Part shown: positions 1-64,000 of the stretch, in pieces
Position numbering within the stretch: position 1 is the stretch's first letter
How the letters are laid out: the number at the start of each line of letters is the position of its first letter
NCBI GenBank assembly: GCA_041651115.1
Contig: JBAZJY010000002.1
Span: 350,855-414,854, forward strand
Reading direction: 5' to 3'
DNA length: 64,000 nt
Source: Candidatus Omnitrophota bacterium
GTDB lineage: Bacteria; Omnitrophota; Gorgyraeia; Gygaellales; Profunditerraquicolaceae
Program-made: the position numbers and the translations under genes
Notes under the pieces: generated by a model
What the model was told of the DNA's origin: nothing
Database searches by the model: none
Seen by the model: only the letters and a program-made list of their open reading frames with translations

Positions 1-162
1 CCTTTATTTATGATCGGGAAGTTCCTGATCATCCTGGTATTGTTTATTTTGATCAAAAATACCAATCCCCGGCTGCGCATTGACCAGGCAATGAGATTTC
101 TCTGGGGGCCGGTGACGTTATTGGCGATTGCCGCGATCGTATTGGCGGCGTTAGGAAAGTAA
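1..162 (+). CDS. C-terminal fragment of a NuoH/MbhM-like membrane subunit (5' partial)
   Basis: Frame 1 reads PLFMIGKF...RLRIDQAMRFLWGPVTLLAIA, which resembles the NuoH C-terminus; stop at 160..162, immediately upstream of the hydrogenase small subunit. Confidence 0.5.
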   Translation, partial: PLFMIGKFLIILVLFILIKNTNPRLRIDQAMRFLWGPVTLLAIAAIVLAALGK

Positions 163-165
163 AAA

Positions 166-615
166 ATGGACCTTAAGCTTAAGGCATTGACCAAATCGAT
201 CTGGGTATTCCATGTCAGCGCCGGATCATGCAATAACTGCGATATTGAGATACTGGATTGCCTTACCCCGCGTTTTGACGTGGAGCGCTTTGGTATCCAA
301 CTGATCGGTTCGGTAAGGCATGCCGACGCGCTGCTGATCACCGGGGCAATGAACCGTAAGGCAGTGCCGCGGATGAAAGAGATCTACCGTCAGGCGCCCA
401 AACCGTGCATCGTGGTTGCCTGCGGCATTTGCGCGCTTTCCCAGCATATGTTCCGCGACAGCTATAATGTCAGAGAGCCGCTGGATAAGATCCTGCCTGT
501 GGATGTTTACATACCCGGCTGCCCGCCAAAACCGGAGGCGATCATCAGCGGCATAGTCAAGGCAGTAAATAAATTACAGGAAAAATCAAGCCATGGACAT
601 AAAAGCAAAGATTAA
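166..615 (+). CDS. Group-4 [NiFe] hydrogenase small subunit (NuoB-like, MbhJ/EchC-type)
   Basis: Cys pattern for the proximal 4Fe-4S cluster and a GCPPKPE motif typical of the NuoB/hydrogenase small-subunit family. Confidence 0.85.
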   Translation: MDLKLKALTKSIWVFHVSAGSCNNCDIEILDCLTPRFDVERFGIQLIGSVRHADALLITGAMNRKAVPRMKEIYRQAPKPCIVVACGICALSQHMFRDSYNVREPLDKILPVDVYIPGCPPKPEAIISGIVKAVNKLQEKSSHGHKSKD

Positions 616-1018
616 AGACAGGCTGGGCGATAAGATCCTTCTTTGGGAGGAGAGGTCAGGGACAAGGATATATTTTTCCGTAAGGAAGAAGGACCTTATT
701 GAGGCGGTAAAATTATTATTCCGGGATTTGGGCTTAAGGCTGGCCACGGCTTCAGCGACCGACACGCCGGAAGGCTTTGAAATATTGTATCATTTTAGTT
801 TTGATGAAACCGGGCAGATCTTTTCCATACGCGTGCTGTTGGAAGATAAGGCGCAGCCGGAAGTTGATTCGATCACTCCGCTTTTCCCCGGAGCGGAATG
901 GATCGAGCGCGAGATGTGGGAGCTGATGGGCATAAACTTTAAAGGCCATCCGAATTTAAAAAAGTTATTATTGGCAGATGACTGGCCGGAAGGCGAGTAT
1001 CCGCTGAGAAAGGAATAG
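593..1018 (+). CDS. NuoC-like (30 kDa) hydrogenase subunit (MbhK-type)
   Basis: Position between small and large subunits; NuoC-like conserved C-terminal EREMWE..GI.F motif. Confidence 0.75.
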   Translation: MDIKAKIKDRLGDKILLWEERSGTRIYFSVRKKDLIEAVKLLFRDLGLRLATASATDTPEGFEILYHFSFDETGQIFSIRVLLEDKAQPEVDSITPLFPGAEWIEREMWELMGINFKGHPNLKKLLLADDWPEGEYPLRKE

Positions 1019-2227
1019 ATGTCGCATAAGGTTGTGGTGCCGATAGGGCCGTATCATCCCTTGCAGGAAGAGCCGGAATTTTTCCGGCTTTACGTGGAAG
1101 GCGAGAAAGTCGTAGATATCGATATTATTATCGGTTACAACCACCGCGGTATCGAAGAGCTTTCTGAATCAAAGCATTTTGACCAGGTGGCCTTTCTCGT
1201 AGAGAGGATCTGCGGGATCTGTTCGTCAAGCCACCCCTATGCCTACGTGCTTGCGGTGGAAGACATTATTGGCGGGGAAGCAAGCGTCGTGCCTGCGCGG
1301 GCATTATACATCCGTACGATCATTGATGAGCTGCAACGGATCCACAGCCATTTATTGTGGCTGGGGCTTGCCGGGCATTTTATCGGTTATAACACCGTTT
1401 GGATGTGGGCGTGGAAATACCGCGAGCCGGTGTTGGATATGTTTGAAATGGTCACCGGTAACCGCAACAACTACGCGATGTTCAAGGTGGGAGGCGTGCG
1501 CCGCGACATCAAAGACGAAGATATACCTATATTAAAAAAGACATTGGATGAGCTTTCTCCGGCAATAGATATGTTCCGCGGCGCGGTAATGGATGACCCG
1601 GTGATCAGGGCCAGGCTTGTCGGAGCGGGGATCTTGACCCGGCAGCAGGCGATTGACTGGTGCGTTGTCGGGCCGACAGCGCGCGCATCGGGTATTAATA
1701 TTGATATCCGGCGCGACGAGCCGTATGGGGCGATATCAAAGCTTGACTGGAACGTGATCGTGGAAAAAGAGGGTGACGTATTTGCCAAGACAAAAGCAAG
1801 GATACTGGAGATGTATGAATGTATCCGGATCATCCGGCAGTGCCTGGACAATATGCCGCATGGCGAGATCGATGCTAATGTTAAAGATATCCCCCCGGGA
1901 GAAGGCATCGGCAGGGTCGAGGCGCCGCGCGGCGAGTGCTTTCATTATGTAAAGACCGACGGCACCAACCGCCCGGTAAGGCATAAGATCCGCGCGCCGA
2001 GTTTCATGAACGTGGCTTCCAACAAGGTCTCCGTTATCGGCAACACGATATCGGACGCAGCGATCACCCTGGCAGCGGTTGATCCCTGTTATTGTTGCAC
2101 TGAACGGCTGGCAGTGATCGCTAAACCGGATGATAAAAAAGTAATGAATGGCTGGGATTTAATTAAGCTTTGCCAGGAAAAGACAGAAGCGGTTAAAAAA
2201 GAAATGAAGGGGTCGGACAGGCAATGA
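1019..2227 (+). CDS. Group-4 [NiFe] hydrogenase large subunit (NuoD-like, MbhL/EchE-type)
   Basis: N-terminal RICGICSSSH and C-terminal DPCYCCTER Ni-Fe ligand motifs are both present; NuoD-like core. Confidence 0.9.
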   Translation: MSHKVVVPIGPYHPLQEEPEFFRLYVEGEKVVDIDIIIGYNHRGIEELSESKHFDQVAFLVERICGICSSSHPYAYVLAVEDIIGGEASVVPARALYIRTIIDELQRIHSHLLWLGLAGHFIGYNTVWMWAWKYREPVLDMFEMVTGNRNNYAMFKVGGVRRDIKDEDIPILKKTLDELSPAIDMFRGAVMDDPVIRARLVGAGILTRQQAIDWCVVGPTARASGINIDIRRDEPYGAISKLDWNVIVEKEGDVFAKTKARILEMYECIRIIRQCLDNMPHGEIDANVKDIPPGEGIGRVEAPRGECFHYVKTDGTNRPVRHKIRAPSFMNVASNKVSVIGNTISDAAITLAAVDPCYCCTERLAVIAKPDDKKVMNGWDLIKLCQEKTEAVKKEMKGSDRQ

Positions 2228-3618
2228 AATCCGTATTGACGGCTGTATTTTTGCCATTGTTGGGGGCGTTCCTTATTCCGGTATTGCCGAAGAGATATAG
2301 GTCTTATTACTCGGTCCTGCTCCTGGGTTTAACTTTTTTCTTCAGCTTGATCGCGGTATCCCTGGCGCTTAAACATAAAGATTTTGTCTTTGTGCGCTAT
2401 TTTTCCGGATGGTTTGAATTTTCCTTTTTGTCCGACGGCCTGGCAGCCTTTATGGCTGCGGTTTCCTCGTTCGTGGCGTTCCTGATCTCTTTGTATTCTT
2501 TGGATTATATGGAGCATTATCCGGAAAACGGCACGTTTTATTTTTGGACCGTGCTGTTCGTAGGCAGCATGATGGGGCTGGTGTTTTCCGCAAACCTCCT
2601 TCTTTTGTTCTGCTTCTGGGAAATATCTTCTGTTTGTTCATGGCGGCTGATCGGATTTTATCGCAAGGATGAAGACGTGGCTGCCGCGGATAAGGCGTTC
2701 CTGATCACATTTTTGGGCGCCTCGTTAATGCTGGCAGGCATTATTGCCGTTTACCTTAATTACGGAACTTTAAGCGTAAATTCTTTGAAGGGCCTGCCGA
2801 TCAGCAATATTGCCGCGTTCCTGCTTTTAGCAGGAATAATTTCCAAATCCGCGCAGCTTCCTTTACAGACCTGGCTGCCGGACGCCGGAGTAGCCCCTAC
2901 GCCGGTAACCGCGCTTTTGCACGCGGCAGTGCTGGTAAAGATCGGGGTTTACTTTTTTGCCCGCGCCTTTGGCATGACTTTCGCGTCATCGCCGTTATTC
3001 ACCAATACCGCGATAGCCATCAGCGCGGTAACGATAATCGTTGCCGGCGGCTCTGCGTTGGTTGAGAATAATATAAAAAGGATCCTTGCGTATTCAACAA
3101 TCAGCCAGCTGGGTTATATCCTGCTCGCGCTTGCTTTAAACAGCGCTATTTCGTTTAAGGTTGCCTTGGTTTATATATTGGCGCACAGCCTTGCCAAGGC
3201 CGGCTTGTTCCTCTGCGCAGGCATAATCGAACAGGCAACCGGAACAAAAGACATTAACCGGCTCGGTGGCTTGCTTAAGACCATGCCGTTTACCGCGGCA
3301 GCTTATCTTTTGTGTGCGTTTTCAGTGATCGGCATTGCGCCTTTTCTGGGGTTTTGGCCGAAATTCATGATCGTGCTCTTGGCAATAAAATCAGGGCATC
3401 TCATCGCCGGATTTCTTGCGGTGCTGGGAGCGTTGTTTACCCTGCTTTACCTGATGCGGGTATTTAATAAAGTGTTCCTGGGCGTTGGCGCTGTTGAGGC
3501 GCATGAAGATAAAAAGTCTTTTATGGTCATGGTAGTGCTGGCTTTCGGGGCTTTGTCCTTGTTGCTGGGCATTTTGTTTAAATTACCGTTTAATTTTGTT
3601 AATACACTGATAAGATAA
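2224..3618 (+). CDS. Mrp/NuoL-family antiporter-like membrane subunit
   Basis: WLPDAGVAPTPVTALLHAAVLVKIGVYFF proton-pumping antiporter motif; polytopic. Confidence 0.8.
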   Translation: MKSVLTAVFLPLLGAFLIPVLPKRYRSYYSVLLLGLTFFFSLIAVSLALKHKDFVFVRYFSGWFEFSFLSDGLAAFMAAVSSFVAFLISLYSLDYMEHYPENGTFYFWTVLFVGSMMGLVFSANLLLLFCFWEISSVCSWRLIGFYRKDEDVAAADKAFLITFLGASLMLAGIIAVYLNYGTLSVNSLKGLPISNIAAFLLLAGIISKSAQLPLQTWLPDAGVAPTPVTALLHAAVLVKIGVYFFARAFGMTFASSPLFTNTAIAISAVTIIVAGGSALVENNIKRILAYSTISQLGYILLALALNSAISFKVALVYILAHSLAKAGLFLCAGIIEQATGTKDINRLGGLLKTMPFTAAAYLLCAFSVIGIAPFLGFWPKFMIVLLAIKSGHLIAGFLAVLGALFTLLYLMRVFNKVFLGVGAVEAHEDKKSFMVMVVLAFGALSLLLGILFKLPFNFVNTLIR

Positions 3619-5516
3619 TGACAATGCCTGTATTTTTATTGACTGGTTTGCCTATTTTGGCAGGGATAATTTGTTTCTGCGTTGCCAATGGCACTTTAAG
3701 GCGTAACCTGGCGCAGTCAATATTCTTTATCAGCCTTGCCGCTTCGGTATTCCTGCTGATGAAGCCGCAGCCCGGCATGGCAATAAATCTGCTCCCGGAC
3801 TACAATATCATCTTGGCAATAAATAAACTTTCCGGGTTCATTATTATTTTCGTTAATCTTTTTGGTTTGCTGATCTGCCAGTATTGCCGTGATTACGAAA
3901 GGCTTAAAGACAGCCGTTTGTATTTTTCCTGTTTACTGTGGCTGATCGCTTTTTCTAATCTGATCTGCCTTGCCGCGGATTTCGCGGTTTTTATCTTTGC
4001 CTGGGGCGCGGGGCTGGCGCTTTTGTACGCGCTTTTAAGCATGGGCTCGCGTGAGGTTGCAAATAAGGCGCTGGTTGTCGTCGGATTAGGTGATTTTTTC
4101 CTGCTTTTAGGAGCAAGCCTTTATATTTATTTGACCGGGACAACTGCCATTCCGCTTAAGGCAGCAGTGCCCCTGGATAATCCGCTTGGCTGGATGAGTT
4201 TTTTGTTCATGCTTTTCGGCGCATTTGCGAAATCAGGCTGTTTTCCTTTTCATACCTGGATCCCCGATGCCGCAGAGACCGCGCCTGTGCCGGTAATGGC
4301 GCTACTTCCGGCATGCCTTGATAAGTTACTCGGCATCTATTTCCTGGCAAGGGTGTGCGCCGACCTCTTTATATTTAATAACGCGGCTTCCGCGTTTCTG
4401 CTTATTATCGGGTCTTTTACGATATTGTTCGCGGTAATGATGGCGCTCGTCCAGCATGACTTAAGGAAGCTTTTATCTTTTCATGCCATCAGCCAGGTCG
4501 GATATATGGTGTTAGGCTTTGGCACGGCACTGCCCATCGGCATTGCCGGAGCGCTGTTCCATATGTTGAATAACGCGATCTATAAAACCGGGCTGTTCCT
4601 CACCGGTGGATCAGTCGGCCAGAAAAAAGGTACTTTTGAGCTGGATAACCTTGGCGGCCTGGCAAAGTATATGCCCGTGACTTTTGGGGCCGCTTTGGTC
4701 TTTTCTCTATCCATCTCCGGCATCCCGCCGCTTAACGGGTTTGCTTCCAAATGGATGATCTATCAGGCAGCGCTGCTGGGAGCGGTGAATTCGTCCTCTC
4801 TACTGCTGCGTCCGGTATTTATGCTCGCCCTGATCAGCGCGATGTTCGGCAGTATCCTGACGCTGGCAAGCTTCGTAAAATTCATTCACGCGATCTTTCT
4901 CGGCGAAGAAAAATCATCAAGCCGCGACAGCGCGGCCGGAATTTCTTTTAATATGCAGGTCCCCGTCGTTATCCTGGCCGGCCTTTGCGTATTCTTCGGG
5001 CTTTTCCCGAACTTATTTTTGAAATGGGTCATCCAGCCATGGATAGGAGAAGAGATATTGTTCTCCGGCAGCTGGAACAGTACGCTCGCTTTTATTTTGA
5101 TCGCTCTCGGGCTGCTCTTGGGGCTGATATTCTTTAGCCTGACCAAAGACAGAAAATCATTAAGGCCGATGGTCTCCTTTATCGGAGGCGAAGACCCGGA
5201 TCTTGCTACGGCCTTTTCATCATCCGGTTTTTATAAAACCATAGAAGAGATGCCGTTGGCAAAAAAGGCATACCGCTTAATAAAGATCGAGGCATTTGAC
5301 CTGTTTAATGTAATAGACAGCGCGATGAAATTATGCGGCTATCTTTTATTTATTTTCGCAGACAGGTTTATAAACCTGATCACGCACGCAACAGGCTATG
5401 CCGTGCTCGGGGTAAGCCGGCTGCTGCGTTTGTTCCATACCGGCGTGCTTGATTTTTATCTGGCCTGGAGCCTGTTTGGTTTAGCAACCCTATTTTTTAT
5501 CTTAATGTCAAAATGA
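3618..5516 (+). CDS. MrpA-like long antiporter subunit
   Basis: HTWIPDAAETAPVPVMALL motif; 632 aa with a C-terminal extension typical of MrpA. Confidence 0.75.
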   Translation: MTMPVFLLTGLPILAGIICFCVANGTLRRNLAQSIFFISLAASVFLLMKPQPGMAINLLPDYNIILAINKLSGFIIIFVNLFGLLICQYCRDYERLKDSRLYFSCLLWLIAFSNLICLAADFAVFIFAWGAGLALLYALLSMGSREVANKALVVVGLGDFFLLLGASLYIYLTGTTAIPLKAAVPLDNPLGWMSFLFMLFGAFAKSGCFPFHTWIPDAAETAPVPVMALLPACLDKLLGIYFLARVCADLFIFNNAASAFLLIIGSFTILFAVMMALVQHDLRKLLSFHAISQVGYMVLGFGTALPIGIAGALFHMLNNAIYKTGLFLTGGSVGQKKGTFELDNLGGLAKYMPVTFGAALVFSLSISGIPPLNGFASKWMIYQAALLGAVNSSSLLLRPVFMLALISAMFGSILTLASFVKFIHAIFLGEEKSSSRDSAAGISFNMQVPVVILAGLCVFFGLFPNLFLKWVIQPWIGEEILFSGSWNSTLAFILIALGLLLGLIFFSLTKDRKSLRPMVSFIGGEDPDLATAFSSSGFYKTIEEMPLAKKAYRLIKIEAFDLFNVIDSAMKLCGYLLFIFADRFINLITHATGYAVLGVSRLLRLFHTGVLDFYLAWSLFGLATLFFILMSK

Positions 5517-6031
5517 TCGAACTGCATCTGATCCTGATATTCATGATCATCGGCGCGCTTGTGGCAATGGAAGCCAAGGATCTCTTGTCCAGCGTAATCG
5601 CGCTGGGTGCGGTAGGTATGGGGCTTACTTTGGAATTTTTGCTTCTTAGGGCTCCGGATCTGGCGATCACCCAGTTGGTAGTGGAGATATTGTCTCTGGT
5701 TATCCTTATCCAGGCAACAGTGGGTGTTACTATACCGCCGGAAAAAATAAAAGTGAGATTGGGTTATTTTGCTTTCGCGATTATCTTTTGCGCGATATTC
5801 CTCTGGTTTGGCCATAAAGCGCTGGCAGAGTTGCCGGCTTTTGGAAACTCCATAATGAAAATGGGCTCGCAATATCTTGCCGAAGGCTTAAGCAAGACCG
5901 GGGCTGCCAACATGGTCGCGGCAATAATCCTTGATTTCCGGGGCTACGACACTTTAGGCGAGGCAACCATATTATTCGCTTCAGTGATCGGAGTGCTCGC
6001 GGTATTAAGGAATAAGGACAAGAAAAAATGA
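5513..6031 (+). CDS. MnhB/MrpB-domain membrane subunit
   Basis: Hydrophobic with an MnhB-like LLRAPDLAITQLVVE motif; translationally coupled to its neighbours. Confidence 0.6.
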   Translation: MIELHLILIFMIIGALVAMEAKDLLSSVIALGAVGMGLTLEFLLLRAPDLAITQLVVEILSLVILIQATVGVTIPPEKIKVRLGYFAFAIIFCAIFLWFGHKALAELPAFGNSIMKMGSQYLAEGLSKTGAANMVAAIILDFRGYDTLGEATILFASVIGVLAVLRNKDKKK

Positions 6032-6489
6032 AACGCAAGGAAGCGGGAATGTCGTTGATCGTCAAACGGATTACCAAGATCACCGTCAGCCTGATATTTT
6101 TGTACGGTGTTTATATTGTTTTGCACGGCCACCTTACCCCGGGCGGAGGGTTTGCCGGAGGAGTGATCATCGCATTGTCTTTTATTCATCTTGTCCTTGC
6201 CTTTGGCAGGGAAACTGCCGTGAAAAGGCTAAGCGAGGCAGCTGTTTCAATCGTGGAATCCGCGGGAGGCTTGATATTTTTGGGATTAGCGCTCCTGGGC
6301 GTCATTACCGGATCAGTTTTCTTTTTAAACGCGCTTCCTAAGGGCCAACCGTTCCACTTATTCAGCTCCGGCACCATTGTCTTGTGCAATATCGCGATAT
6401 TCTTAAAGGTCGGGGCAGGGCTATTCGCGATATTTATCGCGCTGGCTGTTTTAAGAATCCCCGTTGAAACAGCAAAAGAGGAGAAATAA
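6028..6489 (+). CDS. Small Mrp/Mbh membrane subunit
   Basis: 153 aa polytopic protein within the coupled operon; no specific motif recognised. Confidence 0.45.
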   Translation: MKRKEAGMSLIVKRITKITVSLIFLYGVYIVLHGHLTPGGGFAGGVIIALSFIHLVLAFGRETAVKRLSEAAVSIVESAGGLIFLGLALLGVITGSVFFLNALPKGQPFHLFSSGTIVLCNIAIFLKVGAGLFAIFIALAVLRIPVETAKEEK

Positions 6490-6492
6490 GGG

Positions 6493-6831
6493 ATGAGCCT
6501 TTATGTCCTGTGTCTAATTTTATTCTCTATCGGCATATACTGCCTGTTGGTAAAGAAAAACCTGGTCAAGAAGATCGTTGGCTTCGGCATTGCCGAATAC
6601 GCCTTAAATCTTTTCTTTATCCTTTTGGGTTACCGGTCCTCGGGCAGGGCGCCGATACTGGACCAGCGCGTGACGATCACTAATTTTGTTGATCCCTTGC
6701 CGCAGGCGTTGATCCTTACCTCTATCGTCATAGGCCTGGGCATTACGGCATTAATGGTAGCGCTGGTAGTGCGCATTTATGAGAAATACAAGACGTTTGA
6801 TATAGACGAGATTCGCAGGTTGAAAGGGTAA
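6493..6831 (+). CDS. MrpC/NuoK-like subunit
   Basis: 112 aa, three TM segments, NuoK-like pattern. Confidence 0.65.
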   Translation: MSLYVLCLILFSIGIYCLLVKKNLVKKIVGFGIAEYALNLFFILLGYRSSGRAPILDQRVTITNFVDPLPQALILTSIVIGLGITALMVALVVRIYEKYKTFDIDEIRRLKG

Positions 6832-6833
6832 TT

Positions 6834-8312
6834 ATGCTTCCATTATTTGTGGTTGTGCCGTTAGCTGCCGCGTTTACGATCCCGATTTTATCGGCGCTGC
6901 GCAGGAACTTTGCGCAGTGGCTGGCAATAATCTGCGGCGGGTGGCTGCTCTTGCTTTCTATTAAAAGTATCTCCTGGCTGAAAAGCGGCATAAAAGTTTA
7001 TGCTGTAGGAAACTGGCAGCCGCCGTTCGGTATTTGCATGGAGTTGGACGGCCTGACCGTGCTTATGCTTTTAGTGGTTAACTTGATCGGATTTCTTGCC
7101 ATCCTGTATTCTTTTGATTACGCGAAAAAATATTCTTCGCCCAAGCTGTATTATACGCTGTTTTGCCTGCTTTTGGCCGGATTAAACGGCGTAGTGATCA
7201 GCGGAGATTTATTCAACATGTTTGTTTTTCTTGAGATCGCCTCGATAGCCAGCTATTCTTTGGTTGCCTTCGGCGCTGAAGCGGAAGAACTTGAGGCAGC
7301 GTTTAAATACCTGGTCTTGGGCAGCGTTGCTTCGGCATTTATCCTGCTTGCCATTGCAATGCTTTTGGGCGGCGTTTCCACGTTAAATATGGCGGATATC
7401 AGCCGTTCTTTAAATATGTCGTCTTCGGCTAATCTCATTCTTTTTTCCCTTGCCCTGTTTATCATGGGTTTTGGTTTAAAAACCGGGCTTGTGCCTTTTC
7501 ACGCCTGGCTTCCTGACGCCCATCCTGCGGCGCCCGCGCCTGTATCGGCAATGCTTTCCGGCGTAGTGATCAAAACGCTGGGGGTTTATGCGTTAGTAAG
7601 GGTGATCTTTAATATTATCGGTTTTACTCCGCTTATCGGCTCACTTTTGGCAGGCTTCGGGATCTTATCAATGGTTTTCGGGGCCTTGCTGTCTCTGGGG
7701 CAATGGGATCTTAAGCGGCTCCTGGCATACAGTTCAATCAGTCAGGTCGGCTATGTGATTTTCGGCATCAGCCTTGGCACGCCCCTGGGGATTATCGGCG
7801 GCTTGTTCCATCTTTTTAACCACTCTTTGTTCAAATCGCTGCTTTTCTTTAATGCTGGCAGCCTTGAACAGGCAACCGGCACAAGGATGCTTGATAAATA
7901 CGGCGGTTTATCCAAAGAAATGCCGGTTACGGCAGCTACATCTATGGCAGCTTCTTTGTCGATCATCGGTATCCCACCTATGTGCGGCTTCTGGAGCAAA
8001 CTGATCATTATTATTGCCGCTTTCGAAGCGGGAAATATATTCGGCGCGCTTACCTGCATAGCGGTAGCGGTGATCACACTGGCGATATTTTTAAAATTCC
8101 AGAAGCACGCGTTCCTGCGCAAGGGCAAGGAAGATACGGCTCATATAAAAGAAGCAGGCGTTTGCATGCGTTCTTCAATGATCATCCTGGCGCTGTTGTG
8201 TTTTGCGGTGGGAGTAATGTTCCATCCTTTTGTCAATAAAATCGTAAAACCGGCCGCGGATATGTTGCTTGAAGGCAAAGGCTACGCAAATATAGTATTA
8301 AAAGACAAATGA
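6834..8312 (+). CDS. MrpD/NuoN-like antiporter subunit
   Basis: HAWLPDAHPAAPAPVSAMLSGVVIKTLGVYALVR motif. Confidence 0.8.
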   Translation: MLPLFVVVPLAAAFTIPILSALRRNFAQWLAIICGGWLLLLSIKSISWLKSGIKVYAVGNWQPPFGICMELDGLTVLMLLVVNLIGFLAILYSFDYAKKYSSPKLYYTLFCLLLAGLNGVVISGDLFNMFVFLEIASIASYSLVAFGAEAEELEAAFKYLVLGSVASAFILLAIAMLLGGVSTLNMADISRSLNMSSSANLILFSLALFIMGFGLKTGLVPFHAWLPDAHPAAPAPVSAMLSGVVIKTLGVYALVRVIFNIIGFTPLIGSLLAGFGILSMVFGALLSLGQWDLKRLLAYSSISQVGYVIFGISLGTPLGIIGGLFHLFNHSLFKSLLFFNAGSLEQATGTRMLDKYGGLSKEMPVTAATSMAASLSIIGIPPMCGFWSKLIIIIAAFEAGNIFGALTCIAVAVITLAIFLKFQKHAFLRKGKEDTAHIKEAGVCMRSSMIILALLCFAVGVMFHPFVNKIVKPAADMLLEGKGYANIVLKDK

Positions 8313-8812
8313 AGAATAAACGTTCAAGGGTAGTGACTTTTTTTGTTTGCGTGATCCTCTGGCTGCTTTTGACTTTTCCGCCTGACCGGCAGGAATTATT
8401 TGCCGCCGTATTAGTCGGCCTGCTTGCCGCGCTGTTAATGGGCGATATGTTTACCTCTAAAGCGGGCAGATGGGTCAGCCCGAAGCGCTGGCGCTGGTTT
8501 GCCGTATTTATCGCGGTGTTTATCTGGGAGTGTATTAAGGCAAACTTTGACGTGGCGATCCGGATCTTGAGCCCGCGCCTGCCGATAAATCCCGGAATCG
8601 TTAAGGTAAAAACCAGCTTAAAATCAGAGACCGGCCTGACCTTCTTGGCGAATTTCATTACCCTGACGCCCGGTACTTTTACCGTTGACGTAGACAAGGA
8701 AAACGGTTACCTTTATATCCATTGGATCGACGTAAAAACGCAGGACGTTGAAAAAGCTACGCGGATAATCGTGTCTAAGTTTGAAAGGATCCTAAAAGGA
8801 GTATTTGAATGA
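8309..8812 (+). CDS. MrpE-like subunit
   Basis: LTPGTFTVDVD motif characteristic of MrpE/MnhE. Confidence 0.6.
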   Translation: MKNKRSRVVTFFVCVILWLLLTFPPDRQELFAAVLVGLLAALLMGDMFTSKAGRWVSPKRWRWFAVFIAVFIWECIKANFDVAIRILSPRLPINPGIVKVKTSLKSETGLTFLANFITLTPGTFTVDVDKENGYLYIHWIDVKTQDVEKATRIIVSKFERILKGVFE

Positions 8813-9147
8813 AATTTTTTCGCTGGCTGGCGGGTTTTGTTTTCCTGGCTGCGGCAATTATCTTTATTTTTGTTTTTCTTAAGGTTACCGCGCAGCAGAA
8901 ACTTATACTTTTCCTTTTACTTTGTTTTATGCTTTCCCTGATCCGGATCTTTAAGGGGCCGACAGCGGCAGACCGCTCGGTGGCAACGGACATACTCGGC
9001 ATATTGGTCATTGGTTTCTGCGCGATAATGGAAATATACGGAAACCGTGGATGGTATATGGATATTGCCATTGCCTGGGCGCTGCAGAGCTTTATCGGCA
9101 CACTTGCTTTAGCCAAATTTTTGGAAGGCAGGCATTTTGATGAATGA
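8809..9147 (+). CDS. MrpF-like subunit
   Basis: Small three-TM protein in the MrpF position. Confidence 0.55.
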   Translation: MKFFRWLAGFVFLAAAIIFIFVFLKVTAQQKLILFLLLCFMLSLIRIFKGPTAADRSVATDILGILVIGFCAIMEIYGNRGWYMDIAIAWALQSFIGTLALAKFLEGRHFDE

Positions 9148-9487
9148 GATAATTTCACTTTTGTTCATTATTGTGGGCATTATGTTTGACCTGTTCGGCT
9201 GCCTCGGCCTGCTCAGGCTGCCGGATGTTTATAACCGGCTTCAGGCTTCCACAAAGTGCGTGACCCTGGGGACCTGCAGCATCTTATTCGGGGTCTTCGT
9301 AAAGTTCGGGTTCAGCTCTACCGGTATAAAAGCCCTACTTTGCATCGGTTTTCTTTTACTTACTTCGCCGGTTGCCGCGCACGCGCTTGCCCGGGGATGT
9401 CACTGCGCGGGAATTAAATTATGGAAGCATTCTGTCTGCGATAAATATGAGGAAGACAAGAACAGCGCCAAGGAGCCGTCTGCCTGA
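9137..9487 (+). CDS. MrpG-like subunit
   Basis: PDVYNRLQASTK motif (MnhG-like RLHA.TK). Confidence 0.6.
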   Translation: MMNEIISLLFIIVGIMFDLFGCLGLLRLPDVYNRLQASTKCVTLGTCSILFGVFVKFGFSSTGIKALLCIGFLLLTSPVAAHALARGCHCAGIKLWKHSVCDKYEEDKNSAKEPSA

Positions 9488-10095
9488 TGCGATATCCTAA
9501 ATTACGGGAGTTAAAAGAGGCGATAAGGTCGCTTTTTAGTAAGCCTTATACTACGCGCTTTCCTTATGAGCAGCATAAGCCGTATGAAAGGTTCCGGGGA
9601 AAGCCCGAGTTCCACGTTGATGATTGCGTCGGCTGCACTGCCTGTGTGCAGGTCTGTCCTGCCGGAGCGCTCAGTTTTAAAGACGAAGCCAAGAACGGCA
9701 AAACAAAGCGCGTATTGACCGTGCGTTGGGATATTTGCATTTATTGCGGGCAGTGCGAGGCAAATTGCCTTACCGGAAAAGGGATCGTCCTTTCGCGGGA
9801 ATTTGATCTGGCTACCACCGGGAAAAGGGAAGACCTTTACCAGACCATAGAAAAGGAGGTCTTGCTTTGCGATTGCTGTAAAGAGGTAATTATGCCGCTT
9901 GACCAGATAAAATGGGTGGCGAATAAATTAGGGCCGCTTTGTTTTACCAATGCTTCAGTGATGCTGTTTTATTTGCGGAACTTGAGCCTTGCCTGGAAAG
10001 AAAAGTTTTTCCCCAAGGAAGAAGCGTTCCTGCGTTCAGACCGGGTTAAATTGCTTTGTCCGCGTTGCCGCAGGCAGGCAGTAATTACGTCGTAG
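9487..10095 (+). CDS. 2x[4Fe-4S] ferredoxin subunit (NuoI/MbhN-like)
   Basis: CVGCTACVQVCP and CIYCGQCEANC cluster motifs, plus extra C-terminal Cys pairs. Confidence 0.8.
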   Translation: MRYPKLRELKEAIRSLFSKPYTTRFPYEQHKPYERFRGKPEFHVDDCVGCTACVQVCPAGALSFKDEAKNGKTKRVLTVRWDICIYCGQCEANCLTGKGIVLSREFDLATTGKREDLYQTIEKEVLLCDCCKEVIMPLDQIKWVANKLGPLCFTNASVMLFYLRNLSLAWKEKFFPKEEAFLRSDRVKLLCPRCRRQAVITS

Positions 10096-10166
10096 GGACG
10101 GTTCTCGGCCAAGGAGAAAAATGTCCCCGGATGGGGACACTTTTCCCTTGGACCGAGAACCGTCCC
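10096..10166. terminator. Nested 71 nt stem-loop immediately after the hydrogenase operon
   Basis: gggacggttctcggcc...ggccgagaaccgtccc perfect outer inverted repeat with an inner gtcccc/ggggac hairpin. Confidence 0.55.
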
Positions 10167-10245
10167 TAAAACATTTGCATTTTTTAAAATAAGTATTAAA
10201 ATGGATTGCATATTATTGTGCAACGAGAGGGGGTGAATCGCGACT

Positions 10246-10734
10246 ATGAAGAAAACGGGTTTTATAGTTTTAACGCTGGCAATAGCAGGTATTTGCCTTT
10301 GGGGGTGCGGCCAGAAAGAGCCTTCATCCGAAGAATTAATGCAGGATCCGATGTCAATGGAGTCGTTAAGCACAATGACTGCCACTGATACAAAGGCAAT
10401 GCCGGGAATGAAGCCGGAAGTCGGTATTCAAGAAGTAAAACCGGCGGCTGTAACAGCCGAGCCTAAATTGGAGCCGCTTCCGCCCGCAGGACCTTATAAG
10501 CCTACGTCAAGCGAGATCCAGACTGCGCTAAAGAACGCGGGTTATTATGACGGCAACATAGACGGAAAAGTCGGCCCGAAGACAAAAAAGGCAATACAGG
10601 ATTTTCAAAAGGCCAATAGCCTTGAGGCAGACGGAAAAGTCGGCCCCAAAACCTGGGCAGTCTTAGGCCCTTACCTTGATACTGCAGCCATGGAAGCAGC
10701 CGCGTCAAAGCCGGCTGGAAAGAAAAAAAGATAA
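10246..10734 (+). CDS. Lipoprotein with peptidoglycan-binding (PG_binding_1-like) repeats
   Basis: Signal peptide with LWGCG lipobox; tandem DGKVGPKT repeats. Confidence 0.6.
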   Translation: MKKTGFIVLTLAIAGICLWGCGQKEPSSEELMQDPMSMESLSTMTATDTKAMPGMKPEVGIQEVKPAAVTAEPKLEPLPPAGPYKPTSSEIQTALKNAGYYDGNIDGKVGPKTKKAIQDFQKANSLEADGKVGPKTWAVLGPYLDTAAMEAAASKPAGKKKR

Positions 10735-10747
10735 GCATAACGCCCCC

Positions 10748-10776
10748 TTGAAAACCGGAATGTAATGTTGTATACT
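10748..10776 (+). promoter_or_regulatory. Sigma70-like promoter (TTGAAA, 17 nt spacer, TATACT)
   Basis: Spacing and hexamers read directly from the sequence. Confidence 0.45.
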
Positions 10777-10782
10777 TTAATT

Positions 10783-11036
10783 GCCGATAAAGGTAAACCC
10801 CGGGAAACCGGGGGGCGCAAAGCCTCAGGCCTAAGTTGCTCTACAAAGCCATATTCTTTGAGGAGGCGAGATCAAGAATAGCTCGGCATGTAGGGGCAAT
10901 ATGGTAGCTGGGTTGCCGAAACGCGAGGCCGCGAGTAGTTTAGATTTTGGCCTTTATCGGCGTTTTCATTTATCCGGCATATAAATTACTAAAAATCCCA
11001 ACAGGATCCCCCCAAGATTTTGTTGGGATTTTTTAT
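10783..11036 (+). ncRNA. Candidate structured small RNA, possibly 6S-like
   Basis: Promoter immediately upstream; long-range closing helix gccgataaagg (10783..10793) with cctttatcggc (10951..10961); intrinsic terminator hairpin plus T-tract at 10995..11040; no convincing ORF. Confidence 0.3.
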
Positions 11037-11095
11037 TTTAAAGTGTTATAATTAAACGAGCTAAGATAGATTATTCATACAGTTAAGGAGCAAAA

Positions 11096-11299
11096 ATGGC
11101 TATATCCGCTAAGTTGGCCCACGAGATAAAGAATTCCCTGGCAATAATCCTGCAGGGAGTTGAATGCTTAAGGAACAATGCCGTTTCCGCGGATGAAAGC
11201 ATGAAAACAGTAGTAAAATACATTGAAGAGGCGGCATTGAAGATTGATAAAGCCATAAAAGGAGGCGAAATTGACAAAGAAAAAGATCCTGATCATTGA
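11096..11299 (+). CDS. Stand-alone DHp (HisKA H-box) domain protein, 67 aa
   Basis: LAHEIKNSLAIILQGVECL matches the histidine-kinase H-box; there is no ATPase domain. Confidence 0.4.
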   Translation: MAISAKLAHEIKNSLAIILQGVECLRNNAVSADESMKTVVKYIEEAALKIDKAIKGGEIDKEKDPDH

Positions 11300-11651
11300 T
11301 GATGAAGAGGCTCTCACCCATCTTGTGAAGATGAATCTTGAAGCAACCGGCAATTATGAAGTAATGGCGGAAAACAGAGGGGCCAACGGGCTTGCAGATA
11401 TAAAATCGTTTAAGCCGGACCTGGTTTTATTGGATATTATCATGCCGGAGATAGACGGTTCGGACGTAGCCAGCCAGATAATGGCAGACCCGGAAACCTC
11501 CGGCACGCCGATAGTTTTTTTGACCGCGATAATCAGGAAAGAAGAGGCCGCGGCAAGCAAGGGGGTTATCAGCGGGTATCCTTTTATCGCCAAGTCCGTA
11601 AGCATTAAAGAGCTTATTGAGTGCATAGAGAAAAACGCGCGCAGGCAATAA
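11271..11651 (+). CDS. Single-domain response regulator (CheY-like REC)
   Basis: ILIIDDEE...DLVLLDIIMPEIDG receiver motifs. Confidence 0.8.
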   Translation: MTKKKILIIDDEEALTHLVKMNLEATGNYEVMAENRGANGLADIKSFKPDLVLLDIIMPEIDGSDVASQIMADPETSGTPIVFLTAIIRKEEAAASKGVISGYPFIAKSVSIKELIECIEKNARRQ

Positions 11652-11657
11652 AGGCCC

Positions 11658-13676
11658 ATGGAGCCCATTGACAAAGACCTGATATTGCGGCAGATCCCGC
11701 TGTTTGAGGCCTTATCGGCCGAAGAGAGCGAGCTGGTCAAGCCGCGGTCGGAGATCATTGAATACGGCAAGAACCAGGTAGTCTATGAAGAAGGCTCGCC
11801 TGCCGACGCATTTTATTGCGTTGTCCTCGGCAGGGTAGTGATCTACACGCGTGACCCATCCGGCAATGAGACAATCCTTGAATACCTGCATCGCGGAAAA
11901 TATTTCGGGATCATTTCGTTGCTTACCAATGACAGCCACTCGGTAAGCGCCCGCACGCTCAACGATTCGGCGCTGCTGGTCATTAAAAAGGAAGATTTTG
12001 ATTTTATACTTAAAAGTATCCCCAGGCTTGCCATAGACTTAAGCCTTACTCTTTCACGCCGCCTAAAAAATAAATCCGTCCACCAAAAAACGATCTTTGA
12101 AAGCACGATCGCCTCGGTATTCAGTTCCTACTCGCAGGCAGGCAAAACCGTTTATGCCCTGAACCTGGCGCTTAGCCTGCATAAGGAATCATGTAAATCG
12201 GTGTTGATCATTGATATCTGCGCCGAAGATGCAATCCACAGCCTGCCGCAGAAACTCGGGGTAAGCGCAGAGTATAAAGTTGTTGACCTTTCGGCGTTAT
12301 CCGGAAGCCCTGCGGATATAGTAAAGGCATCCATCGTAAAGAGCGCTTACGGCGCCGACCTTGTTTGTATAACTTATGCAGCGGAAGACGAATCAAGCCT
12401 GAAAAAACTCCTGGCTGTTTTAAGCCAGATGATAAACGATTATCATTACATCATCCTTGACCTGCCTTCGTCCATGGACCAGTTTGTGCTTGGCGCGCTG
12501 AACCAGTCTGACTTTATACATATATTGACCAGCCCCCAGGCAGTTGATTTGAAGAAGACGCATAACCTCATCAATCGGCTTAAGGATGATTTTCATTTCC
12601 AGGAAGCAAAGATCAGGGTAGTCATTAATGAATACAAGCTTTCCAAGATCAATTACCAGGAGCAGCGGGAGATCGTAGGTTTTAATATCCACGCGACCCT
12701 GCCGCGAATGGCGCTTGAATCATCCGACAGACTGGTGCTTGACGATCCGCTCTCGGAATATGCCAAGGCAGTAAGGAGGATCAGCCGGCAGCTGGCAGAT
12801 AACCTTGTGGGCCTGGCGCTGGGCATAGGCGTGGGTTACGGGTTCTGCCATATCGGCGTGCTTAAGGTTATTGAAGAGGAAAATATCCCCATAGACGTCA
12901 TTTCCGGATCAAGTATCGGTTCGCTGATTGCCAGCCTATGGGCAACCGGCAGGAGCGCTCAGGAAATACTTGAGATCATTAAAGAGGAGTTTAAACAACC
13001 CAAATATACATGGGGCCTTATTGACCTTACTTTTCCGTCGCTGGGTTTTATCAGGGGCAACAAGCTTTACAAATTTCTCAAAAAATATCTAGGCAGTAAG
13101 ACTTTTTACGACGTGCGGCTGCCGCTGAAGATCATTGCCAGCGATATCCGCAATAAGGAGCCGCGCGTGCTTGACAAGGGGCTCTTGATTGACGCGATCA
13201 TGGCAAGCTGCGCGATGCCCGGGGTTTTCCAGCCGTTTAAACTTAAGGAAGAATTGCTGCTTGACGGCGGAGTGATCAATCCCCTGCCGACGGAAGTGCT
13301 GTTTAAAATGGGGATCCGCAAAATTATCGCAGTCAACGTGACTCCCTCAAGGGAGGATATTTTAAAGCAATACGAGAGTTTAAAAGAACAATTTGCCTTA
13401 GCCGGCAAAGAGATCAAAAAAGGCAACTGGTTTAACCTGAAACATTATCTGCAGAAGAAATTCAGGACGAACATCCTGGATATAATCTTTAGCAGCGTTG
13501 AGTTGATGCAGTCGGAGATAATACGCAGGGAAGTCCTGCTTGCCGATGTTGTCCTGCATCCGGATACCAGCGGCCTGCATTGGCTTGAGCTTTACCGCGC
13601 CGTGGAATTTGCCCAGCGCGGGGAAAAAGAGGCGCGCGCCAACCTTGACAGGATCAAACAGATGTTGAATGAATAA
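11658..13676 (+). CDS. cNMP-binding domain / degenerate ParA-MinD-like / patatin-like phospholipase
   Basis: N-terminal cyclic-nucleotide-binding beta-barrel motifs (GKYFGIISLL); central SQAGKT plus ILDLP P-loop-like region; C-terminal GxGxxG, GSSIG (GxSxG) and DGG motifs of the patatin family. Confidence 0.8.
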   Translation: MEPIDKDLILRQIPLFEALSAEESELVKPRSEIIEYGKNQVVYEEGSPADAFYCVVLGRVVIYTRDPSGNETILEYLHRGKYFGIISLLTNDSHSVSARTLNDSALLVIKKEDFDFILKSIPRLAIDLSLTLSRRLKNKSVHQKTIFESTIASVFSSYSQAGKTVYALNLALSLHKESCKSVLIIDICAEDAIHSLPQKLGVSAEYKVVDLSALSGSPADIVKASIVKSAYGADLVCITYAAEDESSLKKLLAVLSQMINDYHYIILDLPSSMDQFVLGALNQSDFIHILTSPQAVDLKKTHNLINRLKDDFHFQEAKIRVVINEYKLSKINYQEQREIVGFNIHATLPRMALESSDRLVLDDPLSEYAKAVRRISRQLADNLVGLALGIGVGYGFCHIGVLKVIEEENIPIDVISGSSIGSLIASLWATGRSAQEILEIIKEEFKQPKYTWGLIDLTFPSLGFIRGNKLYKFLKKYLGSKTFYDVRLPLKIIASDIRNKEPRVLDKGLLIDAIMASCAMPGVFQPFKLKEELLLDGGVINPLPTEVLFKMGIRKIIAVNVTPSREDILKQYESLKEQFALAGKEIKKGNWFNLKHYLQKKFRTNILDIIFSSVELMQSEIIRREVLLADVVLHPDTSGLHWLELYRAVEFAQRGEKEARANLDRIKQMLNE

Positions 13677-14139
13677 TAGGAGGGAAGCCATGAAGGTAAG
13701 ATTTTCAGGTTTAATGCTTGTATTTTGCGCGTTTATCCTTGTCGGATGCTCGACGGTAAAAGAGGCTGCCCGGGGCGTGATCGGGATATCTACAAAGGAA
13801 GTTGAAGAGAGCCGCAAAGACGCGCTGGTAAAGCAATTCAATTATTCGTATAATGATTGCTATGATAAAACCATGGAAGTCTTGAAGTATATCGGCGCGT
13901 ATGTTTATACGGAGGACCCGAAAAAAAATATGATTGCCGTATATGTCTCTGCTTCCGATACCACGGTAGCCGGAGTGTTCTTTAAAAAGATTGATCCTGC
14001 CAATACGCAGGTGGAAGTGGCGTCTCCGAGTACTTATGCCAAGGAATTGATCGCCGAAAATGTTTTTGCCGGGCTTGACGGGACATTGGATATGGAGAAA
14101 GATTTTGTTAGTCCCAATAATACAATTGAGCAGGAATAG
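13669..14139 (+). CDS. Lipoprotein, function unknown
   Basis: Signal peptide with LVGCST lipobox. Confidence 0.5.
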   Translation: MNNRREAMKVRFSGLMLVFCAFILVGCSTVKEAARGVIGISTKEVEESRKDALVKQFNYSYNDCYDKTMEVLKYIGAYVYTEDPKKNMIAVYVSASDTTVAGVFFKKIDPANTQVEVASPSTYAKELIAENVFAGLDGTLDMEKDFVSPNNTIEQE

Positions 14140-14156
14140 AAAGGGAGGATAAAGCT

Positions 14157-14390
14157 ATGCCGTATAATGCCAGTCTGGATGAACAGTTGTTTTCCAAATC
14201 ATGGGAATCGGAGAACGGTAAGATCGTTGTCAGCGTATATTCCTACAATAAAGGGACTAAGAAACTGCAGATCGCAAGGGAAGTCAAAGACAGGGAAGGC
14301 AATTTTACCTTTGCCAAGCTCGGAAGGCTTTCCAAGGATGAAGTAGAAGCGGTCTTGCCTTTGATACAGGAAGCTGTAAAAGCCATGTAA
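14157..14390 (+). CDS. Hypothetical small protein
   Basis: ORF with RBS (aagggagg); no motif recognised. Confidence 0.4.
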   Translation: MPYNASLDEQLFSKSWESENGKIVVSVYSYNKGTKKLQIAREVKDREGNFTFAKLGRLSKDEVEAVLPLIQEAVKAM

Positions 14391-14399
14391 ATTCCGGCA

Positions 14400-14891
14400 A
14401 TGTCAGACACTGCCTGTGATATGCTGCAACATTTAAGAGCTCATTTAAAGGGTAAGGTCGTGATACTTGCCGTAGGCAATACCCTAAGAAGCGACGATGC
14501 TCTTGGCCCTGTCTTAGCCGGGCGCATAAAAGACAAGGTGCCCTTTAAGGTCTTTGATGCCGGCCCAACCCCGGAGAATTATTTCGGTAAGATCATCCGG
14601 GAAGCGCCGGATAATCTGGTCGTCATTGACGCGGTTGATTTTGGCGCTAAAGCAGGCGAATTCAGCGTTATTGAAGCCAGCGCCTTAAAGACAGCTAATT
14701 TATTCGCCACGCATAATGCCTCCATTTCATTAGTCAGCGATTACTTGCAAAATAATTTGGCCGCGGATATAATATTTTTAGCGATCCAGCCTAAAACAAC
14801 CGTTTTCGGCGAGAATTTAAGCCCGGAAGTAACCCGCACATTGGATAAATTAGAGGATTGGTTTTGTGAAGCAGGCAAAGAAGAGAGATAG
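14400..14891 (+). CDS. hycI: Hydrogenase maturation endopeptidase (HycI/HyaD family)
   Basis: VVILAVGNTLRSDDALGP...VIDAVDFG signature of hydrogenase maturation proteases. Confidence 0.75.
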   Translation: MSDTACDMLQHLRAHLKGKVVILAVGNTLRSDDALGPVLAGRIKDKVPFKVFDAGPTPENYFGKIIREAPDNLVVIDAVDFGAKAGEFSVIEASALKTANLFATHNASISLVSDYLQNNLAADIIFLAIQPKTTVFGENLSPEVTRTLDKLEDWFCEAGKEER

Positions 14892-16434
14892 CTGGGGTTC
14901 GCGATTAGGCATCATCATGGCGGTTGCCGGTTCGGCAATCGGCTTGGGAAATTTTTTGAGGTTTCCTGCTAAAGCAGCCGCTAACGGCGGCGGCGCTTTC
15001 ATGATCCCGTACTTTGTTTCGTTATTCCTGCTTGGCATACCTTTGATGTGGATCGAGTGGACGCTCGGCCGTTACGGCGGCGGGTTTGAACACGGCACTG
15101 CCCCGGGGATCTTTCACAGCGTCTGGCAGAAGAACCGTTTTATCAAATATTTCGGGGTGATTGGCATATTCGGGCCGCTGGTTATATTCGTATATTATAC
15201 GTATATTGAAGCCTGGACTTTAGCGTACAGTTTTTTCGCGCTCACGGGAAAATATTCCGGGCTTGCCGATCAGGCCTCAATGCAAAGTTTTCTGGCGGGT
15301 TTCCAGGGCCTGGAGCATAACCAGCATTTTAGCGGCTTGCGCACCGCCTACATTTTTTTCCTGATCACTTTTGCGTTGAATGCCGGGGTGATCTACTATG
15401 GCATAAAAGGCGGCATTGAGCGGCTTTGTAAGATCGCCATGCCGCTGTTGTTTATTTTTGGCGTTATCCTGATGATCCGCGTTTTGACTTTAGGCGCGCC
15501 GGATCCTAACCATCCGGCGTGGAATATTTCCAACGGCTTCGGGTTCTTATGGAACGCGGATTTTTCCAGTTTAAAATCAGCAAAGGTCTGGCTTGAGGCA
15601 GCAGGCCAGATATTTTTTACTTTAAGCGTGGGTATCGGCGTGATCCTTACTTATGCCAGTTACCTTTCTAAGGGCGATGATGTTGTTTTATCAGGTTTGA
15701 CTGCGGCAAGCACCAATGAATTCGCGGAAGTGATCCTTGGAGCCAGCATTATCATCCCGGCGGCATTTGTTTTCTTTGGCCCGGATCAGATGCAGTCCGT
15801 GGCAAGCTCCGGAGTATTTAATCTGGGCTTTGTGACTATGCCATTAATACTCAGCAAATTGCCGCTTGCCGCGTTATTCGGATTTTTGTGGTTTGGCCTG
15901 TTGTTTTTGGCAGGCGTAACTTCTGCAGTTTCCCTGGCACAGCCGGCGGTGGCCTTCCTTGAAGATGAATTTGACATTAACAGGAAAAAAGCGGTTGGCA
16001 TATTTTCCGCAGCGGCATTTTTACTTTGTCAGCCGGCGATCTTCTTTTTGGGCAGGGGCGTGGTTGATGAATTGGATTTTTGGGGCGGGACATTTTTCCT
16101 GGTTTTGTTCGCTACGATCGAGACGATCCTTTTTGCCTGGGTATTCGGCATTGAAAAGGCATGGGATGAGATACATAAGGGAGCGGATATGGCCGTACCG
16201 AAGATATATAAATTCATTATCCGCTATATTACGCCGTTGTTCTTGTTCATTATTCTGGGGATGTGGTTTTGGCAGGAATGGCTGCCGATCATTTTTATGA
16301 AAAATGTTTCTGCACAAAACCGGATCTATGTATTGGCAACAAGAGTGGGGCTGCTGTTGGTGTTTTTCGTCCTGGCGGTTTTAGTCAGGCTTGCCTGGAA
16401 ACGTAAAAAGGCAATAGCGGAGAAATTCAGATGA
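14866..16434 (+). CDS. Sodium-dependent transporter, NSS (SNF) family
   Basis: GNFLRFP...GGGAFMIPYF...WIEWTLGRYGG N-terminal NSS motifs; about 12 TM segments. Confidence 0.85.
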   Translation: MKQAKKRDSWGSRLGIIMAVAGSAIGLGNFLRFPAKAAANGGGAFMIPYFVSLFLLGIPLMWIEWTLGRYGGGFEHGTAPGIFHSVWQKNRFIKYFGVIGIFGPLVIFVYYTYIEAWTLAYSFFALTGKYSGLADQASMQSFLAGFQGLEHNQHFSGLRTAYIFFLITFALNAGVIYYGIKGGIERLCKIAMPLLFIFGVILMIRVLTLGAPDPNHPAWNISNGFGFLWNADFSSLKSAKVWLEAAGQIFFTLSVGIGVILTYASYLSKGDDVVLSGLTAASTNEFAEVILGASIIIPAAFVFFGPDQMQSVASSGVFNLGFVTMPLILSKLPLAALFGFLWFGLLFLAGVTSAVSLAQPAVAFLEDEFDINRKKAVGIFSAAAFLLCQPAIFFLGRGVVDELDFWGGTFFLVLFATIETILFAWVFGIEKAWDEIHKGADMAVPKIYKFIIRYITPLFLFIILGMWFWQEWLPIIFMKNVSAQNRIYVLATRVGLLLVFFVLAVLVRLAWKRKKAIAEKFR

Positions 16435-16535
16435 ACCTGAGCGGGTGGATATTTATCGCTATTTCATGGGGTTTTATCATCAGCCTGCTCATATTTTGTT
16501 TTATGAAAGTCTTCTCAAAGAAGGAATTAAAATGA
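16431..16535 (+). CDS. Small (34 aa) single-TM protein translationally coupled to the NSS transporter
   Basis: ATGA start/stop overlap with the upstream gene; MNLSGWIFIAISWGFIISLLIFCFMKVFSKKELK. Confidence 0.3.
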   Translation: MNLSGWIFIAISWGFIISLLIFCFMKVFSKKELK

Positions 16536-16671
16536 GGGGTTATCTGGAATTTCAGGATGGCGCAACGAAAGTCACGCTGCGGTAAGCTTCCCCGCTGAAA
16601 GCCGGTAAAAATGTTGCTTTTTCTGTAATTTGTGTTAATATAAAAACCCTGCAGTTTTATGGAATTAATTA

Positions 16672-16746
16672 GCCGAGGTAGCTCAGTGGTAGAGCGCGGC
16701 CCTGAAAAGGCCGGCGTGGGGGGTCCGATTCCCTCCCTCGGCACCA
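16672..16746 (+). tRNA. tRNA-Phe (anticodon GAA)
   Basis: Cloverleaf folded by hand: acceptor GCCGAGG/CCTCGGC, D-arm GCTCAGTGGTAGAGC, anticodon loop CTGAAAA, CCA encoded. Confidence 0.85.
16724..16743. repeat. attL: 20 bp core (tccgattccctccctcggca) inside the tRNA-Phe 3' end
   Basis: Identical 20-mer recurs at 33650..33669. Confidence 0.8.
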
Positions 16747-16752
16747 TATAAA

Positions 16753-16790
16753 AACGAGAGGTTCTCACAAGCCTCTCGTTTTGCTTTATT
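16753..16790 (+). terminator. Intrinsic terminator after tRNA-Phe
   Basis: cgagagg...cctctcg stem followed by a T-tract. Confidence 0.5.
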
Positions 16791-16919
16791 TAGGCGTAAT
16801 TGCTTCATTTTTGAGGCACTTACGCCTTTTTTGTTGCTTTGGATAACTTTGCATGAATTTACAGGGGTTTATATAACGCATTGTCTTAACGTCACCTTAA
16901 CGTCACAAGGAGGATAATT

Positions 16920-18044
16920 ATGAAAATTCAGGAACTGAGGGAAGATTTAACAGTTTTAGGGTTAGGGGATAATCTTAATTTAGCTGTATTGCTATATTTA
17001 TCCGCAACAGCCAGAAAGACCTCGTGCAAAATCTCCGTTCTTGTTTCCGGCCCTGCAGGATTAGGTAAATCTCATCTTGCCAAGAAGATATTAGAATTAT
17101 TCCCGTCAGAAGATATTATCGTAAGCTCCCGGATGACCCCCGCCGGTCTTATGGGGCTTGAAGATTTAAGGGGCAAGATCCTGTTTATTTACGAACGTTT
17201 TGAAGATCCGCTATTTGCTCAATACATTCGGGAGCTGATGACAGAGGGAGAAGTCAGGTATACCACGGCAGACGGCGAACGGTGTCTGAAGGGCCCGGTT
17301 ACCTTAATCGAGACTACCGTTAATCACAACATCATAGGTGCCGAGAACAGGTCGAGGTGTTTTGTGGTCGGCATAAATACTTCTCTCGAAGCAAAAAATG
17401 GAATTCTGGAGAAGCAGAAGGCGTTAAGAACCATGGAAGGTTTTCGTTATCAGGAGAATTTTGATTCTATTCAGAAAAAGCATAGGGAATTCCACCAAGG
17501 GTTAGACGAGTCTTTGTGGGTTATAATTCCCTTTGCGAAGAATATCAAATTTCAAGCCTCTCCGCATCACGCCCCGCGGATACTCCAGCGTGTCCTCAAT
17601 GTTATCGCAACTATAGCATATCTAGACCAGAATCCAACTCGTGTCGTCACTGAAGGCGGCACACGCTACATTGAAGCTACAACGACTGATTTCGAAGAAG
17701 CAAGGCAGCTACTTACCAATATTCCTATTGAAGAAGACGGTTCTCTGCTTTCTTATAAGGAGGTGGAATTTATTAATATGCTAAGAAGTCAAAGAGAGAG
17801 GCTGTCCAGAAAAACCTTTTTTTCGCGCAATGATTTATTGAATGCGTTGCCTCAAGAGAGCCCTTACAGGAGCTATAAGGTTGTTTCTAAAATCCTTGCT
17901 ACCATTAGTAGGCTTGGTTTCATTGATGAACTTCCGCTGCGGGGGATAAAGAATAGGGTAGAGTATCGTTTCAATAAGGAGTTTCCGTATATGTCTGAGG
18001 GGAATTCGATGTTGACGTGCTACTCAACGCTGAGTTTGGCGTAG
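16920..18044 (+). CDS. SF3-helicase-like P-loop NTPase (phage/plasmid primase-associated type)
   Basis: Walker A GPAGLGKS, acidic Walker-B-like FIYERFED, TTVNHN motif-C-like; first gene of the island. Confidence 0.5.
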   Translation: MKIQELREDLTVLGLGDNLNLAVLLYLSATARKTSCKISVLVSGPAGLGKSHLAKKILELFPSEDIIVSSRMTPAGLMGLEDLRGKILFIYERFEDPLFAQYIRELMTEGEVRYTTADGERCLKGPVTLIETTVNHNIIGAENRSRCFVVGINTSLEAKNGILEKQKALRTMEGFRYQENFDSIQKKHREFHQGLDESLWVIIPFAKNIKFQASPHHAPRILQRVLNVIATIAYLDQNPTRVVTEGGTRYIEATTTDFEEARQLLTNIPIEEDGSLLSYKEVEFINMLRSQRERLSRKTFFSRNDLLNALPQESPYRSYKVVSKILATISRLGFIDELPLRGIKNRVEYRFNKEFPYMSEGNSMLTCYSTLSLA

Positions 18045-18080
18045 TTTTGCCATAAGGCAGGGGAAGCAGATCTTGAGTTA

Positions 18081-18815
18081 TTGAAATTAGTTAGGTTAAA
18101 AATTTTAGTTTTGCCAGTTTTCACAAAAGAAAGGAATGACAAAATGGAAGACTTTAGAATTAAATACCGGCCACAAGATATGTCAGAAATTTGGGGCAAT
18201 GAATGTTTGAAAAAAAGATGGGCTGGGTATCTAAGGAGAAAATCTCCGCCTAAATCCATAATCTTGCACGGTAACTACGGCGTAGGCAAAACTACCCTAG
18301 CAAGGATTATTGGAGGGGATATCTTAAAACTCAGAGATAATAATTTTGGTTTATCTGGGGGTTTTCACGAATTGGATTCAACTAAGCTTGATTCTGAAAA
18401 CCTAAGAGGGTTTTTATCTAAGATTACGGGATATGTTCATGGAACTACGGTGTTGTTTTTTGACGAATTCCAAAGGATGCCCCCAAAGGCCCAAGAGATA
18501 CTTTTAAAGCCCGTTGAAGAGGACGACGATCTGTTTTGTGTCTTTGCAACAACGGATATGAACAGCATAGACGGCGGTATCCAATCAAGAAGCGATAAAT
18601 TCATCATCCAAAAACCCTCAATGGCGATCCTGATAGAGAAGCTTACTGAAATAGCCGAAAAAGAGGATATTGAGATTACGAAGGAAGCCTTGGGGTTTCT
18701 CATCGAGTTAGCTGATTATTCTCCACGCGAGTGCTTGGGGAATCTCTATTCTTTTGGGGGTTCCGATGGCATTATTGACGGAAAAGTGGTGCAACAATTC
18801 TTAAACCCTGATTAA
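18081..18815 (+). CDS. AAA+ ATPase, clamp-loader (DnaX/RFC-small)-like
   Basis: HGNYGVGKTTLARII Walker A, LFFDEFQRM Walker B, CVFATTD sensor-1. Confidence 0.6.
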   Translation: MKLVRLKILVLPVFTKERNDKMEDFRIKYRPQDMSEIWGNECLKKRWAGYLRRKSPPKSIILHGNYGVGKTTLARIIGGDILKLRDNNFGLSGGFHELDSTKLDSENLRGFLSKITGYVHGTTVLFFDEFQRMPPKAQEILLKPVEEDDDLFCVFATTDMNSIDGGIQSRSDKFIIQKPSMAILIEKLTEIAEKEDIEITKEALGFLIELADYSPRECLGNLYSFGGSDGIIDGKVVQQFLNPD

Positions 18816-19036
18816 GCAATAAAATTTTAAAATTCTCCGACGAGAAAATAAATTTAACTAAAAAATCCCTTGACAAATATTATCCGCTATGGTTTTTATT
18901 TATTTGTAGATGTGATGTAACATACTGTAAATAAATGAGTTATGTGTCAGGAGCGAAGCAGGGAATTATCAATTTTTCTCTGTAGCAAGAGCAATATAGG
19001 CATTATTAAACTTTTTCTCCGTGAGAGGAATAGATA

Positions 19037-20275
19037 TTGTCCGATTCAAAGAATAGAACTCCCCGGAGCCATATTTATAGGCGTCACAGGATGCACAGCC
19101 AGTCAATCATTGAACTGGAGCAGGCGATGCTGCCCGTCAAAGCGGCGATGCAGGCGCGCGGGCTCAATATCTGCTTGGAAAAATTAGATAGCCTAATCAA
19201 TAAGATTAACCATGAAAAATCAGACATAGAGTCTAACCTTCGCTCAAGCCTCGGCATTAAGGGCGAGATAAATTTCAACAGCTCAAAGGATATCGCGGTC
19301 ATTCTTTCCGCGGCCTTAGGGGTTAAATTGCTTAAGAGCCGCAGCGGTAGATTTATTACGAACAGGCAGGTTCTCCAAAATTTCAATAATCCTTTGACTG
19401 AAACTATTGCCCAATATCGCAACCTGCAAAAGATTTTGTCTTCCCTAACGGCTGTTTATGGAGCAACTGACAAAGCGGAAGCTAAACTATCCTGCATCTA
19501 TACTGATGATTGCCCCAGCGGTCGGCTTTATACCAAAAACTACAACATCCAAGGCATCGGCGAACTCTGCCGTGGTGTCGTTTATCCTGATGAGGGCTGT
19601 TCGTTTATCTTAGCGGACTACGATAGTTTTGAATTGCGAATTCTTAGCGCACTTGCCCACGATACCTATTTTAAAGACTGCTGGTCTAAAGGTTTGGATT
19701 TACACCGTAAAGTAGTCAGTGATATGAAAGGGATTCCCTACGAATCCGTAACTGCTAAGGAACGCAAACTCGGAAAATGTCTCAATTTCGGTCTTGCATA
19801 CGGTCAGGAGCCTCATGGATTGGCGCGTAATCTCCGTATTCCCGTTTCTGAGTCTTCTAAGTTAATGGCTGGCTATAAAAACAAGATTCCTAAGATTGAA
19901 GAATTTAAACGGGAGTCAATCCGTTCAGCGCATATCACCGGCTACACTAAGACTTACTACGGTCGCAAGCGCCTGCTTCCTGAAATCCTATCTTCTAATC
20001 TCCTCGATGCAAAGAAAGCTGAGCGGCAAGTCATTAATACCAAGATCCAAGGCACAGGGGCAGACATTGTTAAATTCAGCTTAGTTAAATTACATAACGC
20101 CGGGTTTAAAATAGACACCATGTTACACGACGGGATTTTAATTACGGTCTCAGACGATAAGGTCGACAGCAGCATTCAGAAGATCAGGGAAATTATGGAG
20201 ATAGAAATTGAAGGGATGAAATTTACTACTTCTATCAAAACCGGGAAGACGTGGGGCCAATGTCACCAATCTTAA
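19037..20275 (+). CDS. Family-A DNA polymerase, polymerase domain only (no exonuclease domains)
   Basis: Motif A ADYDSFELRIL, motif B KLGKCLNFGLAYG, motif C MLHDGIL; TTG start at 19037 or ATG at 19091. Confidence 0.75.
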   Translation: MSDSKNRTPRSHIYRRHRMHSQSIIELEQAMLPVKAAMQARGLNICLEKLDSLINKINHEKSDIESNLRSSLGIKGEINFNSSKDIAVILSAALGVKLLKSRSGRFITNRQVLQNFNNPLTETIAQYRNLQKILSSLTAVYGATDKAEAKLSCIYTDDCPSGRLYTKNYNIQGIGELCRGVVYPDEGCSFILADYDSFELRILSALAHDTYFKDCWSKGLDLHRKVVSDMKGIPYESVTAKERKLGKCLNFGLAYGQEPHGLARNLRIPVSESSKLMAGYKNKIPKIEEFKRESIRSAHITGYTKTYYGRKRLLPEILSSNLLDAKKAERQVINTKIQGTGADIVKFSLVKLHNAGFKIDTMLHDGILITVSDDKVDSSIQKIREIMEIEIEGMKFTTSIKTGKTWGQCHQS

Positions 20276-20293
20276 ATAACAGGCTTAATCAAA

Positions 20294-20427
20294 TTTTTAA
20301 CTTTTTTGGGCTGGCAAAAAGCTACCTGTTTATTGTGTATGGTCATAGTTTGACTTGTGCTGGGAGATTTTATGCTGATAAATGATTTTACCTTTTGAGC
20401 CAAAAATAACCCAACCTATGCCCTGTT
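20294..20427. repeat. 134 bp direct repeat, copy 1
   Basis: Perfect match to 24463..24596; contains promoter-like TTGACT-N17-TGCTGATAAAT. Confidence 0.9.
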
Positions 20428-20439
20428 AGAGTTTTTCTT

Positions 20440-20745
20440 ATGAAACTGTTACCGAAAGAACTGGCACAAAAGATACCTAATCTCTATTCGCAGGAATATA
20501 AGGGCGAAGAGGCGTTGGTTTATATTAAATTATTCGATCCCTGCAGTAACTGGGCATGGTTTGCCACGGAATTTGATGGTGAGGATACTTTTTTCGGATT
20601 AGTGATTGGCCATTTTACAGAACTGGGCTATTTCAGCTTAAAAGAATTAGAGAGTTTTCGCAACCGTCTTGGGCTGGGTATTGAAAGGGATTTGCATTTT
20701 ACACCTATGACTCTAAAGGAAGTGAGGGAAGTAAATGGCTGCTAG
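20440..20745 (+). CDS. DUF2958-like conserved phage/plasmid protein
   Basis: LPxLYSQE...KLFDP..NWAWFATEFDGEDTFFGLV..ELGYFSL.ELE....LGLGIERDLHF pattern recalled from plasmid/ICE proteins. Confidence 0.5.
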   Translation: MKLLPKELAQKIPNLYSQEYKGEEALVYIKLFDPCSNWAWFATEFDGEDTFFGLVIGHFTELGYFSLKELESFRNRLGLGIERDLHFTPMTLKEVREVNGC

Positions 20746-20793
20746 GTCTATATTTTTATTGATAATTATTCTGCCGGTAGTATCATAATTCCT

Positions 20794-21399
20794 ATGACAA
20801 TACAAGAGCGCTACGAAGCATTAAAAGGTAAAGTCGTTAAGAGAAAGAAGGAATTCGATTCCTTCATAAAGATGTTGGAGTCAGAGTCAAGTTGGCTCAC
20901 AAGTCCGGCAAGCACGAGGTTCCATTTGAACAAAGAAGGTGGGCTTTTGGAGCATAGTGTTGGCGTTACTGAAACTCTCCTGAAATTCAGAGAGTTCCTC
21001 GCTCCTCAAATATCAGAGGAATCTTGCGTAATTGTTGGGCTTCTTCACGATGTCGGCAAGATAGGCATGCCTGGCAAACCTAGGTATTTGAAGAATGATA
21101 ACCAATGGGAGATCGATAAACGAGGTATTACCTATAAGATCAACCCCGCAGAGGTAGATATGAATCTTGCCGCACGCAGCTTGTATCTCATTGCAAAATA
21201 TATCCCGCTTTCTGACTCAGAGGCCCAAGCTGTTCTTTATCACGATGGCCAATTTTTAGATTTTAACAAGGAAGTGGCGCATAAAGAGACGCCCTTGACT
21301 CTTTTAGCGCATTGGGCTGATTACTGGACGGCGCATATCTATGAAGAAGGCCGTAGCATTAATGAAGATAGTGATTATTATACTGGAGATAGAAAATAA
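20794..21399 (+). CDS. HD-domain phosphohydrolase
   Basis: H..H, LLHDVGK and a late D motif of the HD superfamily. Confidence 0.7.
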   Translation: MTIQERYEALKGKVVKRKKEFDSFIKMLESESSWLTSPASTRFHLNKEGGLLEHSVGVTETLLKFREFLAPQISEESCVIVGLLHDVGKIGMPGKPRYLKNDNQWEIDKRGITYKINPAEVDMNLAARSLYLIAKYIPLSDSEAQAVLYHDGQFLDFNKEVAHKETPLTLLAHWADYWTAHIYEEGRSINEDSDYYTGDRK

Positions 21400-21401
21400 A
21401 T

Positions 21402-22355
21402 ATGTATCAACCAATGCATTCAGATTTTCTTATACACTGGACAGGCAAGGACATTGATGCAAAATATGACCCTAGGTGGTATACAGGACATTCATCGCGG
21501 ACAAGTGAGAAGGCTATCAAGTTATATTTGCAGCGTCTTAAAGGCATCTTATACCACGGCTTGTGGATGACAAAGCGCAGAGAAGATGAGACGGTTGTTA
21601 TTTATGATAACAATGGGAAGAGAAGAAAAATTAAGAGACCAGAAACAGCGAGGATATGTTTTACTGAATTGCGGCTGTCTGACGCGCGGGCTCATGCGAA
21701 AAAGTTTGGAAGGTTAGGTATTGGATTTAAAAGATTTTTTGTATTCAACCTTTTAGGAGCTCCCGTGGTCTATTTTCATCCTCAGAGAGCTAACTGGTTT
21801 TTTCCTCCTTATTTCGACTGGTTCAAAAAGATTGGCAAGGAAGCGTATTTCTCATGTTTTTTGAAAAAGATGGGGGAGAAAGATAGGAAAGACAGGACTT
21901 GGAAGTATAAGTTTTTCGATGAATCAGAATGGCGCGTAGTGTATTCTCCAGAGATTAAAGAAAAATTAGTAAGTATGGGGAGAACTGATGTATGTTCCGG
22001 ATTTAAAGAATCCGGAGATAAAGAATTTAAGAGGCTTGAAAGATATTTAGAAAAGACTGGCATAAAGGAGAGGCCGAGTTATCTCATTCCTATAAATCCA
22101 TCTCGGTGGTTCGCTATGATCATTTATCCTAGTTTAGCTGTAAAAGTCATAGCCGAAAGGGATCCCGATATTAGAAGAATTATAAATAAACTGAAATCTG
22201 GCAGAGAGAGCGTGGATGGGATGGAAGCAACCATCAGCAAAGATTGGCCATCAGGGGTATCTTCCGTCGGAGCTATCGGGAAGGCCAAATCGGCTTCCCT
22301 TGAAGATTTTAATCTGCCAATTCAGATTGACTTAGACGCTTGTAGAAATTTCTAG
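21402..22355 (+). CDS. Hypothetical protein (317 aa), function unknown
   Basis: ORF translationally coupled to the HD gene (stop and start 2 nt apart). Confidence 0.5.
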   Translation: MYQPMHSDFLIHWTGKDIDAKYDPRWYTGHSSRTSEKAIKLYLQRLKGILYHGLWMTKRREDETVVIYDNNGKRRKIKRPETARICFTELRLSDARAHAKKFGRLGIGFKRFFVFNLLGAPVVYFHPQRANWFFPPYFDWFKKIGKEAYFSCFLKKMGEKDRKDRTWKYKFFDESEWRVVYSPEIKEKLVSMGRTDVCSGFKESGDKEFKRLERYLEKTGIKERPSYLIPINPSRWFAMIIYPSLAVKVIAERDPDIRRIINKLKSGRESVDGMEATISKDWPSGVSSVGAIGKAKSASLEDFNLPIQIDLDACRNF

Positions 22356-22371
22356 AAACTAGAAAGGCAGT

Positions 22372-23136
22372 ATGAATATACTTATTACAAATGACGATGG
22401 TATCAATTCTGATGGTATCTTCACTTTGTTCGAAGCGGTTAAAGAGCTTGGTAATGTAACCGTTGTAGCCCCTGATTCAGAACGAAGTGCCGCGGGCCAT
22501 GCTATAACGATATCCGATCCTTTGCGCGTGAAGACAGTGAACCGTAACGGTAAGTTTTTTGGATATGCGTGTTCAGGGACACCGGCGGACTGCGTCAAAC
22601 TAGCTGTAAGGGCATTGATGAAGGATAAACCCGACATAGTCATATCCGGGGTTAATCTGGGCCCAAACACTGGTTTTAGTGTTTTATACTCTGGTACGGT
22701 ATCAGGAGCAACTGAGGGTGCAATATTAGGCATACCAGCCTTTGCAATATCTCTGGGAACTTTCGATAACCCTGATTTTAGTATAGCAGCTGAATTTGCC
22801 AAAAAATTAGTAGTTCTGCTTAGAGAAAAAGGTCTTCCGAAGGGAACCCTGTTAAATGTCAATATCCCTGCTGTAAAAAATAGAAATGATATCAGAGGCA
22901 TAAAGGTTACTACTCAAAGCAAGACTTCATTGGTAGAGCATTTCGATAAGCGGGAGGATCCCCGTAAACACGTCTATTACTGGCTTACAGGTGAGCTGAT
23001 AGAGTTGGACGGGGAGGAAGATAGTGACATCAAAGCACTACGGGATAATTTTATCTCCATAAGCCCCGTTCATTGTGATATGACTAACCGCGCCTTTATC
23101 GATGAGCTAAAGAAGTGGGATTTTGAGAGGCGTTAA
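22372..23136 (+). CDS. surE: 5'/3'-nucleotidase SurE
   Basis: MNILITNDDGINSDGI N-terminus and a SurE-like core. Confidence 0.85.
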   Translation: MNILITNDDGINSDGIFTLFEAVKELGNVTVVAPDSERSAAGHAITISDPLRVKTVNRNGKFFGYACSGTPADCVKLAVRALMKDKPDIVISGVNLGPNTGFSVLYSGTVSGATEGAILGIPAFAISLGTFDNPDFSIAAEFAKKLVVLLREKGLPKGTLLNVNIPAVKNRNDIRGIKVTTQSKTSLVEHFDKREDPRKHVYYWLTGELIELDGEEDSDIKALRDNFISISPVHCDMTNRAFIDELKKWDFERR

Positions 23137-24206
23137 AATATATTAAAGGCCCGGCTGCAACCCAAGCTTTTGTTTTTTAAATACCAGCCTAAATTATCCA
23201 ATTCTCTATTGTCTTTTACGATCTGTTCGTAAATGTCCTCCCAAGTCAGATGGGTAAACCGCTTTTTGTATTCAGCTTTTAACATAGAGCGGACATTACG
23301 CATAACAGGCATGCTTTCAGGCTCGCCGCGCTTTAAATTCATCGCGTGCCTGTTCCTTAAGTTCACTACATACCATCTTTTCGCGCCTTCCAAATGAGCC
23401 ATTGATGCAGCGAATACAATATTCCTAAATAGCTGCTCGTAGAATGGGTTCGGCATATCACTAAAATCAAATATGCTGTTAGTATCTATTAGTTTGTTAT
23501 GGGTGCAGTATCTCGTTATTGACCTATCTGCTGCTTTTGGCTTTTCGCCCTCAACATCTTCTTTTTCTTTTGCTATAGAGTTTTTACTCCCAAACTTAGC
23601 CTCTATACATATGATAACCTTATTCGGGACGACAAGCATTATGTCCGGTTCAGTAGCGAATCGCTTTATATCACTTTCAAGGTGCTTGCGAACATCTAAT
23701 AGAGGGGCGTAAGGCGTGAATTTATTGTTTTTAAGATCAATCTTTCCGCCCCACAGATACAAGTCTACCTTATCCTTTATATCTTCATTGATTATTTGGC
23801 TCGCTAGTTTATTTAGCGCCAGTCCGTTTGATAGTAGCTCCGTAAATACATTGTAAGATACCGCATCTTCGCTGTTTTCATAGCACAGCCTTCCAGATTC
23901 CATTTTGTTGCCTTTTTTGAAGAAATTTGCTATGTAGTATTCTCCATTGAATAATAAATTACGCTTGGTGGCGGTCAGCAGGTTTGAGTCAAAGGGCCCA
24001 TTATAATATACGAATCCATTGGTATGTATCCGCAGGCCGTGTTCAGGGCAGAAGGGTAAATATCTCATTTTACCCTTGAAGCGCTGGAAGGGAACCTTAT
24101 GGCTATGGGTATCTGATGAGCAGTTTTTGATTGGGCAGCTATTAGGAAGTCTCGTTTTTTGAAGGTCGTTTCTGAAGAATGATATTGTGCAGCTTGAATC
24201 GGGCAT
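23133..24206 (-). CDS. PD-(D/E)xK-type nuclease with N-terminal Cys-rich (Zn-ribbon-like) region
   Basis: PDIMLVV...IICIEAKF matches a D..(D/E)xK core; CPIKNC...CPEHG; convergent with surE. Confidence 0.5.
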   Translation of the reverse strand: MPDSSCTISFFRNDLQKTRLPNSCPIKNCSSDTHSHKVPFQRFKGKMRYLPFCPEHGLRIHTNGFVYYNGPFDSNLLTATKRNLLFNGEYYIANFFKKGNKMESGRLCYENSEDAVSYNVFTELLSNGLALNKLASQIINEDIKDKVDLYLWGGKIDLKNNKFTPYAPLLDVRKHLESDIKRFATEPDIMLVVPNKVIICIEAKFGSKNSIAKEKEDVEGEKPKAADRSITRYCTHNKLIDTNSIFDFSDMPNPFYEQLFRNIVFAASMAHLEGAKRWYVVNLRNRHAMNLKRGEPESMPVMRNVRSMLKAEYKKRFTHLTWEDIYEQIVKDNRELDNLGWYLKNKSLGCSRAFNIF

Positions 24207-24462
24207 AGGTTATTTTTCATTGTAGCTCCCTAAAATAATAAGGGAGCGCATATCTGCTACCGGCAACGTTCAAGTAAATCCGATAGAGCTGCATTTCTCC
24301 CTGCCCTTTCGGGCAACGAAACAGCTCCACCATACTTGAACGTTCACAGGGCTCTCCCCTGTGTTATGGTAGAAACGAACTGCTCCTGATTGTAAAAACT
24401 AACTAAAGTATATCAGCCGGTTAGGTTATTGTCAATTGAGCTATGTTAGGAAGCATAGTTAT

Positions 24463-24596
24463 TTTTTAACTTTTTTGGGCTGGCAAAAAGCTACCTGTTT
24501 ATTGTGTATGGTCATAGTTTGACTTGTGCTGGGAGATTTTATGCTGATAAATGATTTTACCTTTTGAGCCAAAAATAACCCAACCTATGCCCTGTT
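24463..24596. repeat. 134 bp direct repeat, copy 2
   Basis: Perfect match to 20294..20427. Confidence 0.9.
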
Positions 24597-24648
24597 TCTA
24601 AATATATCCAATCTTAATCAGGCACGTGATGCTTCTAAGTAAAAGCCC

Positions 24649-24676
24649 TTGACTTTTTCAAAATGTAGCATATAAT
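24649..24676 (+). promoter_or_regulatory. Strong sigma70-like promoter (TTGACT, 16 nt spacer, TATAAT)
   Basis: Near-consensus hexamers read from the sequence. Confidence 0.55.
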
Positions 24677-24683
24677 TTTATTC

Positions 24684-24795
24684 AAGATACGATATAGTGG
24701 TGCGTTACGGAGAGGGAACCTCCACTTTAAAAAAGTAAAATCTCCACGAGCCGATTGCTCATGCACATTTGCGCTTGTGGGGATTTTTTATTTTA
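24684..24795 (+). ncRNA. Candidate sRNA (about 110 nt) with its own promoter and intrinsic terminator
   Basis: No ORF; internal ggagaggg/cctcc hairpin; terminator stem tctccacgagc/gcttgtgggga plus TTTTTTATTTT at 24741..24795. Confidence 0.4.
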
Positions 24796-24911
24796 TAGGG
24801 AAATTAGCTTGGTTAATTGACAAGACGAAAGGTAGGTGAATAATCTTTTAGGTATCTTGAGCGACCGAGTTTAAGTATAAAAACTATAAATATTGAAAAC
24901 GGAGGACTTAA

Positions 24912-25142
24912 ATGGGTAAAAATCAGCACGTTGTGCCTTATGGTGATAAGTGGGCAGTTAGAGGTGAGAAAAACAGCAGGATAACTTCTGATCACCACAC
25001 GCAGGGAGCGGCGATTAGTGCTGCAGTAAAAATAGCCAAGCACGAGAAATCAGAAGTAGTGATACACGGCAGGGATGCGAAGATTCGGGATAAAGATAGC
25101 TACGGATCTGATTCTTGCCCGCCAAGAGACAAAAAATATTAA
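24912..25142 (+). CDS. DUF2188-like small protein (paralog 1)
   Basis: NQHVVPYGDKWAV...EVVIHGRDAKIRDKDSYG pattern; paralog at 27304. Confidence 0.6.
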   Translation: MGKNQHVVPYGDKWAVRGEKNSRITSDHHTQGAAISAAVKIAKHEKSEVVIHGRDAKIRDKDSYGSDSCPPRDKKY

Positions 25143-25272
25143 AATACTAGAGGGGCATGAAAATGCCCCTCAGTTCTAATGTATTTTTGTGGCTTATAGA
25201 AGGAAATGGTAATATAATACAATATGAATCATAAGGGATAGTATATACAGATGCAGGACAAGATATCCTAAA

Positions 25273-26019
25273 ATGAAAAATATTGAAACTATAGGTCTTT
25301 TTAAAAAAATATTACAGCCCGCATTTATTATAACTATTGCTACGTGTGTAGGATATCTATGGGGTTGGCATTATATAGATGGTTATTTAGAACGTTTTGG
25401 ATTAAATCATGATTCCTTTGAATTTTCTTTAACCTATTATTTGAATCAGTCGTTCTTTATATCCATTTTTCTTGCAATGATTTTGTTTTTTTCCATAGGT
25501 AGAAAAAAAGATTCTCAGTTGACTATCCCTCAAGCCTTTCAGCAGAACTCAATCATTTTATTATTTTTAGGAATTGGCTTGTCGATGGCATTTAAAGATT
25601 TTCCCTCCCCGAATGCAATAATGATACTGTTAAATTCATTAATTTTGTTAATTTATTTTGTTAGATTAAGCTGTAAGAAAAAAACGATTATCTCGGTTAT
25701 TGAGAATGAAGGGTCGCCAATAGTATTTCTTTTAGCTTTCTTATTAATGATTTTACTAGGACTTTTGATTAGTAGAGATTTCGGAGAAGAACATGCCCGG
25801 AGGACCATCAGTGGCGCACTTAATAATTTATCTTCGATCTCTTTTGTATCTGATAATCCATCAATCACTGATCTCAACAAAAAAGAATTAAATCTTATTT
25901 TTTATCATAATAGTAACTATTATTTAGTTGAAAAAGAACAGCCAGCGCCTAAGTTCCCTAAAATTTTTATTGTTCCAGATAAGAATATAGAGTATGTAAT
26001 TTGTAAAAAATTTAATTAA
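25273..26019 (+). CDS. Hypothetical polytopic membrane protein (AT-rich gene)
   Basis: Multiple hydrophobic segments; very low GC compared with its surroundings. Confidence 0.5.
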   Translation: MKNIETIGLFKKILQPAFIITIATCVGYLWGWHYIDGYLERFGLNHDSFEFSLTYYLNQSFFISIFLAMILFFSIGRKKDSQLTIPQAFQQNSIILLFLGIGLSMAFKDFPSPNAIMILLNSLILLIYFVRLSCKKKTIISVIENEGSPIVFLLAFLLMILLGLLISRDFGEEHARRTISGALNNLSSISFVSDNPSITDLNKKELNLIFYHNSNYYLVEKEQPAPKFPKIFIVPDKNIEYVICKKFN

Positions 26020-26126
26020 TTTATGATTATATAGTAACTCAATGAACCTATGTTAATGGTGATTGTAGGCGTTGGTAAATATCATGGACAGAGAACACGC
26101 TAAACAAAAATGATTAAAGGAACTAT

Positions 26127-27293
26127 ATGCGCAGAGGCATAGTTGATATCGTACAGGAGAATAGCAGGGACATAGAAAGAAAAATTCTTTCTGAGTTCGC
26201 GACAAAAAGTTGTGATGCTTTAAGGCGGTTACCGGAGAAATTAGGCGTTAGGCCCGATTTCTTTAGGGACACGGATAGGATATTGCATTCTAAATGTTAT
26301 GCGAGATATATTGATAAAACACAGGTATTTTATTTATTTGATAATGATGATATTACTCATCGAGTATTACATGTTCAATTTGTCTCTAAGATTGCCAGAA
26401 CCATTGGTAGAGCTTTAAAACTGAATGAAGATTTAATTGAAGCAATAGCGTTAGGGCACGATGTTGGGCACCCTCCCTTTGGGCATGAAGGTGAAAGTTA
26501 CTTAGACGAACTTTGTTTGCATTACAAAATAGGTCATTTTGTTCATAGTGTTCAAGGAGTAATTTTTTTAGACAAAATTGAGAAAAGAATGGAGATAAAA
26601 CCATTGAATTTAAGTTTACAAGTTTTAGATGGCATACTTTGTCATGATGGCGAGAAATTTAATGATTATTTAATACCTCAAAGAAAGAAAACATGGTCAA
26701 CACATTATAATGAACGAAAGGAGAAGATGTTTAACAAGCAAGTAGCGCTCGTTCCAATGACCATGGAGGGTTGTGTTGTTAGATTTGCGGATGTTGTAAG
26801 CTATATTGGAAGAGATATTGAAGACGCTATAACGCTAAGACTAATAAAAAGACAAGATCTGCCAAGGGAATGTACAAAGGTATTAGGGGATAATAACAGA
26901 GATATAATTAACACATTAGTTACCGATTTGATAGAAAACAGCAAAAGAATTGGCGACAGGATATATTATAGTAAAAGAACCTCTAAGGTTTTAAAGAAAC
27001 TTAAGAAATTTAATGACAAAAATATCTACTTGAATAAAAAAATAAAGAGAGAATCCCCAAAAAATAAAAAATTATATACTCTTCTATTCGAAGAATTTCT
27101 TCATGATATAAAAGTAAAAAACAGTAGATCAGAAATATTTACTCAATGGAGTGACATTAAAGATGCCAAGTATATTTCAAAATGTAGACACCCAGAAATC
27201 GTACGCGATTTTTTGTCATCTCTTACAGATGATTATTTTATAGGGCTTTTTGAACGGAAATTTTTCCCAAGAAGATTTGGAATACATTTCTAA
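26127..27293 (+). CDS. dGTP-triphosphohydrolase-like HD-domain protein (Dgt family-like)
   Basis: H..RxxH at the N-terminus, ALGHDVGHPPFGHEGE signature of the dGTPase family, later D motif. Confidence 0.7.
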   Translation: MRRGIVDIVQENSRDIERKILSEFATKSCDALRRLPEKLGVRPDFFRDTDRILHSKCYARYIDKTQVFYLFDNDDITHRVLHVQFVSKIARTIGRALKLNEDLIEAIALGHDVGHPPFGHEGESYLDELCLHYKIGHFVHSVQGVIFLDKIEKRMEIKPLNLSLQVLDGILCHDGEKFNDYLIPQRKKTWSTHYNERKEKMFNKQVALVPMTMEGCVVRFADVVSYIGRDIEDAITLRLIKRQDLPRECTKVLGDNNRDIINTLVTDLIENSKRIGDRIYYSKRTSKVLKKLKKFNDKNIYLNKKIKRESPKNKKLYTLLFEEFLHDIKVKNSRSEIFTQWSDIKDAKYISKCRHPEIVRDFLSSLTDDYFIGLFERKFFPRRFGIHF

Positions 27294-27303
27294 AGGAGGA
27301 GAG

Positions 27304-27534
27304 ATGAGTAGAAACCAACATGTCGTTCCCTACGGAGACAAATGGGCTGTGCGAAAAGAAGGGAATACTAGGATAACATCTTCACACATAACTCGGAGAG
27401 ATGCTATCCATACTGCGAATAGAATTGCTTCGTCGGAAGCTTCTGAAGTGGTTATACATGGTAGAGACGGGAGAATTCGAGATAAAGACAGTTACGGTTA
27501 CGATGCGTTACCACCACGATGCAGGAAATACTAA
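27304..27534 (+). CDS. DUF2188-like small protein (paralog 2)
   Basis: MSRNQHVVPYGDKWAV...EVVIHGRDGRIRDKDSYG; RBS aaggagga; ORF-track start 27250 rejected. Confidence 0.6.
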   Translation: MSRNQHVVPYGDKWAVRKEGNTRITSSHITRRDAIHTANRIASSEASEVVIHGRDGRIRDKDSYGYDALPPRCRKY

Positions 27535-27686
27535 TTTTTAAAGAAAGAGGACTCATTAATCTGAAAGAAATCAAGGCTGTCAAGAGAGGTAGTAGTTGGC
27601 ATGATCTCACCTTTTAATATCGTCAAGAAAGGTCAAAAATATAGCCTTTGTTAATTCCATTTAGTCCCCCCTATAAGTGAATACTA

Positions 27687-27935
27687 TCAAGCTAATTTAC
27701 ACTCGAATTCATCTAAGTCCTGCCGGCTTTTAGCAATGATTTCTTTTATGCATGTCTGGCAGTAAACCTTTCTTCCCATGCTGCCGGGAATAGGAACTAC
27801 AATGCATACAGTTCCTCCGTAAATCGCTGTGTTGCACCTTTTGCAAGTTCGTTTTCCTTTTGCAGTGTCTAATTTTGGCGCTCCATGTGTTCCATTGATA
27901 AGAGAAGGACATTTTCCACGTTTTTTACTTATCAC
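27687..27935 (-). CDS. Small Zn-ribbon protein (82 aa)
   Basis: CKRCN...CIVV...CQTC Cys quartet; directly downstream of the helicase and overlapping it. Confidence 0.45.
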   Translation of the reverse strand: MISKKRGKCPSLINGTHGAPKLDTAKGKRTCKRCNTAIYGGTVCIVVPIPGSMGRKVYCQTCIKEIIAKSRQDLDEFECKLA

Positions 27936-29952
27936 CCTTAGCCTCCTTTTTAGTTAAGCGTCTTGTTAGGACATTGAGAATATTGTCAAGGGCTTCTATC
28001 GCTTTTACATAGTCTTCAGTTCGTAACTTTTCCCGTTCGCCTTTTTCAATTCCGAGCTGCTTATTTACCTCATGATTTATAAGTTGGACAGCGGCTGCAA
28101 AGTTAGGCCCAGTGACTCCACTACTCTGAGCAAGTTTATAGGCTAAATCTTTTCCGTCAAATGAGATGTCCAAGCGATTCAACAATAGTTTTGCCGCTCG
28201 TTTTACCTCTTCATGCAAACGTCGCTTCGCCTCGTTCCTTTGCCGTTGGGGAATTACAGGGAAAGGTATGGTGGATTCCACTTTGTTTATTTTATCCCCT
28301 TGTTTATTTTTGAGGAATTCTGCTATGTCTTGAGCATCAATTCCAAGTGACTCAGCGGTAGCTTTCATTTCTTCGATAAGTATCTCGTCTTCCACATCAA
28401 TGAAATGTTCCTGTAGGAAGCTATCCACTATTTCATTGCGAATGATCGTAGATTCACTAAGTTTTAATCTTGTACTACCTTCAAGCACCTCTCGAGGAGG
28501 CTCGGGTTCTTTGCCTTTAATAATATCTGTGAAGAATTCTCGGTCGTCCCTGTCAATTTCACGGAAATCAGCAAGATGGGTATCTATGTTAAGCCCAATA
28601 TGTGTTACTATGTGACCATAATTATCAGGGTGTCGAGGGTCATTTTGGACGATGACACGCATTACTCGACCAACGAATTGGACATACGGTGGTAGGGTGC
28701 GGAAAGGCCTAAATATAGCTGCAACACTTAAATGAGGGTGGTCAAATCCCTCGCCGAGCATTTGAACTTGGATAATACAATCTAAGGCGCCCGCTCTCAA
28801 TTTATTTAAGACAGCATCTTGCTCATCGGGTAGCATTTTACTATGGATTTCCGCTGCTTCATAACCACGCTCAGCATATAGAGAGCGTATTGCCTTTGCA
28901 TGATTTACTGAACACGCAACTGCTATTAGTTGGTGCTTTGTTCCAGATTGCCGCAGATGTTCGAGTTTGTCGAGACTTGCGTCTACGATATTTTTATTAC
29001 AGACTGGGGATAAAGCCACACCACGACTAAACCATTCTTCATCTTTTAACACCAATACTTCTTCAAGTGTGTGGTATTTTTCATCACCTTCATATGTAAA
29101 ATAGAGTTCTTTAGGTGCGACATATGTTGCCTGTAATTTTTTTATGTAGCCTTTTATCATTGCCCGTTTGAATGAATACTTGTAAATTAGTTCACCTTCA
29201 ATTTCTTGTTGGTCACTTCTGAATGGCGTAGCAGTTAAATTAACAACCTTTGCATCCGGGAATCTACTAAATACTTTTTTCCAACTCGGGGCCGCACTAT
29301 GGTGTCCTTCGTCTACCAGAATCATATCAAAGAAATTATTTGTAAACTGTGGGAGCCAGCGGTCGGCGCTACTCGCCAGTTGCTGTATATTTGTCAAAAC
29401 AAAATGCGACTGTTCGCAATCATGGATGTTGGCATCGATGCTATCGAGAATAGCAAGATACGGGCCGGCTAAGGTTACGTCCGGATTCAGCACCCGGCAT
29501 TTAAACCAGAAGCAGTTTCTACGATTGGCGATATCTAAAGCCTTTCTTAATTCATCTCTGATGGTGAGATTTGGCGCGATCACGAGGATCCTTCCTTGGG
29601 CAATTCCAAGTGGAAGTAACGTAATGAGCCCTGATTTTCCACATCCAACCGGTAATTGAATTAACGCTTTTTTGGCTCCTTTCTCGAAAAAATTACGGGT
29701 TGCTATGTATGCTTCTTTCTGTGGGTCTCTTAATAGTAAATTGTCTTCTATTTTGAAATCCAGCGAAGCAAAGAAATTACCCATGGATTTATTAGCTTTT
29801 ATCCACTTGTCTAATTCAAGAACTTGGAATCGCCACATTTTTCCTACTTTGTGAGCAGGTATCCGGTTGCTCTGCGCAAGTGCGTATAAATTCGTTATGC
29901 TGATATCAAGATATTTTGCTGCTTCCTCTGCGTTTAGCCATTCTTCTCTCAT
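27925..29952 (-). CDS. HTH (excisionase/MerR-like) + SF2 DEAH/ResIII-type helicase
   Basis: N-terminal LNAEEAAKYLDISITNLY...HKVG.MWRF HTH; Walker A PVGCGKSG; DEGH box; TATP motif III; QFVGRVMR motif VI. Confidence 0.75.
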   Translation of the reverse strand: MREEWLNAEEAAKYLDISITNLYALAQSNRIPAHKVGKMWRFQVLELDKWIKANKSMGNFFASLDFKIEDNLLLRDPQKEAYIATRNFFEKGAKKALIQLPVGCGKSGLITLLPLGIAQGRILVIAPNLTIRDELRKALDIANRRNCFWFKCRVLNPDVTLAGPYLAILDSIDANIHDCEQSHFVLTNIQQLASSADRWLPQFTNNFFDMILVDEGHHSAAPSWKKVFSRFPDAKVVNLTATPFRSDQQEIEGELIYKYSFKRAMIKGYIKKLQATYVAPKELYFTYEGDEKYHTLEEVLVLKDEEWFSRGVALSPVCNKNIVDASLDKLEHLRQSGTKHQLIAVACSVNHAKAIRSLYAERGYEAAEIHSKMLPDEQDAVLNKLRAGALDCIIQVQMLGEGFDHPHLSVAAIFRPFRTLPPYVQFVGRVMRVIVQNDPRHPDNYGHIVTHIGLNIDTHLADFREIDRDDREFFTDIIKGKEPEPPREVLEGSTRLKLSESTIIRNEIVDSFLQEHFIDVEDEILIEEMKATAESLGIDAQDIAEFLKNKQGDKINKVESTIPFPVIPQRQRNEAKRRLHEEVKRAAKLLLNRLDISFDGKDLAYKLAQSSGVTGPNFAAAVQLINHEVNKQLGIEKGEREKLRTEDYVKAIEALDNILNVLTRRLTKKEAKGDK

Positions 29953-29990
29953 CGTAGCCTCCTTTGATAACTGATTTCATAATACCATAT

Positions 29991-30052
29991 TTAAATACGA
30001 TGTCAATTAGTATTATTTAGTATCATTTAGTATCATTTAGAGTTATTTATTA
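29991..30052. repeat. Short tandem/iteron-like repeats (tatcatttag family) in a divergent promoter region
   Basis: attagtattatttag / tatcatttag / tatcatttag / agttatttat in series. Confidence 0.5.
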
Positions 30053-30296
30053 ATGGGGTAGATATTTAAATCTAAAAGATTTCTTTGGGTAGCTGCGTTG
30101 AAATACTCAAGTTTTCTCTAAAAAACTTTTACCTTTTTAGCATAACTCCCCTCGGCATAAGCAGTTAGTAAATTCCTTCCATTCATTTCAGAGTTAATTT
30201 CCGTCGGTAAAATTACATAAAAGGTTAAAACTTTTTTACATTTTTCATTGACAAATAAGTACCATATGGTTCTTATATTGTTAGGAGGTGATTGTT

Positions 30297-31112
30297 ATGA
30301 ATTCCGACGAGATTGCGGTTGGCTATATACGAGTTAGCAGTATCAATCAGGTGGAAAATGGTGGTGGTTTGGCTATCCAGAGGAAGAAGATAACCAACTT
30401 CTGCAGAGAAAAAGGCTACAATCTAGAACGTTTCTACGAAGAAAGGGGAATTTCCGGCAGCATTAAAGAACGCCCTGCGTTATTAAGATTGTTAAAGGAC
30501 TGCGAGTCTGGTTTAATCAAAAGGGTAGTAGTTTTTCGTCAGGATAGGTTAGCTCGTGAATTAACAGTTTCCCTCTGGCTCGAGACTCAATTCAAGAAAT
30601 ATGATGTAGCAGTCAGCTCAGTTCTGGATCCAGAACTCGATATGAATGACCCGCTGCAGCTCGCTTTTAAAAGGCTGATTGATGTGTTTGCTGAATTAGA
30701 GAAAACACTTATTGTGACCCGTCTTAGAGAAGGCCGGGTTGATAAGGCCGAGAATGGACGTAGAGCTGTCGGTGCAATTGCTTTTGGCTATTATAAAGAG
30801 AAAGACGGTTTGGTTGTTAACCTTGAAGAATCCGAATGGGTGAAAAAGATTTTTCGGAACGCAGCTAAGGGAAAGAAATACTCAGAGATTGTGGCGATGC
30901 TTAAAAAGAACGGCGTAGTTACACGGCGAAAGAAACCGTTCAGTATTGAAACAGTTAAGTATGTCTTACGAAACTCTTTTTATTATGGTGAGTCAACCTA
31001 CGGCGATATAAAGAGCAGGGGGGAGCATAGGCCTATTATTAGTAAACGACTTTTTGTTAGAGTTCAAAAGGTCAAAAGGAAAGAAGTATTGTTACCAGCT
31101 AGGGTTTCGTAG
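30297..31112 (+). CDS. Serine recombinase (resolvase/invertase family)
   Basis: VGYIRVSS catalytic Ser motif, RLARE; RBS aggagg 8 nt upstream of ATG 30297. Confidence 0.8.
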   Translation: MNSDEIAVGYIRVSSINQVENGGGLAIQRKKITNFCREKGYNLERFYEERGISGSIKERPALLRLLKDCESGLIKRVVVFRQDRLARELTVSLWLETQFKKYDVAVSSVLDPELDMNDPLQLAFKRLIDVFAELEKTLIVTRLREGRVDKAENGRRAVGAIAFGYYKEKDGLVVNLEESEWVKKIFRNAAKGKKYSEIVAMLKKNGVVTRRKKPFSIETVKYVLRNSFYYGESTYGDIKSRGEHRPIISKRLFVRVQKVKRKEVLLPARVS

Positions 31113-31631
31113 TTCGTTGATGTTCATTTTTTCCGAATGGCTCTGGAATTCTGGCATATGAGGCCAACAGGATACTTCCTGAAGTCGCTTTAAATGTTCT
31201 TGAGTGACGATTAGTGATTCCCGTTTTTTCCCGTTGCGAAGAAGGCTTCTAAAGAATTGACGCCTTAAATAATAATCAAGTTTCTTAGCATTTTTAAGGT
31301 AAGAATCGTAATCCTCAGGGTCATCATGGACTTTTCTAATCCAGTCGATTATTGTATTGGGTCGGGTATTAAGCGCGCGGGCAATATCGATAATACGCAT
31401 CCCGTTATTGTATCGACCAATTGCATCATCGAATTTATCGGGTGACACGCGCATTCCTTTGAAAAATGGCTCTTGAAGTAGCGTGAATGCTTTTTTGCAG
31501 CTTCGACAGTAAATCCTCTGCACTGCGGGTTTATTTTTCAACCTGCGTTTCCCGTAATAAATAGCGATTTTGTGACATTCTGGACAAGGTTCTTTGTAAG
31601 GCATAGGTAGATTATACCGCAGAAACGCCAA
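31092..31631 (-). CDS. InsA-like Zn-ribbon + HTH protein (IS1-type transposase N-terminal fragment or regulator)
   Basis: CPEC...CRSCKKAF Zn ribbon followed by an HTH (IIDIARALNTRPNTI). Confidence 0.45.
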   Translation of the reverse strand: MAFLRYNLPMPYKEPCPECHKIAIYYGKRRLKNKPAVQRIYCRSCKKAFTLLQEPFFKGMRVSPDKFDDAIGRYNNGMRIIDIARALNTRPNTIIDWIRKVHDDPEDYDSYLKNAKKLDYYLRRQFFRSLLRNGKKRESLIVTQEHLKRLQEVSCWPHMPEFQSHSEKMNINELRNPSW

Positions 31632-31833
31632 CTGTCAAGCGATATAAAACGACAGCTAACCGATATAGGAGTCTTTATTGATTAAAAATATTTTTTTTCT
31701 GGTTCTGTAACTTATTGTATAACAGGATGATGCATCATTGAATTTTTTTAAAGTTTTTCTGAATTGGTGCGTATTAATTCTGAAGGGGGGAGTTCAGACA
31801 CGGTTAGTTCCCCTCAGAAGGAGGTGAGGTTAG

Positions 31834-32016
31834 ATGGAGCGCTTTATTAAGGTTGAGTGTTTGAGATGTGGTGAGCAATACTATATACCAGCGTATAAGC
31901 TCCCGCAAGAAAAGGCAGAGATTCTTGATGCAGCTTTCCCTAGCAGGTGTCCCTTTTGCGAAGATAGCGATTACGCTGTATTAACAGTTCCAAACGAACT
32001 TAAGAAAAGGAAATAA
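31834..32016 (+). CDS. Small Zn-ribbon protein (60 aa)
   Basis: CLRCG...CPFC; strong RBS aggaggtgag. Confidence 0.35.
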   Translation: MERFIKVECLRCGEQYYIPAYKLPQEKAEILDAAFPSRCPFCEDSDYAVLTVPNELKKRK

Positions 32017-32095
32017 CACGGTGCAGCAGGAGTTTGGGTTGTTATCCTGAACTCCTGCTGCCAAAAAATGTAATTTAAGCTATGGAGGTAATCAA

Positions 32096-32320
32096 ATGAA
32101 GGCAATCTGGAATGGCGAAAAGTTATTGATTAGACGCAAACAAGTAGGGTTAACTATGGCTGAATTAGCCGCAAAAGTGGATTGTGACCGGCCATTGGTG
32201 TCAATGTGGGAAGCAGGCAAGGTAGCTCCGTCCGGGCATTTTCTTGTGATGCTCGGCATCACATTGAATATTGAGCCGAAAGAGTTTTATAATCTGGAGG
32301 ACGAAGGAGTGCAGCTATGA
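32096..32320 (+). CDS. XRE/Cro-type HTH regulator
   Basis: LTMAELAAKVDCDRPLVSMWE HTH. Confidence 0.6.
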   Translation: MKAIWNGEKLLIRRKQVGLTMAELAAKVDCDRPLVSMWEAGKVAPSGHFLVMLGITLNIEPKEFYNLEDEGVQL

Positions 32321-32508
32321 GTAACCTTTTAACTCCAGAGCAAGTATGCGAGAGGTATGGTATAAGCCGGTGGACGCTCTATCAGTGGACATCCAAGCAT
32401 CTTATACCATATCTCAAGATTAGAGGGCTAAACCGTTTCAGGGAAGAAGATCTTGAGAAGTGGGAAGAACAAAATCTGGTAAGCGATGGGAAGGCTGAAT
32501 TGGTATGA
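32317..32508 (+). CDS. xis: Excisionase / AlpA-like HTH protein
   Basis: QVCERYGISRWTLYQW motif; immediately upstream of the integrase and overlapping it. Confidence 0.6.
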   Translation: MSNLLTPEQVCERYGISRWTLYQWTSKHLIPYLKIRGLNRFREEDLEKWEEQNLVSDGKAELV

Positions 32509-33572
32509 GACAGCGTTATCGAATGCCAAAATCTATTTACCCCCGTGGCAACTGGTATTGCTTTAAGGTAACTACTTCTTATGGCAAGAGAGTCGAGGTT
32601 AAGTCAGCCACCATGGAAGAGGCGCGTAAGAAACGCAACGATATAGAGCGTCAGATATTCAGTGCCGTGTCTGGAGATCCATCCTATAGAGTTAGCCTTG
32701 AGCATGGAATAGGGTTTTGGCTAAAAATTAAGAAAGGAAGTATCGACGATACCTCATATGATAGATACCGGGGATGTTTAGATAACTTCCTTGATTATAT
32801 TAAGGCAAAACGCTCCGATTTACAATATTTCGACCAAATAAAAGCGGAGGACATTAAGGCATTTATGGACTATCGGATCGAAGAGAAGGGGCGGGCGACT
32901 AAGACCGTGAATTCTGAAAGGCTGGCTTTATACAACTTATTTCTTACCTTGATTAAACATAAGAAAATTGAAGGTAGTAATCCCGTGGAAAATGTTGACC
33001 CATTAAAAATGATTAAGGTCCAAAAGAGGCATGCTCTTTCTGATGAGGAATTGTTGAAATTTCTTGAGGGTGCCAAGGCAGAAAGCGGGGCTATTAATTG
33101 GTATGCTATCTTTCTTACCTTATATATAACCGGCATGAGAAGGGATGAGGTTCGGAAGATGGAGAAAACAGCAATAGACCTGTCCAGAAATCTGATAATT
33201 ATTTTGAACACCAAAACCGATAAGCCAAAGATCATACCGATACATCCTGAATTGCGGCCAGTATTGCAGCAGGCGTTGGGGCAGTCCAATAGCGGCTTGG
33301 TATTTCCTAACTCTAAAGGCGGGCTGCTTCATAAGAACAAAATTCGGGATAAGATGATTCAGATATGTGAGAGGGTCGGTATCCCTAAAGCAACGGTTCA
33401 CGATTTACGCCATACATTCGCGAGCCGCCCAGAATTATCCGGTATGGCCAAGCAACTTATAGGCGGTTGGAGCAGCAAGCAGGTAATGGAGAAAACCTAT
33501 ATTCACGCCCCCGAGGATTATGTTCGAGATGAGTATTTTAAGGTTAAGTTCATACCGAAGGCAGGAAACTAA
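32505..33572 (+). CDS. int: Tyrosine integrase (phage integrase family)
   Basis: Conserved R...HDLRHTFAS...Y catalytic region; adjacent to attR. Confidence 0.85.
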   Translation: MRQRYRMPKSIYPRGNWYCFKVTTSYGKRVEVKSATMEEARKKRNDIERQIFSAVSGDPSYRVSLEHGIGFWLKIKKGSIDDTSYDRYRGCLDNFLDYIKAKRSDLQYFDQIKAEDIKAFMDYRIEEKGRATKTVNSERLALYNLFLTLIKHKKIEGSNPVENVDPLKMIKVQKRHALSDEELLKFLEGAKAESGAINWYAIFLTLYITGMRRDEVRKMEKTAIDLSRNLIIILNTKTDKPKIIPIHPELRPVLQQALGQSNSGLVFPNSKGGLLHKNKIRDKMIQICERVGIPKATVHDLRHTFASRPELSGMAKQLIGGWSSKQVMEKTYIHAPEDYVRDEYFKVKFIPKAGN

Positions 33573-33649
33573 TGTCACGCTATCGTCACGAAAGGATGTT
33601 GCAAATGTCAGAACCTTCTGATAATATAGATAATTATGCAAAACCGGGA

Positions 33650-33669
33650 TCCGATTCCCTCCCTCGGCA
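33650..33669. repeat. attR: second copy of the 20 bp tRNA-Phe 3' core
   Basis: tccgattccctccctcggca identical to 16724..16743. Confidence 0.8.
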
Positions 33670-33680
33670 TTTAAATTTTA

Positions 33681-33709
33681 AGAGGGGTTATCGCAACCCC
33701 TCTTTTTTA
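33681..33709 (+). terminator. Intrinsic terminator (probably the ancestral tRNA-Phe terminator)
   Basis: agagggg...cccctct stem plus a T-tract. Confidence 0.5.
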
Positions 33710-33727
33710 TTGGGGTTTTATGCGCCT

Positions 33728-34900
33728 ATGAAGATAAAATACCTGAGATTATTGGATAAATATTTAGGGTTTTTGCTGATCCTGGCTATCCACTTAGCTA
33801 AAATATTCAGCAAAGCGCCCCATTTTTCCGGTAAGCAGAAGGTAGAAAAGATACTGATCATCAAGTTCTGGGGTTTCGGGAGCATAATTTTAGGGTATGA
33901 TTTTTTTCAAGCCATACGCAAAGAATTTCCCGGCGCGCATATCTGCGTCTTAACCCTGAAACAAAACCGCCAAGTTTTTGAGATCAGCGGGATTTTCGAT
34001 GAAATAATTGATATCGATATAAGGGACCCGCTGCGTTTTGCGATAGATGCCGCCAGGGCAGTCATTTATTTAAGAAAGAAATCTTTTGATGTTTCTTTTG
34101 ACTTGGAATTCTCGGCAAGGTTTTCGGCCTGCATATCTTGTCTGATCAATGCCAGGCGGAGGGTGGGTTTTCAGTACGACGGCATCTGGCGAGGGAATTG
34201 TTTTTCGGATCTCCTGCATTTCCGGGAAGACGCAAAACTAAAAGATTCTTACCTGGGAATGATTTATCGTATAAAGAGCGATGCCGCGGCGCCTTCCCGG
34301 CCGCTTGAATTAGAAATTGGAAATGAGCAGAAAGCGATTGTTGATGATCTGCTTAAGAAGGAATCTTTAAAAGGTGCGGGCCCGCTAGTCGCGATCAACA
34401 TAAACGCAAGCGAATTATGTTTATTAAGGCGCTGGCCAAAGGAATATTTTGTTATTTTAGCCGAAGAATTGATCAAGCTGTATTCTGCGCGTATAATATT
34501 TATAGGTTCAGAAGAGGACTTTCATTATGTAAGTTCCGCGATCAGCCTGATACAGCCGGGCCGGAGGGAAAGTATCCGTAATTTTGCGGGTAAAACTTCT
34601 TTGGCGCAGTTGGCTTATTTAATGACAAAATTCAGGTTATTTATTTCTAATGACAGCGGGCCTTTGCATTTAGCCGTTTACTTAAAAGTTCCCTCGGTTT
34701 CCTTCTTCGGCCCGGAAACCCCGCTTATTTACGGGCCGGACAGGGCAGCAGATACGGTATTTTATAAAAACCCGGGCTGCAGCCCGTGCATCAGAGTCAA
34801 GAATTATAAGTTTGCCAAATGCGGCAATAACCACCTGTGCCTGAGAGAAATAAAACCATCCAGCGTTCTCGATGAAATCAGAAGAAAAAAATTACTTTAA
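33728..34900 (+). CDS. Glycosyltransferase family 9 (heptosyltransferase-like)
   Basis: KILIIKFWGFGSIIL N-terminus and GT9-like core; start moved to ATG 33728 to clear attR and the terminator. Confidence 0.7.
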   Translation: MKIKYLRLLDKYLGFLLILAIHLAKIFSKAPHFSGKQKVEKILIIKFWGFGSIILGYDFFQAIRKEFPGAHICVLTLKQNRQVFEISGIFDEIIDIDIRDPLRFAIDAARAVIYLRKKSFDVSFDLEFSARFSACISCLINARRRVGFQYDGIWRGNCFSDLLHFREDAKLKDSYLGMIYRIKSDAAAPSRPLELEIGNEQKAIVDDLLKKESLKGAGPLVAININASELCLLRRWPKEYFVILAEELIKLYSARIIFIGSEEDFHYVSSAISLIQPGRRESIRNFAGKTSLAQLAYLMTKFRLFISNDSGPLHLAVYLKVPSVSFFGPETPLIYGPDRAADTVFYKNPGCSPCIRVKNYKFAKCGNNHLCLREIKPSSVLDEIRRKKLL

Positions 34901-35591
34901 CGCGGTAGCGGATTCCTTTGACGCGGACTTTAATGCATACTCCCGGCCTGCGGGCATATTGCGGGTAGAGAAGCGCGTAAAACTTTTTATGGAATATTGC
35001 AGCCTGAAACCCGGCCTTAAGATTTTAGAAATTGGCTGCGGCACCGGCGAATACAGCAAGGCCTTATTTGGGCGCGGGCTGAATTTATTTGCCACTGACA
35101 TATCCTTTAATATGTTGAGGCATGCCAAAAATAAATTAAATAGAACAAAAAGGGTAATGTTCTTTGTATCGGATATCAGCCTGTTTCCTTTTGCGGCAGA
35201 TAGCTTTGACGTAATTTTAGGCAATTCTATTTTACACCACTTAGAAATTGAAGAGTCCCTTAAAGAGATACACCGGGTTCTAAGAAAAAATGGAAGATTT
35301 GCTTTTTCGGAGCCGAATATGTGCAATCCGCAAATATTCCTGCAAAAAAGAATAAAATCCCTTAAAAAACTTGTCGGCGATTCTCCGGGAGAGAAGGATT
35401 TTTCCCGTTGGGCGTTAAGGAGGATGTTTGAAATGGCAGGCTTTAAGAATATAATTGTTAGGCCGTTTGATTTCCTGCATCCCTATACTCCGGCAGCGTT
35501 GGTTAAGGCTGCCGATAAAATAGGCACGTTCCTGGAAAGGACGCCGTTAAGGGAAATCGCAGGGTCGTTATTTATCACAGGTGAAAAATGA
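34872..35591 (+). CDS. Class I SAM-dependent methyltransferase
   Basis: LEIGCGTGEYS motif I. Confidence 0.75.
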   Translation: MKSEEKNYFNAVADSFDADFNAYSRPAGILRVEKRVKLFMEYCSLKPGLKILEIGCGTGEYSKALFGRGLNLFATDISFNMLRHAKNKLNRTKRVMFFVSDISLFPFAADSFDVILGNSILHHLEIEESLKEIHRVLRKNGRFAFSEPNMCNPQIFLQKRIKSLKKLVGDSPGEKDFSRWALRRMFEMAGFKNIIVRPFDFLHPYTPAALVKAADKIGTFLERTPLREIAGSLFITGEK

Positions 35592-37006
35592 GAGTTTATT
35601 TTGTTAATCCTCCGGCAGCAAACGGCATAAAGATGGTCAGGGAGGGCAGGTGCATGCAAAGGAAAGGCGCCTGGACCACTGTCTGGCCGCCGGTTACGTT
35701 AGCGACGATGGCAGCAATGCTTTTAAAAGAGGGGATAGAAGTAAAATTAAGCGACTGCATTGTTGAGGATATGCCTTTCCATGAATTACGGAAGAATATA
35801 GAAAAATTCAATCCGGACCTTCTCGTGATTAATACGGCAACAGCTTCCATATATTCCGACCTTGATTGCGTAAAGATCGCTAAAGAAATTTTACCAAAGA
35901 TTAAGACTTTGGTTTTTGGCTTACATGTGACTGCGCTGCCGGATGAGGCATTTTCAATAGCCCATGGCCTTGATTATGTAATTCGCGGCGAACCGGAATT
36001 CTGCCTTTTAGACCTTGTAAAGGGATTGGGGCGCGGCAGCTTCGCGGTTCAGGAAATCAGGGGCCTATCTTACCGTGAAGGCGTTAAGATACAGCATAAT
36101 TTAGACCGTGGATTTGAGGAAAGCCTGGACAGGCTGCCGTCTCCTGCCTGGGAGTTAATAGATACAAATAATTATCTCCTGCCGTTAAGCGCCGAGCCGT
36201 TTCTTCTAATTACAACTTCCAAGGGATGCCCTAATGCTTGTATATTTTGTCCGGCAAAGCCTTTTTACGGCAGCCGCATCAGGCACCGGGATTATAGGAT
36301 CGTAGTTCAGGAGATGGCTGATATAAAAGAGAGGCTCAAGGTTAACCAATTCCTTATTTGGAGCGAATCATTTACCGAATCCCGGGATTATGTGGTTAAT
36401 CTATGCAATGAGATCAGCCATAGAAAACTGGCTGTGTCTTGGGCATGCAACAGCCGCGTGGATAAGGTAGATTTAGAATTGCTTCGGCTAATGAAGCGCG
36501 CCGGATGTTGGATGATCGGCTACGGCATAGAATCCGGCAGCCAGCGCATACTTGATGCGGCAAAAAAGAACGTGACGATCGCGCAGATAGAAAGCGCGGT
36601 TGATCTGGCCAAATCCGCAGGGCTGGAAGTTACCGGGCATGTAATTTTTGGCTTGCCCGCAGAGACGATGGAAACCGGATTAAACACGATAAATTGGCTG
36701 AAGAAACTCAAGATAGACTTTATTCAGGTGTATTGCGCTGTTCCCTGGCCGTCCACGGCCCTTTATAAGATAGCCCAAGAAAAAGGATGGCTGGCAACGC
36801 GGGATTGGAAGTTATACGAGCAGAATAATTACATTATGGGTATGGGCGGGATCACGCCGAAGCAGGTGGAGTATTTAAGAAGGTCGGCGATGGTAAAGTT
36901 TTATTTATCCGCCGGCAGGGCAGGGAAGATATTAAAACAAATAAATTCTTTTAAAAAATTAAAAATATTCCTTAGTACGCTTAAGGAATTCATGGGGTGG
37001 TTATAA
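35588..37006 (+). CDS. B12-binding radical SAM protein
   Basis: N-terminal B12-binding-like domain; CPNACIFCP radical-SAM Cys triad. Confidence 0.8.
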   Translation: MRVYFVNPPAANGIKMVREGRCMQRKGAWTTVWPPVTLATMAAMLLKEGIEVKLSDCIVEDMPFHELRKNIEKFNPDLLVINTATASIYSDLDCVKIAKEILPKIKTLVFGLHVTALPDEAFSIAHGLDYVIRGEPEFCLLDLVKGLGRGSFAVQEIRGLSYREGVKIQHNLDRGFEESLDRLPSPAWELIDTNNYLLPLSAEPFLLITTSKGCPNACIFCPAKPFYGSRIRHRDYRIVVQEMADIKERLKVNQFLIWSESFTESRDYVVNLCNEISHRKLAVSWACNSRVDKVDLELLRLMKRAGCWMIGYGIESGSQRILDAAKKNVTIAQIESAVDLAKSAGLEVTGHVIFGLPAETMETGLNTINWLKKLKIDFIQVYCAVPWPSTALYKIAQEKGWLATRDWKLYEQNNYIMGMGGITPKQVEYLRRSAMVKFYLSAGRAGKILKQINSFKKLKIFLSTLKEFMGWL

Positions 37007-37009
37007 CTC

Positions 37010-38902
37010 ATGCTTATATCCGACAATAAAATATCCGGTTTTATGGTATTTATCGTGTTTTTTGGCGTTTGCTTTTTTTTATATTTCAACGGCCTGAACA
37101 GCGCTTTTATCTTTGACGATAATTTTCTTATTGTGGATAATGTATTCGTGAAGAATTTTGATATCGCAAAGATTTTTACAACCGACATCTTTCATTTTAA
37201 GCCTCAAGATGCCGTTTCGGCCGGCTATTATTATCGCCCGTTCCAATCGTTAAGTTATTCCCTGGAGCATATTGCCTGGGGGTTGAAGCCGATAGGATAC
37301 CGTATCACTAATATACTTTTACACAGCCTTAACTCTTTTTTTATCTTTCTGATCATTTGTTTGATATTTAAGAACAGGATCCTGGCATTTTTAAGCGGCA
37401 TGTTCTTCTGCATTCATCCCGCCCAGGTCTGTTTAGTCACATTTATTGCCGGCAGGTCAAACCTGCTGGAAACGTTTTTTATGCTCTTGTCCGTGCTCAT
37501 GTATATTAATTGGCTGGATTCCGATAGAAAAAGATTTTATTGTTTTTCCTTGTTGTTATATGCCGGGGCGTTGCTCTGCAGGGAGGGCGCCCTGTTATTG
37601 CCGCTTTATTTGATTATTTGCGCATTATTCCTAAGGATTAAATATAAAAAAATCATTTTATCCGTCCTGCCTTATGCTGCCTTAAGCTTATTGTATCTTG
37701 TCATCCGCAATATGTTTTTGCCTTCTAATAATCTTAATATCGCGGCCCCGCTGCCGTTAAGCAGCCTGCTTGGTTTTGTATTGCGGTTACAGGACTATTT
37801 TTGGCAGCTCATTTTACCTCTACCTTTAAAGGTAGAGGTATTTGCCAAACACTATGCGATCAGGGCGGTATTTTATTTATTTTCTTCAATAATATTCAGC
37901 TATCTTCTAGTTAAAGCCATTATCCATAAAAATAAAATAATCGCTTTCGGATTAATCATGTATTTCGTTGGGTTGGTCCCCCTTATCAAGCTCGGCGATA
38001 ATCTCGCTTATCTTGGGCTGGTCTTTTCCGAGCACTATGTCTATAATGCGTCTATCGGCTTTTCCGTTCTTTTGGCATGCTCGATTTTAGGGGTATATTA
38101 TCACCATCGCAAGTTTGCTGCGGCCGCATTTATTGCGGTAAGCTTATTTTTTTCAATTTTGACGATCGCATCGAATTCCTATTACAAAAATGAGCTTAGT
38201 TTTTATGAATATGTTTTGCGCGTTGATAAGCATAATCCAATTGCCCGTTTGAACCTGGGGAATGTTTATTACGCGCAGAAAGAATATGCGCGGGCAATTG
38301 ATGAGGCAAAAAAGGTTTTGAGACTTGAGCCGGAGGCCTGGGATGCGTATTTACTACTGGGCAATATTTACGCTGCCCAGGGTAAAAAAGCCGAAGCGGT
38401 TGAATCATTTCAGGAGGCGCTGCGCATTTATCCGCGTTCCGTAGAAGCGTTGAATAATCTGGCGTTGATCTATCGGGACAGCGGCGAAGACGAAAAAGCG
38501 GATGATTATTTGAGGAGGGCGTTGTTGATCAACCCGGAATACTCATTGGCCCTGCAGAATTATCACGATCTTCTATTTGGAAAAAAGCTGTATGGCCCGG
38601 CCTTAGGAATAGGCCGGCGGGTTTTGCGGCTTGAGCCGCATAATGCCGATATGCTGCTCAAGCACGGCATAACTTTAGCGCAGCTTGGGCGTGCGCAGGA
38701 GGCTGAATCAGCTTTGCTCAGGGCGTTGAAATTGAAGCCCGGATCATTTCAGGCTACCTATAACCTTGCTGCGTTATACGGCAATATGGGTAAGCTTGAT
38801 AAGGCTGTTACCATGTGGAAAGCGGCTTTAAGGATAAAACCGGATGATAAAGATGCCAAGGATAGTTTAAAAAAGGCCGAGGGCCTTATTAAAGAGAAAT
38901 GA
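37010..38902 (+). CDS. Polytopic membrane protein (PMT/ArnT-like glycosyltransferase fold?) with C-terminal TPR repeats
   Basis: About 11 TM segments at the N-terminus; four or more TPR-like repeats at the C-terminus. Confidence 0.6.
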   Translation: MLISDNKISGFMVFIVFFGVCFFLYFNGLNSAFIFDDNFLIVDNVFVKNFDIAKIFTTDIFHFKPQDAVSAGYYYRPFQSLSYSLEHIAWGLKPIGYRITNILLHSLNSFFIFLIICLIFKNRILAFLSGMFFCIHPAQVCLVTFIAGRSNLLETFFMLLSVLMYINWLDSDRKRFYCFSLLLYAGALLCREGALLLPLYLIICALFLRIKYKKIILSVLPYAALSLLYLVIRNMFLPSNNLNIAAPLPLSSLLGFVLRLQDYFWQLILPLPLKVEVFAKHYAIRAVFYLFSSIIFSYLLVKAIIHKNKIIAFGLIMYFVGLVPLIKLGDNLAYLGLVFSEHYVYNASIGFSVLLACSILGVYYHHRKFAAAAFIAVSLFFSILTIASNSYYKNELSFYEYVLRVDKHNPIARLNLGNVYYAQKEYARAIDEAKKVLRLEPEAWDAYLLLGNIYAAQGKKAEAVESFQEALRIYPRSVEALNNLALIYRDSGEDEKADDYLRRALLINPEYSLALQNYHDLLFGKKLYGPALGIGRRVLRLEPHNADMLLKHGITLAQLGRAQEAESALLRALKLKPGSFQATYNLAALYGNMGKLDKAVTMWKAALRIKPDDKDAKDSLKKAEGLIKEK

Positions 38903-39717
38903 TCAGGGCGACAGTTTTTTTAATTTTATCCTGCGTTATTTTTTCCGGTTGCAACCGGCCTGACCTTGTCAGCGCCTGGCGCGACCATCCGATAGTTATC
39001 AACGGCAAATATACGGATTTTGGCAATGCCACGGCTTATTATGATGAAAAAGAAAAGGTAACGCTTAGTCTCTATAATGACAATGAGTTTTTGTATATTT
39101 GCCTGATCTCCCGGAACCGCCGGATGGAAAACCAGCTACTGGAATCGGGCTTAATGGTATGGTTTGACCCGGAGGCGGGAAAAAATAAAGGGTTTGGCAT
39201 CCGTTTTCCTGTTGGCATGCAGGCAATGGGCATGCCTTTAATGGAGCCTGGCAGTGCAGCAAGGGCCAGGCCGGAAAGTGAAGAGGAAGCAGCCGCAGAA
39301 GACGAGAAAACCCGGGTAAAAGCAAGGATGCGTGAAAGAGAGCTTGAAAAAAGACTGGAGGCTTTAGTAGACCTGCAGGAAGAATTAGAGATCATAACCG
39401 GCCCTGGTAAGGAAAGCCGCGTAAAACTATCCTTAGAAGAGGCGGCAAAACAGGGCATTGAGGCAAAAACCGGCAGGGAGAACGGATATTTTGTTTATGG
39501 GCTTAAGGTACCGCTGGTAAAAAACAGCAAATATCAATATGCAATAGCTGCCAAAGAAGGCAAGCCAATAGGCTTTGGCATAGAAATGGCTCCTATGGTT
39601 GAGATAGAGATGCCGGGCGAAGAGCCTGATAAACCCGGCATGCATACGGACGGGATGGTAGCGGAAGGCTTTCGGTTATGGACAACAATCACGCTTGCCC
39701 AGTCCAATAATCAATAA
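38899..39717 (+). CDS. Lipoprotein, function unknown
   Basis: Signal peptide with FSGCN lipobox; Glu/Ala-rich middle region. Confidence 0.5.
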   Translation: MIRATVFLILSCVIFSGCNRPDLVSAWRDHPIVINGKYTDFGNATAYYDEKEKVTLSLYNDNEFLYICLISRNRRMENQLLESGLMVWFDPEAGKNKGFGIRFPVGMQAMGMPLMEPGSAARARPESEEEAAAEDEKTRVKARMRERELEKRLEALVDLQEELEIITGPGKESRVKLSLEEAAKQGIEAKTGRENGYFVYGLKVPLVKNSKYQYAIAAKEGKPIGFGIEMAPMVEIEMPGEEPDKPGMHTDGMVAEGFRLWTTITLAQSNNQ

Positions 39718-39775
39718 AAACCCCCGCTTTCCTAATCGGAGTTTACTCCCATTTAGGTAAGCGGGGGATTCTTTT
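39716..39775. terminator. Bidirectional intrinsic terminator between convergent genes
   Basis: aaaaa-cccccgctt...aagcggggg-attctttt. Confidence 0.6.
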
Positions 39776-39791
39776 GCTATTCAGGTGCTAC

Positions 39792-39992
39792 TTATAATTT
39801 ACTAACGTTGGTAGCCTGTTCGCCTTTGGGACCCTGGGTGACGTCAAACTCCACTTCCTGTCCCTCATCCAAGGTTTTATAGCCTTCGCCTTTGATTGCG
39901 CTGTGATGCACGAACACATCTTTGCCATCTTCGCGGGTGATAAAGCCATAACCCTTTTGGTTGCTGAACCACTTCACTTTGCCTTTTGCCAT
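39792..39992 (-). CDS. cspA: Cold-shock protein (CspA family)
   Basis: [28 protein letters not shown] motifs. Confidence 0.9.
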
Positions 39993-40236
39993 TTATTACC
40001 TTTCACCCCCTTCACAACAAGAAAAACAACTTTGTTAATAACCTGCGATTTTCGCAGTGGTATAGGAAAGTTTCTAGTTTCCTATACCATAAAAAACCGT
40101 AAAGCGCATTGGTTGTGTTGACTGATTTTGCTTTACGGTCCGTAGATCCAAAATAAGTTACTCCTTCATGCTCTAACTGCCTCTAGCATAGCAGGTTTTT
40201 GCTTTTTGTCAACAGATTTTTTGGGGATTTGTTCAA

Positions 40237-40264
40237 TTGACTAATGGCTAAAAGTTGATATAAT
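40237..40264 (+). promoter_or_regulatory. Sigma70-like promoter (TTGACT, 16 nt spacer, TATAAT) driving the tRNA-Thr leader
   Basis: Consensus hexamers. Confidence 0.5.
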
Positions 40265-40433
40265 TAAATGCGCTTAAGATCACACGTGGCGCATTTATCC
40301 TGAGGCCATCCGGGCATAGTAGAGTAGGGCCGAAGGATCTCGCATTTACTTTTTGCTGGCGTAGCTCAGTTCCCGCCACAGGCGGGTCCGCCTCCGGCGG
40401 AGGCAGGCAGGGAGCAGCGCCTATTTTATTTAA

Positions 40434-40508
40434 CGCCGACGTAGCTCAGTTGGTAGAGCAAGTGTTTCGTAAACACTAGGTCGAGGGTTCGAATCCCCCC
40501 GTCGGCTC
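40434..40508 (+). tRNA. tRNA-Thr (anticodon CGU)
   Basis: Acceptor GCCGACG/CGTCGGC, D-arm TAGCTCAGTTGGTAGAGC, anticodon loop TTCGTAA, T-loop TTCGAAT, CCA encoded. Confidence 0.8.
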
Positions 40509-40513
40509 CATTT

Positions 40514-41797
40514 ATGTCTAAATTCACCGAAGTATTAAAAAGACGCGATTTCTTTTTCCTTTGGCTGGGCCAGATCATCTCACAGCTGGGCGATCGGCTT
40601 AACCAGATGGCGTTGATCGCCTTTATTTATCTGCGCGCCCCCGGCTCAAGCATTGAGATTGCCAAAATGCTCTCCTTTACCATAATTCCCGTGTTTTTGA
40701 TCGGCCCGCTTGCCGGAGTATATGTTGACCGCTGGGACAGGCGCAGGACGATGTTCATCTGCGATTTCTTAAGGGCCGGCCTGGTTTTGACTATTCCGGC
40801 ATTTCTGTTTTACGCAAAGAGCCTTATCCCGATATATATCGTTATCTTCATAGTATTTTGCATCAGCAGGTTCTTTGTGCCGGCAAAGTTAGCGATCATC
40901 CCCGATCTTGTGGAGCCTAAAGATCTTTTGATCGCCAATTCATTGGTTAATATTACGGGCATGATCGCGGCAATTTTAGGCTTTGGCGTCAGCGGTATAG
41001 TGGTTGACTGGCTGGGCGCAAGGAGCGGCTTCTTCCTTGATGCGTTTAGTTTCCTGGTTTCCGGCTCGCTGATCTTTTTTATCTCGCGCAGGGCATTTGT
41101 AGCCGTAGGCAGCAAGGCAAAGCATATAGACAGGCAAGGCATAAAAAAAGTAAGCCGGGAGATCGTTGCCGTGATCAATAAATCCGTATTCCAGGAGATA
41201 AAAGAGGGCGTGCTTTATTTCCTGAAAAATAAGGATATCCGTTTTACCGCCGGCATCATTTTTATCCTTTGGTCGGCATTGGGAGCGGTTTACGCGGTTT
41301 CCATTGCTTTTGTGCAAAGGACTTTGCAATCGGTAACCAAGGACCTGGGGCTTCTGGCAATGCTTTTAGGCTTGGGTTTGTTCCTCGGTTCGCTTGTCTA
41401 CGGCCGTTTTGGCCAGCGGCTTTCGCATTACAAAACTATATTTATGTCGCTCGTCTTAAGCGGTATAATGTTGGTAGCATTTGCCTTTGGCATTAGCCAC
41501 TTCCCGAATTTTTTTGTGGCTGCCGGGCTTTCCCTGCTTTTAGGGATGGCGATCGCTCCGATCATGATTGCCTCCAATACGATCATCCACAATGCCAGCT
41601 CAAACGATATGATGGGCAAGATCTTCAGCTCTTTGGAGATCGTGATGCATTTGGGCTTTATTATCTTTATGTTCATCAGCAGTTTCCTGGCAGAAAGATT
41701 CTCTCATAGCATTATCCTCATCAGCGTCGGATGCGTAGTTATCATTTCCGGCATCGTTAACCTTATTTATCATCGTAAAATACCGTGGTTAGATTAG
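40514..41797 (+). CDS. MFS transporter
   Basis: 12 TM segments; GPLAGVYVDRWDRR MFS motif A. Confidence 0.75.
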   Translation: MSKFTEVLKRRDFFFLWLGQIISQLGDRLNQMALIAFIYLRAPGSSIEIAKMLSFTIIPVFLIGPLAGVYVDRWDRRRTMFICDFLRAGLVLTIPAFLFYAKSLIPIYIVIFIVFCISRFFVPAKLAIIPDLVEPKDLLIANSLVNITGMIAAILGFGVSGIVVDWLGARSGFFLDAFSFLVSGSLIFFISRRAFVAVGSKAKHIDRQGIKKVSREIVAVINKSVFQEIKEGVLYFLKNKDIRFTAGIIFILWSALGAVYAVSIAFVQRTLQSVTKDLGLLAMLLGLGLFLGSLVYGRFGQRLSHYKTIFMSLVLSGIMLVAFAFGISHFPNFFVAAGLSLLLGMAIAPIMIASNTIIHNASSNDMMGKIFSSLEIVMHLGFIIFMFISSFLAERFSHSIILISVGCVVIISGIVNLIYHRKIPWLD

Positions 41798-43059
41798 CGC
41801 ATAATAAAAATCTTACCGAGCATAAGGCGATAGAAACTGCGGCCGCACCGCAAAGGGCTTATGTGCCTTTAAGCCAGCATGTAGGTAAAGCCTGTAACCC
41901 GGAAGTCAAGGCAGGAGACGACGTGCTGATTGGCCAGCGGATCGCCTCTGTGGAAGCAAAGGTTTACGCGCCGATACATTCGCCGGTTAGCGGCAAGGTA
42001 GTTTCCATCGAAGATTGGCCGCATCCGGTTTTAGGCAGGTGTAAGGCTATTATCATTGAAAATGACTCAAGTAACCGGAAGGTTGAAATGCCTGCCCGGG
42101 CTCCGGAAGATAGCCACCAGTTAACCGCAGAAGAAATAAGAAAGATCGTTTTTGCATCCGGCATTGTCGGGCAGGGAGGGGCAGCTTTCCCTTCCCACAT
42201 AAAACTTGACCCCCCTAAGCCGGTTGACAGCCTGATCATTAATGGCGCGGAATGCGAGCCATACCTTACCGGAGATTACCGCTTAATGCTGGAGCGGACA
42301 GAGAATATCCTGCGCGGGATTGAATTGATCGCCAGGTGCCTTGGGGTAAAGGATGTTTATATCGCCATTGAAGATGATAAGCCGCAAGCCGTAGAAAAGT
42401 TCAAAATTAAAAATGCAAAATTCAAGATCAAGGTGTTGCGGCCGGAATACCCGCAGGGCGGGGAAAAGCAACTGATCAAATCCGTGCTTGGCAGAGAAGT
42501 CCCCGCAGGCAAGCTTCCTTTGGATGCCGGTGCATGCGTTCATAACGTAGGCACTGCCCTTGCGGTTTATGAAGCTGTTTACCTGGGAAAGCCTTTGTAT
42601 GAGCGCGTGGTCACGGTTACAGGAAGCTGCCTGTCCAGCCCTAAAAATCTTCTCGCGCGTGTCGGCACACCCATAAAAGATCTGATCGATTCTTGCGGCC
42701 CGCTGAAAAAAGAGCCGGCAAAGATTATTACCGGCGGGCCAATGATGGGCATTGCCCAATTTAGCGACAATGTCCCGCTGATAAAATCCACGACCGGGAT
42801 ACTCCTTTTGGCTGAAGAAGAAGTTAAGGAAGTAGAGGAATTGTTCTGTATCCGCTGCGGAGCTTGCGTCAGGGAGTGCCCGGCAAAGCTGTTGCCTACC
42901 TCAATAAACCTCGCGGCGCAGAAACAGCTCTGGCAGGAGGCAAAACTATACGGCGCTTCCGATTGCATTGAATGCGGCGTCTGCAGTTACGTCTGTCCTT
43001 CAAACATAAATTTGGTGCAGTCAATAAGAAGGGCTAAATGGGAGGTGGCGCGATTATGA
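41785..43059 (+). CDS. rnfC: Rnf complex subunit C
   Basis: NADH/FMN-binding core plus CIRCGACVRECP and CIECGVCSYVCP ferredoxin motifs. Confidence 0.85.
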   Translation: MVRLAHNKNLTEHKAIETAAAPQRAYVPLSQHVGKACNPEVKAGDDVLIGQRIASVEAKVYAPIHSPVSGKVVSIEDWPHPVLGRCKAIIIENDSSNRKVEMPARAPEDSHQLTAEEIRKIVFASGIVGQGGAAFPSHIKLDPPKPVDSLIINGAECEPYLTGDYRLMLERTENILRGIELIARCLGVKDVYIAIEDDKPQAVEKFKIKNAKFKIKVLRPEYPQGGEKQLIKSVLGREVPAGKLPLDAGACVHNVGTALAVYEAVYLGKPLYERVVTVTGSCLSSPKNLLARVGTPIKDLIDSCGPLKKEPAKIITGGPMMGIAQFSDNVPLIKSTTGILLLAEEEVKEVEELFCIRCGACVRECPAKLLPTSINLAAQKQLWQEAKLYGASDCIECGVCSYVCPSNINLVQSIRRAKWEVARL

Positions 43060-43583
43060 GAACCATGGCCCGTTACGGTATTACGCTGGGATTCATCTGT
43101 ATCTTGGCTGCCGGGCTTTTAGCCGGGGTAAATGCTTTGACTCGGCCAATGATCTTTGCCCAGGCAAAACAGCAGGAAGAAAAGGCCCTTTCGGAAGTCT
43201 TTCATGATGCCGGCCGTTTTGAAGAGATAAAGTCAGCAGCCGGCGAAATAATTTATTATAAGGTCTATGATAATAATGGCGTTGTCGTTGGCGTTGCTTT
43301 TAAAGCAACGGGCAAGGGTTATTCCGGCCCGGTTGAAACAATGGTGGGTATGGATATGGATGGCAAGATCGGCATAATCAAAGTATTAAGCCAGAATGAA
43401 ACCCCTGGTTTGGGCAGCCGGGTTAGCGAGGGATCTTTTACGTCGCAATTCAGCGGAAAAAATATTGCCGGCCTGGATGAAGTTCAGGCAATTACCGGGG
43501 CAACAATATCTTCCAAGGCAGTTACGGATCCGGTAAAGAATAAGGCGCAAGAAATCCTCTCTTTGATTAAAAATGAAAGATAA
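43038..43583 (+). CDS. rnfG: Rnf complex subunit G (FMN-binding)
   Basis: N-terminal TM segment; ITGATISS FMN-attachment motif. Confidence 0.75.
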   Translation: MGGGAIMRTMARYGITLGFICILAAGLLAGVNALTRPMIFAQAKQQEEKALSEVFHDAGRFEEIKSAAGEIIYYKVYDNNGVVVGVAFKATGKGYSGPVETMVGMDMDGKIGIIKVLSQNETPGLGSRVSEGSFTSQFSGKNIAGLDEVQAITGATISSKAVTDPVKNKAQEILSLIKNER

Positions 43584-44517
43584 GTTATACGTTTCCAGTT
43601 CTCCGCATTTGCATACGAAGGAATCAGCCGCTAAAATAATGTGGCTGGTTGCGCTTTCCCTGGTTCCGGCAGGCATTGCGGGAATTTTTATTTTTGGCGC
43701 ACGCGCCCTGTGGGTGATTGCCGTGGGCATCTTGTCCGCCCTGGCCAGCGAAGGCATTTTACAAAGATTAACGAAGAATAAGATCAGGATTTTTGACGGC
43801 AGCGCTTTTCTTACCGGTTTGCTGTTAGCGTATAATCTTCCTCCTTCAGTCCCGTTATGGATGCCGGTAATCGGCTCTTTTTTTGCCATAGCGATCGGTA
43901 AATTCGTTTTCGGAGGGCTGGGGAAAAACATATTTAACCCTGCTTTGGCAGGCCGGGCGTTCCTGATGGCGTCATGGCCGAAGTATATGACCGACTTTAC
44001 ATCACCGTTCAGTTATGACGCCGTGACTTCTGCTACGCCGCTGGCAATGTTAAAGGAAGGTAAATTGATTGAAAAGATTTCATATTTGGACCTCTTTTTT
44101 GGTAAGCGCGCCGGCTGTATCGGAGAGGTCTGTATCTTAGCCCTGCTTATCGGCGCGGCATTTCTTCTGCTGCGGGGATACATTACATGGCATATCCCGG
44201 TAACCTATATCGCTACTACCGGATTTTTCATTTATATTTTCGGCGGCCCGGCAGGATTCTTTAGCGGAGACTGGCTTTTTCATATTCTCTCCGGTGGATT
44301 AGTGCTGGGAGCATTCTTTATGGCTACCGATTATGTTACTTCGCCCCTTGCAGCTAAAGGGCAGGTGATTTTCGGCATAGGTTGCGGCTTGCTTACTGCG
44401 ATCATCAGGCTTTGGGGCGGCTATCCTGAAGGCGCCTCATACGCGATACTAATGATGAATGCCGCAGTCCCGTTGATCGACCGTTATGCAAGACCGAGGA
44501 TATATGGCACTTATTAA
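43573..44517 (+). CDS. rnfD: Rnf complex subunit D
   Basis: SSPH motif near the N-terminus; polytopic; NqrB/RnfD-like. Confidence 0.8.
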   Translation: MKDKLYVSSSPHLHTKESAAKIMWLVALSLVPAGIAGIFIFGARALWVIAVGILSALASEGILQRLTKNKIRIFDGSAFLTGLLLAYNLPPSVPLWMPVIGSFFAIAIGKFVFGGLGKNIFNPALAGRAFLMASWPKYMTDFTSPFSYDAVTSATPLAMLKEGKLIEKISYLDLFFGKRAGCIGEVCILALLIGAAFLLLRGYITWHIPVTYIATTGFFIYIFGGPAGFFSGDWLFHILSGGLVLGAFFMATDYVTSPLAAKGQVIFGIGCGLLTAIIRLWGGYPEGASYAILMMNAAVPLIDRYARPRIYGTY

Positions 44518-44529
44518 TGGACCAGTAAC

Positions 44530-45207
44530 ATGAAAAAATTGATCGGTATATTCAAAAAAGGCATTGCTGTTGAAAATCCCACGTTCGGGCTGGTGCTGGG
44601 CCTATGCCCCACGCTTGCGGTTTCCACTTCCGTGCATAACGCCGTAGGTATGGGAGCGGCTGCGACCTTTGTGCTATTCGGTTCAAACACCATAATTTCT
44701 TTAGTGCGTAAACTCATCCCTACCCAGATACGCATTCCCTGTTTTATCGTGATTATCGCCACATTCGTTACTATTAACGAGATGATAATGAAGGCTTATT
44801 TTCCGGCGCTTAATGCTTCATTGGGCATCTTTGTGCCTTTGATCGTGGTTAACTGCATTGTCCTGGGCAGGGCAGAAGCGTTTGCTTGTAAAAATCCCGT
44901 AATCGATTCTATTTTTGATGCTTTGGGTAAAGGAGCCGGGTTTACCATCGCCCTGGTGATAATTGCCGCGATCCGGGAGGGCTTAGGCGCGGGAAAGATT
45001 TTCGGCTTTAATCTTATAAAAGGATATGAGCCGGCAGCAATGATGATCCTTGCCCCGGGAGCCTTGCTTACGCTGGGGCTTCTGATTGGTATCGTGAACC
45101 ATCGGCATATTAAACTTAAAACCAAACAACGGGACGGTTCTCGCCAAAATCCAGAGAGATCAACAGAGAACTGTCCCGAAGGAGAGCATTGCGATGGATG
45201 CAAGTAA
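44530..45207 (+). CDS. rnfE: Rnf complex subunit E
   Basis: RnfE/NqrD-like six-TM protein. Confidence 0.8.
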   Translation: MKKLIGIFKKGIAVENPTFGLVLGLCPTLAVSTSVHNAVGMGAAATFVLFGSNTIISLVRKLIPTQIRIPCFIVIIATFVTINEMIMKAYFPALNASLGIFVPLIVVNCIVLGRAEAFACKNPVIDSIFDALGKGAGFTIALVIIAAIREGLGAGKIFGFNLIKGYEPAAMMILAPGALLTLGLLIGIVNHRHIKLKTKQRDGSRQNPERSTENCPEGEHCDGCK

Positions 45208-45802
45208 ATTTATGGCCATAATGATCTCCATGGTCTTTATTAATAATTTTATCCTTTCCAAATTCCTCGGGCTCTGCCCGTTTATCGGAGTATCCAAAGA
45301 AATAAAGCCCGCGTTTTCCATGGGGTCGGCTGTTACCTTTGTTATTACAATGTCCAGTATGATCACTTGGGTTATTTATCGCTACCTGTTAATCCCCTTT
45401 GACCTGACTTATCTGCGCACGATCTCTTTTATACTGGTGATTGCCAGTTTTGTGCAATTTGTAGAAATGGTGATCCGTAAGTTTTTTCCGGCCCTTTACC
45501 GGGCATTCGGGATATACCTGCCGTTGATTACGGTTAACTGCGCAGTGCTGGGAGCCGCGGTCCTGAATTCGGAAACATTCTTTAACGCGAATACCGGTAA
45601 TGCGGCGAGCTTTTTAATGAGCCTTACGCAGGGTTTTTTTGCGGGCGTAGGCTTTCTTCTGGCAATGGCGCTAATGTCCGGCATCAGGCAAAAGCTGGAA
45701 GTGGTTGACGCGCCTGTCAGCTTAAGGGGCGTGCCGTTGGCTTTTATCATTGCTTCCTTGATGAGTTTGGCATTTATGGGCTTTAACGGGTTTAAGTTTT
45801 AA
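45194..45802 (+). CDS. rnfA: Rnf complex subunit A
   Basis: RnfA/NqrE-like. Confidence 0.8.
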   Translation: MDASKFMAIMISMVFINNFILSKFLGLCPFIGVSKEIKPAFSMGSAVTFVITMSSMITWVIYRYLLIPFDLTYLRTISFILVIASFVQFVEMVIRKFFPALYRAFGIYLPLITVNCAVLGAAVLNSETFFNANTGNAASFLMSLTQGFFAGVGFLLAMALMSGIRQKLEVVDAPVSLRGVPLAFIIASLMSLAFMGFNGFKF

Positions 45803-45804
45803 AA

Positions 45805-46620
45805 ATGGACATACTTACTCCTATTCTGATCCTTGGCGGTTTAGGCGTTATTTTCGGTATTGGCCTTGCCGTAGCGGCAAGAAGGTTCTGTGTAGCCGTT
45901 GATCCGCGCATTGAAAAGATATTTTCCCGTTTGCCCGGGGCAAATTGCGGGGCTTGCGGTAAGCCCGGTTGCATAGGTTTTGCCGAAGGCCTGATACAAG
46001 GCACCTGCACGGTTGAAGGCTGCACTGTAAGCTCGGAAAAGGCGCGGCAGGATATTGCGCAGATACTCGGCGTGGAAACAAAAGTAAAGGTTAAGACCCT
46101 GGCAGTCCTGCATTGCCACGGCGGAAGCAAACGCGTAAAAGATAAATTCGTTTATCGCGGGATAAATGATTGCGTATCGGCAAGCATGGTTATGGGAGGG
46201 CCTAAGGCCTGTGTGCATGGCTGTATCGGTTACGGCACTTGTGCCAAAATTTGCCCGTTTGGCGCAATTACCATGAATGAAGAAAATCTTCCGGTGGTGC
46301 ATGCCGATAAATGTCGCGCATGCGGCAAGTGCGTTGAGGTTTGTCCGAAGAAATTATTTAGCCTTACCCCCGCTACAAAAACCTATGCCGTCAGATGCAA
46401 GTCCCTCGATGCGGGAAAAAGCGTGATGGCGGTTTGTTCCGTAGGCTGCATTACCTGCCGCAAATGCGAACAGGCCTGCCCGGTCAAGGCAATCCAAATC
46501 ATCGATAATCTCGCGGTCATAGATTATAATATTTGTGATAACCGGGGAGAATGTTTTAAAGTCTGCCCTACAAAAGCGATTGCTAAAAAAGGGCATCAGT
46601 CGTGGATAAGCAGGCAATAA
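45805..46620 (+). CDS. rnfB: Rnf complex subunit B (polyferredoxin)
   Basis: N-terminal TM segment; CGACGKPGC; multiple CxxCxxCxxxCP motifs. Confidence 0.8.
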   Translation: MDILTPILILGGLGVIFGIGLAVAARRFCVAVDPRIEKIFSRLPGANCGACGKPGCIGFAEGLIQGTCTVEGCTVSSEKARQDIAQILGVETKVKVKTLAVLHCHGGSKRVKDKFVYRGINDCVSASMVMGGPKACVHGCIGYGTCAKICPFGAITMNEENLPVVHADKCRACGKCVEVCPKKLFSLTPATKTYAVRCKSLDAGKSVMAVCSVGCITCRKCEQACPVKAIQIIDNLAVIDYNICDNRGECFKVCPTKAIAKKGHQSWISRQ

Positions 46621-46630
46621 ATATTTTAGG

Positions 46631-46750
46631 CTTAGGTTAAGGTTAGGGCCAGGAAGCCGGTATGGTCTAAGGGTTAAGGTTAGGTCATTGCTACTTAACC
46701 CTAACCTATTTACCATACTGGCTTCTTAACCTTGACCTAATAACCTAACC
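46631..46750. repeat. About 120 bp imperfect palindrome built from GGTTAAGG/GGTTAGG (telomere-like) units
   Basis: Left arm ggttaaggttagggccaggaagccggtatggt; right arm is the near reverse complement accatactggcttcttaacc...cctaacc. Confidence 0.6.
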
Positions 46751-46773
46751 AAGAATGCGATTAATGAAAGGGT

Positions 46774-47385
46774 ATGATGATGAATATTGCGGTATTTGCT
46801 TCGGGCAACGGTTCAAATTTCGCGGCAATCGCTGCGGCAATAAAAAAGAAAAAGATCCGGGCAAAGCTTGCGCTCGTTGTTTGCGATAATCCTGCTGCCT
46901 ATGTGGTCAAACGGGCGCAAAAAGCAGGCGTAAAGGTAGCGTTGGTCAAGCGGCAGGATTTTTCCTCGAAAAAAGATTTTGAAGAGAAGATCATTGAGCA
47001 CCTGGAAAAAAACAATATCAGGCTGATCGTGCTGGCCGGATTCATGCGTATGCTCGGGCAGGCGATCCTTAAGTCTTACAAGAACCGCATCTTAAACATC
47101 CACCCGGCGCTCCTGCCGTCGTTTAAAGGCTCTGCAGGGATAAAAGACGCGTTTGACTACGGCGTGAAGGTTACGGGTGTGACCGTACATTTTGTGGATG
47201 CGTTGATGGATAACGGCCCGGTCATCCTGCAGGCGGCAGTCAGCGTACAAGAAAACGATACGCTTGCCAGTCTTGAGGCAAAGATCCATAAGGTGGAACA
47301 CCGGATCTATCCTGAAGCAATAAATTTATTCGCGCAAGGGAAGTTGAAGGTAAAGGGGAGGAAGGTCGAGATTCTTAATCCGTAG
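46774..47385 (+). CDS. purN: Phosphoribosylglycinamide formyltransferase
   Basis: IAVFASGNGSNF and NIHPALLPSF motifs. Confidence 0.85.
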   Translation: MMMNIAVFASGNGSNFAAIAAAIKKKKIRAKLALVVCDNPAAYVVKRAQKAGVKVALVKRQDFSSKKDFEEKIIEHLEKNNIRLIVLAGFMRMLGQAILKSYKNRILNIHPALLPSFKGSAGIKDAFDYGVKVTGVTVHFVDALMDNGPVILQAAVSVQENDTLASLEAKIHKVEHRIYPEAINLFAQGKLKVKGRKVEILNP

Positions 47386-48271
47386 TTCTTGCCCAGATCG
47401 CCGCTTCATTAAGCGTAACTTTTTTACTCGTTTCCTGGTTGGTCAATCTTACCTCTTCAAAATTCTTGATCCCGTAAGCTTTTAATGTCACCGCGGCTAT
47501 CTTTATGATCTCTTTATCAATGTCCGCGTGCTTATCCACTTCCGGCTTTTGGAATTTGAGCCTAATGCGGTGCTGGATCTGCTTGGAGATGAATTCGCCC
47601 ATGGGAATATCCGTGTAGCTGATATACAGGCCGTCTTTGTCCCCGACAGCCTCCGGAAGAAAGCTAACGTCCTGGATCGTGCGGTGCTGGTATTCTCCCA
47701 GCGAGATATAATTATAGGAAACTTTCTTTAGATCAAGGTAATAGGATAATTCCCGTATTTCAATACCCGTTTTTATGTCGGCAATAACGATACAGATGAA
47801 TTTCGGTTCGCGCTTTTTTTCCCGTTCGGCGCTGAACATCACGCGCCGCGTAACGCTGATGATATCGTTTATTTTCTCCAGTATTTTTTTGTTGTATTTG
47901 AATTCCTGTGTCTTTTCCGTATCTGGTATGGGGCGGATGAAATAACCGATTTCCAGCCTTCCGTCTTTAAATTGGGCGCTGCTTTCTTTTATCAGGAATT
48001 TTTCAGAATACTTTTCCGGCTTGTCTGCTTTTTCAAATATGTTTTCTACGGGAAAATAGACCCAGACAGTTTCTCCCACCAGCCGGGCCTTAAGATCGAT
48101 CCCGTATTCCTTTTTAGAGATATCTACTATCGCTTCCGGGATATTTTCTTTAAGGAAGGTGGGGGCGGTTGAAGTGGAGCAACCGGGAAGAAAAAATATG
48201 ATTAATGCAAGGCTGGCGTTAAAGAGAAGGCCGCGTTTTGCCGAATTCCCTGAATATTGCCTCGATCTCAT
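47375..48271 (-). CDS. Lipoprotein, function unknown
   Basis: Signal peptide with LPGCST lipobox. Confidence 0.45.
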   Translation of the reverse strand: MRSRQYSGNSAKRGLLFNASLALIIFFLPGCSTSTAPTFLKENIPEAIVDISKKEYGIDLKARLVGETVWVYFPVENIFEKADKPEKYSEKFLIKESSAQFKDGRLEIGYFIRPIPDTEKTQEFKYNKKILEKINDIISVTRRVMFSAEREKKREPKFICIVIADIKTGIEIRELSYYLDLKKVSYNYISLGEYQHRTIQDVSFLPEAVGDKDGLYISYTDIPMGEFISKQIQHRIRLKFQKPEVDKHADIDKEIIKIAAVTLKAYGIKNFEEVRLTNQETSKKVTLNEAAIWARTTD

Positions 48272-49901
48272 CGTAATTGAGCTCTTCCTTTATCACAAGT
48301 TCCTTTGCCAGGCGCTCTAAAAGCGGCTCTTCTTTCTTGAGAAGATTTATCACCTCTTCAAGGCAGCTGTGCATGATCTCCTGCGTGTCTTTATCCAGCA
48401 CGGTTTTTGTTTCTTCGGATATCAGGGGCACTCCGCCCACGCGGCGGTAGAAATCAAGCGCGTGAAAATCGCCGATCATGCCGGTCTTGCCCATACCCAT
48501 GCGCCAGACCATATTATGCGCGGTATAAAGGGCATTGGCAAAGTCTCCGCCTACGCCGGAGGTGGTAAACCCAAGTTTTATTTTTTCCGCGGCATAGGAG
48601 CCGAGGGCGATCTTTATTTCAGTCAGCAGCTGTTTCTGGTCTTCAATAAAAATTTCCTCGCGCTCCGGCACCCAGGTGACGCCGCCTGTATGTCCGCGCG
48701 GGGTGATGGTGATTTTGAATACGTCTTTTGTCGGGGCCAAGAGGTAAGTCACAATCGCGTGGCCTGCTTCATGATAGGCGATCTGTAATTTTTCTTTTTC
48801 GCTGAGCTTGACCCGGCGCTTAATGCCTAAGGCGATCCTTTCGCGCGCGTCGTCAATGTCTTTCATCCCGATAGCCTGCCGGTTGTTACGCACGGCAATC
48901 AGCGCGGCTTCCCTGACGAGATTGGCAATATCCGCCGGGCTTGAACCTACGGTAATGCGCGCAAGGCGGTCGATCTTTACGTCGTTTGCGTCAAATTTTA
49001 CTTTCTTGAGATAATAAGCAAGAAGTTTTTCCCTGTCTTCAAGGCTGGGTTTATCCACGTAGATCTTGCGGTCAAACCGTCCGGGCCGCAACAGCGCCGT
49101 ATCAAGGAAGAATTCCGCCATGTTCGTGGCGCCGATGATCACAATATTGATGTCTCTTTCTTTAAGGCCGTCCATTTCCACCAATAACTGGTTTAAGGTG
49201 GTGTTAGTTTCTGTCTGGCCGCCAAATCCGGAATCCGCCGATCTCTGCGCGCCCACGGCGTCTATTTCATCAATAAAGATTATGCACCCGCCGTGCAACT
49301 CTGCCAGCTGGCGCGCCTTTTTAAACAAACTCCTGATCCTGCCCGCGCCCACGCCGACAAACATTTCTACGAATTCCGAACCCGACATTGAAATAAACGG
49401 CATTTTTGCTTCTGTGGCAATTGCTTTAGCCAGGTAGGTCTTGCCGCATCCCGGAGGTCCGAGCATAAGGATGCCCTTAAGGATCTTTCCGCCGATACGC
49501 TGGAGCGAGGCGCGGTCTGTGATCAGCTTGACTACTTCCAGCGCTTCCTGCTTAGCCTCATCCATGCCGATCACGTCATTCCAGGTAATGCCGATACTTT
49601 CCCCGGAGATAGATTTTTTGCTTGTCTGGCTGAATGACTGGGCGCCGCGCTTAAACATCAGCCAATACCACATATATGTATATATAACACCGAATATAAG
49701 CGCCATGACCAGCTGCAGGTATAATTGCAGGGGGATCATGGCCATTTGCGACTGGCGCAGGTAGGATTCGGCTTCATTCCAAGCCTGTATGCCTCTTGAA
49801 ATAAAGAATACCAGGGATATGATGAAAGCGGCCAGGCCGATGGTGCCGAGTATTCTTATCCAGTATAACTTCCAGAAAAATCTTATTTTTTTCCAGTTCA
49901 T
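48219..49901 (-). CDS. ftsH: ATP-dependent zinc metalloprotease FtsH-like
   Basis: N-terminal TM segments, GPPGCGKTYLAKAIA, IIFIDEIDAVG, HEAGHAIV zinc site. Confidence 0.85.
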   Translation of the reverse strand: MNWKKIRFFWKLYWIRILGTIGLAAFIISLVFFISRGIQAWNEAESYLRQSQMAMIPLQLYLQLVMALIFGVIYTYMWYWLMFKRGAQSFSQTSKKSISGESIGITWNDVIGMDEAKQEALEVVKLITDRASLQRIGGKILKGILMLGPPGCGKTYLAKAIATEAKMPFISMSGSEFVEMFVGVGAGRIRSLFKKARQLAELHGGCIIFIDEIDAVGAQRSADSGFGGQTETNTTLNQLLVEMDGLKERDINIVIIGATNMAEFFLDTALLRPGRFDRKIYVDKPSLEDREKLLAYYLKKVKFDANDVKIDRLARITVGSSPADIANLVREAALIAVRNNRQAIGMKDIDDARERIALGIKRRVKLSEKEKLQIAYHEAGHAIVTYLLAPTKDVFKITITPRGHTGGVTWVPEREEIFIEDQKQLLTEIKIALGSYAAEKIKLGFTTSGVGGDFANALYTAHNMVWRMGMGKTGMIGDFHALDFYRRVGGVPLISEETKTVLDKDTQEIMHSCLEEVINLLKKEEPLLERLAKELVIKEELNYDEIEAIFREFGKTRPSL

Positions 49902-49983
49902 TTTATTCCTCCACAGGGTTTTCTTAAAATAGCATATTAAAAAGGTATAGTCAATCCCTAAATTTGCTTGACTATGGTTATGA

Positions 49984-51309
<1,326 letters not shown>

Positions 51310-51317
51310 TCTAACCG

Positions 51318-51593
51318 ATGCTGAAAAAAGCTTTCTGGCTGTTTGGGATCACGGTTTTTTTGCTGGTGATATTTTTGCCGGGCTATACCAAGTTACAGGA
51401 ACTCAGGGAAAAAAACAGCAATCTGGAAGTTAAGATCAAGCGCCTGAACGTGGAGAATGCGCTCCTGGAACAGGAATTAAAGCGCGCGGAAAGCGATCCC
51501 GTATACCAGGAAAAGATCGCCCGGGAAAGAATGGGCGTGGTGCGCAAAGGCGAAGTTCCGGTAAAGATTATCGCCGCTGATACAAAGCGGTAG
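51318..51593 (+). CDS. ftsB: Septum formation initiator FtsB/DivIC-like
   Basis: N-terminal TM segment plus coiled-coil leucine zipper; position after eno. Confidence 0.55.
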   Translation: MLKKAFWLFGITVFLLVIFLPGYTKLQELREKNSNLEVKIKRLNVENALLEQELKRAESDPVYQEKIARERMGVVRKGEVPVKIIAADTKR

Positions 51594-51712
51594 GCTGGAA
51601 AATTCATTTACAAGCATTATTCGTTCTGTTAATATAGTAAGTAAGAGATCGGACAGTTTGAAGTTGAAGCTGCTTCTTTGACAGCGAACAGTAGGAAATA
51701 ACGCGCGATATT

Positions 51713-51789
51713 CGCGGGGTGGAGCAGCCTGGTAGCTCGTCAGGCTCATAACCTGAAGGCCAGAGGTTCAAATCCTCTCCCCGCAATTA
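51713..51789 (+). tRNA. Initiator tRNA-fMet (anticodon CAU); CCA not encoded
   Basis: CGCGGGGTGGAGCAGCCTGGTAGCTCGTC.GGCTCATAACC...GGTTCAAATCC..CCCCGCAA closely resembles the canonical bacterial initiator tRNA. Confidence 0.85.
51770..51786. repeat. att core (aaatcctctccccgcaa) at the tRNA-fMet 3' end
   Basis: Identical 17-mer at 56341..56357. Confidence 0.7.
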
Positions 51790-51890
51790 ATTCAACAAGA
51801 AGGCAGTCAATGAGTTACATCGTTGGCTGCTTTTTTGTTTATTAGTATAATCTATTATGTGCTAACGCTGTGCTAGCAGAATCTCTAAAT

Positions 51891-51977
51891 CGCCATCCCC
51901 CGGAGGGGTATCTGGCTCGATCCTTATAGGGTAAGTCAGTGATCACCCGTCACAGAGAACCTCCACGGAAATATTTT
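51891..51977 (+). ncRNA. Conserved roughly 90 nt non-coding motif, copy A
   Basis: GC palindrome cccccggagggg, then atctgg...tataggg.aag...cacccgtcacagaga.c.cc.cgg.aatattt; second copy at 53462..53547. Confidence 0.35.
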
Positions 51978-52217
51978 TAAGATAGGTAAAATGTAGCGTA
52001 ACTCATTAAATTAAATTAGGTTACGGAAAGAAAATGCACTATGTTTTAAGATTAAAAAACTGTTATTTAGTGTGTCCAAAACAGGTAAGCGGAAAGTGTT
52101 AAAAAATAAAACACCAATATGCGCGCGAATTATTAAGTTAGGATCGCATATAGTCTACTCCTTATGTTCATTGACAAGATACGTGGGTTGTGCTATCTTA
52201 TCACTTTGGAGAACATA

Positions 52218-53075
52218 ATGCTAAACGCAACCACCCAACAAAAAGAAAAGATAGTATTTCTCGGACCCGAAGAAACTTATAGCCACAAAGCAGCAAAATC
52301 TTTATTTGGCGACAAAGTTATCTATAATCCAGTAGCAAGCTTTGATTCCGTTATAAATGCGGTCATAGAGAAAAAGGCAGATAAGGGAGTTATTCCTTTC
52401 TTTAACCCTTACGAAGAACATATACGTGAATGCCAGGATAAGTTATTTAAGACTGAGTTAATAGCTACCGGTGTAACAAAAATAGATATCGATTTAACTT
52501 TAGCTACAAATAGATTAAAACTCGATGAAATCAAAAAAGTTTATTCAAATAGCCACGTATTTAAGCAGTGCGATATATGGCTAAGAAAAAACCTCCCAGG
52601 GGTTATTACCGAATTGGTAACGAGCACGGCTAAAGCAGCCGAAGAGGTAAAAATTATCCCGGGTTCTGCAGCGATATGCTCTTTAGAATCAGCGATGAAA
52701 AATGAGCTTGATACGATCGCTGAGCGTATACAAAATCCTAAGAACTTTACCTTATTTTTCGTTATTGAGCGTTCCGATTCTATAGCGCAGCGTAAAGAGT
52801 GGGGGTATTATTCATTTTTGTGTTTTAAGCTTAATAGTTCAAAAGAAAAAATGAATATTTTAGATATCCTTGATGCCCATCATTTACGGAGTTCACAAAA
52901 ATGGGATTTTCCTCATCCGTCAGATGATTATTTGCTTTTCTTTTTAGAATTTTTTGGCAGCTGGCTCGATCTTAATGTTGTGGCTTTTATCGCCGATTGC
53001 AAAAAGTATTTTAAAGACTTTAGATTAATTGGTACATTTGATCATAGTATTACCAAGGTATTGGAAACGATTTAA
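52218..53075 (+). CDS. Prephenate-dehydratase-like (PDT + ACT-like) protein
   Basis: IVFLGPEETYSHKAA...GVIPFFNPYEE...VYSNSHVFKQC...NFTLFFVIER pattern; ATG 52218 with RBS ggag preferred over the ORF-track start 52164. Confidence 0.5.
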   Translation: MLNATTQQKEKIVFLGPEETYSHKAAKSLFGDKVIYNPVASFDSVINAVIEKKADKGVIPFFNPYEEHIRECQDKLFKTELIATGVTKIDIDLTLATNRLKLDEIKKVYSNSHVFKQCDIWLRKNLPGVITELVTSTAKAAEEVKIIPGSAAICSLESAMKNELDTIAERIQNPKNFTLFFVIERSDSIAQRKEWGYYSFLCFKLNSSKEKMNILDILDAHHLRSSQKWDFPHPSDDYLLFFLEFFGSWLDLNVVAFIADCKKYFKDFRLIGTFDHSITKVLETI

Positions 53076-53116
53076 TTTCAGTTGACAAGAAAAAAAAACC
53101 TAATATACTAAAAGAG

Positions 53117-53389
53117 ATGGATTCTATGAGACAGGACTCCCCAAAACCTTTTTTAACCTTAGCAATAACTGAAATAAACGGCTGGGCCATGGCTTTATGC
53201 CCCGAGTTGGAAGTTTCTGCTTGTGGACCGGACCGGAATATTGCTGTTAATGATCTAAATGATATGATAAAACGCAACGCTTCTTTGATATTAAAAGGTA
53301 AAGAGCACGTACCGTCTCATGTTGTCGAGTGGGCAAAAGAAATTGCGAAGCAAACTGATGTCACTATTCTTTTTAAAAGACAGATATAG
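53117..53389 (+). CDS. HicB-like (UPF0150) antitoxin-fold protein
   Basis: WMALCPELEVSACGPDRNIAVNDLNDMI resembles the HicB N-domain. Confidence 0.4.
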   Translation: MDSMRQDSPKPFLTLAITEINGWAMALCPELEVSACGPDRNIAVNDLNDMIKRNASLILKGKEHVPSHVVEWAKEIAKQTDVTILFKRQI

Positions 53390-53461
53390 TAAATAGTATT
53401 GAGGTCGTATTTCAGAATTCATTAGGCTGGACTTAACTGTTCAGTCTTTTTTGTTTGTATT

Positions 53462-53547
53462 GATGCCCCCCCGGGGGGGCATCTGGTTTACCCTATAGCG
53501 GGTACAGTTATAACCACCTGTCACAGAGATAACCCCCGTAAATATTT
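53462..53547 (+). ncRNA. Conserved roughly 90 nt non-coding motif, copy B
   Basis: gatgccccccc/gggggggcatc perfect palindrome followed by the same conserved blocks as copy A. Confidence 0.35.
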
Positions 53548-53807
53548 CAGTTAAAAGCATTGACAAAATTTAATTTTGAGCTATACTCAAACTAGTGCGT
53601 GGAGCTCGCACTTAGCTAAATTAACCTTAGGGTGCCGGTAGGCACGAAGGAAAGGAGTCGTGAGATGAAAAAACATTTTTGGTAACAGCTACACATTGAA
53701 TAAGTGTGTAGTTTTTTGTTTATATGGCCCGGATGGGCTAAGGTTTACCCTTGGAAGGTACTGGACTGTAGAAGATTATTGGATCTATAAATAAAAAGGA
53801 GAATGAA

Positions 53808-54998
53808 ATGGATAAGAAAAAATTAGAGAAAGTTATTCTAAAATCAGACTATTCCCGCCGCTATCCAGACCCACTTAACAGTACCCAGGTTGAAGAAACT
53901 TATAGCATTGAACACCATGTGCTTCTGTGTAAAGCAAAAGATGTTCCTTCGGGAATATCCAAAGAGCCTAACCCCAGAGAACAGAGGATTGATTTGGGTA
54001 TCTATAAGGATATTCAGACCAGTCTGGAGGATGGAGAAGAACCGACTTTTCATCTGAAAAACAAAGGGATTACCTTATTGGCGCACAGCATCGATTACAG
54101 CGAAGATAAAAAAGTCGCCACAGTATACCTAGGTGAAAAAGATGGTATAGCTGACGGTGGGCATACTTATGAGATAATCCTCAATGCGATATCAAGAGGA
54201 GCCTGTCCGGATAGCCAGTATGTAAAATTCGAAATTCTTACTGGCGTTCCAAGCAGTATGGCCGTTGATATAACAGGAGGGTTAAACACCGCCGTTCAGG
54301 TACAAGAAGCCAGCTTGGCTAATCTGGAAGGTGCATTTGATTGGATTAGAGAAATTATTAAGCGTGAGCCCTATGCTGATAAAATAGCGTTTAAGCAGAA
54401 TGAAAGGAAGGACGTTGACATAAGGGATATAGTAGCTTTCCTTACACTCTTTAACGTTGAACAAAAGAGTTTAAAGGGTAGGCATCCGAGGGAAGCGTAT
54501 ACTTCGAAGGCCGCGTGTTTAAATCTTTACAAGGATGACCAGGATTCCTACGAAATGCTCGCTCCAATTCTGAAGGATATTCTGTACCTCAGCGATTACG
54601 TCCATATTAAATCTAGGGAAATCTACAATGCCGAGACAGGCGGTAAAGCTGGTGGCATGAAGGGTGTCTATGAGGGAAGGTTAAGGGGGAAGTTTCATTT
54701 TGTGTTTATGGATACCGATTATGAGTATAAGCTTTACAGCGGCACCCTATTCCCAATCTTAGGTGCCTTAAGATATCTTGTGGAGAAGAAACCAGGCCAA
54801 AACGTATATTCATGGAAATTGCGTTCGTTTGAAGAAGTAAAATCCTTCTTCAACAAGATAGCTGCTGATATGGTAGGCATTACCTATAACACGAGTATAA
54901 ACTATGGCAGAAAGCCGAATGCGGTAGGTAAAGATGAAAACCATTGGGATAATCTATATAAGACTGTAGCCTTAGCTTATCTGCAGGGTCGTCGTTAG
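53808..54998 (+). CDS. Hypothetical protein (396 aa), possibly abortive-infection-like
   Basis: ORF with RBS aaaaggaga; no confident motif; located in the islet next to the RES-like gene. Confidence 0.45.
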   Translation: MDKKKLEKVILKSDYSRRYPDPLNSTQVEETYSIEHHVLLCKAKDVPSGISKEPNPREQRIDLGIYKDIQTSLEDGEEPTFHLKNKGITLLAHSIDYSEDKKVATVYLGEKDGIADGGHTYEIILNAISRGACPDSQYVKFEILTGVPSSMAVDITGGLNTAVQVQEASLANLEGAFDWIREIIKREPYADKIAFKQNERKDVDIRDIVAFLTLFNVEQKSLKGRHPREAYTSKAACLNLYKDDQDSYEMLAPILKDILYLSDYVHIKSREIYNAETGGKAGGMKGVYEGRLRGKFHFVFMDTDYEYKLYSGTLFPILGALRYLVEKKPGQNVYSWKLRSFEEVKSFFNKIAADMVGITYNTSINYGRKPNAVGKDENHWDNLYKTVALAYLQGRR

Positions 54999-55055
54999 AG
55001 TATCTCTAAACGGGGGGCTTAATAGCCCCCCCTCTTTATTGGAGAAAATAAGTCT

Positions 55056-55970
55056 ATGGCAAGCGGAATTAAGAAAAGAAGTCTCACGGAAATAAGCTCT
55101 CAAATAGATAAAATTAAGAAATTGGATCTTAAAGTAGTTGATTTTATGGAAGTTCATAAGGAAATAAGAATCCTAATGAGCGAGTATACAGCTGTAGGAT
55201 TTCCAGCTTTACAGAATACTATTTATCGAGCAAGGCCTAATGATAAAGATAAGTTGTTTGAAACCATTAGTGATATGTGGGCCCCTCGTCCGGAAAAAAT
55301 GCCCCAGAATAGATTCGGCAGGGCAAACAAGCCCAGAAAACCGGTTTTCTATTGTAGTAATCGTGAAGAGACAGCCATTTCTGAATTACTAATTAATGAA
55401 GGGGATTGTGTAACAATTATGCGATGTTGTAGCAGAGGGGATACATCTGCTATGATGAATGTCGGGTTTGGTTTCAGGGATGAAGGGAAGCTACAATCTA
55501 AGGATGGAAAGACCATTATAAACTGGGGAAAGTACAAGGAAGAAAAGATACGCCGGTTATATAGTAAACAATATAGTATAGATAGGATCGTTCAGGAGTG
55601 TTTATTGAAAAATAAAATGATAGACGGGTTTTTGAATCAAGAATTTCGTAAAGAGATTAATTCTGACGAATGTAACTATGAGTATAAAATTACTGCTGCC
55701 ATCGCTAGTTTATATTTAGATAATCCCTTATCACATGTGAGGCTCGATGCGATTAGCTACCCAAGTATACGTACTGGTCTATCGGCTGGACCTAATTGGG
55801 CATTCACGATCGAATCAGCTAACAAATTTTATAAACCTGAACATTTAGAGACTATAGAGATTGACAAAATTGAAAATAAAAGCGAATCTATAAAATATTC
55901 TGGTAATGCTCGGTTTAAATCAAAAGAGATAAAGCACTCGGGACAAATTATCTGGGAAAAGCTAGTATAA
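55056..55970 (+). CDS. RES-domain-like protein (putative NAD+-targeting toxin family), 304 aa
   Basis: NRFGRANKPRKPVFYCSNREETAISE resembles the R-x-E-x-S core of RES toxins; longer than typical. Confidence 0.35.
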   Translation: MASGIKKRSLTEISSQIDKIKKLDLKVVDFMEVHKEIRILMSEYTAVGFPALQNTIYRARPNDKDKLFETISDMWAPRPEKMPQNRFGRANKPRKPVFYCSNREETAISELLINEGDCVTIMRCCSRGDTSAMMNVGFGFRDEGKLQSKDGKTIINWGKYKEEKIRRLYSKQYSIDRIVQECLLKNKMIDGFLNQEFRKEINSDECNYEYKITAAIASLYLDNPLSHVRLDAISYPSIRTGLSAGPNWAFTIESANKFYKPEHLETIEIDKIENKSESIKYSGNARFKSKEIKHSGQIIWEKLV

Positions 55971-56340
55971 CGTAACGTATTAGCCAGTAGAGAATTCCAG
56001 CAATTCACAGGTTTGACTTTTAATGCTTTTGTAATCCGTTCGATAGCATCAATCTTTAGCGTGGGTGGTCTAGATTTAAGGTGTGCCGTTGCCACTAGCG
56101 ATACTGTGCAATTCGTACCAACCTCCAATAGCTGGAAAATGGAGAATCTCACAATAGATGGCTTCGCTGTTGATCCTAGGTCGTAATTTTAATATCTAAA
56201 AATACGGTACCCTGTATCAAAAAATCTGATAATTTATCCGCTCTCCTAAGGTTGCAGAGGTTCTCCCGCAAAAAGCGTGCGGGATTAATTCGGCCAAGCA
56301 ACTTATGTCGCTGTCGCTCCATAAGTTGCGGCCTCATTAA

Positions 56341-56357
56341 AAATCCTCTCCCCGCAA
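56341..56357. repeat. Distal att copy (aaatcctctccccgcaa followed by CCA)
   Basis: Exact 17-mer match to the tRNA-fMet 3' end. Confidence 0.7.
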
Positions 56358-56364
56358 CCATAAA

Positions 56365-56420
56365 AGTAGGGACAGAGACTATTTTTATTTACAAAAAATA
56401 GTCTCTGTCCCTACTTTTTT
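56365..56420. terminator. Perfect 22 bp stem bidirectional intrinsic terminator
   Basis: agtagggacagagactattttt...aaaaatagtctctgtccctact followed by tttttt. Confidence 0.7.
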
Positions 56421-56490
56421 AGGAGCACCCCCCTTTTTAATTGACTTTCCCCGTAGTCTTTGTATAATACGAGAATAGGATAGGAGGGCG

Positions 56491-57933
56491 ATGAAAAATA
56501 TTCTGAAGCTCAAATCAGTTGATGATGCTCCGATAGTCAGGAAGTTTTCCGTTTATTTCAGCTTGATGTCGCTGCTGCCTTTTGTAATACTGGCGGCAGC
56601 TTTTTTTGTTTTTTCTTCCCGCGGCGAGATAAAAGTAGACTCTAACCTGTTCTTCTGGGCGGTTTTTATCGTCGGGTTCTTTTCCTTTGTCGGGTTCGTC
56701 GCCATGCGTAAGACCTTTGTCAATCTGATGAAGGTCTCTTCAAACGTCAAAGACATCCTTTCCGGAAATCTTTCCAAGCGCATTGATATTAAGGGAAGCG
56801 GCAATAATGAAGTAGCGCAGCTCGCCCACGCCTTTAACGAAGTGGTCCAGCAGTTAGAAAATAACATCCAACAGCTGGAAAAATCAAAAGCTACGCTGCA
56901 GAATGTCCTGCTGAAAGTTTCCAGCGGCGCCTCTTCCGCCGATAATATTGATGCTTTTCTTGACTTAATATTAGAAACCACCGTTAATGCCCTAGACGGG
57001 CACATCGGCATGCTTCTGATGCTTGATGAAACAAAAAAAGAATTTATCGTAAAGAGCCATCACGGCCTGGATAAAACTTATGCCGATAGGCGTATTCCCG
57101 TTGATGAAGAGGTTGTCGGCTGGGTAGTAAAGCAAAAAAAACCTTTATTAATCCCGCGGTTGCATAAGATTGATTCAGCAGAGGGAAAGCCTTCATTTTT
57201 TGAGCCGCCGTTGATCTGTTCGCCGCTGGTGTTCCGGAATCAGGTTATTGGTGCGATCTCTATCAGCGGTAAAAAAGGAGATGTGAACTTTGAAGAGGAC
57301 GAGTTGATCATCCTTTCCAACCTCGGCGCGCAGATCGCCCTGGCCATGGAGAACGCGCGGCTTAACTCGGACAACCAAAAAACATACCTTGAAACAGTTA
57401 CTGCTTTGGCGTTGGCAGTTGAGGCCCGCGACTTATACAGCCGCGGCCATTCTGACCGGGTCAGCGAATATTCGGTAAAGCTGGCAGAAGCTATTGGATT
57501 AAGCGAGCAGCAGATCAAGACGATCAAGGAGGCTGCGCAGCTGCATGATGTGGGTAAGATCGGCATCAGTGACGAGATCCTGCGTAAGCCCGCCGCCTTA
57601 AACGACCTTGAGCGCAGGATCATTGAGCAGCATCCGGTTATCGGCGAGGGCATTATCGTGCCTTTGCACGGGTTCTCGCATTTAAGGGACCCTATCCGGC
57701 ACCATCATGAGTGGGTTAACGGCGAGGGCTACCCCGACCATTTGAAAGGCGATGAGATCTGTATCGAGGCGCGCATCATGGCAATTACCGACAGTTACGA
57801 TGCGATGATCACCGATCGGCCTTACCGCAAGGGTTTGAGCATAGAAACGGCAAAAGCCGAACTCTTAAAATATAAAGATATCCGTTACGACCCAAAGCTG
57901 GTAGATGCTTTTATTCAGTGTATGAATATATAA
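56491..57933 (+). CDS. Membrane-anchored HAMP/GAF/HD-GYP c-di-GMP phosphodiesterase-like protein
   Basis: Two TM segments at the N-terminus, GAF-like middle, LHDVGKIG HD motif, HHHEWVNGEGYPD GYP motif. Confidence 0.8.
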   Translation: MKNILKLKSVDDAPIVRKFSVYFSLMSLLPFVILAAAFFVFSSRGEIKVDSNLFFWAVFIVGFFSFVGFVAMRKTFVNLMKVSSNVKDILSGNLSKRIDIKGSGNNEVAQLAHAFNEVVQQLENNIQQLEKSKATLQNVLLKVSSGASSADNIDAFLDLILETTVNALDGHIGMLLMLDETKKEFIVKSHHGLDKTYADRRIPVDEEVVGWVVKQKKPLLIPRLHKIDSAEGKPSFFEPPLICSPLVFRNQVIGAISISGKKGDVNFEEDELIILSNLGAQIALAMENARLNSDNQKTYLETVTALALAVEARDLYSRGHSDRVSEYSVKLAEAIGLSEQQIKTIKEAAQLHDVGKIGISDEILRKPAALNDLERRIIEQHPVIGEGIIVPLHGFSHLRDPIRHHHEWVNGEGYPDHLKGDEICIEARIMAITDSYDAMITDRPYRKGLSIETAKAELLKYKDIRYDPKLVDAFIQCMNI

Positions 57934-58039
57934 AAAACCGGCTTATGGTTTATGCATCAAGCAACCCGCCTTACGGCGGGTTTTTTAGTTGCCAAAACCG
58001 TTATTTTTGGTATAATAAAGCCTTCTTGACGGAGGGAAC

Positions 58040-59344
58040 ATGATTGAGCGTTACAGCTTGCCAAAAATGGCCGGAATATGGCAGGATGATTTCAAGTTTA
58101 AAGTTATGCTTGAGATTGAACTGCTTACCATAGAAGCACTTGCCAAAAAAAGAAAGATCCCCGCATCCGTACCTTCCCGGATAAGAAAAAAAGCAAAATT
58201 CAGCATTCCCCGGATCAAAAAAATCGAAGAAAAAACCCAGCACGATATCGTAGCATTCGTAACCAACGTTGCCGCAAGCATCGGCGCTGACGCCAAATAC
58301 CTGCATGCCGGCCTGACTTCTTCAGACCTCTTGGATACGACTTTGGGCGTGCAGCTCAAGGCAGCTTCGGAGATACTTATTGCCGATTTGGAACGGCTGC
58401 GCAATGTCCTGGCGAAGAAAGCTTTGAGATATAAAGACATGGTTTGTATCGGCAGGACGCACGGCATACATGCTGAGCCGACAACCTTTGGTTTGAAGCT
58501 GGCGCTTTGGTATGATGAAACCAACAGGAATTTAGCGCGCCTTAAATTAGCCAAGGAGGAAGTTTCCGTCGGTAAGATCTCCGGGGCAGTCGGCACTTAC
58601 GCAAATGTTGATCCCGAGGTAGAGGCTTATATCTGCCGCAAGCTAGGGATAAGGCCGGCAAAAATATCCACGCAAGTCATTCAAAGAGATATTTACGCGG
58701 TATTTATGGCCAGGCTTGCAATCGTCGGCTCCAGCCTTGAGAAATTCGCAACGGAGATCCGGCATTTACAGCGCACAGAAGTGCGCGAAGCAGAAGAGCC
58801 GTTTGGTAAAGGCCAAAAAGGCTCATCAGCCATGCCGCATAAGCGCAACCCGGTGATCTGCGAGCGGATCTGCGGTTTATCGCGCTTGCTGCGCGGCAAT
58901 GCCTTAGCCGCCATGGAAAACGTGGCCTTATGGCATGAGCGCGATATCAGTCATTCTTCGGTTGAACGGGTGATCATGCCTGATTCTACGCTTGCCCTCG
59001 ATTATATGTTAAATAAATTCATTCAGGTAGTTGAAGGGATGACGGTTTATCCCGATAATATGCTTGCCAATCTCGTCAAGACCAACGGCTTGATCTTTTC
59101 CCAGCGGGTACTCCTGGCGCTGATGGATAAGGGTCTGGCGCGGCCAAAAGCGTATGACCTGGTACAACGTCAGGCTATGAAGAGCTGGAAAGAAAACCTT
59201 GATTTTAAAAAATTACTTTCGCAAGATAAAGACGTATCAAGGCTCTTAAGCCCGTCAGAACTCAATAAGATTTTTAATCTGGATTATTATTTGCGTAACG
59301 TCAATAAGATCTTTAAAAACGTCGGTTTAAGGCCCTCTCCTTAA
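58040..59344 (+). CDS. purB: Adenylosuccinate lyase
   Basis: MIERYSLPKM N-terminus; SSAMPHKRNP fumarate-lyase signature. Confidence 0.9.
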   Translation: MIERYSLPKMAGIWQDDFKFKVMLEIELLTIEALAKKRKIPASVPSRIRKKAKFSIPRIKKIEEKTQHDIVAFVTNVAASIGADAKYLHAGLTSSDLLDTTLGVQLKAASEILIADLERLRNVLAKKALRYKDMVCIGRTHGIHAEPTTFGLKLALWYDETNRNLARLKLAKEEVSVGKISGAVGTYANVDPEVEAYICRKLGIRPAKISTQVIQRDIYAVFMARLAIVGSSLEKFATEIRHLQRTEVREAEEPFGKGQKGSSAMPHKRNPVICERICGLSRLLRGNALAAMENVALWHERDISHSSVERVIMPDSTLALDYMLNKFIQVVEGMTVYPDNMLANLVKTNGLIFSQRVLLALMDKGLARPKAYDLVQRQAMKSWKENLDFKKLLSQDKDVSRLLSPSELNKIFNLDYYLRNVNKIFKNVGLRPSP

Positions 59345-59365
59345 AGCTCCGGAAAACACATTATC

Positions 59366-62341
59366 ATGCTATACAATATCGAAATAAAAGATAAGCCCGG
59401 CGTCTTTGACGCTGTCGGCGAAGGCATTAAGAAGGATATTTCTGATTTAGGGATTAAAGGCGTATCCGAAGTCAGGTTCGTGCAGGCATATTTTATAGAG
59501 ACAGATGCTTCAGAAACGGATGTACGCAGGATATGCGAAGAGCTGTTGATCGACAGGGTCGCGCAGAATTATACGATTGAGAAAAGGGAGGCGTCGCAGG
59601 CTTTACCGGAAACATCCTCTTTTTCAGTGATAGAAGTTGCCTATAACCTGGGGGTAATGGATCCGGTAGAAGAATCCGCGCTTAAGGGGATAAAAGACTT
59701 AGGCATAGAAGGCGTTACTTCTTTTAAAACCGCAAAGAAATATCTCATCAAGGGAAATATCAGCAAGGATCAGCTTAAAACAATTTCCAATAAGCTCCTC
59801 TATAATAAGTTGATCCAGCATATTGTCTTGCCAAACACCAAGCATCAAACACCAAGCATCAAACAGGTCGGCTACAGGTTTAATTTAGTTACCGTTGATC
59901 TGTTAGCTGCTTCCGACAATGACCTGATACGTATTGCCAGGGCCGGCCAGCTGTTCTTGAGCCTTGCGGAAATGCAGGCGATCAAAAATTATTTCAAAAA
60001 ACTTAAAAGGAACCCCATTGACTGCGAATTAGAAGCGATTGCCCAGACATGGTCGGAGCATTGCCTGCATAAAACCTTTCGCGGAAAAATAAAATACAGC
60101 GAAAAGATCCCGGGTTCCAAGCCCCAAACCCCAAAGCTAAAAATAAAAAAAATAAATAACCTGCTTAAATCAACGATCATGAAAGTGACCATGGAGTTGA
60201 ATAAGTCCTGGTGCGTTTCGGTATTCAAGGATAATTCCGGGATCATTAAATTCGACGAAAAAAACAATGTCTGTTTTAAGGTTGAGACGCATAACCACCC
60301 TTCAGCGCTTGAGCCGTTCGGCGGGGCAAATACCGGCATCGGCGGCGTGATCCGCGACCCGATGGGCACAGGCCTGGGCGCCAAGCCGATCCTCAATACC
60401 GATGTTTTTTGTTTCGCGTCTCCGGACTATCCGTTTGCCAAAGTGCCCAAGGGCAGCCTTCACCCCAAACGCGTAATGAAAGGCGTGGTTTCCGGGGTGA
60501 GAGATTACGGTAATAAAATGGGCATCCCTACGGTAAACGGCGCGATATTATTTCACGAGAGGTTTGTCGGCAACCCCCTTGTATATTGCGGGACAGTCGG
60601 CATTTTGCCTGAAGATAAATCTTTTAAGGATCCCCGGACCGGGGACCTGGTAGTTGTTACCGGCGGCAGGACCGGAAGGGACGGCATCCACGGCGCGACT
60701 TTCTCTTCAGGCGAACTGACGCACGAGTCGGAAACCGTATCCAGCGGCGCAGTACAGATCGGCAATCCCATACAAGAAAAGAAAATGCTGGACGTGATAC
60801 TTAAGTGCCGCGATGAAAACTTGTATACCGCGATCACCGACTGCGGCGCAGGCGGGCTTTCCAGCGCTGTCGGGGAGATGGGCCAGGACCTTGGCGCAGA
60901 AGTGCACCTTGAAAAAGTGCCGTTAAAATATTCCGGCTTATCCTATACGGAGATCTGGATCTCCGAATCGCAGGAGCGCATGGTGCTTTCCGTGCCCAAA
61001 GAAAAGATCAGCCGGCTGCTGGAAGTTTTTAACAGCGAAAACGTTGAGGCGGCGGTGATCGGCGAATTTACCGATACAAAACAACTCAAGCTTTATTATG
61101 AAGGCAACCTTGTCTGCGACCTGGAAATGGGATTTTTGCACTCCGGCAATCCGCAGATAGAAAAAAAGGCAATGTTTATTATGCCGCGGCATAAAGAGCC
61201 GGGATTCAGCTGTCCGAAAAATCTCACCCCGCAGCTTAAGAAACTGCTTTCACATTACGATACCTGCTCTAAGGAATGGGTAGTCCGTCAATACGACCAT
61301 GAGGTGCAAGGCGGTTCGGTGGTAAAGCCACTTTCCGGCATTGCCAATGACGGCCCATCGGACGCGGCAGTTGTCCGGCCGCTCTTAAATTCTCCCAAAG
61401 GGATCGTTGTTTCCAACGGCATAAATTTCCGGTTTGGCTTTATCGATCCCTACTGGATGGCTGCTTCCTGTATTGATGAGGCCCTGCGCCAGATCATCAG
61501 CGTTGGCGGCTCACTTAAAGAAGTGGCGATATTGGATAATTTCTGTTGGGGCAATCCCGATAAGCCGGACAGGCTGGGCAGTTTAGTGCGGGCGTCTTAC
61601 GGTTGTTATGATTTTGCCAAAGCATTCGGCGTGCCGTTTATTTCCGGCAAAGACAGTTTATATAACGAATTTACCGTGGAGAACAAGTCTATTTCTATCC
61701 CCGGCACTTTATTGATCTCGGCGATCGCGGTGATGGAAGATGTTGCCAGGGCAGTTTCGATGTATGCCAAGCAGGCAGGAGATTTGGTCTATGTGGTCGG
61801 CCCCACTTATGATGAAATGGGCGGCTCGCATTATTTTGATCTCTCCGGGGCCATAGGCAATAATGTGCCGAAAGTGCATAGCCGGCAGGCGCTGAAAATT
61901 TTCAATGCTTTAAGCAGCGCTTCCGGGCAGGGATTGGCAAAAGCAATACACGATTGTTCAGACGGCGGCATAGCTGTTGCCTTGGCAGAAATGGCGTTTT
62001 CCGGCGGATTGGGCATGGAAGTATTTTTGTCGGAAGTGCCGTATACGGTAAGATCACGGGTTTCAAATTCCGCCGTAGGCGGATCAGCCTACGGCTGGCC
62101 CAAATCACAAAATAGGAATGATTTTATTTTATTCTCGGAGTCAAATTCGCGGTTTATCGTGGAAGTAGAACGGAGAAATCAGAAAAAATTCGAAGCGCTT
62201 TTAAAGGGCATTGATTTTGGCCTGGTCGGCTGTTTGTCCGCGGACAAAGCATTCATGGTGCACGGCCTTGACGGAAAGCTTTGCGTCAAAACGGATATTG
62301 ATACCTTAAAAGAAGCGTGGCAGAAACCATTGAGGTGGTAA
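59366..62341 (+). CDS. purL: Phosphoribosylformylglycinamidine synthase subunit PurL with N-terminal PurS-like domains
   Basis: PurS-like repeats in the first roughly 230 aa, then PurL AIR-synthase-like cores (HNHPSALEPFGGANTGIGG). Confidence 0.9.
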   Translation: MLYNIEIKDKPGVFDAVGEGIKKDISDLGIKGVSEVRFVQAYFIETDASETDVRRICEELLIDRVAQNYTIEKREASQALPETSSFSVIEVAYNLGVMDPVEESALKGIKDLGIEGVTSFKTAKKYLIKGNISKDQLKTISNKLLYNKLIQHIVLPNTKHQTPSIKQVGYRFNLVTVDLLAASDNDLIRIARAGQLFLSLAEMQAIKNYFKKLKRNPIDCELEAIAQTWSEHCLHKTFRGKIKYSEKIPGSKPQTPKLKIKKINNLLKSTIMKVTMELNKSWCVSVFKDNSGIIKFDEKNNVCFKVETHNHPSALEPFGGANTGIGGVIRDPMGTGLGAKPILNTDVFCFASPDYPFAKVPKGSLHPKRVMKGVVSGVRDYGNKMGIPTVNGAILFHERFVGNPLVYCGTVGILPEDKSFKDPRTGDLVVVTGGRTGRDGIHGATFSSGELTHESETVSSGAVQIGNPIQEKKMLDVILKCRDENLYTAITDCGAGGLSSAVGEMGQDLGAEVHLEKVPLKYSGLSYTEIWISESQERMVLSVPKEKISRLLEVFNSENVEAAVIGEFTDTKQLKLYYEGNLVCDLEMGFLHSGNPQIEKKAMFIMPRHKEPGFSCPKNLTPQLKKLLSHYDTCSKEWVVRQYDHEVQGGSVVKPLSGIANDGPSDAAVVRPLLNSPKGIVVSNGINFRFGFIDPYWMAASCIDEALRQIISVGGSLKEVAILDNFCWGNPDKPDRLGSLVRASYGCYDFAKAFGVPFISGKDSLYNEFTVENKSISIPGTLLISAIAVMEDVARAVSMYAKQAGDLVYVVGPTYDEMGGSHYFDLSGAIGNNVPKVHSRQALKIFNALSSASGQGLAKAIHDCSDGGIAVALAEMAFSGGLGMEVFLSEVPYTVRSRVSNSAVGGSAYGWPKSQNRNDFILFSESNSRFIVEVERRNQKKFEALLKGIDFGLVGCLSADKAFMVHGLDGKLCVKTDIDTLKEAWQKPLRW

Positions 62342-62342
62342 G

Positions 62343-62996
62343 ATGAAAAGAATAAACATCAAGGATGATTTTACGCATGAAGACACATGGCGGATGTTCA
62401 GGATCATGTCGGAGTTCGTGGAAGGTTTTGAAGTGCTTTCCGAAGTAGGCAGCGCAGTGTCCATTTTCGGGTCCAGCCGTTCAAAGGCCGCAAATAAATA
62501 TTACAAATTGGCCGAAGAAATAGCCTATCTTTTAGCAAAAGAAGGCTTCGCGATCATTACCGGCGGCGGGCCGGGGATAATGGAAGCCGGCAACCGCGGG
62601 GCAAGGCGGGCAAAGGGCCTTTCTATCGGCTTGAATATCCAGATACCCATGGAGCAGAAGGCCAATAAGTATATTGATACGTTGCTTGATTTTCATTATT
62701 TCTTCGTGCGCAAGGTGATGTTCGTGAAGTATGCCAAGGCATTTGTGATCATGCCCGGCGGCTACGGCACGCTGGATGAATTTTACGAAGCGATCAACCT
62801 TATCCAGACAAAAAGAATACCCCGTTTTCCCGTAGTCCTCTTTGGCAGCGATTATTGGAAAGGTATGATCAAGTGGCTTAAGGAAAACGTGCTTGCCGCC
62901 GGAAATATCAGCCGGGAAGACCTTGATTTATTCAAGATCGCCGACAGCCCGTCAGAAGTCGTGGGCATAATCAAAAAGTTTTATGAAAAGACCTAA
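62343..62996 (+). CDS. LOG family protein (Rossmann-fold nucleotide-binding, cytokinin riboside 5'-monophosphate phosphoribohydrolase-like)
   Basis: ITGGGPGIMEAGNRGA and PGGYGTLDE motifs. Confidence 0.75.
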   Translation: MKRINIKDDFTHEDTWRMFRIMSEFVEGFEVLSEVGSAVSIFGSSRSKAANKYYKLAEEIAYLLAKEGFAIITGGGPGIMEAGNRGARRAKGLSIGLNIQIPMEQKANKYIDTLLDFHYFFVRKVMFVKYAKAFVIMPGGYGTLDEFYEAINLIQTKRIPRFPVVLFGSDYWKGMIKWLKENVLAAGNISREDLDLFKIADSPSEVVGIIKKFYEKT

Positions 62997-63780
62997 GGTT
63001 TGCGTATTAAGGACAGCAGGAACGAACTGTGACAAGGAGACTGCTTTTGCTTTTCAGAAAGCAGGCGGAGAGCCTGAATCCGTGCATATTAATAAATTTA
63101 TTTGCGGGCAGGAAAAACTGGATGCCTTTCAGATCCTTGTTTTGCCCGGAGGTTTTAGTTACGGCGATGACCTGGGCGCCGGCAGGATCCTTGCCAATGA
63201 ATTAAGGTTTAAATTGATCGATAGCCTTAAAGAATTTATCCGGCAGGGCAAGCTGATCATCGGAATATGTAATGGCTTCCAGATACTGGTAAAAAGCGGG
63301 TTATTGCCGGGTAATGCCGGTTTTAGGCAGGAAGTAAGCCTGATCATAAACGATTCGGGAAAATTCGAGGACCGCTGGATATATCTGAAATCCCAAATTA
63401 TAAATTCCAAATCCCAAACCAAATGCGTATGGACGCAAGGATTGCCGGAAGTGATCTATCTGCCGGTAGCGCACGGAGAAGGAAAATTTATCAGCGAAGA
63501 TAAGGCTATCTTGCAGCGCCTTCAGGCAAGCGGCCAGATAGTTTTACGGTATTGTAATGAGCATGGCCAGGCATCAGGCTATCCTGCTAACCCCAACGGG
63601 TCAACTGATAATATTGCCGGTATCTGCGATGAGACCGGGAGGATACTCGGGCTGATGCCGCATCCGGAAAGGCATATTGACAGCCTGCAGCACCCGCGGC
63701 ACGCGGGGGCGGCCAAAAAGGACGGCGACGGCCTGCAGATATTCAAGAACGCCATAGAATTCGCAATTAAGAACCTCTAA
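62983..63780 (+). CDS. purQ: Phosphoribosylformylglycinamidine synthase glutaminase subunit PurQ
   Basis: Class I GATase: GICNGFQ catalytic Cys, HPE at the C-terminus. Confidence 0.85.
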   Translation: MKRPKVCVLRTAGTNCDKETAFAFQKAGGEPESVHINKFICGQEKLDAFQILVLPGGFSYGDDLGAGRILANELRFKLIDSLKEFIRQGKLIIGICNGFQILVKSGLLPGNAGFRQEVSLIINDSGKFEDRWIYLKSQIINSKSQTKCVWTQGLPEVIYLPVAHGEGKFISEDKAILQRLQASGQIVLRYCNEHGQASGYPANPNGSTDNIAGICDETGRILGLMPHPERHIDSLQHPRHAGAAKKDGDGLQIFKNAIEFAIKNL

Positions 63781-63792
63781 CGGAGCGTAAAC

Positions 63793-64000
63793 ATGAGCGG
63801 CATTTTCGGCGTAGTTGCAAAAGATAATTGCCGGCAAGACCTGTATTACGGCACAGATTATCACTCGCATTTAGGCACGCAGTTCGCCGGCCTTGCGGTG
63901 TGGTCGGACAACGAGCTGGTGCGTAAAATACACGATATCAGGGGCAGCCAGTTTAAGGCTAAATTTTATGATGACCATAAGAAGATGAATGGCCGCATGG
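63793..64000 (+). CDS. purF: Amidophosphoribosyltransferase N-terminus (3' partial)
   Basis: MSGIFGVV Ntn-type start (Ser in place of the usual Cys); runs off the window. Confidence 0.6.
   Translation, partial: MSGIFGVVAKDNCRQDLYYGTDYHSHLGTQFAGLAVWSDNELVRKIHDIRGSQFKAKFYDDHKKMNGRM

Follow-up and report, generated by a model that had tools for sequence, protein, structure and literature searches.

Promoter-early stem-loop (PeSL) elements are mobile regulatory cassettes of T4-like phages, each combining a strong sigma-70 promoter with a terminator stem-loop (Arbiol et al. 2010, PMC2839356; Comeau et al. 2014, PMC4122927). The element described here, R, resembles a PeSL in being a short conserved intergenic motif that recurs in the direction of the genes, separating non-essential modules of a mobile genome, with copies in one genome similar enough for homologous recombination. 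In one pair of relatives (L170/L190) homology stops at R and gives way to different neighbouring genes, as happens at PeSLs. A mini-circle could also arise from two copies lying close together; a wrapped contig of 1.9 kb (L175) is compatible with such a circle and equally with graph ambiguity. R departs from PeSLs in having no canonical −10 hexamer, no stable conserved hairpin and no terminator. It is also longer (~110–130 nt), its home is an integrative island of a chromosome and not a lytic phage, and it has one copy, R1, at a fixed backbone position.

The KorB operator (OB) of IncP/RK2 plasmids is a 13-bp conserved site of dyad symmetry, present in several intergenic copies at variable distances from canonical promoters. 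R is likewise a repeated intergenic dyad near canonical promoters (its second copy here, R2, precedes a TTGACT-16-TATAAT promoter, and copies in islands L193 and L170 are comparable), but it is much longer than 13 bp, asymmetric and always co-oriented, and no ParB/KorB-like protein is encoded.

Integron attC arrays share with R an arrangement in which co-oriented repeats of 60–140 nt separate gene modules close to recombinase genes. R, however, does not form the imperfect inverted-repeat fold of attC, and identity between its copies spans the whole element. Its modules are multi-gene, occupy both strands and have their own promoters, whereas integron cassettes are mostly single, promoterless and co-oriented genes; nor is there an integrase at the array head, the tyrosine integrase lying 8 kb away at the island end. 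The absence of a consensus structure and of an inverted repeat, together with the multi-gene, two-strand interval, speaks against R as an attC cassette boundary. Direct repeats bracketing a DNA segment within a tRNA-linked island also recall attL/attR. That assignment is not supported either, because no recombinase gene lies between the copies (20428–24462) and the repeat is not derived from, or related to, tRNA-Phe; unlike an attL/attR pair, homologous copies number up to six per island.

The repeat pair and its island

Within the window, the whole 64 kb stretch of DNA analysed, a repeat finder and an exact-pattern search both recovered the two 100% identical copies of 134 nt reported in the initial annotation. 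R1 (20294–20427) and R2 (24463–24596) form a direct repeat on the plus strand, 4169 nt apart from start to start. No third copy occurs in the 64 kb at ≤3 mismatches, and none of 100 shuffled sequences gave a match, indicating that the repeat is not due to chance. R1 starts 18 nt past the stop codon of a polymerase gene (polA) and ends 12 nt before the ATG of a DUF2958 gene. The edges of both copies are sharp and their flanks unrelated. Relative to the family consensus, R2 is truncated on its 3′ side, identity ending in CCCTGTT just ahead of a TAGAG box that R1 retains. Neither terminal inverted repeats nor a target-site duplication were seen at the ends of the two copies in the 64 kb.

The pair lies inside an island of ~17 kb adjoining tRNA-Phe (16672–16746, plus strand), its left border, in the order AAA protein, clamp-loader-like AAA protein, short PolA, R1, DUF2958, cargo, helicase, serine recombinase and tyrosine integrase. 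The backbone opens with a 374-aa P-loop protein (16920–18044, plus; weak AAA_22/AAA_16 matches), a 223-aa clamp-loader/RuvB-like AAA+ protein (18144–18815, plus) and a short family-A DNA polymerase consisting of the polymerase domain only (PolA; 19037–20275, plus). Homologues of this PolA are mostly annotated as Omnitrophota, and the island family probably belongs to these bacteria. Backbone genes of the right arm encode an HTH_17-ResIII helicase (27925–29952, minus; 73% nucleotide identity to L194) and a small serine recombinase of 271–274 aa (30288–31112, plus), and the tyrosine integrase (32505–33572, plus) marks the right end.

Domain assignments agreed with the earlier description of a single bracketed gene module and of its content. 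The module has five genes, distributed over the two strands, and a conserved promoter in its interior. The DUF2958 protein (20440–20745, plus; PF11171, E 1.5e-14), a backbone gene after R1 in most relatives with the PolA module, is followed by a 201-aa HD phosphohydrolase (20794–21399, plus; PF01966, E 1.6e-5) whose gene has 75% nucleotide identity to its L172 homologue. Then come a 317-aa AbiGi-like protein (21402–22355, plus; weak match of 26.9 bits against a cut-off of 22.4), a SurE nucleotidase (22372–23136, plus; E 2.7e-64) and, convergent with SurE, a 357-aa REase-ARP nuclease of the PD-(D/E)xK type (23133–24206, minus; PF22558, E 3.5e-11), whose PD...ExK residues are invariant in 22 homologues. 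In relatives the AbiGi-like gene is not found between HD and SurE, which marks it as a lineage-specific addition.

Both sides of R2 are occupied by predicted transcription units. The REase-ARP gene has a structured leader RNA of ~155 nt (24223–24376, minus) with no Rfam match, a candidate new cis-regulatory RNA; leader and gene share a conserved sigma-70 promoter, TTGACA-17-TATACT with TG (24407–24435, minus), whose −35 and the left edge of R2 are 28 nt apart. On the other side, 53 nt downstream of R2, the strong promoter TTGACT-16-TATAAT (24649–24676) precedes a hairpin-terminated transcript of ~115 nt (promoter and transcript together 24649–24797, plus).

R in related islands

Relatives with 57–68% identical PolA carry the same backbone and a homologous element of ~110–130 nt directly after PolA; backbone and synteny are kept in L006/L007, L170, L172, L190 and L194. 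Using an nhmmer core profile, we located R after PolA in 10 islands (L005, L006, L094, L170, L172, L173/L175, L190, L193, L194 and L009) and 24 copies overall in 12 islands, with one to six per island and the extra copies intergenic. Every one of the 24 lies on the gene strand, and three (L005 R1, L006 R2 and L193_b) are then followed by an oppositely oriented gene. In almost all relatives DUF2958 comes directly after a copy of R. No copy other than R1 is universal; it always abuts the replication genes, and it is the sole copy in L194, a minimal island with no extra cargo. The conservation of R in sequence blocks across islands with such divergent polymerases indicates selection on the element. 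A generic MITE-like repeat, expected at many unrelated loci, finds no support in the sequence covered: the window, 64 kb of a 487 kb contig, has two copies, an R 25-mer is absent from three public collections (viral, genome and metagenome), and the core profile is restricted to this island family, 1.28 Mb of control PolI loci yielding no match under E=5.

A second copy stands at the place equivalent to R2 in four islands (L005, L006/L007 and L172). Where the pair has diverged, the copies match over 111 nt at 77% in L006 and over 76 nt at 79% in L005 (77–80% overall), and the PolA of these relatives is only 61–68% identical to that of the window; pairs of this kind in two relatives indicate that the pair is ancestral. 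In L005, L006 and L172 the R2-type copy comes after the nuclease gene and a conserved HTH gene of the XRE type (71 aa), the latter missing at R2 of the window. Copies flank PolA in L172 and L173; in L173/L175 these are identical for >141 nt, and it is here that contigs are broken or wrapped. L170, L172 and L190 have extra copies among their defence modules, at distances of kilobases, and at the family level R does mark module borders, as the initial annotation had supposed in calling it a cassette boundary. Copies within an island are mutual best matches in the window, L005, L006, L173 and L193, with concerted evolution absent from L172. Only L170 and L190 are similar enough for a homology break at R to be seen. 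This island pair has in common a type I restriction-modification module and R; homology stops right after R, and different cargo follows.

These comparisons revise the proposed history of the pair. L006/L007 have DUF2958, SurE and REase-ARP downstream of PolA in an unchanged order, and HD and SurE recur in L172. Because DUF2958, HD, SurE and REase-ARP are thus syntenic with PolA in relatives, the module is not a foreign insert, and we rejected both the insertion option of the initial annotation and the view of R1 and R2 as the scars of an inserted cassette. The pair, being already present at equivalent positions in relatives, is old and was probably homogenized in this island. R1 and R2 are copies of a conserved non-coding element between gene modules of polymerase-carrying mobile islands. 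The requirement for a recent event behind their complete identity was upheld: the sequences point to recent gene conversion or re-duplication, and the missing HTH gene suggests that the event may exceed simple gene conversion. Looping out of the segment through 134 nt of homology also stands as a possibility.

Anatomy of R

R consists of three blocks. The first is a TTGAC(T) box (20350–20355, plus; 24519–24524 in R2) with the family consensus GTTTGACTTATAGGCGACG. The second and most conserved is the core TAAATGATTTTACCTTTTGAGCCAAAA (20379–20405, plus; 24548–24574 in R2; family consensus TAAAGGATTTTACCTTTTGAGCCAAAA), in which a dyad, AAAGG-N7-CCTTT, is followed by TTGAGCC. The third, yTAnnG-N6-TTAGAG with tandem TAGAG boxes (20415–20439, plus), runs into the ribosome-binding region of DUF2958, and its first half alone falls within the perfect 134-nt repeat. 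Across the alignment, 85% of the dyad cells are complementary and the right half is invariant; the left half is degenerate in the window copy. The repeat search detected no inverted repeat at R, and R contains no terminator-like site.

The TTGAC box is conserved and −35-like, and the initial annotation had read it as part of a promoter, TTGACT-N17-TGCTGATAAAT. The string is literally present, with TTGACT at 20350–20355, but a spacing of 17 nt leads to the hexamer TGCTGA, and a consensus promoter scan found no promoter-like site inside R1 or R2. The −35/−10 assignment is not sustained: no −10 hexamer lies 16–18 nt from either TTGAC-type box in the window copy, and none is conserved at that spacing across the 24 copies. 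Since neither box has a −10 at a consistent spacing, R cannot be shown to be a promoter, although the island has clear canonical sigma-70 promoters at other places. Such promoters occur 50–70 nt downstream of several copies (window R2, L193 and L170), consistent with R as an upstream operator.

Proposed role and alternative explanations

By analogy with the PeSL cassettes of T4-like phages, R may be a protein-bound regulatory and junction element, the reading that we prefer and to which we give about even credence. In this reading R is a DNA element that acts in cis, conserved and fixed in orientation, in integrative islands next to tRNA genes, probably of Omnitrophota, that bring their own replication module (P-loop protein, clamp-loader-like AAA+ protein and short PolA). 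R1 lies between PolA and DUF2958, and further copies are placed before other transcription units and at the borders of cargo (defence) modules. We infer that R could act as a docking platform for a putative island-encoded DNA-binding protein and, as an operator or promoter-proximal control region, could bring several island operons under one regulator. Similar in sequence and pointing the same way, the copies would be substrates for homologous recombination; it would homogenize them within an island by gene conversion, the proposed cause of the R1/R2 identity, and would join and swap modules exactly at R. The same process could delete or circularize the 4.17 kb between R1 and R2.

A one-off recent event, in which a circular DNA with R and a 4 kb module entered through one crossover at R, or 134 nt were duplicated, leaving the repeats as functionless scars, seems to us unlikely. 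In its favour are the complete identity, sharp edges and unrelated flanks, the missing HTH gene beside R2, and the direct repeats of unrelated sequence that bracket REase-ARP genes in unrelated contexts (L090, L097, L145/L196 and L150). It is hard to reconcile with the synteny of the bracketed genes, with a second R at the same relative position in L005 and L006 (diverged) and also in L172, and with block conservation across the family.

We regard it as quite unlikely that R1 is the replication origin of an island replicon, composed of initiator-binding boxes and an A/T-rich stretch, with the extra copies as iteron-like control or titration sites. Although R1 is the sole universal copy and always lies against replication genes, copies flank PolA in L172 and L173, and R holds a dyad and tandem short boxes, the extra copies between defence modules lie kilobases off, every copy follows gene orientation, and no clustered iterons were seen.

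Co-oriented copies at module borders, a serine recombinase and a tyrosine integrase among the backbone genes, and a dyad core that could serve as a crossover site might instead suggest a recognition site for a site-specific recombinase (e.g. the ~271-aa serine recombinase), delimiting excisable or insertable cassettes in the manner of an integron or res site. This is improbable. In the window and in L170/L190, identity between copies covers ~85 nt left and ~30–45 nt right of the dyad, whereas hybrid att-type sites share the core alone, and an attC-like folded structure is absent. Direct res repeats should undergo resolution, but backbone genes are still enclosed by diverged pairs, and L006 and L172 carry R without a serine recombinase within 10 kb; in the window that gene is 6 kb from R and not adjacent.

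A role for R as a transcript, either a structured non-coding RNA or a riboswitch-like leader, is highly improbable and already largely refuted: its intergenic place upstream of genes would suit a leader and the single minus-strand sequence folds better than shuffles (z = −3.19), but the plus strand does not stand out (z = −1.18), RNAalifold on the 24 copies gave zero consensus pairs, the dyad has no compensatory change or covariation, and R has no Rfam match. An assembly error at the repeat, fusing chromosomal sequence with a circular element of 4.2 kb, might be suggested by breaks at the repeat in Logan k=31 contigs from the same organism, and by contig breaks and one wrapped contig at R in related islands. 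It is scarcely credible. The window lies on a MEGAHIT contig (k141), built with k=141 and thus with a k above the 134 nt of the repeat. A second contig with an identical REase-ARP protein keeps mostly the same neighbours and is probably an independent assembly, judging from the longest contig (579 kb) and the sources (JGI and ENA) listed for that protein cluster, and L006 and L007, from two other assemblies, show the same architecture with diverged repeats, which cannot mislead an assembler.

Beyond the PeSL-like reading, R copies might be the junction sites of a dedicated cargo-shuffling platform, in which defence modules would be captured, exchanged and excised as R-bounded cassettes, actively promoted by an island enzyme, either the small serine recombinase or REase-ARP through DNA breaks. 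REase-ARP is a widely mobile nuclease, and several unrelated genomes have it between direct repeats. We consider this reading as a whole unlikely; if true, the R platform of these islands would be a functional analogue of integrons, assembled from unrelated parts.

An identical repeat pair in a conserved island

The two copies of the repeat element R in the window, R1 (20294–20427) and R2 (24463–24596), are 134 nt each and identical. This bears out the initial annotation; no third copy was found at ≤3 mismatches in the window, nor any in shuffled sequence. The plus strand of the interval encodes a DUF2958 protein, an HD hydrolase, a 317-aa AbiGi-like protein and SurE, and the minus strand a 357-aa PD-(D/E)xK nuclease (REase-ARP). 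The arrangement is real, because the 487 kb source contig (MEGAHIT k141, ENA ERZ27247363) was built with a k-mer longer than the 134-nt repeat and a second contig encodes an identical REase-ARP protein among mostly the same neighbouring genes. In the Logan assembly of this organism, made at k=31, the break falls exactly on the repeat. The second contig is probably an independent assembly, given that the longest contig in the REase-ARP protein cluster reaches 579 kb and that its sources comprise both JGI and ENA.

The low-GC island around the repeats begins just after tRNA-Phe (16672–16746) and carries a tyrosine integrase (32505–33572) at its end. Its left arm runs from a 374-aa P-loop protein through a clamp-loader-like AAA+ protein and a short family-A DNA polymerase (PolA) to R1, followed by DUF2958, HD, AbiGi-like and SurE genes, REase-ARP on the opposite strand and R2. 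Beyond R2 lie a promoter with a small hairpin-terminated transcript, DUF2188, a membrane protein, a dGTPase-like HD protein and a further DUF2188; then an 82-aa protein and an HTH_17-ResIII helicase, both on the opposite strand, and lastly a small serine recombinase, HTH proteins and the integrase.

Contigs encoding PolA homologues, the nearest 68% identical, share this backbone, and the named homologues of both PolA and REase-ARP are annotated as Candidatus Omnitrophota. The minimal island L194 retains P-loop, AAA, PolA and DUF2958 genes, a short cargo, then helicase, serine recombinase, two HTH genes and integrase. The contig pair L006/L007 carries P-loop, AAA, PolA, DUF2958, a 166-aa protein and SurE, with REase-ARP on the opposite strand, and in islands L170, L172 and L190 PolA (with an HTH gene in L170) and DUF2958 precede cargo of restriction-modification, Abi, MazG, AAA_13/15 or TIR genes. 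Since backbone and order recur in relatives, comparative gene order identifies the genes between R1 and R2 as conserved left arm and not as a foreign insert, the AbiGi-like gene being the sole addition among them in the window's lineage. The observation behind the initial reading of a repeat-bracketed 4 kb cassette is confirmed and its interpretation partly supported: repeats and gene content stand, and insertion of a foreign cassette does not, the left-arm genes being conserved in relatives.

Collectively, these loci outline an apparently undescribed family of tRNA-linked integrative islands of ~12–17 kb, with their own short PolA, clamp-loader-like ATPase, helicase and two recombinases, and with variable cargo of restriction-modification, Abi, nucleotide-hydrolase and toxin genes. 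No description of the family was found in the literature searched, and nothing relevant on REase-ARP, DUF2958 or Omnitrophota PolA islands. The PolA profile scan of genome contigs was dominated by chromosomal PolI, with L009 and L010 as the only relevant loci; L010, from a Pirellulales MAG, also holds a CRISPR array (10117–11800; 36-nt repeats, about 24 units) 7 kb from its distant PolA-family homologue.

R as a family element

Diverged direct pairs that align with the window repeat occur in L006/L007 (111 nt, 77–79% identical; one copy right after PolA, the other after the nuclease gene) and in the island contig L005 (76 nt, 79–80% identical). A core-profile search placed R directly after PolA in ten islands and recovered further intergenic copies, with six in L172 and three each in L190 and L193; all copies lie on the gene strand. 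Run on unrelated PolI loci totalling 1.28 Mb, the same profile gave no match with E < 5; it missed a degenerate R1 in L170. L194 has R1 only.

R comprises three blocks: GTTTGACTTATAGGCGACG, ~20 nt, TAAAGGATTTTACCTTTTGAGCCAAAA, ~8 nt, and yTAGAG-N6-TTAGAGGG. The third block of each R1 copy extends into the ribosome-binding site of DUF2958, and in window R2 identity is lost exactly before this block. An exact 25-mer of R was absent from viral, genome and metagenome collections, a result that speaks only for near-identical copies. A 19-mer of the core gave 14 hits in viral contigs, none with island proteins and each confined to the 19-mer, and these were set aside as chance A/T-rich matches. Both repeats represent a cis element conserved across the island family and are not scars of a foreign-cassette insertion.

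In L005, L006 and L172 a conserved XRE-type gene of 71 aa stands between the nuclease gene and the second R copy; it is missing in the window, where no remnant was found between REase-ARP and R2 (24207–24462). Genes of this type (65–71 aa) lie at 5341–5556 in L005, 14105–14311 in L006, 15199–15414 in L172 and 14354–14551 in L194.

Candidate functions of R

An RNA reading was rejected. RNAalifold gave no consensus pair across 24 copies, and the AAAGG-N7-CCTTT dyad, although complementary in 85% of cells, has an invariant right half and hence no compensatory changes, which favours a site in DNA over a hairpin in RNA; no Rfam family matched R. The XRE-type HTH protein of relatives is a candidate binder of this dyad.

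The initial annotation had also placed a promoter-like sequence, TTGACT-N17-TGCTGATAAAT, within the repeat; this assignment fails, as TGCTGA occupies the −10 position. Neither TTGAC-type box of R has a −10 hexamer at conserved spacing, which speaks against a sigma-70 promoter through either box, and sigma-54, Bacteroidetes-type and minus-strand promoters were unconvincing on inspection by eye. The promoter scan found no sigma-70 promoter inside R, and located canonical ones in the window at 24649, 24817, 24435 (minus), 30006 (minus) and 31638 (minus). Several R copies lie 50–70 nt upstream of canonical promoters: window R2, and copies in L193 (before the promoter of the leader RNA described below) and in L170.

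Additional R copies mark borders between defence systems: type I restriction-modification/AAA_13, type I restriction-modification/AAA_15-DUF3226 and MazG/AbiJ. L170 and L190 share a type I restriction-modification module (74% identical) whose homology extends past hsdS to include the following R copy and ends right behind it, different genes following. The best match of an R copy is a copy in the same island in the window (100%), L006, L005, L173 and L193, and not in L172. In the island represented by L173, L174 and L175, the R copies on the two sides of PolA match without a difference over >141 nt (L173 9420–10010 against L175 1284–1875), and L173 and L174 both stop inside R. The 1.9 kb contig L175 wraps PolA-R-prePolA, the result either of an ambiguous assembly graph or of a PolA mini-circle.

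Together these observations fit an element that is bound by a protein, serves in regulation and as a junction, and recombines between its copies; such recombination would homogenise copies within an island and link modules at the 3' edge of the copies. Among described systems the promoter-early stem-loop (PeSL) cassette of T4-like phages comes closest (PMC2839356, PMC4122927), but R has neither a strong promoter nor a terminator hairpin, two of the PeSL criteria, and at most works like a PeSL without belonging to that class. A replication origin, a site-specific-recombination site and a one-off insertion are less probable readings. R has no terminal inverted repeats and no target duplication, is not tRNA-derived and brackets no recombinase. 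The attC and att readings were rejected on structure, content and copy distribution, which also make a MITE improbable.

Because diverged pairs occupy the same positions in relatives, the simplest account of the complete R1–R2 identity is recent gene conversion or re-duplication between them, and the same homogenising event may have removed the XRE gene from the window. A fresh single-crossover insertion at R is less probable: it would have needed to rebuild an arrangement that the ancestral islands already possessed.

A leader RNA upstream of a mobile nuclease gene

The 256-nt stretch that separates R2 from the start of REase-ARP is not spacer: its minus strand carries a conserved promoter, TTGACA-17-TGATATACT (24407–24435), and an RNA of ~155 nt (24223–24376). 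The region is 74–87% identical to upstream regions in L138 (912–1068, before REase-ARP), L170 (13275–13431, minus strand, before a 102-aa gene and REase-ARP) and L193 (11370–11520, before a 119-aa gene). RNAalifold predicted 45–47 pairs, with 96% of cells paired against 36–50% in slid controls and ten pairs changed on both sides against 0–2. A covariance model scored the four loci at 152–169 bits and matched L100 weakly (21.8 bits); no Rfam family matched, and the leader was not found in viral contigs or at the solitary REase-ARP locus L196. The comparative signal supports well a new structured RNA before the nuclease gene, a candidate cis-regulatory RNA.

Contig L002 of the k=31 Logan assembly ends at 24301, inside the leader's invariant stretch (24272–24301) and not at R2; a second leader copy therefore probably exists in that sample, another locus sharing the same 31-mer. 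On the minus strand, a 51-aa upstream ORF (24065–24220) overlaps the REase-ARP start in another frame and has a good GGGAG Shine-Dalgarno, supplied by the 3' strand of the leader's final hairpin. The REase-ARP start itself has no obvious Shine-Dalgarno sequence.

The PD...ExK catalytic residues of REase-ARP are invariant in 22 homologues, and the protein recurs at 56–75% identity in >100 clusters in many unrelated contexts. A profile scan of metagenome contigs returned 80 loci, most without PolA; being mobile on its own, REase-ARP is a poor island marker. In some unrelated contexts an individual REase-ARP gene, at times a solitary one, is flanked by direct repeats of 34–70 nt, 81–96% identical and unrelated in sequence to R: L090 (186–224/1341–1379), L097 (5173–5206/7179–7212), L145 (5605–5673/7086–7154), L150 (2349–2399/3642–3692) and L196 (9467–9535/10948–11016), the last with REase-ARP alone between housekeeping operons. 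Such bracketing suggests movement of the nuclease gene as a small repeat-bounded unit.

Other features of the window

Between R2 and the DUF2188 gene (24649–24797, plus strand), a strong, near-consensus TTGACT-16-TATAAT promoter (24649–24676) precedes a ~115-nt transcript with a long hairpin and U-run (fold z = −3.75), a possible small RNA; similarity to it was confined to 33 nt in L194/L195. Upstream of the island, the host region holds a c-di-GMP-I riboswitch (10782–10920, plus strand; 73 bits). A partial copy of a tRNA-Thr 5' end (40345–40371, matching 40425–40451) lies 80 nt upstream of the intact gene (40435–40510). Downstream of tRNA-Met (51712–51787), a second small low-GC islet (53808–55970) contains genes for an AIPR abortive-infection protein and a RES-domain protein, and a 20-aa fragment resembling the islands' XRE gene lies at 56006–56068 (minus strand).

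Implications

The multiple copies of R explain why assemblies break inside these islands. Its biochemical role is one that we infer from sequence; if R is an operator, one regulator would act jointly over replication-proximal and defence genes. A junction element at every module border would offer a concrete handle on how defence cargo is assembled and reshuffled in a poorly known phylum.

Follow-up and report, generated by a model that had tools for sequence, protein, structure and literature searches.

YhaM is a Mn-dependent 3' exonuclease acting on single-stranded DNA and RNA (PMC12107432). [quoted passage not shown] In the ARG and rhodanese-phosphatase conflict systems, a fast-evolving REase is found together with phosphoesterases, some of them of the HD and 5'-nucleotidase types (Iyer et al. 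2022, PMC9503650). Here, we compare these systems with an HD-SurE gene pair found in a 64-kb stretch of DNA from a Candidatus Omnitrophota bacterium, which we call the window.

The first core gene of the pair (20794–21399, + strand; Pfam HD 25.6 bits against a cut-off of 22) encodes a predicted YhaM-type HD-domain nuclease/phosphodiesterase with 14–16% identity to the YhaM/Cbf1 3'-5' exonucleases of Bacillus and Staphylococcus (PDB 9h3f). YhaM binds nucleic acid via an N-terminal OB-fold domain, which is missing from the window protein. The YhaM gene is chromosomal and LexA-regulated, whereas the window HD gene belongs to mobile elements and phages, and its activity is predicted. It is homologous to the phage HD phosphohydrolases phrog_28876 and phrog_5889 (1e-20 to the profiles, 28–33% identity), although some of the phage proteins are twice as long (about 415–435 residues). 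The phage homologues in Dp-1 (gp21), FP_Epona (gp27) and Saumur stand at the end of replication modules near Holliday-junction resolvase genes and, like the window HD gene, the phage genes lie beside clamp loader, polymerase or resolvase genes. No SurE gene adjoins HD in the three phage regions inspected, the SurE matches of the phage collection coming from other records.

The second core gene (22372–23136, +; Pfam 2.7e-64) encodes a SurE 5'/3'-nucleotidase that matches the canonical stationary-phase survival protein over its full length, with an intact NDDG motif and scores above the NCBIfam equivalog cut-offs (312 versus 271 bits; TIGR00087, 246 versus 135). Unlike canonical SurE, it is found on mobile elements coupled to an HD gene, outside the classical chromosomal surE neighbourhood, which in E. 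coli consists of pcm and nlpD. The likeness to T5 lies in a nuclease or phosphoesterase and a mononucleotide phosphatase being neighbouring genes of a virus-like element, with the same two-step logic as the function we propose for HD-SurE; it is a likeness of logic. T5 is also a phage, whereas the window element is integrative, with no virion genes of its own within the 64 kb. The window further shares with the ARG systems a nuclease matching the Pfam family REase-ARP, which we infer from its name to be the REase domain of those systems. However, their ADP-ribosylglycohydrolase, Nudix/WYL regulator and chaperone are all missing from the window element, and the window HD protein is YhaM-like rather than alarmone-hydrolase-like.

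The integrative element and its backbone

The pair resides on a 16.9-kb element that has inserted at a tRNA-Phe gene (16672–16746, +; ARAGORN, Rfam tRNA 63.5 bits) and is bounded by a 20-bp direct repeat. The left copy, attL (16724–16743), is the last 20 nt of the tRNA gene, and a repeat search identified the exact second copy, attR (33650–33669), beginning 78 nt past the end of the tyrosine integrase gene of the element (32505–33572, +; Pfam Phage_integrase 4.8e-20). We estimate that about 0.002 such exact repeats would be expected by chance in 64 kb. The tRNA repeat and the integrase thus bear out, and sharpen, the original prediction that these genes are island cargo.

The replication module is phage-like. 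It consists of a 374-aa AAA-type putative replication initiator, Rep374 (16920–18044, +; weak matches to AAA_22/AAA_16 and to the plasmid MTBMA_p00010 domain), a 244-aa phage-type clamp-loader-like AAA+ protein (18081–18815, +; phrog_5846 clamp loader 3.4e-35, DnaX N-terminal 1.3e-21), and a family A DNA polymerase reduced to its polymerase domain (PolA; 19037–20275, +; Pfam DNA_pol_A 4.7e-70, residues 49–407), whose alignment to Pol I is confined to positions 486–889 and which has no exonuclease domain. Initiator and PolA are kept together in three other loci (L017, L060 and L063), and in L018 an integrase 67% identical to that of the window adjoins Rep374. The DUF2958 gene (20440–20745, +; Pfam 1.5e-14) precedes HD in only four of the 85 loci compared below. 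In three of these its neighbour is the PolA/Rep module, and in the fourth (L058) the upstream sequence is truncated. PolA also occurs without DUF2958, in L060. DUF2958 is part of the PolA-type replication backbone and not of HD-SurE.

On the other side of the pair, a dGTPase-type dNTP triphosphohydrolase gene (26127–27293, +; PADLOC dGTPase 1.2e-49, Pfam HD and HD_assoc), flanked by two DUF2188 genes, is separate defence-like cargo. An 82-aa Cys-rich protein, p82, and a 675-aa helicase (27687–29952, −; Pfam HTH_17-ResIII-Helicase_C) are backbone genes common to the window element and its terminase-type relatives; L013 and L021 carry p82 together with a helicase 67–69% identical to that of the window. 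A serine recombinase with resolvase and recombinase domains (30288–31112, +; Pfam 1.7e-28 and 2.2e-18) precedes the integrase.

Conservation of the HD-SurE pair and its variable neighbours

We compared 85 non-redundant loci with a window-type HD gene, among which 66 were informative, their sequence continuing for 1 kb or more past HD. SurE directly follows HD in 23 of the 66, with a gap of −4 to +3 nt (26 loci once those with a shorter downstream sequence are counted), and in another ten a single inserted gene, from at least six unrelated families, separates the two. The pair is thus linked in 33 informative loci, including 29 of the 38 loci with HD at least 77% identical to that of the window, and in most relatives the two genes are translationally coupled. 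It occurs in at least three backbones: the PolA type, a terminase type (TerL phrog_38 1.3e-91) and the NucS-like c10 type. The linkage falls in one HD clade, in which SurE accompanies HD at 33 loci and is missing from 11; in the sister clade, some 27 loci in size, SurE is absent. Pairwise identities of HD and SurE are correlated (Spearman 0.24, p 2.5e-8). Both genes are under strong purifying selection (dN/dS 0.068 for HD and 0.058 for SurE, with dS saturated in both), and their dN is 0.13–0.17, whereas PolA and the p178 neighbour reach 0.37. HD and SurE are an old, strongly conserved pair on Omnitrophota-associated mobile elements, co-inherited within one clade. The other 33 informative loci, half of the set, have no SurE, implying that HD works without it. 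In Sedimentisphaerales, HD also occupies a chromosomal site with conserved synteny, so the family is not exclusively an element gene, and a 51–54% identical HD clade adjoins hypothetical genes.

The neighbours of the pair are far less constant. The 317-aa gene in the slot between HD and SurE (21402–22355, +) had been described as lacking any recognisable domain, but its product matches AbiGi weakly (Pfam 26.9 bits against a cut-off of 22.4; PADLOC 1.1e-7). Of the 85 loci, only that of the window has an AbiGi-like gene in this slot, and the protein has 547 homologues, standing alone in all four other contexts sampled. Downstream, a REase-ARP family PD-(D/E)xK nuclease is encoded on the opposite strand (23133–24206, −; Pfam REase-ARP 3.5e-11, 43.7 bits against a cut-off of 27), overlapping SurE by 4 nt tail to tail. 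Direct reading of its sequence reveals the motif EPDIMLVV...IEAKFG and, in the longest ORF, a candidate Zn-ribbon (C24/C29 and C53/H56) that is missing from other REase-ARP members; in public annotations the start lies further downstream, leaving 311 or 256 residues. HD has many fast-evolving neighbours of nuclease fold, and this gene is among them. Elsewhere, the position after SurE is taken by an R-M pair, DUF4238 with AIPR, SLFN and others. The nearest relative, L058 (HD 92% and SurE 76% identical), carries another insert in the slot and, where the window has REase-ARP, an R-M pair. The AbiGi-like and REase-ARP genes are interchangeable, defence-like accessory cargo, and the conserved pair delimits two cargo hotspots.

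In the defence hotspots of prophages and phage satellites (P2/P4-type, PICI cargo), conserved backbone genes likewise bound variable defence slots. The slots here resemble them in holding AbiGi-like, REase-ARP, R-M, AIPR, DUF4238, SLFN and RelA/SpoT genes, but differ in their hosts, Omnitrophota and neighbouring phyla, and in having HD and SurE as the delimiting genes.

Possible functions of the pair

We propose, with about an even chance of being right, that HD-SurE is a backbone module which breaks nucleic acid or oligonucleotides down into nucleosides and is surrounded by cargo hotspots. The YhaM-like HD protein would work inwards from 3' ends, cutting the phosphodiester bonds of single-stranded DNA, of RNA or of short oligonucleotides and yielding 5'-mononucleotides from which SurE would strip the phosphate, so that the net conversion to nucleosides and phosphate would be irreversible. 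This function might be tied to the replication/recombination (early) module of the element, possibly helping to take over the nucleic acid of the host or of a competitor, or to control nucleotide pools, as with T5 A1 and Dmp. We infer the substrates of HD, the feeding of its products to SurE and the biological purpose of the pair alike. Lacking the OB fold, HD may act instead on small molecules such as dinucleotides, cyclic oligonucleotides or Np4N.

Small substrates, plausible for an HD protein without an OB fold, would also suit an anti-defence role, which we consider unlikely. HD would then act as a phosphodiesterase or ring nuclease opening or trimming immune nucleotide signals (cyclic oligoadenylates, cyclic di- and trinucleotides, or products with 2',3'-cNMP ends), and SurE would take the remaining 3' or 5' phosphates, so that the element or its helper phage would escape CBASS, type III CRISPR and the like. 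Nine invariant His, Asp and Lys residues in HD, which in our reading suggest a two-metal phosphodiesterase-type centre, are consistent with such a role, as is the presence of the pair on mobile elements with phage homologues, and the very slow evolution would suit an invariant small-molecule target better than a protein target. However, neither protein showed homology to known anti-signal enzymes among the PADLOC, Pfam and PHROG names, in cultured phages the homologues are found among genes for replication and recombination, not within early anti-defence clusters, and chromosomal HD clades sit beside hypothetical genes.

It is similarly doubtful, and if anything a little more so, that the locus is a true conflict system, in which the variable REase-fold protein cuts the invader, HD chews the ends and SurE, if present, destroys the mononucleotides. 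A conserved core plus a rapidly evolving REase is the hallmark of the systems in PMC9503650, from which this fast-evolving REase type was first reported, and nuclease-fold genes do predominate around HD: Pfam assigns 9 of 129 flank proteins to REase-ARP, 7 to PDDEXK_13, 6 to PDDEXK_4, 6 to NERD and 5 to NucS_C, counts that overlap as some proteins match more than one nuclease family, and PADLOC added the candidates PDC-S26 and PDC-S11. The link is kept in the SurE-less clade, with families c5 and c21 following HD in the same orientation at the syntenic Sedimentisphaerales site, and in a 59–61% identical HD clade. The flank nucleases also evolve much faster, at 30–60% identity against 68–80% for HD. 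The enrichment of nucleases is seen to either side of HD and extends to distant clades; it could reflect a functional HD-nuclease link rather than coincidence of cargo. Against a conflict system, some flank nucleases come with a methyltransferase of their own (c9 with c42) and so are self-sufficient R-M systems, and the same families lie upstream of HD in some loci and downstream or convergent in others, a pattern that speaks against a fixed operon logic. Many loci have neighbours that are not nucleases (LolA-like, flavodoxin, IMPase, RCC1), and the nuclease beside the phage homologues is a Holliday-junction resolvase with a replication function.

The small nuclease genes at HD and SurE might alternatively be free-standing homing endonucleases, like the seg and mob genes of T4-like phages, with HD-SurE merely a conserved target; this is very unlikely. 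Varied small nuclease-like families do share one intergenic slot, the c18 family in two HD lineages and backbones, the inserts leave a spacing of a few to 44 nt, room for a short signal at most, and no flanking repeats were seen at them. By eye only, one family has an HNH-like motif and several have PD-(D/E)xK-like motifs, but the small inserts give no significant Pfam match and the AbiGi-like insert of the window is not a recognisable nuclease. Furthermore, the inserts co-diverge with HD and SurE (90–93% versus 88–95%), with no recent lateral spread seen.

The original prediction had joined DUF2958, HD, the 317-aa protein, SurE and the convergent nuclease into a single (d)NTP-depletion defence, in which HD dephosphorylates dNTPs and SurE completes the process. 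Its observations were partly confirmed: all five ORFs are present at the coordinates given. The supposed translational coupling of four genes is tight only between HD and the 317-aa gene (2-nt gap), the 317-aa gene and SurE being 16 nt apart and DUF2958 and HD 48 nt. The original view of this SurE as a second, mobile copy is conjectural, the sequence covered being 64 kb of the genome. The closely spaced same-strand genes on a mobile element and the defence-like AbiGi-like and REase-ARP neighbours speak for such a system. We nevertheless regard a single five-gene system as highly improbable. The combination was found at the window locus only: the co-occurrence analysis originally suggested as a check, in which the prediction had named absence elsewhere as its refutation, found DUF2958-HD-317aa-SurE in none of the 84 other non-redundant HD loci or the four other AbiGi-like contexts sampled, its only other occurrence being an identical 3.9-kb contig. 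DUF2958 tracks PolA, the AbiGi-like gene is swapped for at least five other families or nothing, and REase-ARP for R-M pairs, AIPR, SLFN and others. An initial dephosphorylation of (d)NTPs is also unlikely because the HD domain is of the YhaM nuclease type and not a dNTP triphosphohydrolase; with PADLOC, HD gave only weak Cas3-HD noise and SurE matched no model, whereas the separate gene at 26127 matches the dGTPase model (1e-49) that HD does not. The idea of a nucleotide defence operon is partly supported, in that the HD-SurE pair is real and mobile while the rest is swappable.

Finally, it is very unlikely that SurE is the only, housekeeping copy of the organism, a chance capture or neighbour with no functional link to HD, although it scores as a canonical equivalog. 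The gene lies inside att-bounded mobile DNA, the HD-SurE junction persists in 33 loci whose flanks are unrelated, across three or more backbones, and the distribution over the HD clades shows one gain followed by clade-wide retention.

The element and its genes

The source DNA is a metagenome contig of Candidatus Omnitrophota, and the genes of interest lie on a 16.9-kb element with the hallmarks of an integrative mobile element, an integrase and direct repeats, one of which is inside a tRNA gene. The original prediction had made a real observation and was right in calling these genes island cargo: the element is bounded by tRNA-Phe (16672-16746), a 20-bp repeat and the integrase. The final 20 nt of the tRNA gene are repeated exactly (16724 and 33650-33669), and the tyrosine integrase gene (32505-33572) stands directly before the second copy. 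The GC content is 0.33-0.44 inside the element, with the low-GC stretch continuing to about 38 kb, and about 0.47-0.50 beyond it on both sides.

The element starts with a putative initiator (374 aa), a phage-type clamp-loader-like AAA+ protein (matching phrog_5846 at 3.4e-35) and a family A polymerase. Then come DUF2958, the YhaM-like HD-domain protein (hereafter HD), an AbiGi-like gene, the nucleotidase gene SurE and, on the opposite strand, the nuclease gene REase-ARP. These are followed by a DUF2188 gene, a membrane protein, a dGTPase-type defence homologue and a second DUF2188 gene, by a small Cys-rich protein and an HTH-ResIII helicase on the opposite strand, and lastly by the serine recombinase gene, some small HTH proteins and the integrase. 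Two of the element's proteins, the HTH_17-ResIII-Helicase_C helicase and the 82-aa Cys-rich protein (27687-29952, minus strand), are common to the terminase-type elements that carry HD and SurE (67-69% and 51% identity, respectively; L013, 1-1753), which makes the window element a mosaic relative of them. A scan of IMG/VR returned just three matches, weak or partial, and these are thus elements without a virus entry in IMG/VR. Across 16-34.5 kb, a search for riboswitches and other RNAs ahead of the operon gave nothing over the threshold but the tRNA. Neither the promoter scan (15 versus 19±5 in shuffled sequence) nor the terminator scan (12 versus 7.5±3.2) was clearly above shuffled sequence, so the scan is uninformative on the operon limits.

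All five open reading frames that had been predicted are present: DUF2958 (20440-20745; Pfam 1.5e-14), HD (20794-21399; Pfam HD 25.6 bits, barely over the cut-off of 22), the AbiGi-like 317-aa ORF (21402-22355), SurE (22372-23136; Pfam 2.7e-64) and the convergent REase-ARP on the minus strand (23133-24206; Pfam REase-ARP 3.5e-11). The first four had been described as translationally coupled; their spacing is indeed tight, but it is not uniform, with gaps of 48, 2 and 16 nt, and the ends of SurE and the nuclease overlap by 4 nt, tail to tail. The AbiGi assignment is weak (Pfam 26.9 bits versus a cut-off of 22.4, spanning 56 residues only; PADLOC 1.1e-7, spanning residues 75-190). SurE matches its family over the full length and exceeds the NCBIfam SurE equivalog cut-offs (NF001492, 312 versus 271; NF001490, 280.8 versus 233; TIGR00087, 246.5 versus 135.1). 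It retains the N-terminal metal-binding Asp-Asp motif N-D-D-G (MNILITNDDGINSDG), the catalytic motif in SurE structures. REase-ARP scores 43.7 bits against PF22558 (cut-off 27), with EPDIMLVV...IEAKFG as the PD...E-x-K core. The Cys/His residues of the predicted Zn-ribbon lie only within the longest reading of this ORF, and other family members do not have them.

PADLOC gave no matches for SurE, DUF2958 or REase-ARP and just Cas3-HD noise for HD (1.2e-4 and 8e-3); membership of HD or SurE in a known anti-phage defence system was rejected, no component model of PADLOC v2 having matched. A full-text literature search found nothing on REase-ARP and only passing mentions of DUF2958 in two unrelated papers. 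A REase described with ADP-ribosylglycohydrolase/phosphatase conflict systems evolves rapidly (PMC9503650), and REase-ARP is, judging from the Pfam name, most likely that "rapidly evolving REase". The core of that conflict system, an ADP-ribosylglycohydrolase and a rhodanese-type phosphatase, is absent among the window element genes scanned (PMC9503650).

The HD protein and its homologues

The invariant residues of HD are H44, H54, H85, D86, K89, H150, D151, H163 and D176, whereas a one-metal HD phosphatase has only four ligands; this larger set suggests a phosphodiesterase or nuclease centre with two metals. We built an AlphaFold2 model from 69 sequences (mean pLDDT 90.2); its best Foldseek match in the PDB, 9h3f, identifies a YhaM-type HD catalytic domain, and a profile search against the PDB aligns the motifs PA(S/A)T..H, GL..H and HD.GK with YhaM. 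YhaM is a Mn-dependent 3' exonuclease acting on ssDNA and ssRNA, and it relies on an OB domain (residues 20-90) to bind nucleic acid (PMC12107432). The window HD, with 201 aa, is an entirely helical HD domain lacking this N-terminal OB-fold nucleic-acid-binding domain. HD is therefore YhaM-like in its catalytic domain and not a YhaM orthologue. The dNTP-depletion chemistry that had been proposed does not hold: comparison of folds led us to reject a dNTPase, and HD has no dGTPase model match, no HD_assoc and no large (~400-500 aa) SAMHD1-like fold.

HD has phage homologues (phrog_28876 and phrog_5889 profiles at 1e-20; a BFVD match at 4e-11). In phages Dp-1, FP_Epona and Saumur, the homologue ends the replication module, near clamp loaders and also close to a Holliday-junction resolvase gene. 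The window HD shares this neighbourhood, following the clamp-loader-like protein and PolA, and its position together with the phage homologues ties it to a replication/recombination module. The family A polymerase (19037-20275), three genes upstream of HD, consists of the polymerase domain without a 3'-5' or 5'-3' exonuclease domain; judging from this domain content, HD could conceivably edit or process ends for it in trans.

The HD family comprises 2286 representatives at 50% clustering (E <= 1e-3), most of which stand alone at about 200 aa, and domain fusions gave no functional hint, the extensions of homologues having no clear domain. At 90% clustering, 2,008 and 2,217 family members were retrieved, and over 120 clusters defined at that level retain 78-91% identity to the window HD. 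The family is not purely mobile, as two sets of chromosomal members indicate. A clade with 51-54% identity (L044-L051, e.g. L046, 9995-10600) occupies a conserved chromosomal site beside hypE and hypD in Omnitrophota, Ratteibacteria, TA06 and others, always flanked by a secreted-looking protein of 345 aa on one side and an uncharacterised one of 135 aa on the other. Further conserved genes continue to a HycI-like gene, and those in between, labelled from position only, are presumably hypC, hypF, hypB and hypA. In Sedimentisphaerales (L036, L126, L136, L123 and L120), HD is 73-75% identical and found at a syntenic chromosomal site in the order LysR-like, HAD-like, LolA-like, HD and flavodoxin-like gene. 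HD genes with 59-81% identity also turn up in MAGs labelled Woesearchaeota, Halobacteria, Thermoplasmatota and "uncultured archaeon" (L024, L039, L041 and L042), on short contigs that are more likely binning errors than elements crossing domains.

The HD-SurE pair and its cargo slots

HD loci were drawn from species-representative genomes, IMG/VR and JGI metagenomes and reduced to 85 non-redundant loci, of which 66, with at least 1 kb downstream of HD, were informative. Already in the first three contexts, SurE came next with nothing or one unrelated small gene in between, and behind SurE lay varying genes of a defence-like kind: DUF4238 and AIPR, ParA and RelA/SpoT, or SLFN/AlbA and EMARD. 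SurE directly follows HD in 23 of the 66 loci, with stop-to-start gaps of −4 to +3 nt, and is separated from it by one inserted gene in 10; the other 33 have HD without SurE. In a neighbour-joining tree, the linkage is confined to one HD clade (33 loci linked, 11 not), and SurE is missing from its sister clade (about 27 loci, Sedimentisphaerales among them). A single gain with occasional later losses fits this distribution on the tree.

The pairwise identities of HD correlate with those of SurE (Spearman 0.24, p 2.5e-8). The dN/dS ratios are 0.068 for HD and 0.058 for SurE, values to be read with synonymous sites saturated, and their dN of 0.13-0.17 is under half the 0.37 that PolA and the neighbouring p178 show in these elements. 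The HD-SurE pair is old, and its two genes are inherited together under strong constraint. It occurs in at least three backbones: the PolA type of the window, a terminase type (methyltransferase, HTH protein, TerL with phrog_38 at 1.3e-91, repressor, p334 and p178) and one with a NucS/NERD-like gene upstream. One short contig has the reversed order, with SurE directly upstream of HD (L087, 253-1792). At a clade-II locus without SurE (L031, 10641-11429), the gene after HD encodes a phosphatase of the inositol-monophosphatase/CysQ family (Pfam 2.9e-66), which may be a replacement of SurE by another sugar-phosphate/3'-phosphate phosphatase or a mere chromosomal neighbour. A literature search for an HD-SurE module found no paper, and as far as our searches show, a module of a YhaM-type HD and SurE on Omnitrophota-associated mobile elements is undescribed.

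The two conserved genes frame hypervariable cargo slots. The slot between them is empty in 23 loci and filled in 10 by six or more families unrelated to one another: a protein of 135 aa with an HNH-like motif, proteins of 178, 187 and 200 aa with PD-(D/E)xK-like motifs, a 379-aa HTH_17 protein and, in the window only, the AbiGi-like protein. The contents of the slot after SurE differ in nearly every locus. This is a cargo hotspot delimited by conserved backbone genes. The inserts abut HD and SurE with spacings from a few nt to 44 nt; integron-like cassette recombination sites at their borders were considered and rejected, no flanking repeats being visible on inspection.

Comparison with relatives dissolves the four-gene unit that had been predicted, across four AbiGi-like contexts and the 85 HD loci, and leaves HD and SurE as the surviving core of its nucleotide-metabolising part. 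Such a lack of co-occurrence is what the original prediction had named as grounds for its refutation. The AbiGi-like protein has 547 detectable homologues. Four of their contexts were sampled, namely an integrase island with HipBA, a site beside SIR2/DUF87 and two chromosomal-looking sites, and none had HD, SurE or DUF2958 nearby. No AbiGii partner is adjacent to the window gene, whose neighbours are HD and SurE, and none is annotated in the four contexts, where some small adjacent ORFs have no Pfam match. The family fits generic defence-island cargo, in agreement with L007 (1-2329), in which the homologue shares one gene run with SIR2_2 and DUF87 (HerA-like), about 5.7 kb or six genes away. 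DUF2958 precedes HD in only four of the 85 loci; the Rep/PolA module accompanies it in three of them, and L058, the remaining one, is cut off upstream. One PolA locus is without DUF2958. Nor does the nuclease hold as a partner. L058, the nearest relative (identities to the window of 92% for HD, 76% for SurE and 67% for DUF2958), has an extra gene before HD, another insert and, in place of REase-ARP, a restriction-modification pair of a nuclease-like protein (cluster c9) and an N6_N4 methyltransferase, and the slot varies across loci.

Among the 129 genes immediately flanking HD or HD-SurE, Pfam identified REase-ARP in 9 (best 8.9e-48), PDDEXK_13 in 7, PDDEXK_4 in 6, NERD in 6 and NucS_C in 5, some proteins matching several families, and PADLOC identified PDC-S26 and PDC-S11, both candidates for single-gene defence, in 5 each. 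The same families lie upstream, downstream or convergent to HD, depending on the locus. The nuclease families are 30-60% identical where HD stays 68-80%, and thus evolve far faster. Pfam confirmed as nucleases only the neighbour clusters c14 and c63 (REase-ARP), c20 (PDDEXK_4) and c10 (NucS_C/NERD); c2, c5, c9, c18, c21, c37, c51, c53 and c77 are putative PD-(D/E)xK proteins, assigned by eye only. At a strict threshold, iterating an HMM search with the window nuclease over 1018 proteins of the loci brought up no relatives. At the Sedimentisphaerales site, the gene right after HD belongs to one or the other of two nuclease-like families, c5 and c21, that are unrelated to each other; HD is therefore paired with variable nucleases also where no mobile element is recognisable. 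The HD gene evolves very slowly and offers a handy anchor for finding hypervariable nuclease and defence cargo in Omnitrophota and related metagenomes.

Possible roles of the HD-SurE pair

The reading we prefer, with roughly even confidence, is that HD and SurE constitute a backbone nuclease-nucleotidase module accompanied by cargo hotspots. HD would cleave phosphodiester bonds from the 3' end of single-stranded nucleic acid or short oligonucleotides, SurE would remove the phosphate from the mononucleotides released by HD, and the net effect would be the conversion of nucleic acid or oligonucleotides to nucleosides. The closest functional precedent of this proposed logic is phage T5, in which A1-dependent breakdown of host DNA is followed by the action of the dNMP phosphatase Dmp (bioRxiv 10.64898/2026.04.02.716235). 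If the proposed conversion is true, the pair would be a second, unrelated solution to the task of A1 and Dmp, here carried by the integrative elements of a little-known phylum without cultured members, and SurE, usually read as a housekeeping stationary-phase enzyme, would gain a mobile-element role. Only tentatively, and as an unlikely reading, we propose that HD-SurE could be an undescribed two-enzyme conflict module of mobile elements in Omnitrophota and neighbouring phyla, in which an OB-less YhaM-type phosphodiesterase and a nucleotidase would turn nucleotide immune signals or invader nucleic acid into nucleosides and frame an exchange hotspot for fast-evolving nucleases and Abi-like genes.

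Lack of the OB fold and a very slow rate of evolution would fit a small, invariant substrate, as expected of a counter-defence pair degrading nucleotide signals; the phage homologues, on the other side, lie with replication genes, and we consider such a pair unlikely. If the substrate were an immune signal, the pair would represent a new class of counter-defence enzymes. A true defence system, in which the variable nucleases would be the effectors and HD and SurE the conserved processors, could account for the fast-evolving flanks, yet the same nuclease families keep no fixed position, and we consider this reading unlikely as well. The HNH-like and PD-(D/E)xK-like motifs of the small inserts might indicate free-standing homing endonucleases; the insert of the window element is AbiGi-like, and this explanation seems improbable. 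The five-gene dNTP-depletion system of the original prediction we regard as very improbable, as tight spacing on an island does not make a system: of the five genes, only HD and SurE stay together once relatives are compared. A housekeeping SurE, as its equivalog scores might imply, placed beside HD by chance is very improbable too, since the junction of the two genes recurs in 33 loci and at least three backbones.

The dGTPase-type dNTP triphosphohydrolase gene of the element (26127-27293; PADLOC dGTPase 1.2e-49; HD and HD_assoc) is preceded by a 248-aa membrane protein and bracketed by two DUF2188 genes (24912-25142 and 27250-27534), 68% identical to each other. A nucleotide-depletion defence on the island, if any, would be this gene and not the HD/SurE operon. 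Just outside the island, a 672-aa protein (11658-13676) combines cyclic-nucleotide-binding, ParA/MinD-like ATPase and patatin phospholipase domains, and this architecture of a putative cNMP-regulated lipase is reminiscent of nucleotide-activated effectors. A second low-GC stretch (0.36-0.42; 51712-56000) begins directly after tRNA-Met (51712-51787) and may be another small defence islet, encoding an AIPR (abortive-infection-type) protein (53808-54998) and a RES-domain protein (55056-55970).

Follow-up and report, generated by a model that had tools for sequence, protein, structure and literature searches.

An AT-rich segment in a Candidatus Omnitrophota MAG carries a dNTPase gene and, immediately downstream, a small DUF2188 gene (DUF2188-B), which together form a clade-specific conserved operon. 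Their near-constant pairing in close relatives points to a two-gene route of anti-phage nucleotide depletion that is so far undescribed, and no account of a dGTPase-DUF2188 link was found in the searchable literature. With moderate confidence, we interpret the pair as a horizontally acquired nucleotide-depletion defence module within a tRNA-Phe island, with DUF2188-B as the regulatory partner of the enzyme. HD enzymes that deplete dNTPs are well established in antiviral defence (SAMHD1, bacterial dGTPases), and the restraint and triggering of the bacterial enzymes is understood in few cases, Clover among them. With a conserved dNTPase-DUF2188 operon, the widespread DUF2188 family, so far only a defence-island candidate (PDC-S16), would gain a testable function. 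Defence dNTPases would acquire a second type of dedicated partner, and the operon would exemplify a housekeeping dNTPase lineage becoming a mobile defence gene.

Coordinates refer to the window, the entire 64,000-nt stretch of DNA that was analysed (Table 1). The AT-rich segment belongs to a tRNA-Phe/integrase island of ~16.9 kb in which defence genes are numerous. The tRNA gene, the integrase and a far-border direct repeat of the tRNA 3' end are all present, so this is a tRNA-integrated genomic island. Around the segment, the window encodes an AbiGi-like protein, a REase-ARP, a DRT-type PolA and a ResIII helicase. Loci with homologs of the dNTPase feature type I R-M, EVE/PDDEXK, a UvrD-type helicase beside a PDDEXK protein, and Multi_ubiq/ThiF genes. 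Both the island and these loci bear out the placement of the enzyme in a defence island.

Table 1. Features of the island and of the AT-rich segment, in window coordinates.
Feature	Position	Strand	Evidence and remarks
tRNA-Phe	16672-16746	+	ARAGORN; left-hand copy of the direct repeat that flanks the island is the tRNA 3' end, 16720-16743
Perfect 134-nt direct repeat	20294-20427 (copy 1), 24463-24596 (copy 2)	+	Copy 2 lies just 5' of the DUF2188-A promoter region
REase-ARP gene	23133-24206	opposite to DUF2188-A	Upstream neighbour of DUF2188-A
Conserved non-coding leader	24649-24800	+	~80% identical upstream of A-type DUF2188 in L001, L002, L087
DUF2188-A, 76 aa, conserved A-type lineage	24912-25142	+	Pfam PF09954 4e-21, 75.3 bits; PDC-S16 1e-30
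GC-rich 9-bp hairpin directly 3' of DUF2188-A	25150-25171		T-run on + strand weak
248-aa polytopic membrane protein, unnamed family	25273-26019	+	174 family representatives
388-aa dNTP triphosphohydrolase (HD/HD_assoc) of the dGTPase family; relative of T. thermophilus TT1383	26127-27293	+	Pfam, TIGR01353, PADLOC
DUF2188-B, 76 aa, putative cognate partner of the dNTPase	27304-27534	+	Pfam PF09954 7e-22, 77.8 bits; PDC-S16 ~1e-30
Tyrosine integrase, island right end	32505-33572	+	Pfam Phage_integrase
Right copy of the tRNA-Phe 3'-end repeat, 23/24 nt	33646-33669	+	Probable right attachment site

The GC drop originally placed at ~25150-27300 is real. GC content is ~0.29-0.35 within that interval; in 400-nt windows it is 0.28-0.35 from ~25200 to ~27400, with flanks at 0.40-0.46 and a value of 0.447 for the whole window. 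The four ORFs of the original prediction all exist at the positions given in Table 1. Low GC is not peculiar to the window: the dNTPase gene has 31-35% GC and a GC3 of 0.22-0.31 in all eight loci with a close homolog. The possibility that the GC drop reflects a separate insertion, with the DUF2188 genes lying outside it, was rejected because third-position GC is close in DUF2188-B (0.34) and the enzyme (0.27), and the same contrast recurs in every locus.

By its sequence, the 388-aa HD protein is a dGTPase-family enzyme with an intact active site. As predicted, profile searches place it among dGTP triphosphohydrolases: it matches Pfam HD at 44 bits (cut-off 22) and HD_assoc at 29.8 bits (cut-off 22.2), passes TIGR01353 dGTP_triPase at 159.6 bits (cut-off 152.35), and is hit by the PADLOC dGTPase model at 1.2e-49. 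All equivalog models fail (e.g., NF002327, 280 bits vs 393), and placement in the experimentally validated anti-phage dGTPase family did not hold up (NF041026, 116 bits vs a 400-bit cut-off). The predicted metal ligands H82, H111-D112 and D222 can be aligned with the motifs of 2dqb, and the predicted catalytic dyad H120/E123 falls inside the motif GHDVGHPPFGHEGE (residues 110-123). The His/Asp set, for which alignment was the proposed check, is complete in the window enzyme, and none of the six residues H82, H111, D112, D222, H120 and E123 varies across 41 homologs. The catalytic His/Glu dyad of the family falls 9 and 12 residues past the HD (H126/E129 in E. coli Dgt). It is the ‘HE dyad’ of PMC12265719.

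The linkage to DUF2188 is a property of one clade. Enzymes in this clade (≥63% identity) are found only in metagenomes and form one split in a neighbour-joining tree. A DUF2188 gene lies directly 3' of the dNTPase in seven of eight independent clade contexts (the window; L001/L002/L087; L003-5; L006; L088; L089; L091), with junctions of -4 to +12 nt, each with a GGAGG-type ribosome-binding site. Outside the clade, 0 of 81 homologs have the partner (Fisher p = 1.2e-9 against 7/8, a statistic based on eight independent contexts, all metagenomic). The pairwise identities of the enzymes rise and fall with those of their partners (r = 0.80). The remaining clade member, L090, has no DUF2188 gene and carries a small HTH gene on the upstream side instead. 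Only two loci came out of a metagenome scan for close dNTPase relatives. The dNTPase-DUF2188-B pair is small, at ~1.4 kb. In 80 GTDB genomes, homologs with 40-57% identity are surrounded by housekeeping genes, with DUF2188 absent; out-clade enzymes adjoin RimK, GreA, MutS, UppS and sigma-70 genes. The suggestion that DUF2188 is systematically adjacent to dGTPases therefore stands within the clade but not generally, given that none of 88 enzyme-independent DUF2188 contexts shows the association.

Both window DUF2188 proteins are far above the PF09954 gathering cut-off of 22 bits and are 68% identical over 76 aa, in line with the ~70% first estimated. A GGAGGA ribosome-binding site precedes DUF2188-B, which starts 10 nt past the stop codon of the dNTPase. 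Of the proposal that each large gene is followed by a DUF2188 gene, the dNTPase half is correct; DUF2188-A precedes the membrane gene, and its own upstream neighbour is on the other strand. The two copies represent separate lineages: B evolves fast and goes with the dNTPase, and A is conserved and occurs beside unrelated defence genes. DUF2188-A is 62-88% identical to copies beside other defence genes in L001, L097, L099, L101 and L103, and elsewhere A-type neighbours include dCTP deaminase, PD-T4-6-type kinase, Qat and Schlafen-like genes. B-type copies diverge faster than the enzyme (39-66% vs 64-82% identity to the window copy), and the closest homologs of DUF2188-B are P0135 (87%) and P0136 (79%). 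The A-type tail has the form IRDKDSYGxDxxPPRDxK. A chimeric origin of DUF2188-B, combining a B-like N-terminal half with an A-like tail, was rejected: P0135, P0136, P0167 and P0181 share the tail, which we regard as ancestral because the closest dNTPase-linked relatives keep it.

The leader upstream of DUF2188-A (z = -3.75) begins with a sigma-70-like promoter at 24649-24676 (TTGACT, 16 nt, TATAAT). It also includes a small hairpin (GGAGAGGGnACCTCC) and a terminator-like long hairpin between an A-run and a T-run. Rfam reports nothing in 23500-28500, leader included, and neither the leader motif nor the 134-nt repeat occurs in IMG/VR. The hairpin directly after DUF2188-A may be a terminator. 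The membrane gene that follows it, between DUF2188-A and the dNTPase, is unique to the window. Its product was correctly described as polytopic: it has 4-5 hydrophobic helices, and a confident AlphaFold model (pLDDT 91.6) predicts a helical transmembrane bundle and a C-terminal five-strand beta domain. No Pfam domain, PDB fold, plasmid or phage sequence matches it, and a word-indexed search returned only the protein itself. The alignment of its 174-member family is very diverse. No homolog occurs in the 183 fetched loci, every other A-type locus included, and the proposed link between DUF2188 and a membrane effector is thus not seen.

DUF2188 is predicted to fold as three strands, a helix and two strands (pLDDT 84). 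The best HicB-family matches in Foldseek are 3k6q (E 0.48, TM 0.39) and a HicB-like protein of phage Nibb (E 0.33), both below significance. A relationship between DUF2188 and HicB-N was proposed independently from HHpred searches (PMC13621843). A phmmer search of PDB sequences with DUF2188-B gave spurious zinc-finger matches only, and a profile search of the PDB with DUF2188 found a designed repeat protein but not 5JN6. DUF2188-B and the dNTPase are both basic (pI 10.0 and 9.3), so there is no obvious charge complementarity between them.

In the module that we favour, the HD enzyme would hydrolyse dGTP and/or other dNTPs to deoxynucleoside and triphosphate, starving phage DNA replication. DUF2188-B, apparently co-translated with the enzyme, would be the cognate partner that regulates it, most likely as a HicB-N-like binding module keeping it in check until infection. 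Such restraint would follow an antitoxin-like logic, with the toxin-first gene order of hicAB. DUF2188-A would be a separately transcribed paralog that probably acts on a common target and not on the dNTPase, and the membrane gene would be an unrelated insertion. We infer both the defence role of the module and a physical interaction between enzyme and DUF2188-B, including its inhibiting or activating direction. A broader and less probable reading is that DUF2188 proteins are minimal modules of HicB-N type by which defence effectors are gated. The B lineage, which evolves fast, would then be a cognate, labile inhibitor of the mobile dNTPase. The A lineage, which is conserved and has a promoter and a structured leader RNA of its own, would act as a common control gene at the front of exchangeable defence cassettes (with dNTPase, kinase, Qat, Schlafen-like or membrane effectors). 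If true, this would constitute a dNTP-depletion system controlled by a protein antitoxin, and would suggest concretely how nucleotide-depletion defences might detect that a phage has shut off host gene expression.

Could DUF2188-B instead switch the enzyme on? As a sensor that binds phage nucleic acid or a replication intermediate, it would account for the basic character of both DUF2188 copies (pI 9.5-10), for a fold resembling a simplified RNase H-like or dsRBD-like unit, and for the rapid divergence of B-type copies, as expected of a component facing phage variation. However, no nucleic-acid-binding motif was identified, there is no significant structural match to a nucleic-acid binder, and the HicB-N analogy favours protein binding; we consider activation rather unlikely. 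That the two genes are not functionally coupled at all, DUF2188 (PDC-S16) being an autonomous small defence or mobile-element gene that hitch-hikes beside the dNTPase clade, appears unlikely. Most DUF2188 genes stand alone on plasmids and prophages (491 plasmid records, 235 IMG/VR contigs), and DUF2188 is therefore able to function without a dNTPase. A dGTPase is near none of 80 IMG/VR loci, 4 annotated plasmid or phage records and 4 independent metagenome contexts, and A-type copies adjoin unrelated systems. Yet the enzyme-DUF2188 pair is the only thing common to seven independent genomic backgrounds, with tight junctions and conserved orientation. Moreover, partner divergence tracks enzyme divergence and, whereas extra DUF2188 copies vary by locus, the one immediately downstream is kept.

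Two further explanations are, in our view, very improbable. The HD protein could be an ordinary housekeeping regulator of dNTP pools that was acquired horizontally and has no part in defence, given that it is closest to housekeeping-type models (NF002327, PDB 2dqb), that its 40-57% homologs sit in conserved core neighbourhoods, and that distant dGTPase homologs are rarely defence-linked (Tal et al.). Against this, all examined clade members occur in variable neighbourhoods rich in defence or mobile-element genes, with no shared flanks. The GC content of the gene is foreign to each host locus, the window copy is inside an island bounded by attachment repeats, and the sister-clade member P0019 adjoins a SIR2 gene. 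The other explanation is that of the original prediction: two pairs of large effector and DUF2188, one large partner having been lost or swapped, which would make the membrane protein the effector of DUF2188-A. A-type genes do occur directly 5' of single large genes (a kinase at 69 nt in L099, a Schlafen-like gene at 40 nt in L101), and DUF2188-A is 130 nt upstream of the membrane gene. But a hairpin directly follows DUF2188-A, the membrane family is absent from all 183 fetched loci, the other A-type loci included, and the order in L001, L002 and L087 is A, dNTPase, B without a membrane gene. The conservation of A-type copies beside unrelated genes is a poor fit to a cognate partner, and DUF2188-A is better viewed as a separate conserved lineage than as the remnant of a second pair.

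How does the pair compare with known systems? As in HicAB, the predicted DUF2188 core has three strands followed by a helix, and the partner gene is downstream of a potentially toxic gene. Nevertheless, no HicA match lies near DUF2188-B (the upstream gene is the HD dNTPase), DUF2188 is without the DNA-binding C-terminal domain of HicB, and the similarity is not significant. The best sequence relatives of the enzyme are TT1383 (2dqb, E 1e-29) and the short dGTPase-like housekeeping enzymes of PRK01286 (NF002327, 280 bits), which have the same HD, HE-dyad and HD_assoc layout. The window protein is under the equivalog cut-off (393 bits) and occurs in a mobile island with a DUF2188 partner. DUF2188, the PADLOC candidate PDC-S16, has been reported from defence islands (Burroughs & Aravind 2020, as cited in 10.1101/2022.04.27.489752). 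The window copies each match this model at ~1e-30, and A-type copies adjoin genes for dCTP deaminase, a PD-T4-6-type kinase and Qat. As a candidate, PDC-S16 is taken to be a single gene, whereas DUF2188-B is paired with a dNTPase.

The anti-phage dGTPases (Sp-dGTPase, NF041026; ‘dGTPase’ in DefenseFinder and PADLOC) described by Tal et al. are HD dNTP triphosphohydrolases in defence islands, as is the window enzyme, which matches the PADLOC model and would be expected to deplete dNTPs during infection. Tal et al. saw linkage to defence only where a homolog shared 45% or more identity with Sp-dGTPase. The window enzyme is of another subfamily (NF041026, 115.9 bits vs 400), nearer to TT1383/PRK01286, and its clade has a conserved downstream DUF2188 gene where the described systems are single-gene. 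The enzyme is also weakly similar to the dNTP triphosphohydrolase chains 9p8s-9p8v (E 1e-8 to 1e-11), which we take to be CloA. No Pol-beta-type nucleotidyltransferase domain is present in the neighbours of the window gene or in the homolog loci. Clover, composed of the dNTPase CloA and the nucleotidyltransferase CloB, shows that dNTPases used in defence can depend on a dedicated partner to restrain them (PMC12265719). The window clade similarly combines a putative defence dNTPase with a putative dedicated regulator, which is a 76-aa DUF2188 protein rather than an enzyme that makes a nucleotide signal.

The dNTPase gene and the small DUF2188 gene directly downstream of it (DUF2188-B) constitute a conserved operon, a solid result within the limits of eight independent metagenomic contexts. 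The clade of close relatives comprises database homologs at 63-85% identity, exclusively from metagenomes, and appears as one split in a neighbour-joining tree. As in the window, DUF2188 lies directly downstream of the enzyme, where flanking DNA is present, in L001/L002/L087 (counted as one element), L003-L005, L006, L088, L089 and L091. Gene order is DUF2188, enzyme, DUF2188 in L001/L002/L087 and enzyme, DUF2188, DUF2188 in L006; the sole exception, L090, has a small HTH gene upstream in place of DUF2188. At the enzyme-DUF2188 junctions the spacing is -4 to +12 nt and a GGAGG-type ribosome-binding site is present every time, and the clade loci have the gene pair alone in common with the window, plus a short upstream element in L001/L002/L087. 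Two profile HMMs detected no DUF2188 within 6 kb of the enzyme homolog in 80 GTDB genome loci (40-57% identity) or in L092 (57%). Linkage is found in 7 of 8 clade contexts vs 0 of 81 outside (Fisher p = 1.2e-9). The GTDB homologs have lineage-conserved core neighbours (RimK, TPR, peptidase U32, GreA, MutS, UppS and sigma-70 genes), indicating a housekeeping setting. Close relatives were absent from sequenced plasmids and phages, where the best homolog is 36% identical.

The assignment of the HD protein to the dGTPase family holds up: it carries HD and HD_assoc domains (Pfam) and scores 159.6 bits against TIGR01353, above the cut-off of 152.35. Its scores are below the cut-off of the housekeeping-type equivalog NF002327 (280 vs 393 bits) and far below that of the anti-phage dGTPase model NF041026 (116 vs 400 bits). 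All metal-binding His and Asp residues, the absence of which would have spoken against the original prediction, are present and invariant in a 41-homolog alignment. The invariant set (H78, H82, H111, D112, H115, H120, E123, H140, H173, E176, D222, R229, D230, D233) takes in both the H...HD...D metal site and the His/Glu dyad, spaced as in E. coli Dgt. By PDB sequence comparison, the closest solved structure is the T. thermophilus dNTPase 2dqb (1e-29). The dNTP triphosphohydrolase chains 9p8s-9p8v, presumably Clover CloA, are distant relatives. The second-best solved relative is the dGTPase-like protein 9vwa (1.6e-21), which probably corresponds to the octameric Vibrio enzyme in PMC13519002.

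The predicted conserved linkage of DUF2188 to dGTPases stands for the clade but not for DUF2188 at large, as none of 88 independent DUF2188 contexts (80 from IMG/VR, four plasmid/phage records and four metagenome contexts) includes a dGTPase. The association is therefore specific to the enzyme clade and no general DUF2188 property. DUF2188 is mostly a stand-alone gene. It occurs in 491 plasmid records, chiefly Klebsiella, in 235 IMG/VR contigs (<500 bp from the contig end in 20 of the 80 contigs L104-L183), and in Streptococcus prophages; in Javan35 (L094), the one examined, it lies between repressor and antirepressor genes.

Two lineages can be distinguished. A-type copies (window DUF2188-A, L001, L097, L099, L101, L103) are 62-88% identical, retain the tail IRDKDSYGxDxxPPRDxK, and adjoin mutually unrelated defence genes in the last four loci. 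These are a dCTP deaminase 1 kb upstream in L097 (940-3623; PADLOC dCTPase 1.5e-152; noted in L098 as well), a PD-T4-6/mad6-type kinase 69 nt downstream in L099, a Schlafen/AlbA_2 protein 40 nt downstream in L101, and QatA and QatC downstream in L103. With the deaminase, DUF2188 occurs close to each of the two known classes of defence enzymes that deplete nucleotides. B-type copies, directly downstream of the enzyme, share just 31-66% identity and diverge in step with the enzyme (r = 0.80, computed over non-independent pairs). Between the window and L001, A is 83% identical, the enzyme 74% and B 56%. Conservation of DUF2188-A across different neighbourhoods points to a common target, and the fast evolution of DUF2188-B, locked to one enzyme, to a cognate interaction. 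Directly upstream of A-type genes in L002 (5152-5376), L099 (4773-4997) and L100 (192-416) is a 74-aa Cys-containing protein (...GCQIDEF...NCAKCIG...), 74% identical between loci, truncated in L001, absent from the window and without a PADLOC match.

The original prediction placed a GC drop at ~25150-27300, and 400-nt windows bear this out (0.28-0.35 at ~25200-27400 vs 0.40-0.46 in the flanks and 0.447 overall). The enzyme gene has 31-35% GC in every clade locus regardless of local GC, so the "sub-island" signal is a property of the travelling gene. ORF checks, Pfam and PADLOC agree with the coordinates and features claimed for the four genes. The two DUF2188 proteins, thought to be ~70% identical, are 68% identical; at ~70% DNA identity with numerous synonymous differences, they are old paralogs and not a recent duplication. 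Each large gene was said to be followed by DUF2188, which is true of the enzyme; DUF2188-A instead precedes the membrane gene and follows no large gene.

Features of the window
Feature	Position	Strand	Matches and remarks
tRNA-Phe	16672-16746		left border of island
Two AAA-type ATPases, then 412-aa family-A DNA polymerase domain protein	16920-20275		PADLOC DRT model RTasPolA 1e-27
134-nt direct repeat	20294-20427; 24463-24596		perfect, sharp borders
201-aa HD-domain protein, AbiGi-like protein immediately after	20794-22355		Pfam AbiGi 5.8e-6; PADLOC 1.1e-7
SurE 5'/3'-nucleotidase	22372-23136		full-length; above equivalog cut-offs
REase-ARP nuclease			in island
Predicted leader region	24649-24800
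DUF2188-A	24912-25142	+	Pfam DUF2188 E 4e-21; PADLOC PDC-S16 ~1e-30; NCBI DUF2188
Membrane protein, 248 aa	25273-26019	+	NCBI hypothetical
dNTPase, 388 aa	26127-27293	+	NCBI HD domain-containing
DUF2188-B	27304-27534	+	Pfam DUF2188 E 7e-22; PADLOC PDC-S16 ~1e-30; NCBI DUF2188
HTH_17 (MAD1-like) and ResIII/Helicase_C protein with 82-aa ORF	27687-29952	-
Serine recombinase			in island
Tyrosine integrase	32505-33572		near right border of island
Glyco_transf_9 ORF	33572-34900
B12-binding radical SAM protein	35588-37006		just outside island; PADLOC candidate PDC-M51A 8.5e-12

The membrane protein has 4-5 hydrophobic helices and is modelled by AlphaFold with high confidence (pLDDT 91.6) as a helical bundle with a small C-terminal beta domain. 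It represents a real, unnamed family of ~174 representatives with no Pfam model or PDB fold match, absent from all 183 fetched loci. DUF2188-A directly precedes the enzyme in L001/L002/L087, and the gene orders are most simply explained if the membrane gene entered the interval between these two in the window lineage. The region upstream of DUF2188-A is ~80% identical to those in L001, L002 (4890-5035) and L087 (5146-5291), effectively two distinct sequences. It contains a promoter close to consensus and, bordered by an A-run on one side and a T-run on the other, a hairpin that folds strongly (z = -3.75). A ~110-nt structured leader or small RNA with a terminator-like hairpin end, without an Rfam match, is predicted 5' of A-type DUF2188.

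The last 24 nt of tRNA-Phe (16720-16743) recur (23/24 identical) at 33646-33669, just past the tyrosine integrase, placing the AT-rich segment within a ~16.9-kb integrated island. This right copy lies inside the 5' end of the Glyco_transf_9 ORF, the true start of which is probably later than called. The 134-nt repeat, which occurs just twice in the window and is absent from IMG/VR, brackets the block HD gene - AbiGi-like - SurE - REase-ARP and may be a repeated promoter/regulatory region or a recombination scar. The HD and AbiGi-like genes may form a two-gene defence unit of their own. SurE, amid defence-type island genes, has GC near the genome bulk. The 82-aa ORF overlaps the HTH-ResIII helicase gene by 11 nt, has zinc ribbon-like four-Cys spacing, and has no slot left in the NCBI protein numbering of the contig.

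How might DUF2188-B act? DUF2188 is modelled (pLDDT 84) as three strands, a helix and two further strands, ending in a tail of lower confidence but high conservation. The fold has no significant PDB match; weak structural matches include the HicB-family antitoxin 3k6q and a phage HicB-like protein. In hicAB the toxin gene precedes the small partner gene, an order matched here by the potentially toxic enzyme gene followed by DUF2188-B. By analogy, we hypothesize that DUF2188-B would be a HicB-N-like labile inhibitor that restrains the dNTPase. Clover illustrates that a defence dNTPase can require a dedicated restraining partner, and a labile inhibitor would fit the finding of Tal et al. that T7 mutants altered in their host RNA polymerase inhibitors escape dGTPase defence. 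DUF2188-B may equally well act as an activator or sensor instead of a restraint; it and the dNTPase are both basic.

The DUF2188-dGTPase link was not found in the searchable literature, a body that excludes Burroughs & Aravind 2020. The enzyme is no member of the validated Sp-dGTPase family (NF041026), and the dNTPase-DUF2188 pair is a different system from Clover; the enzyme should work by a mechanism like that of known defence dGTPases.
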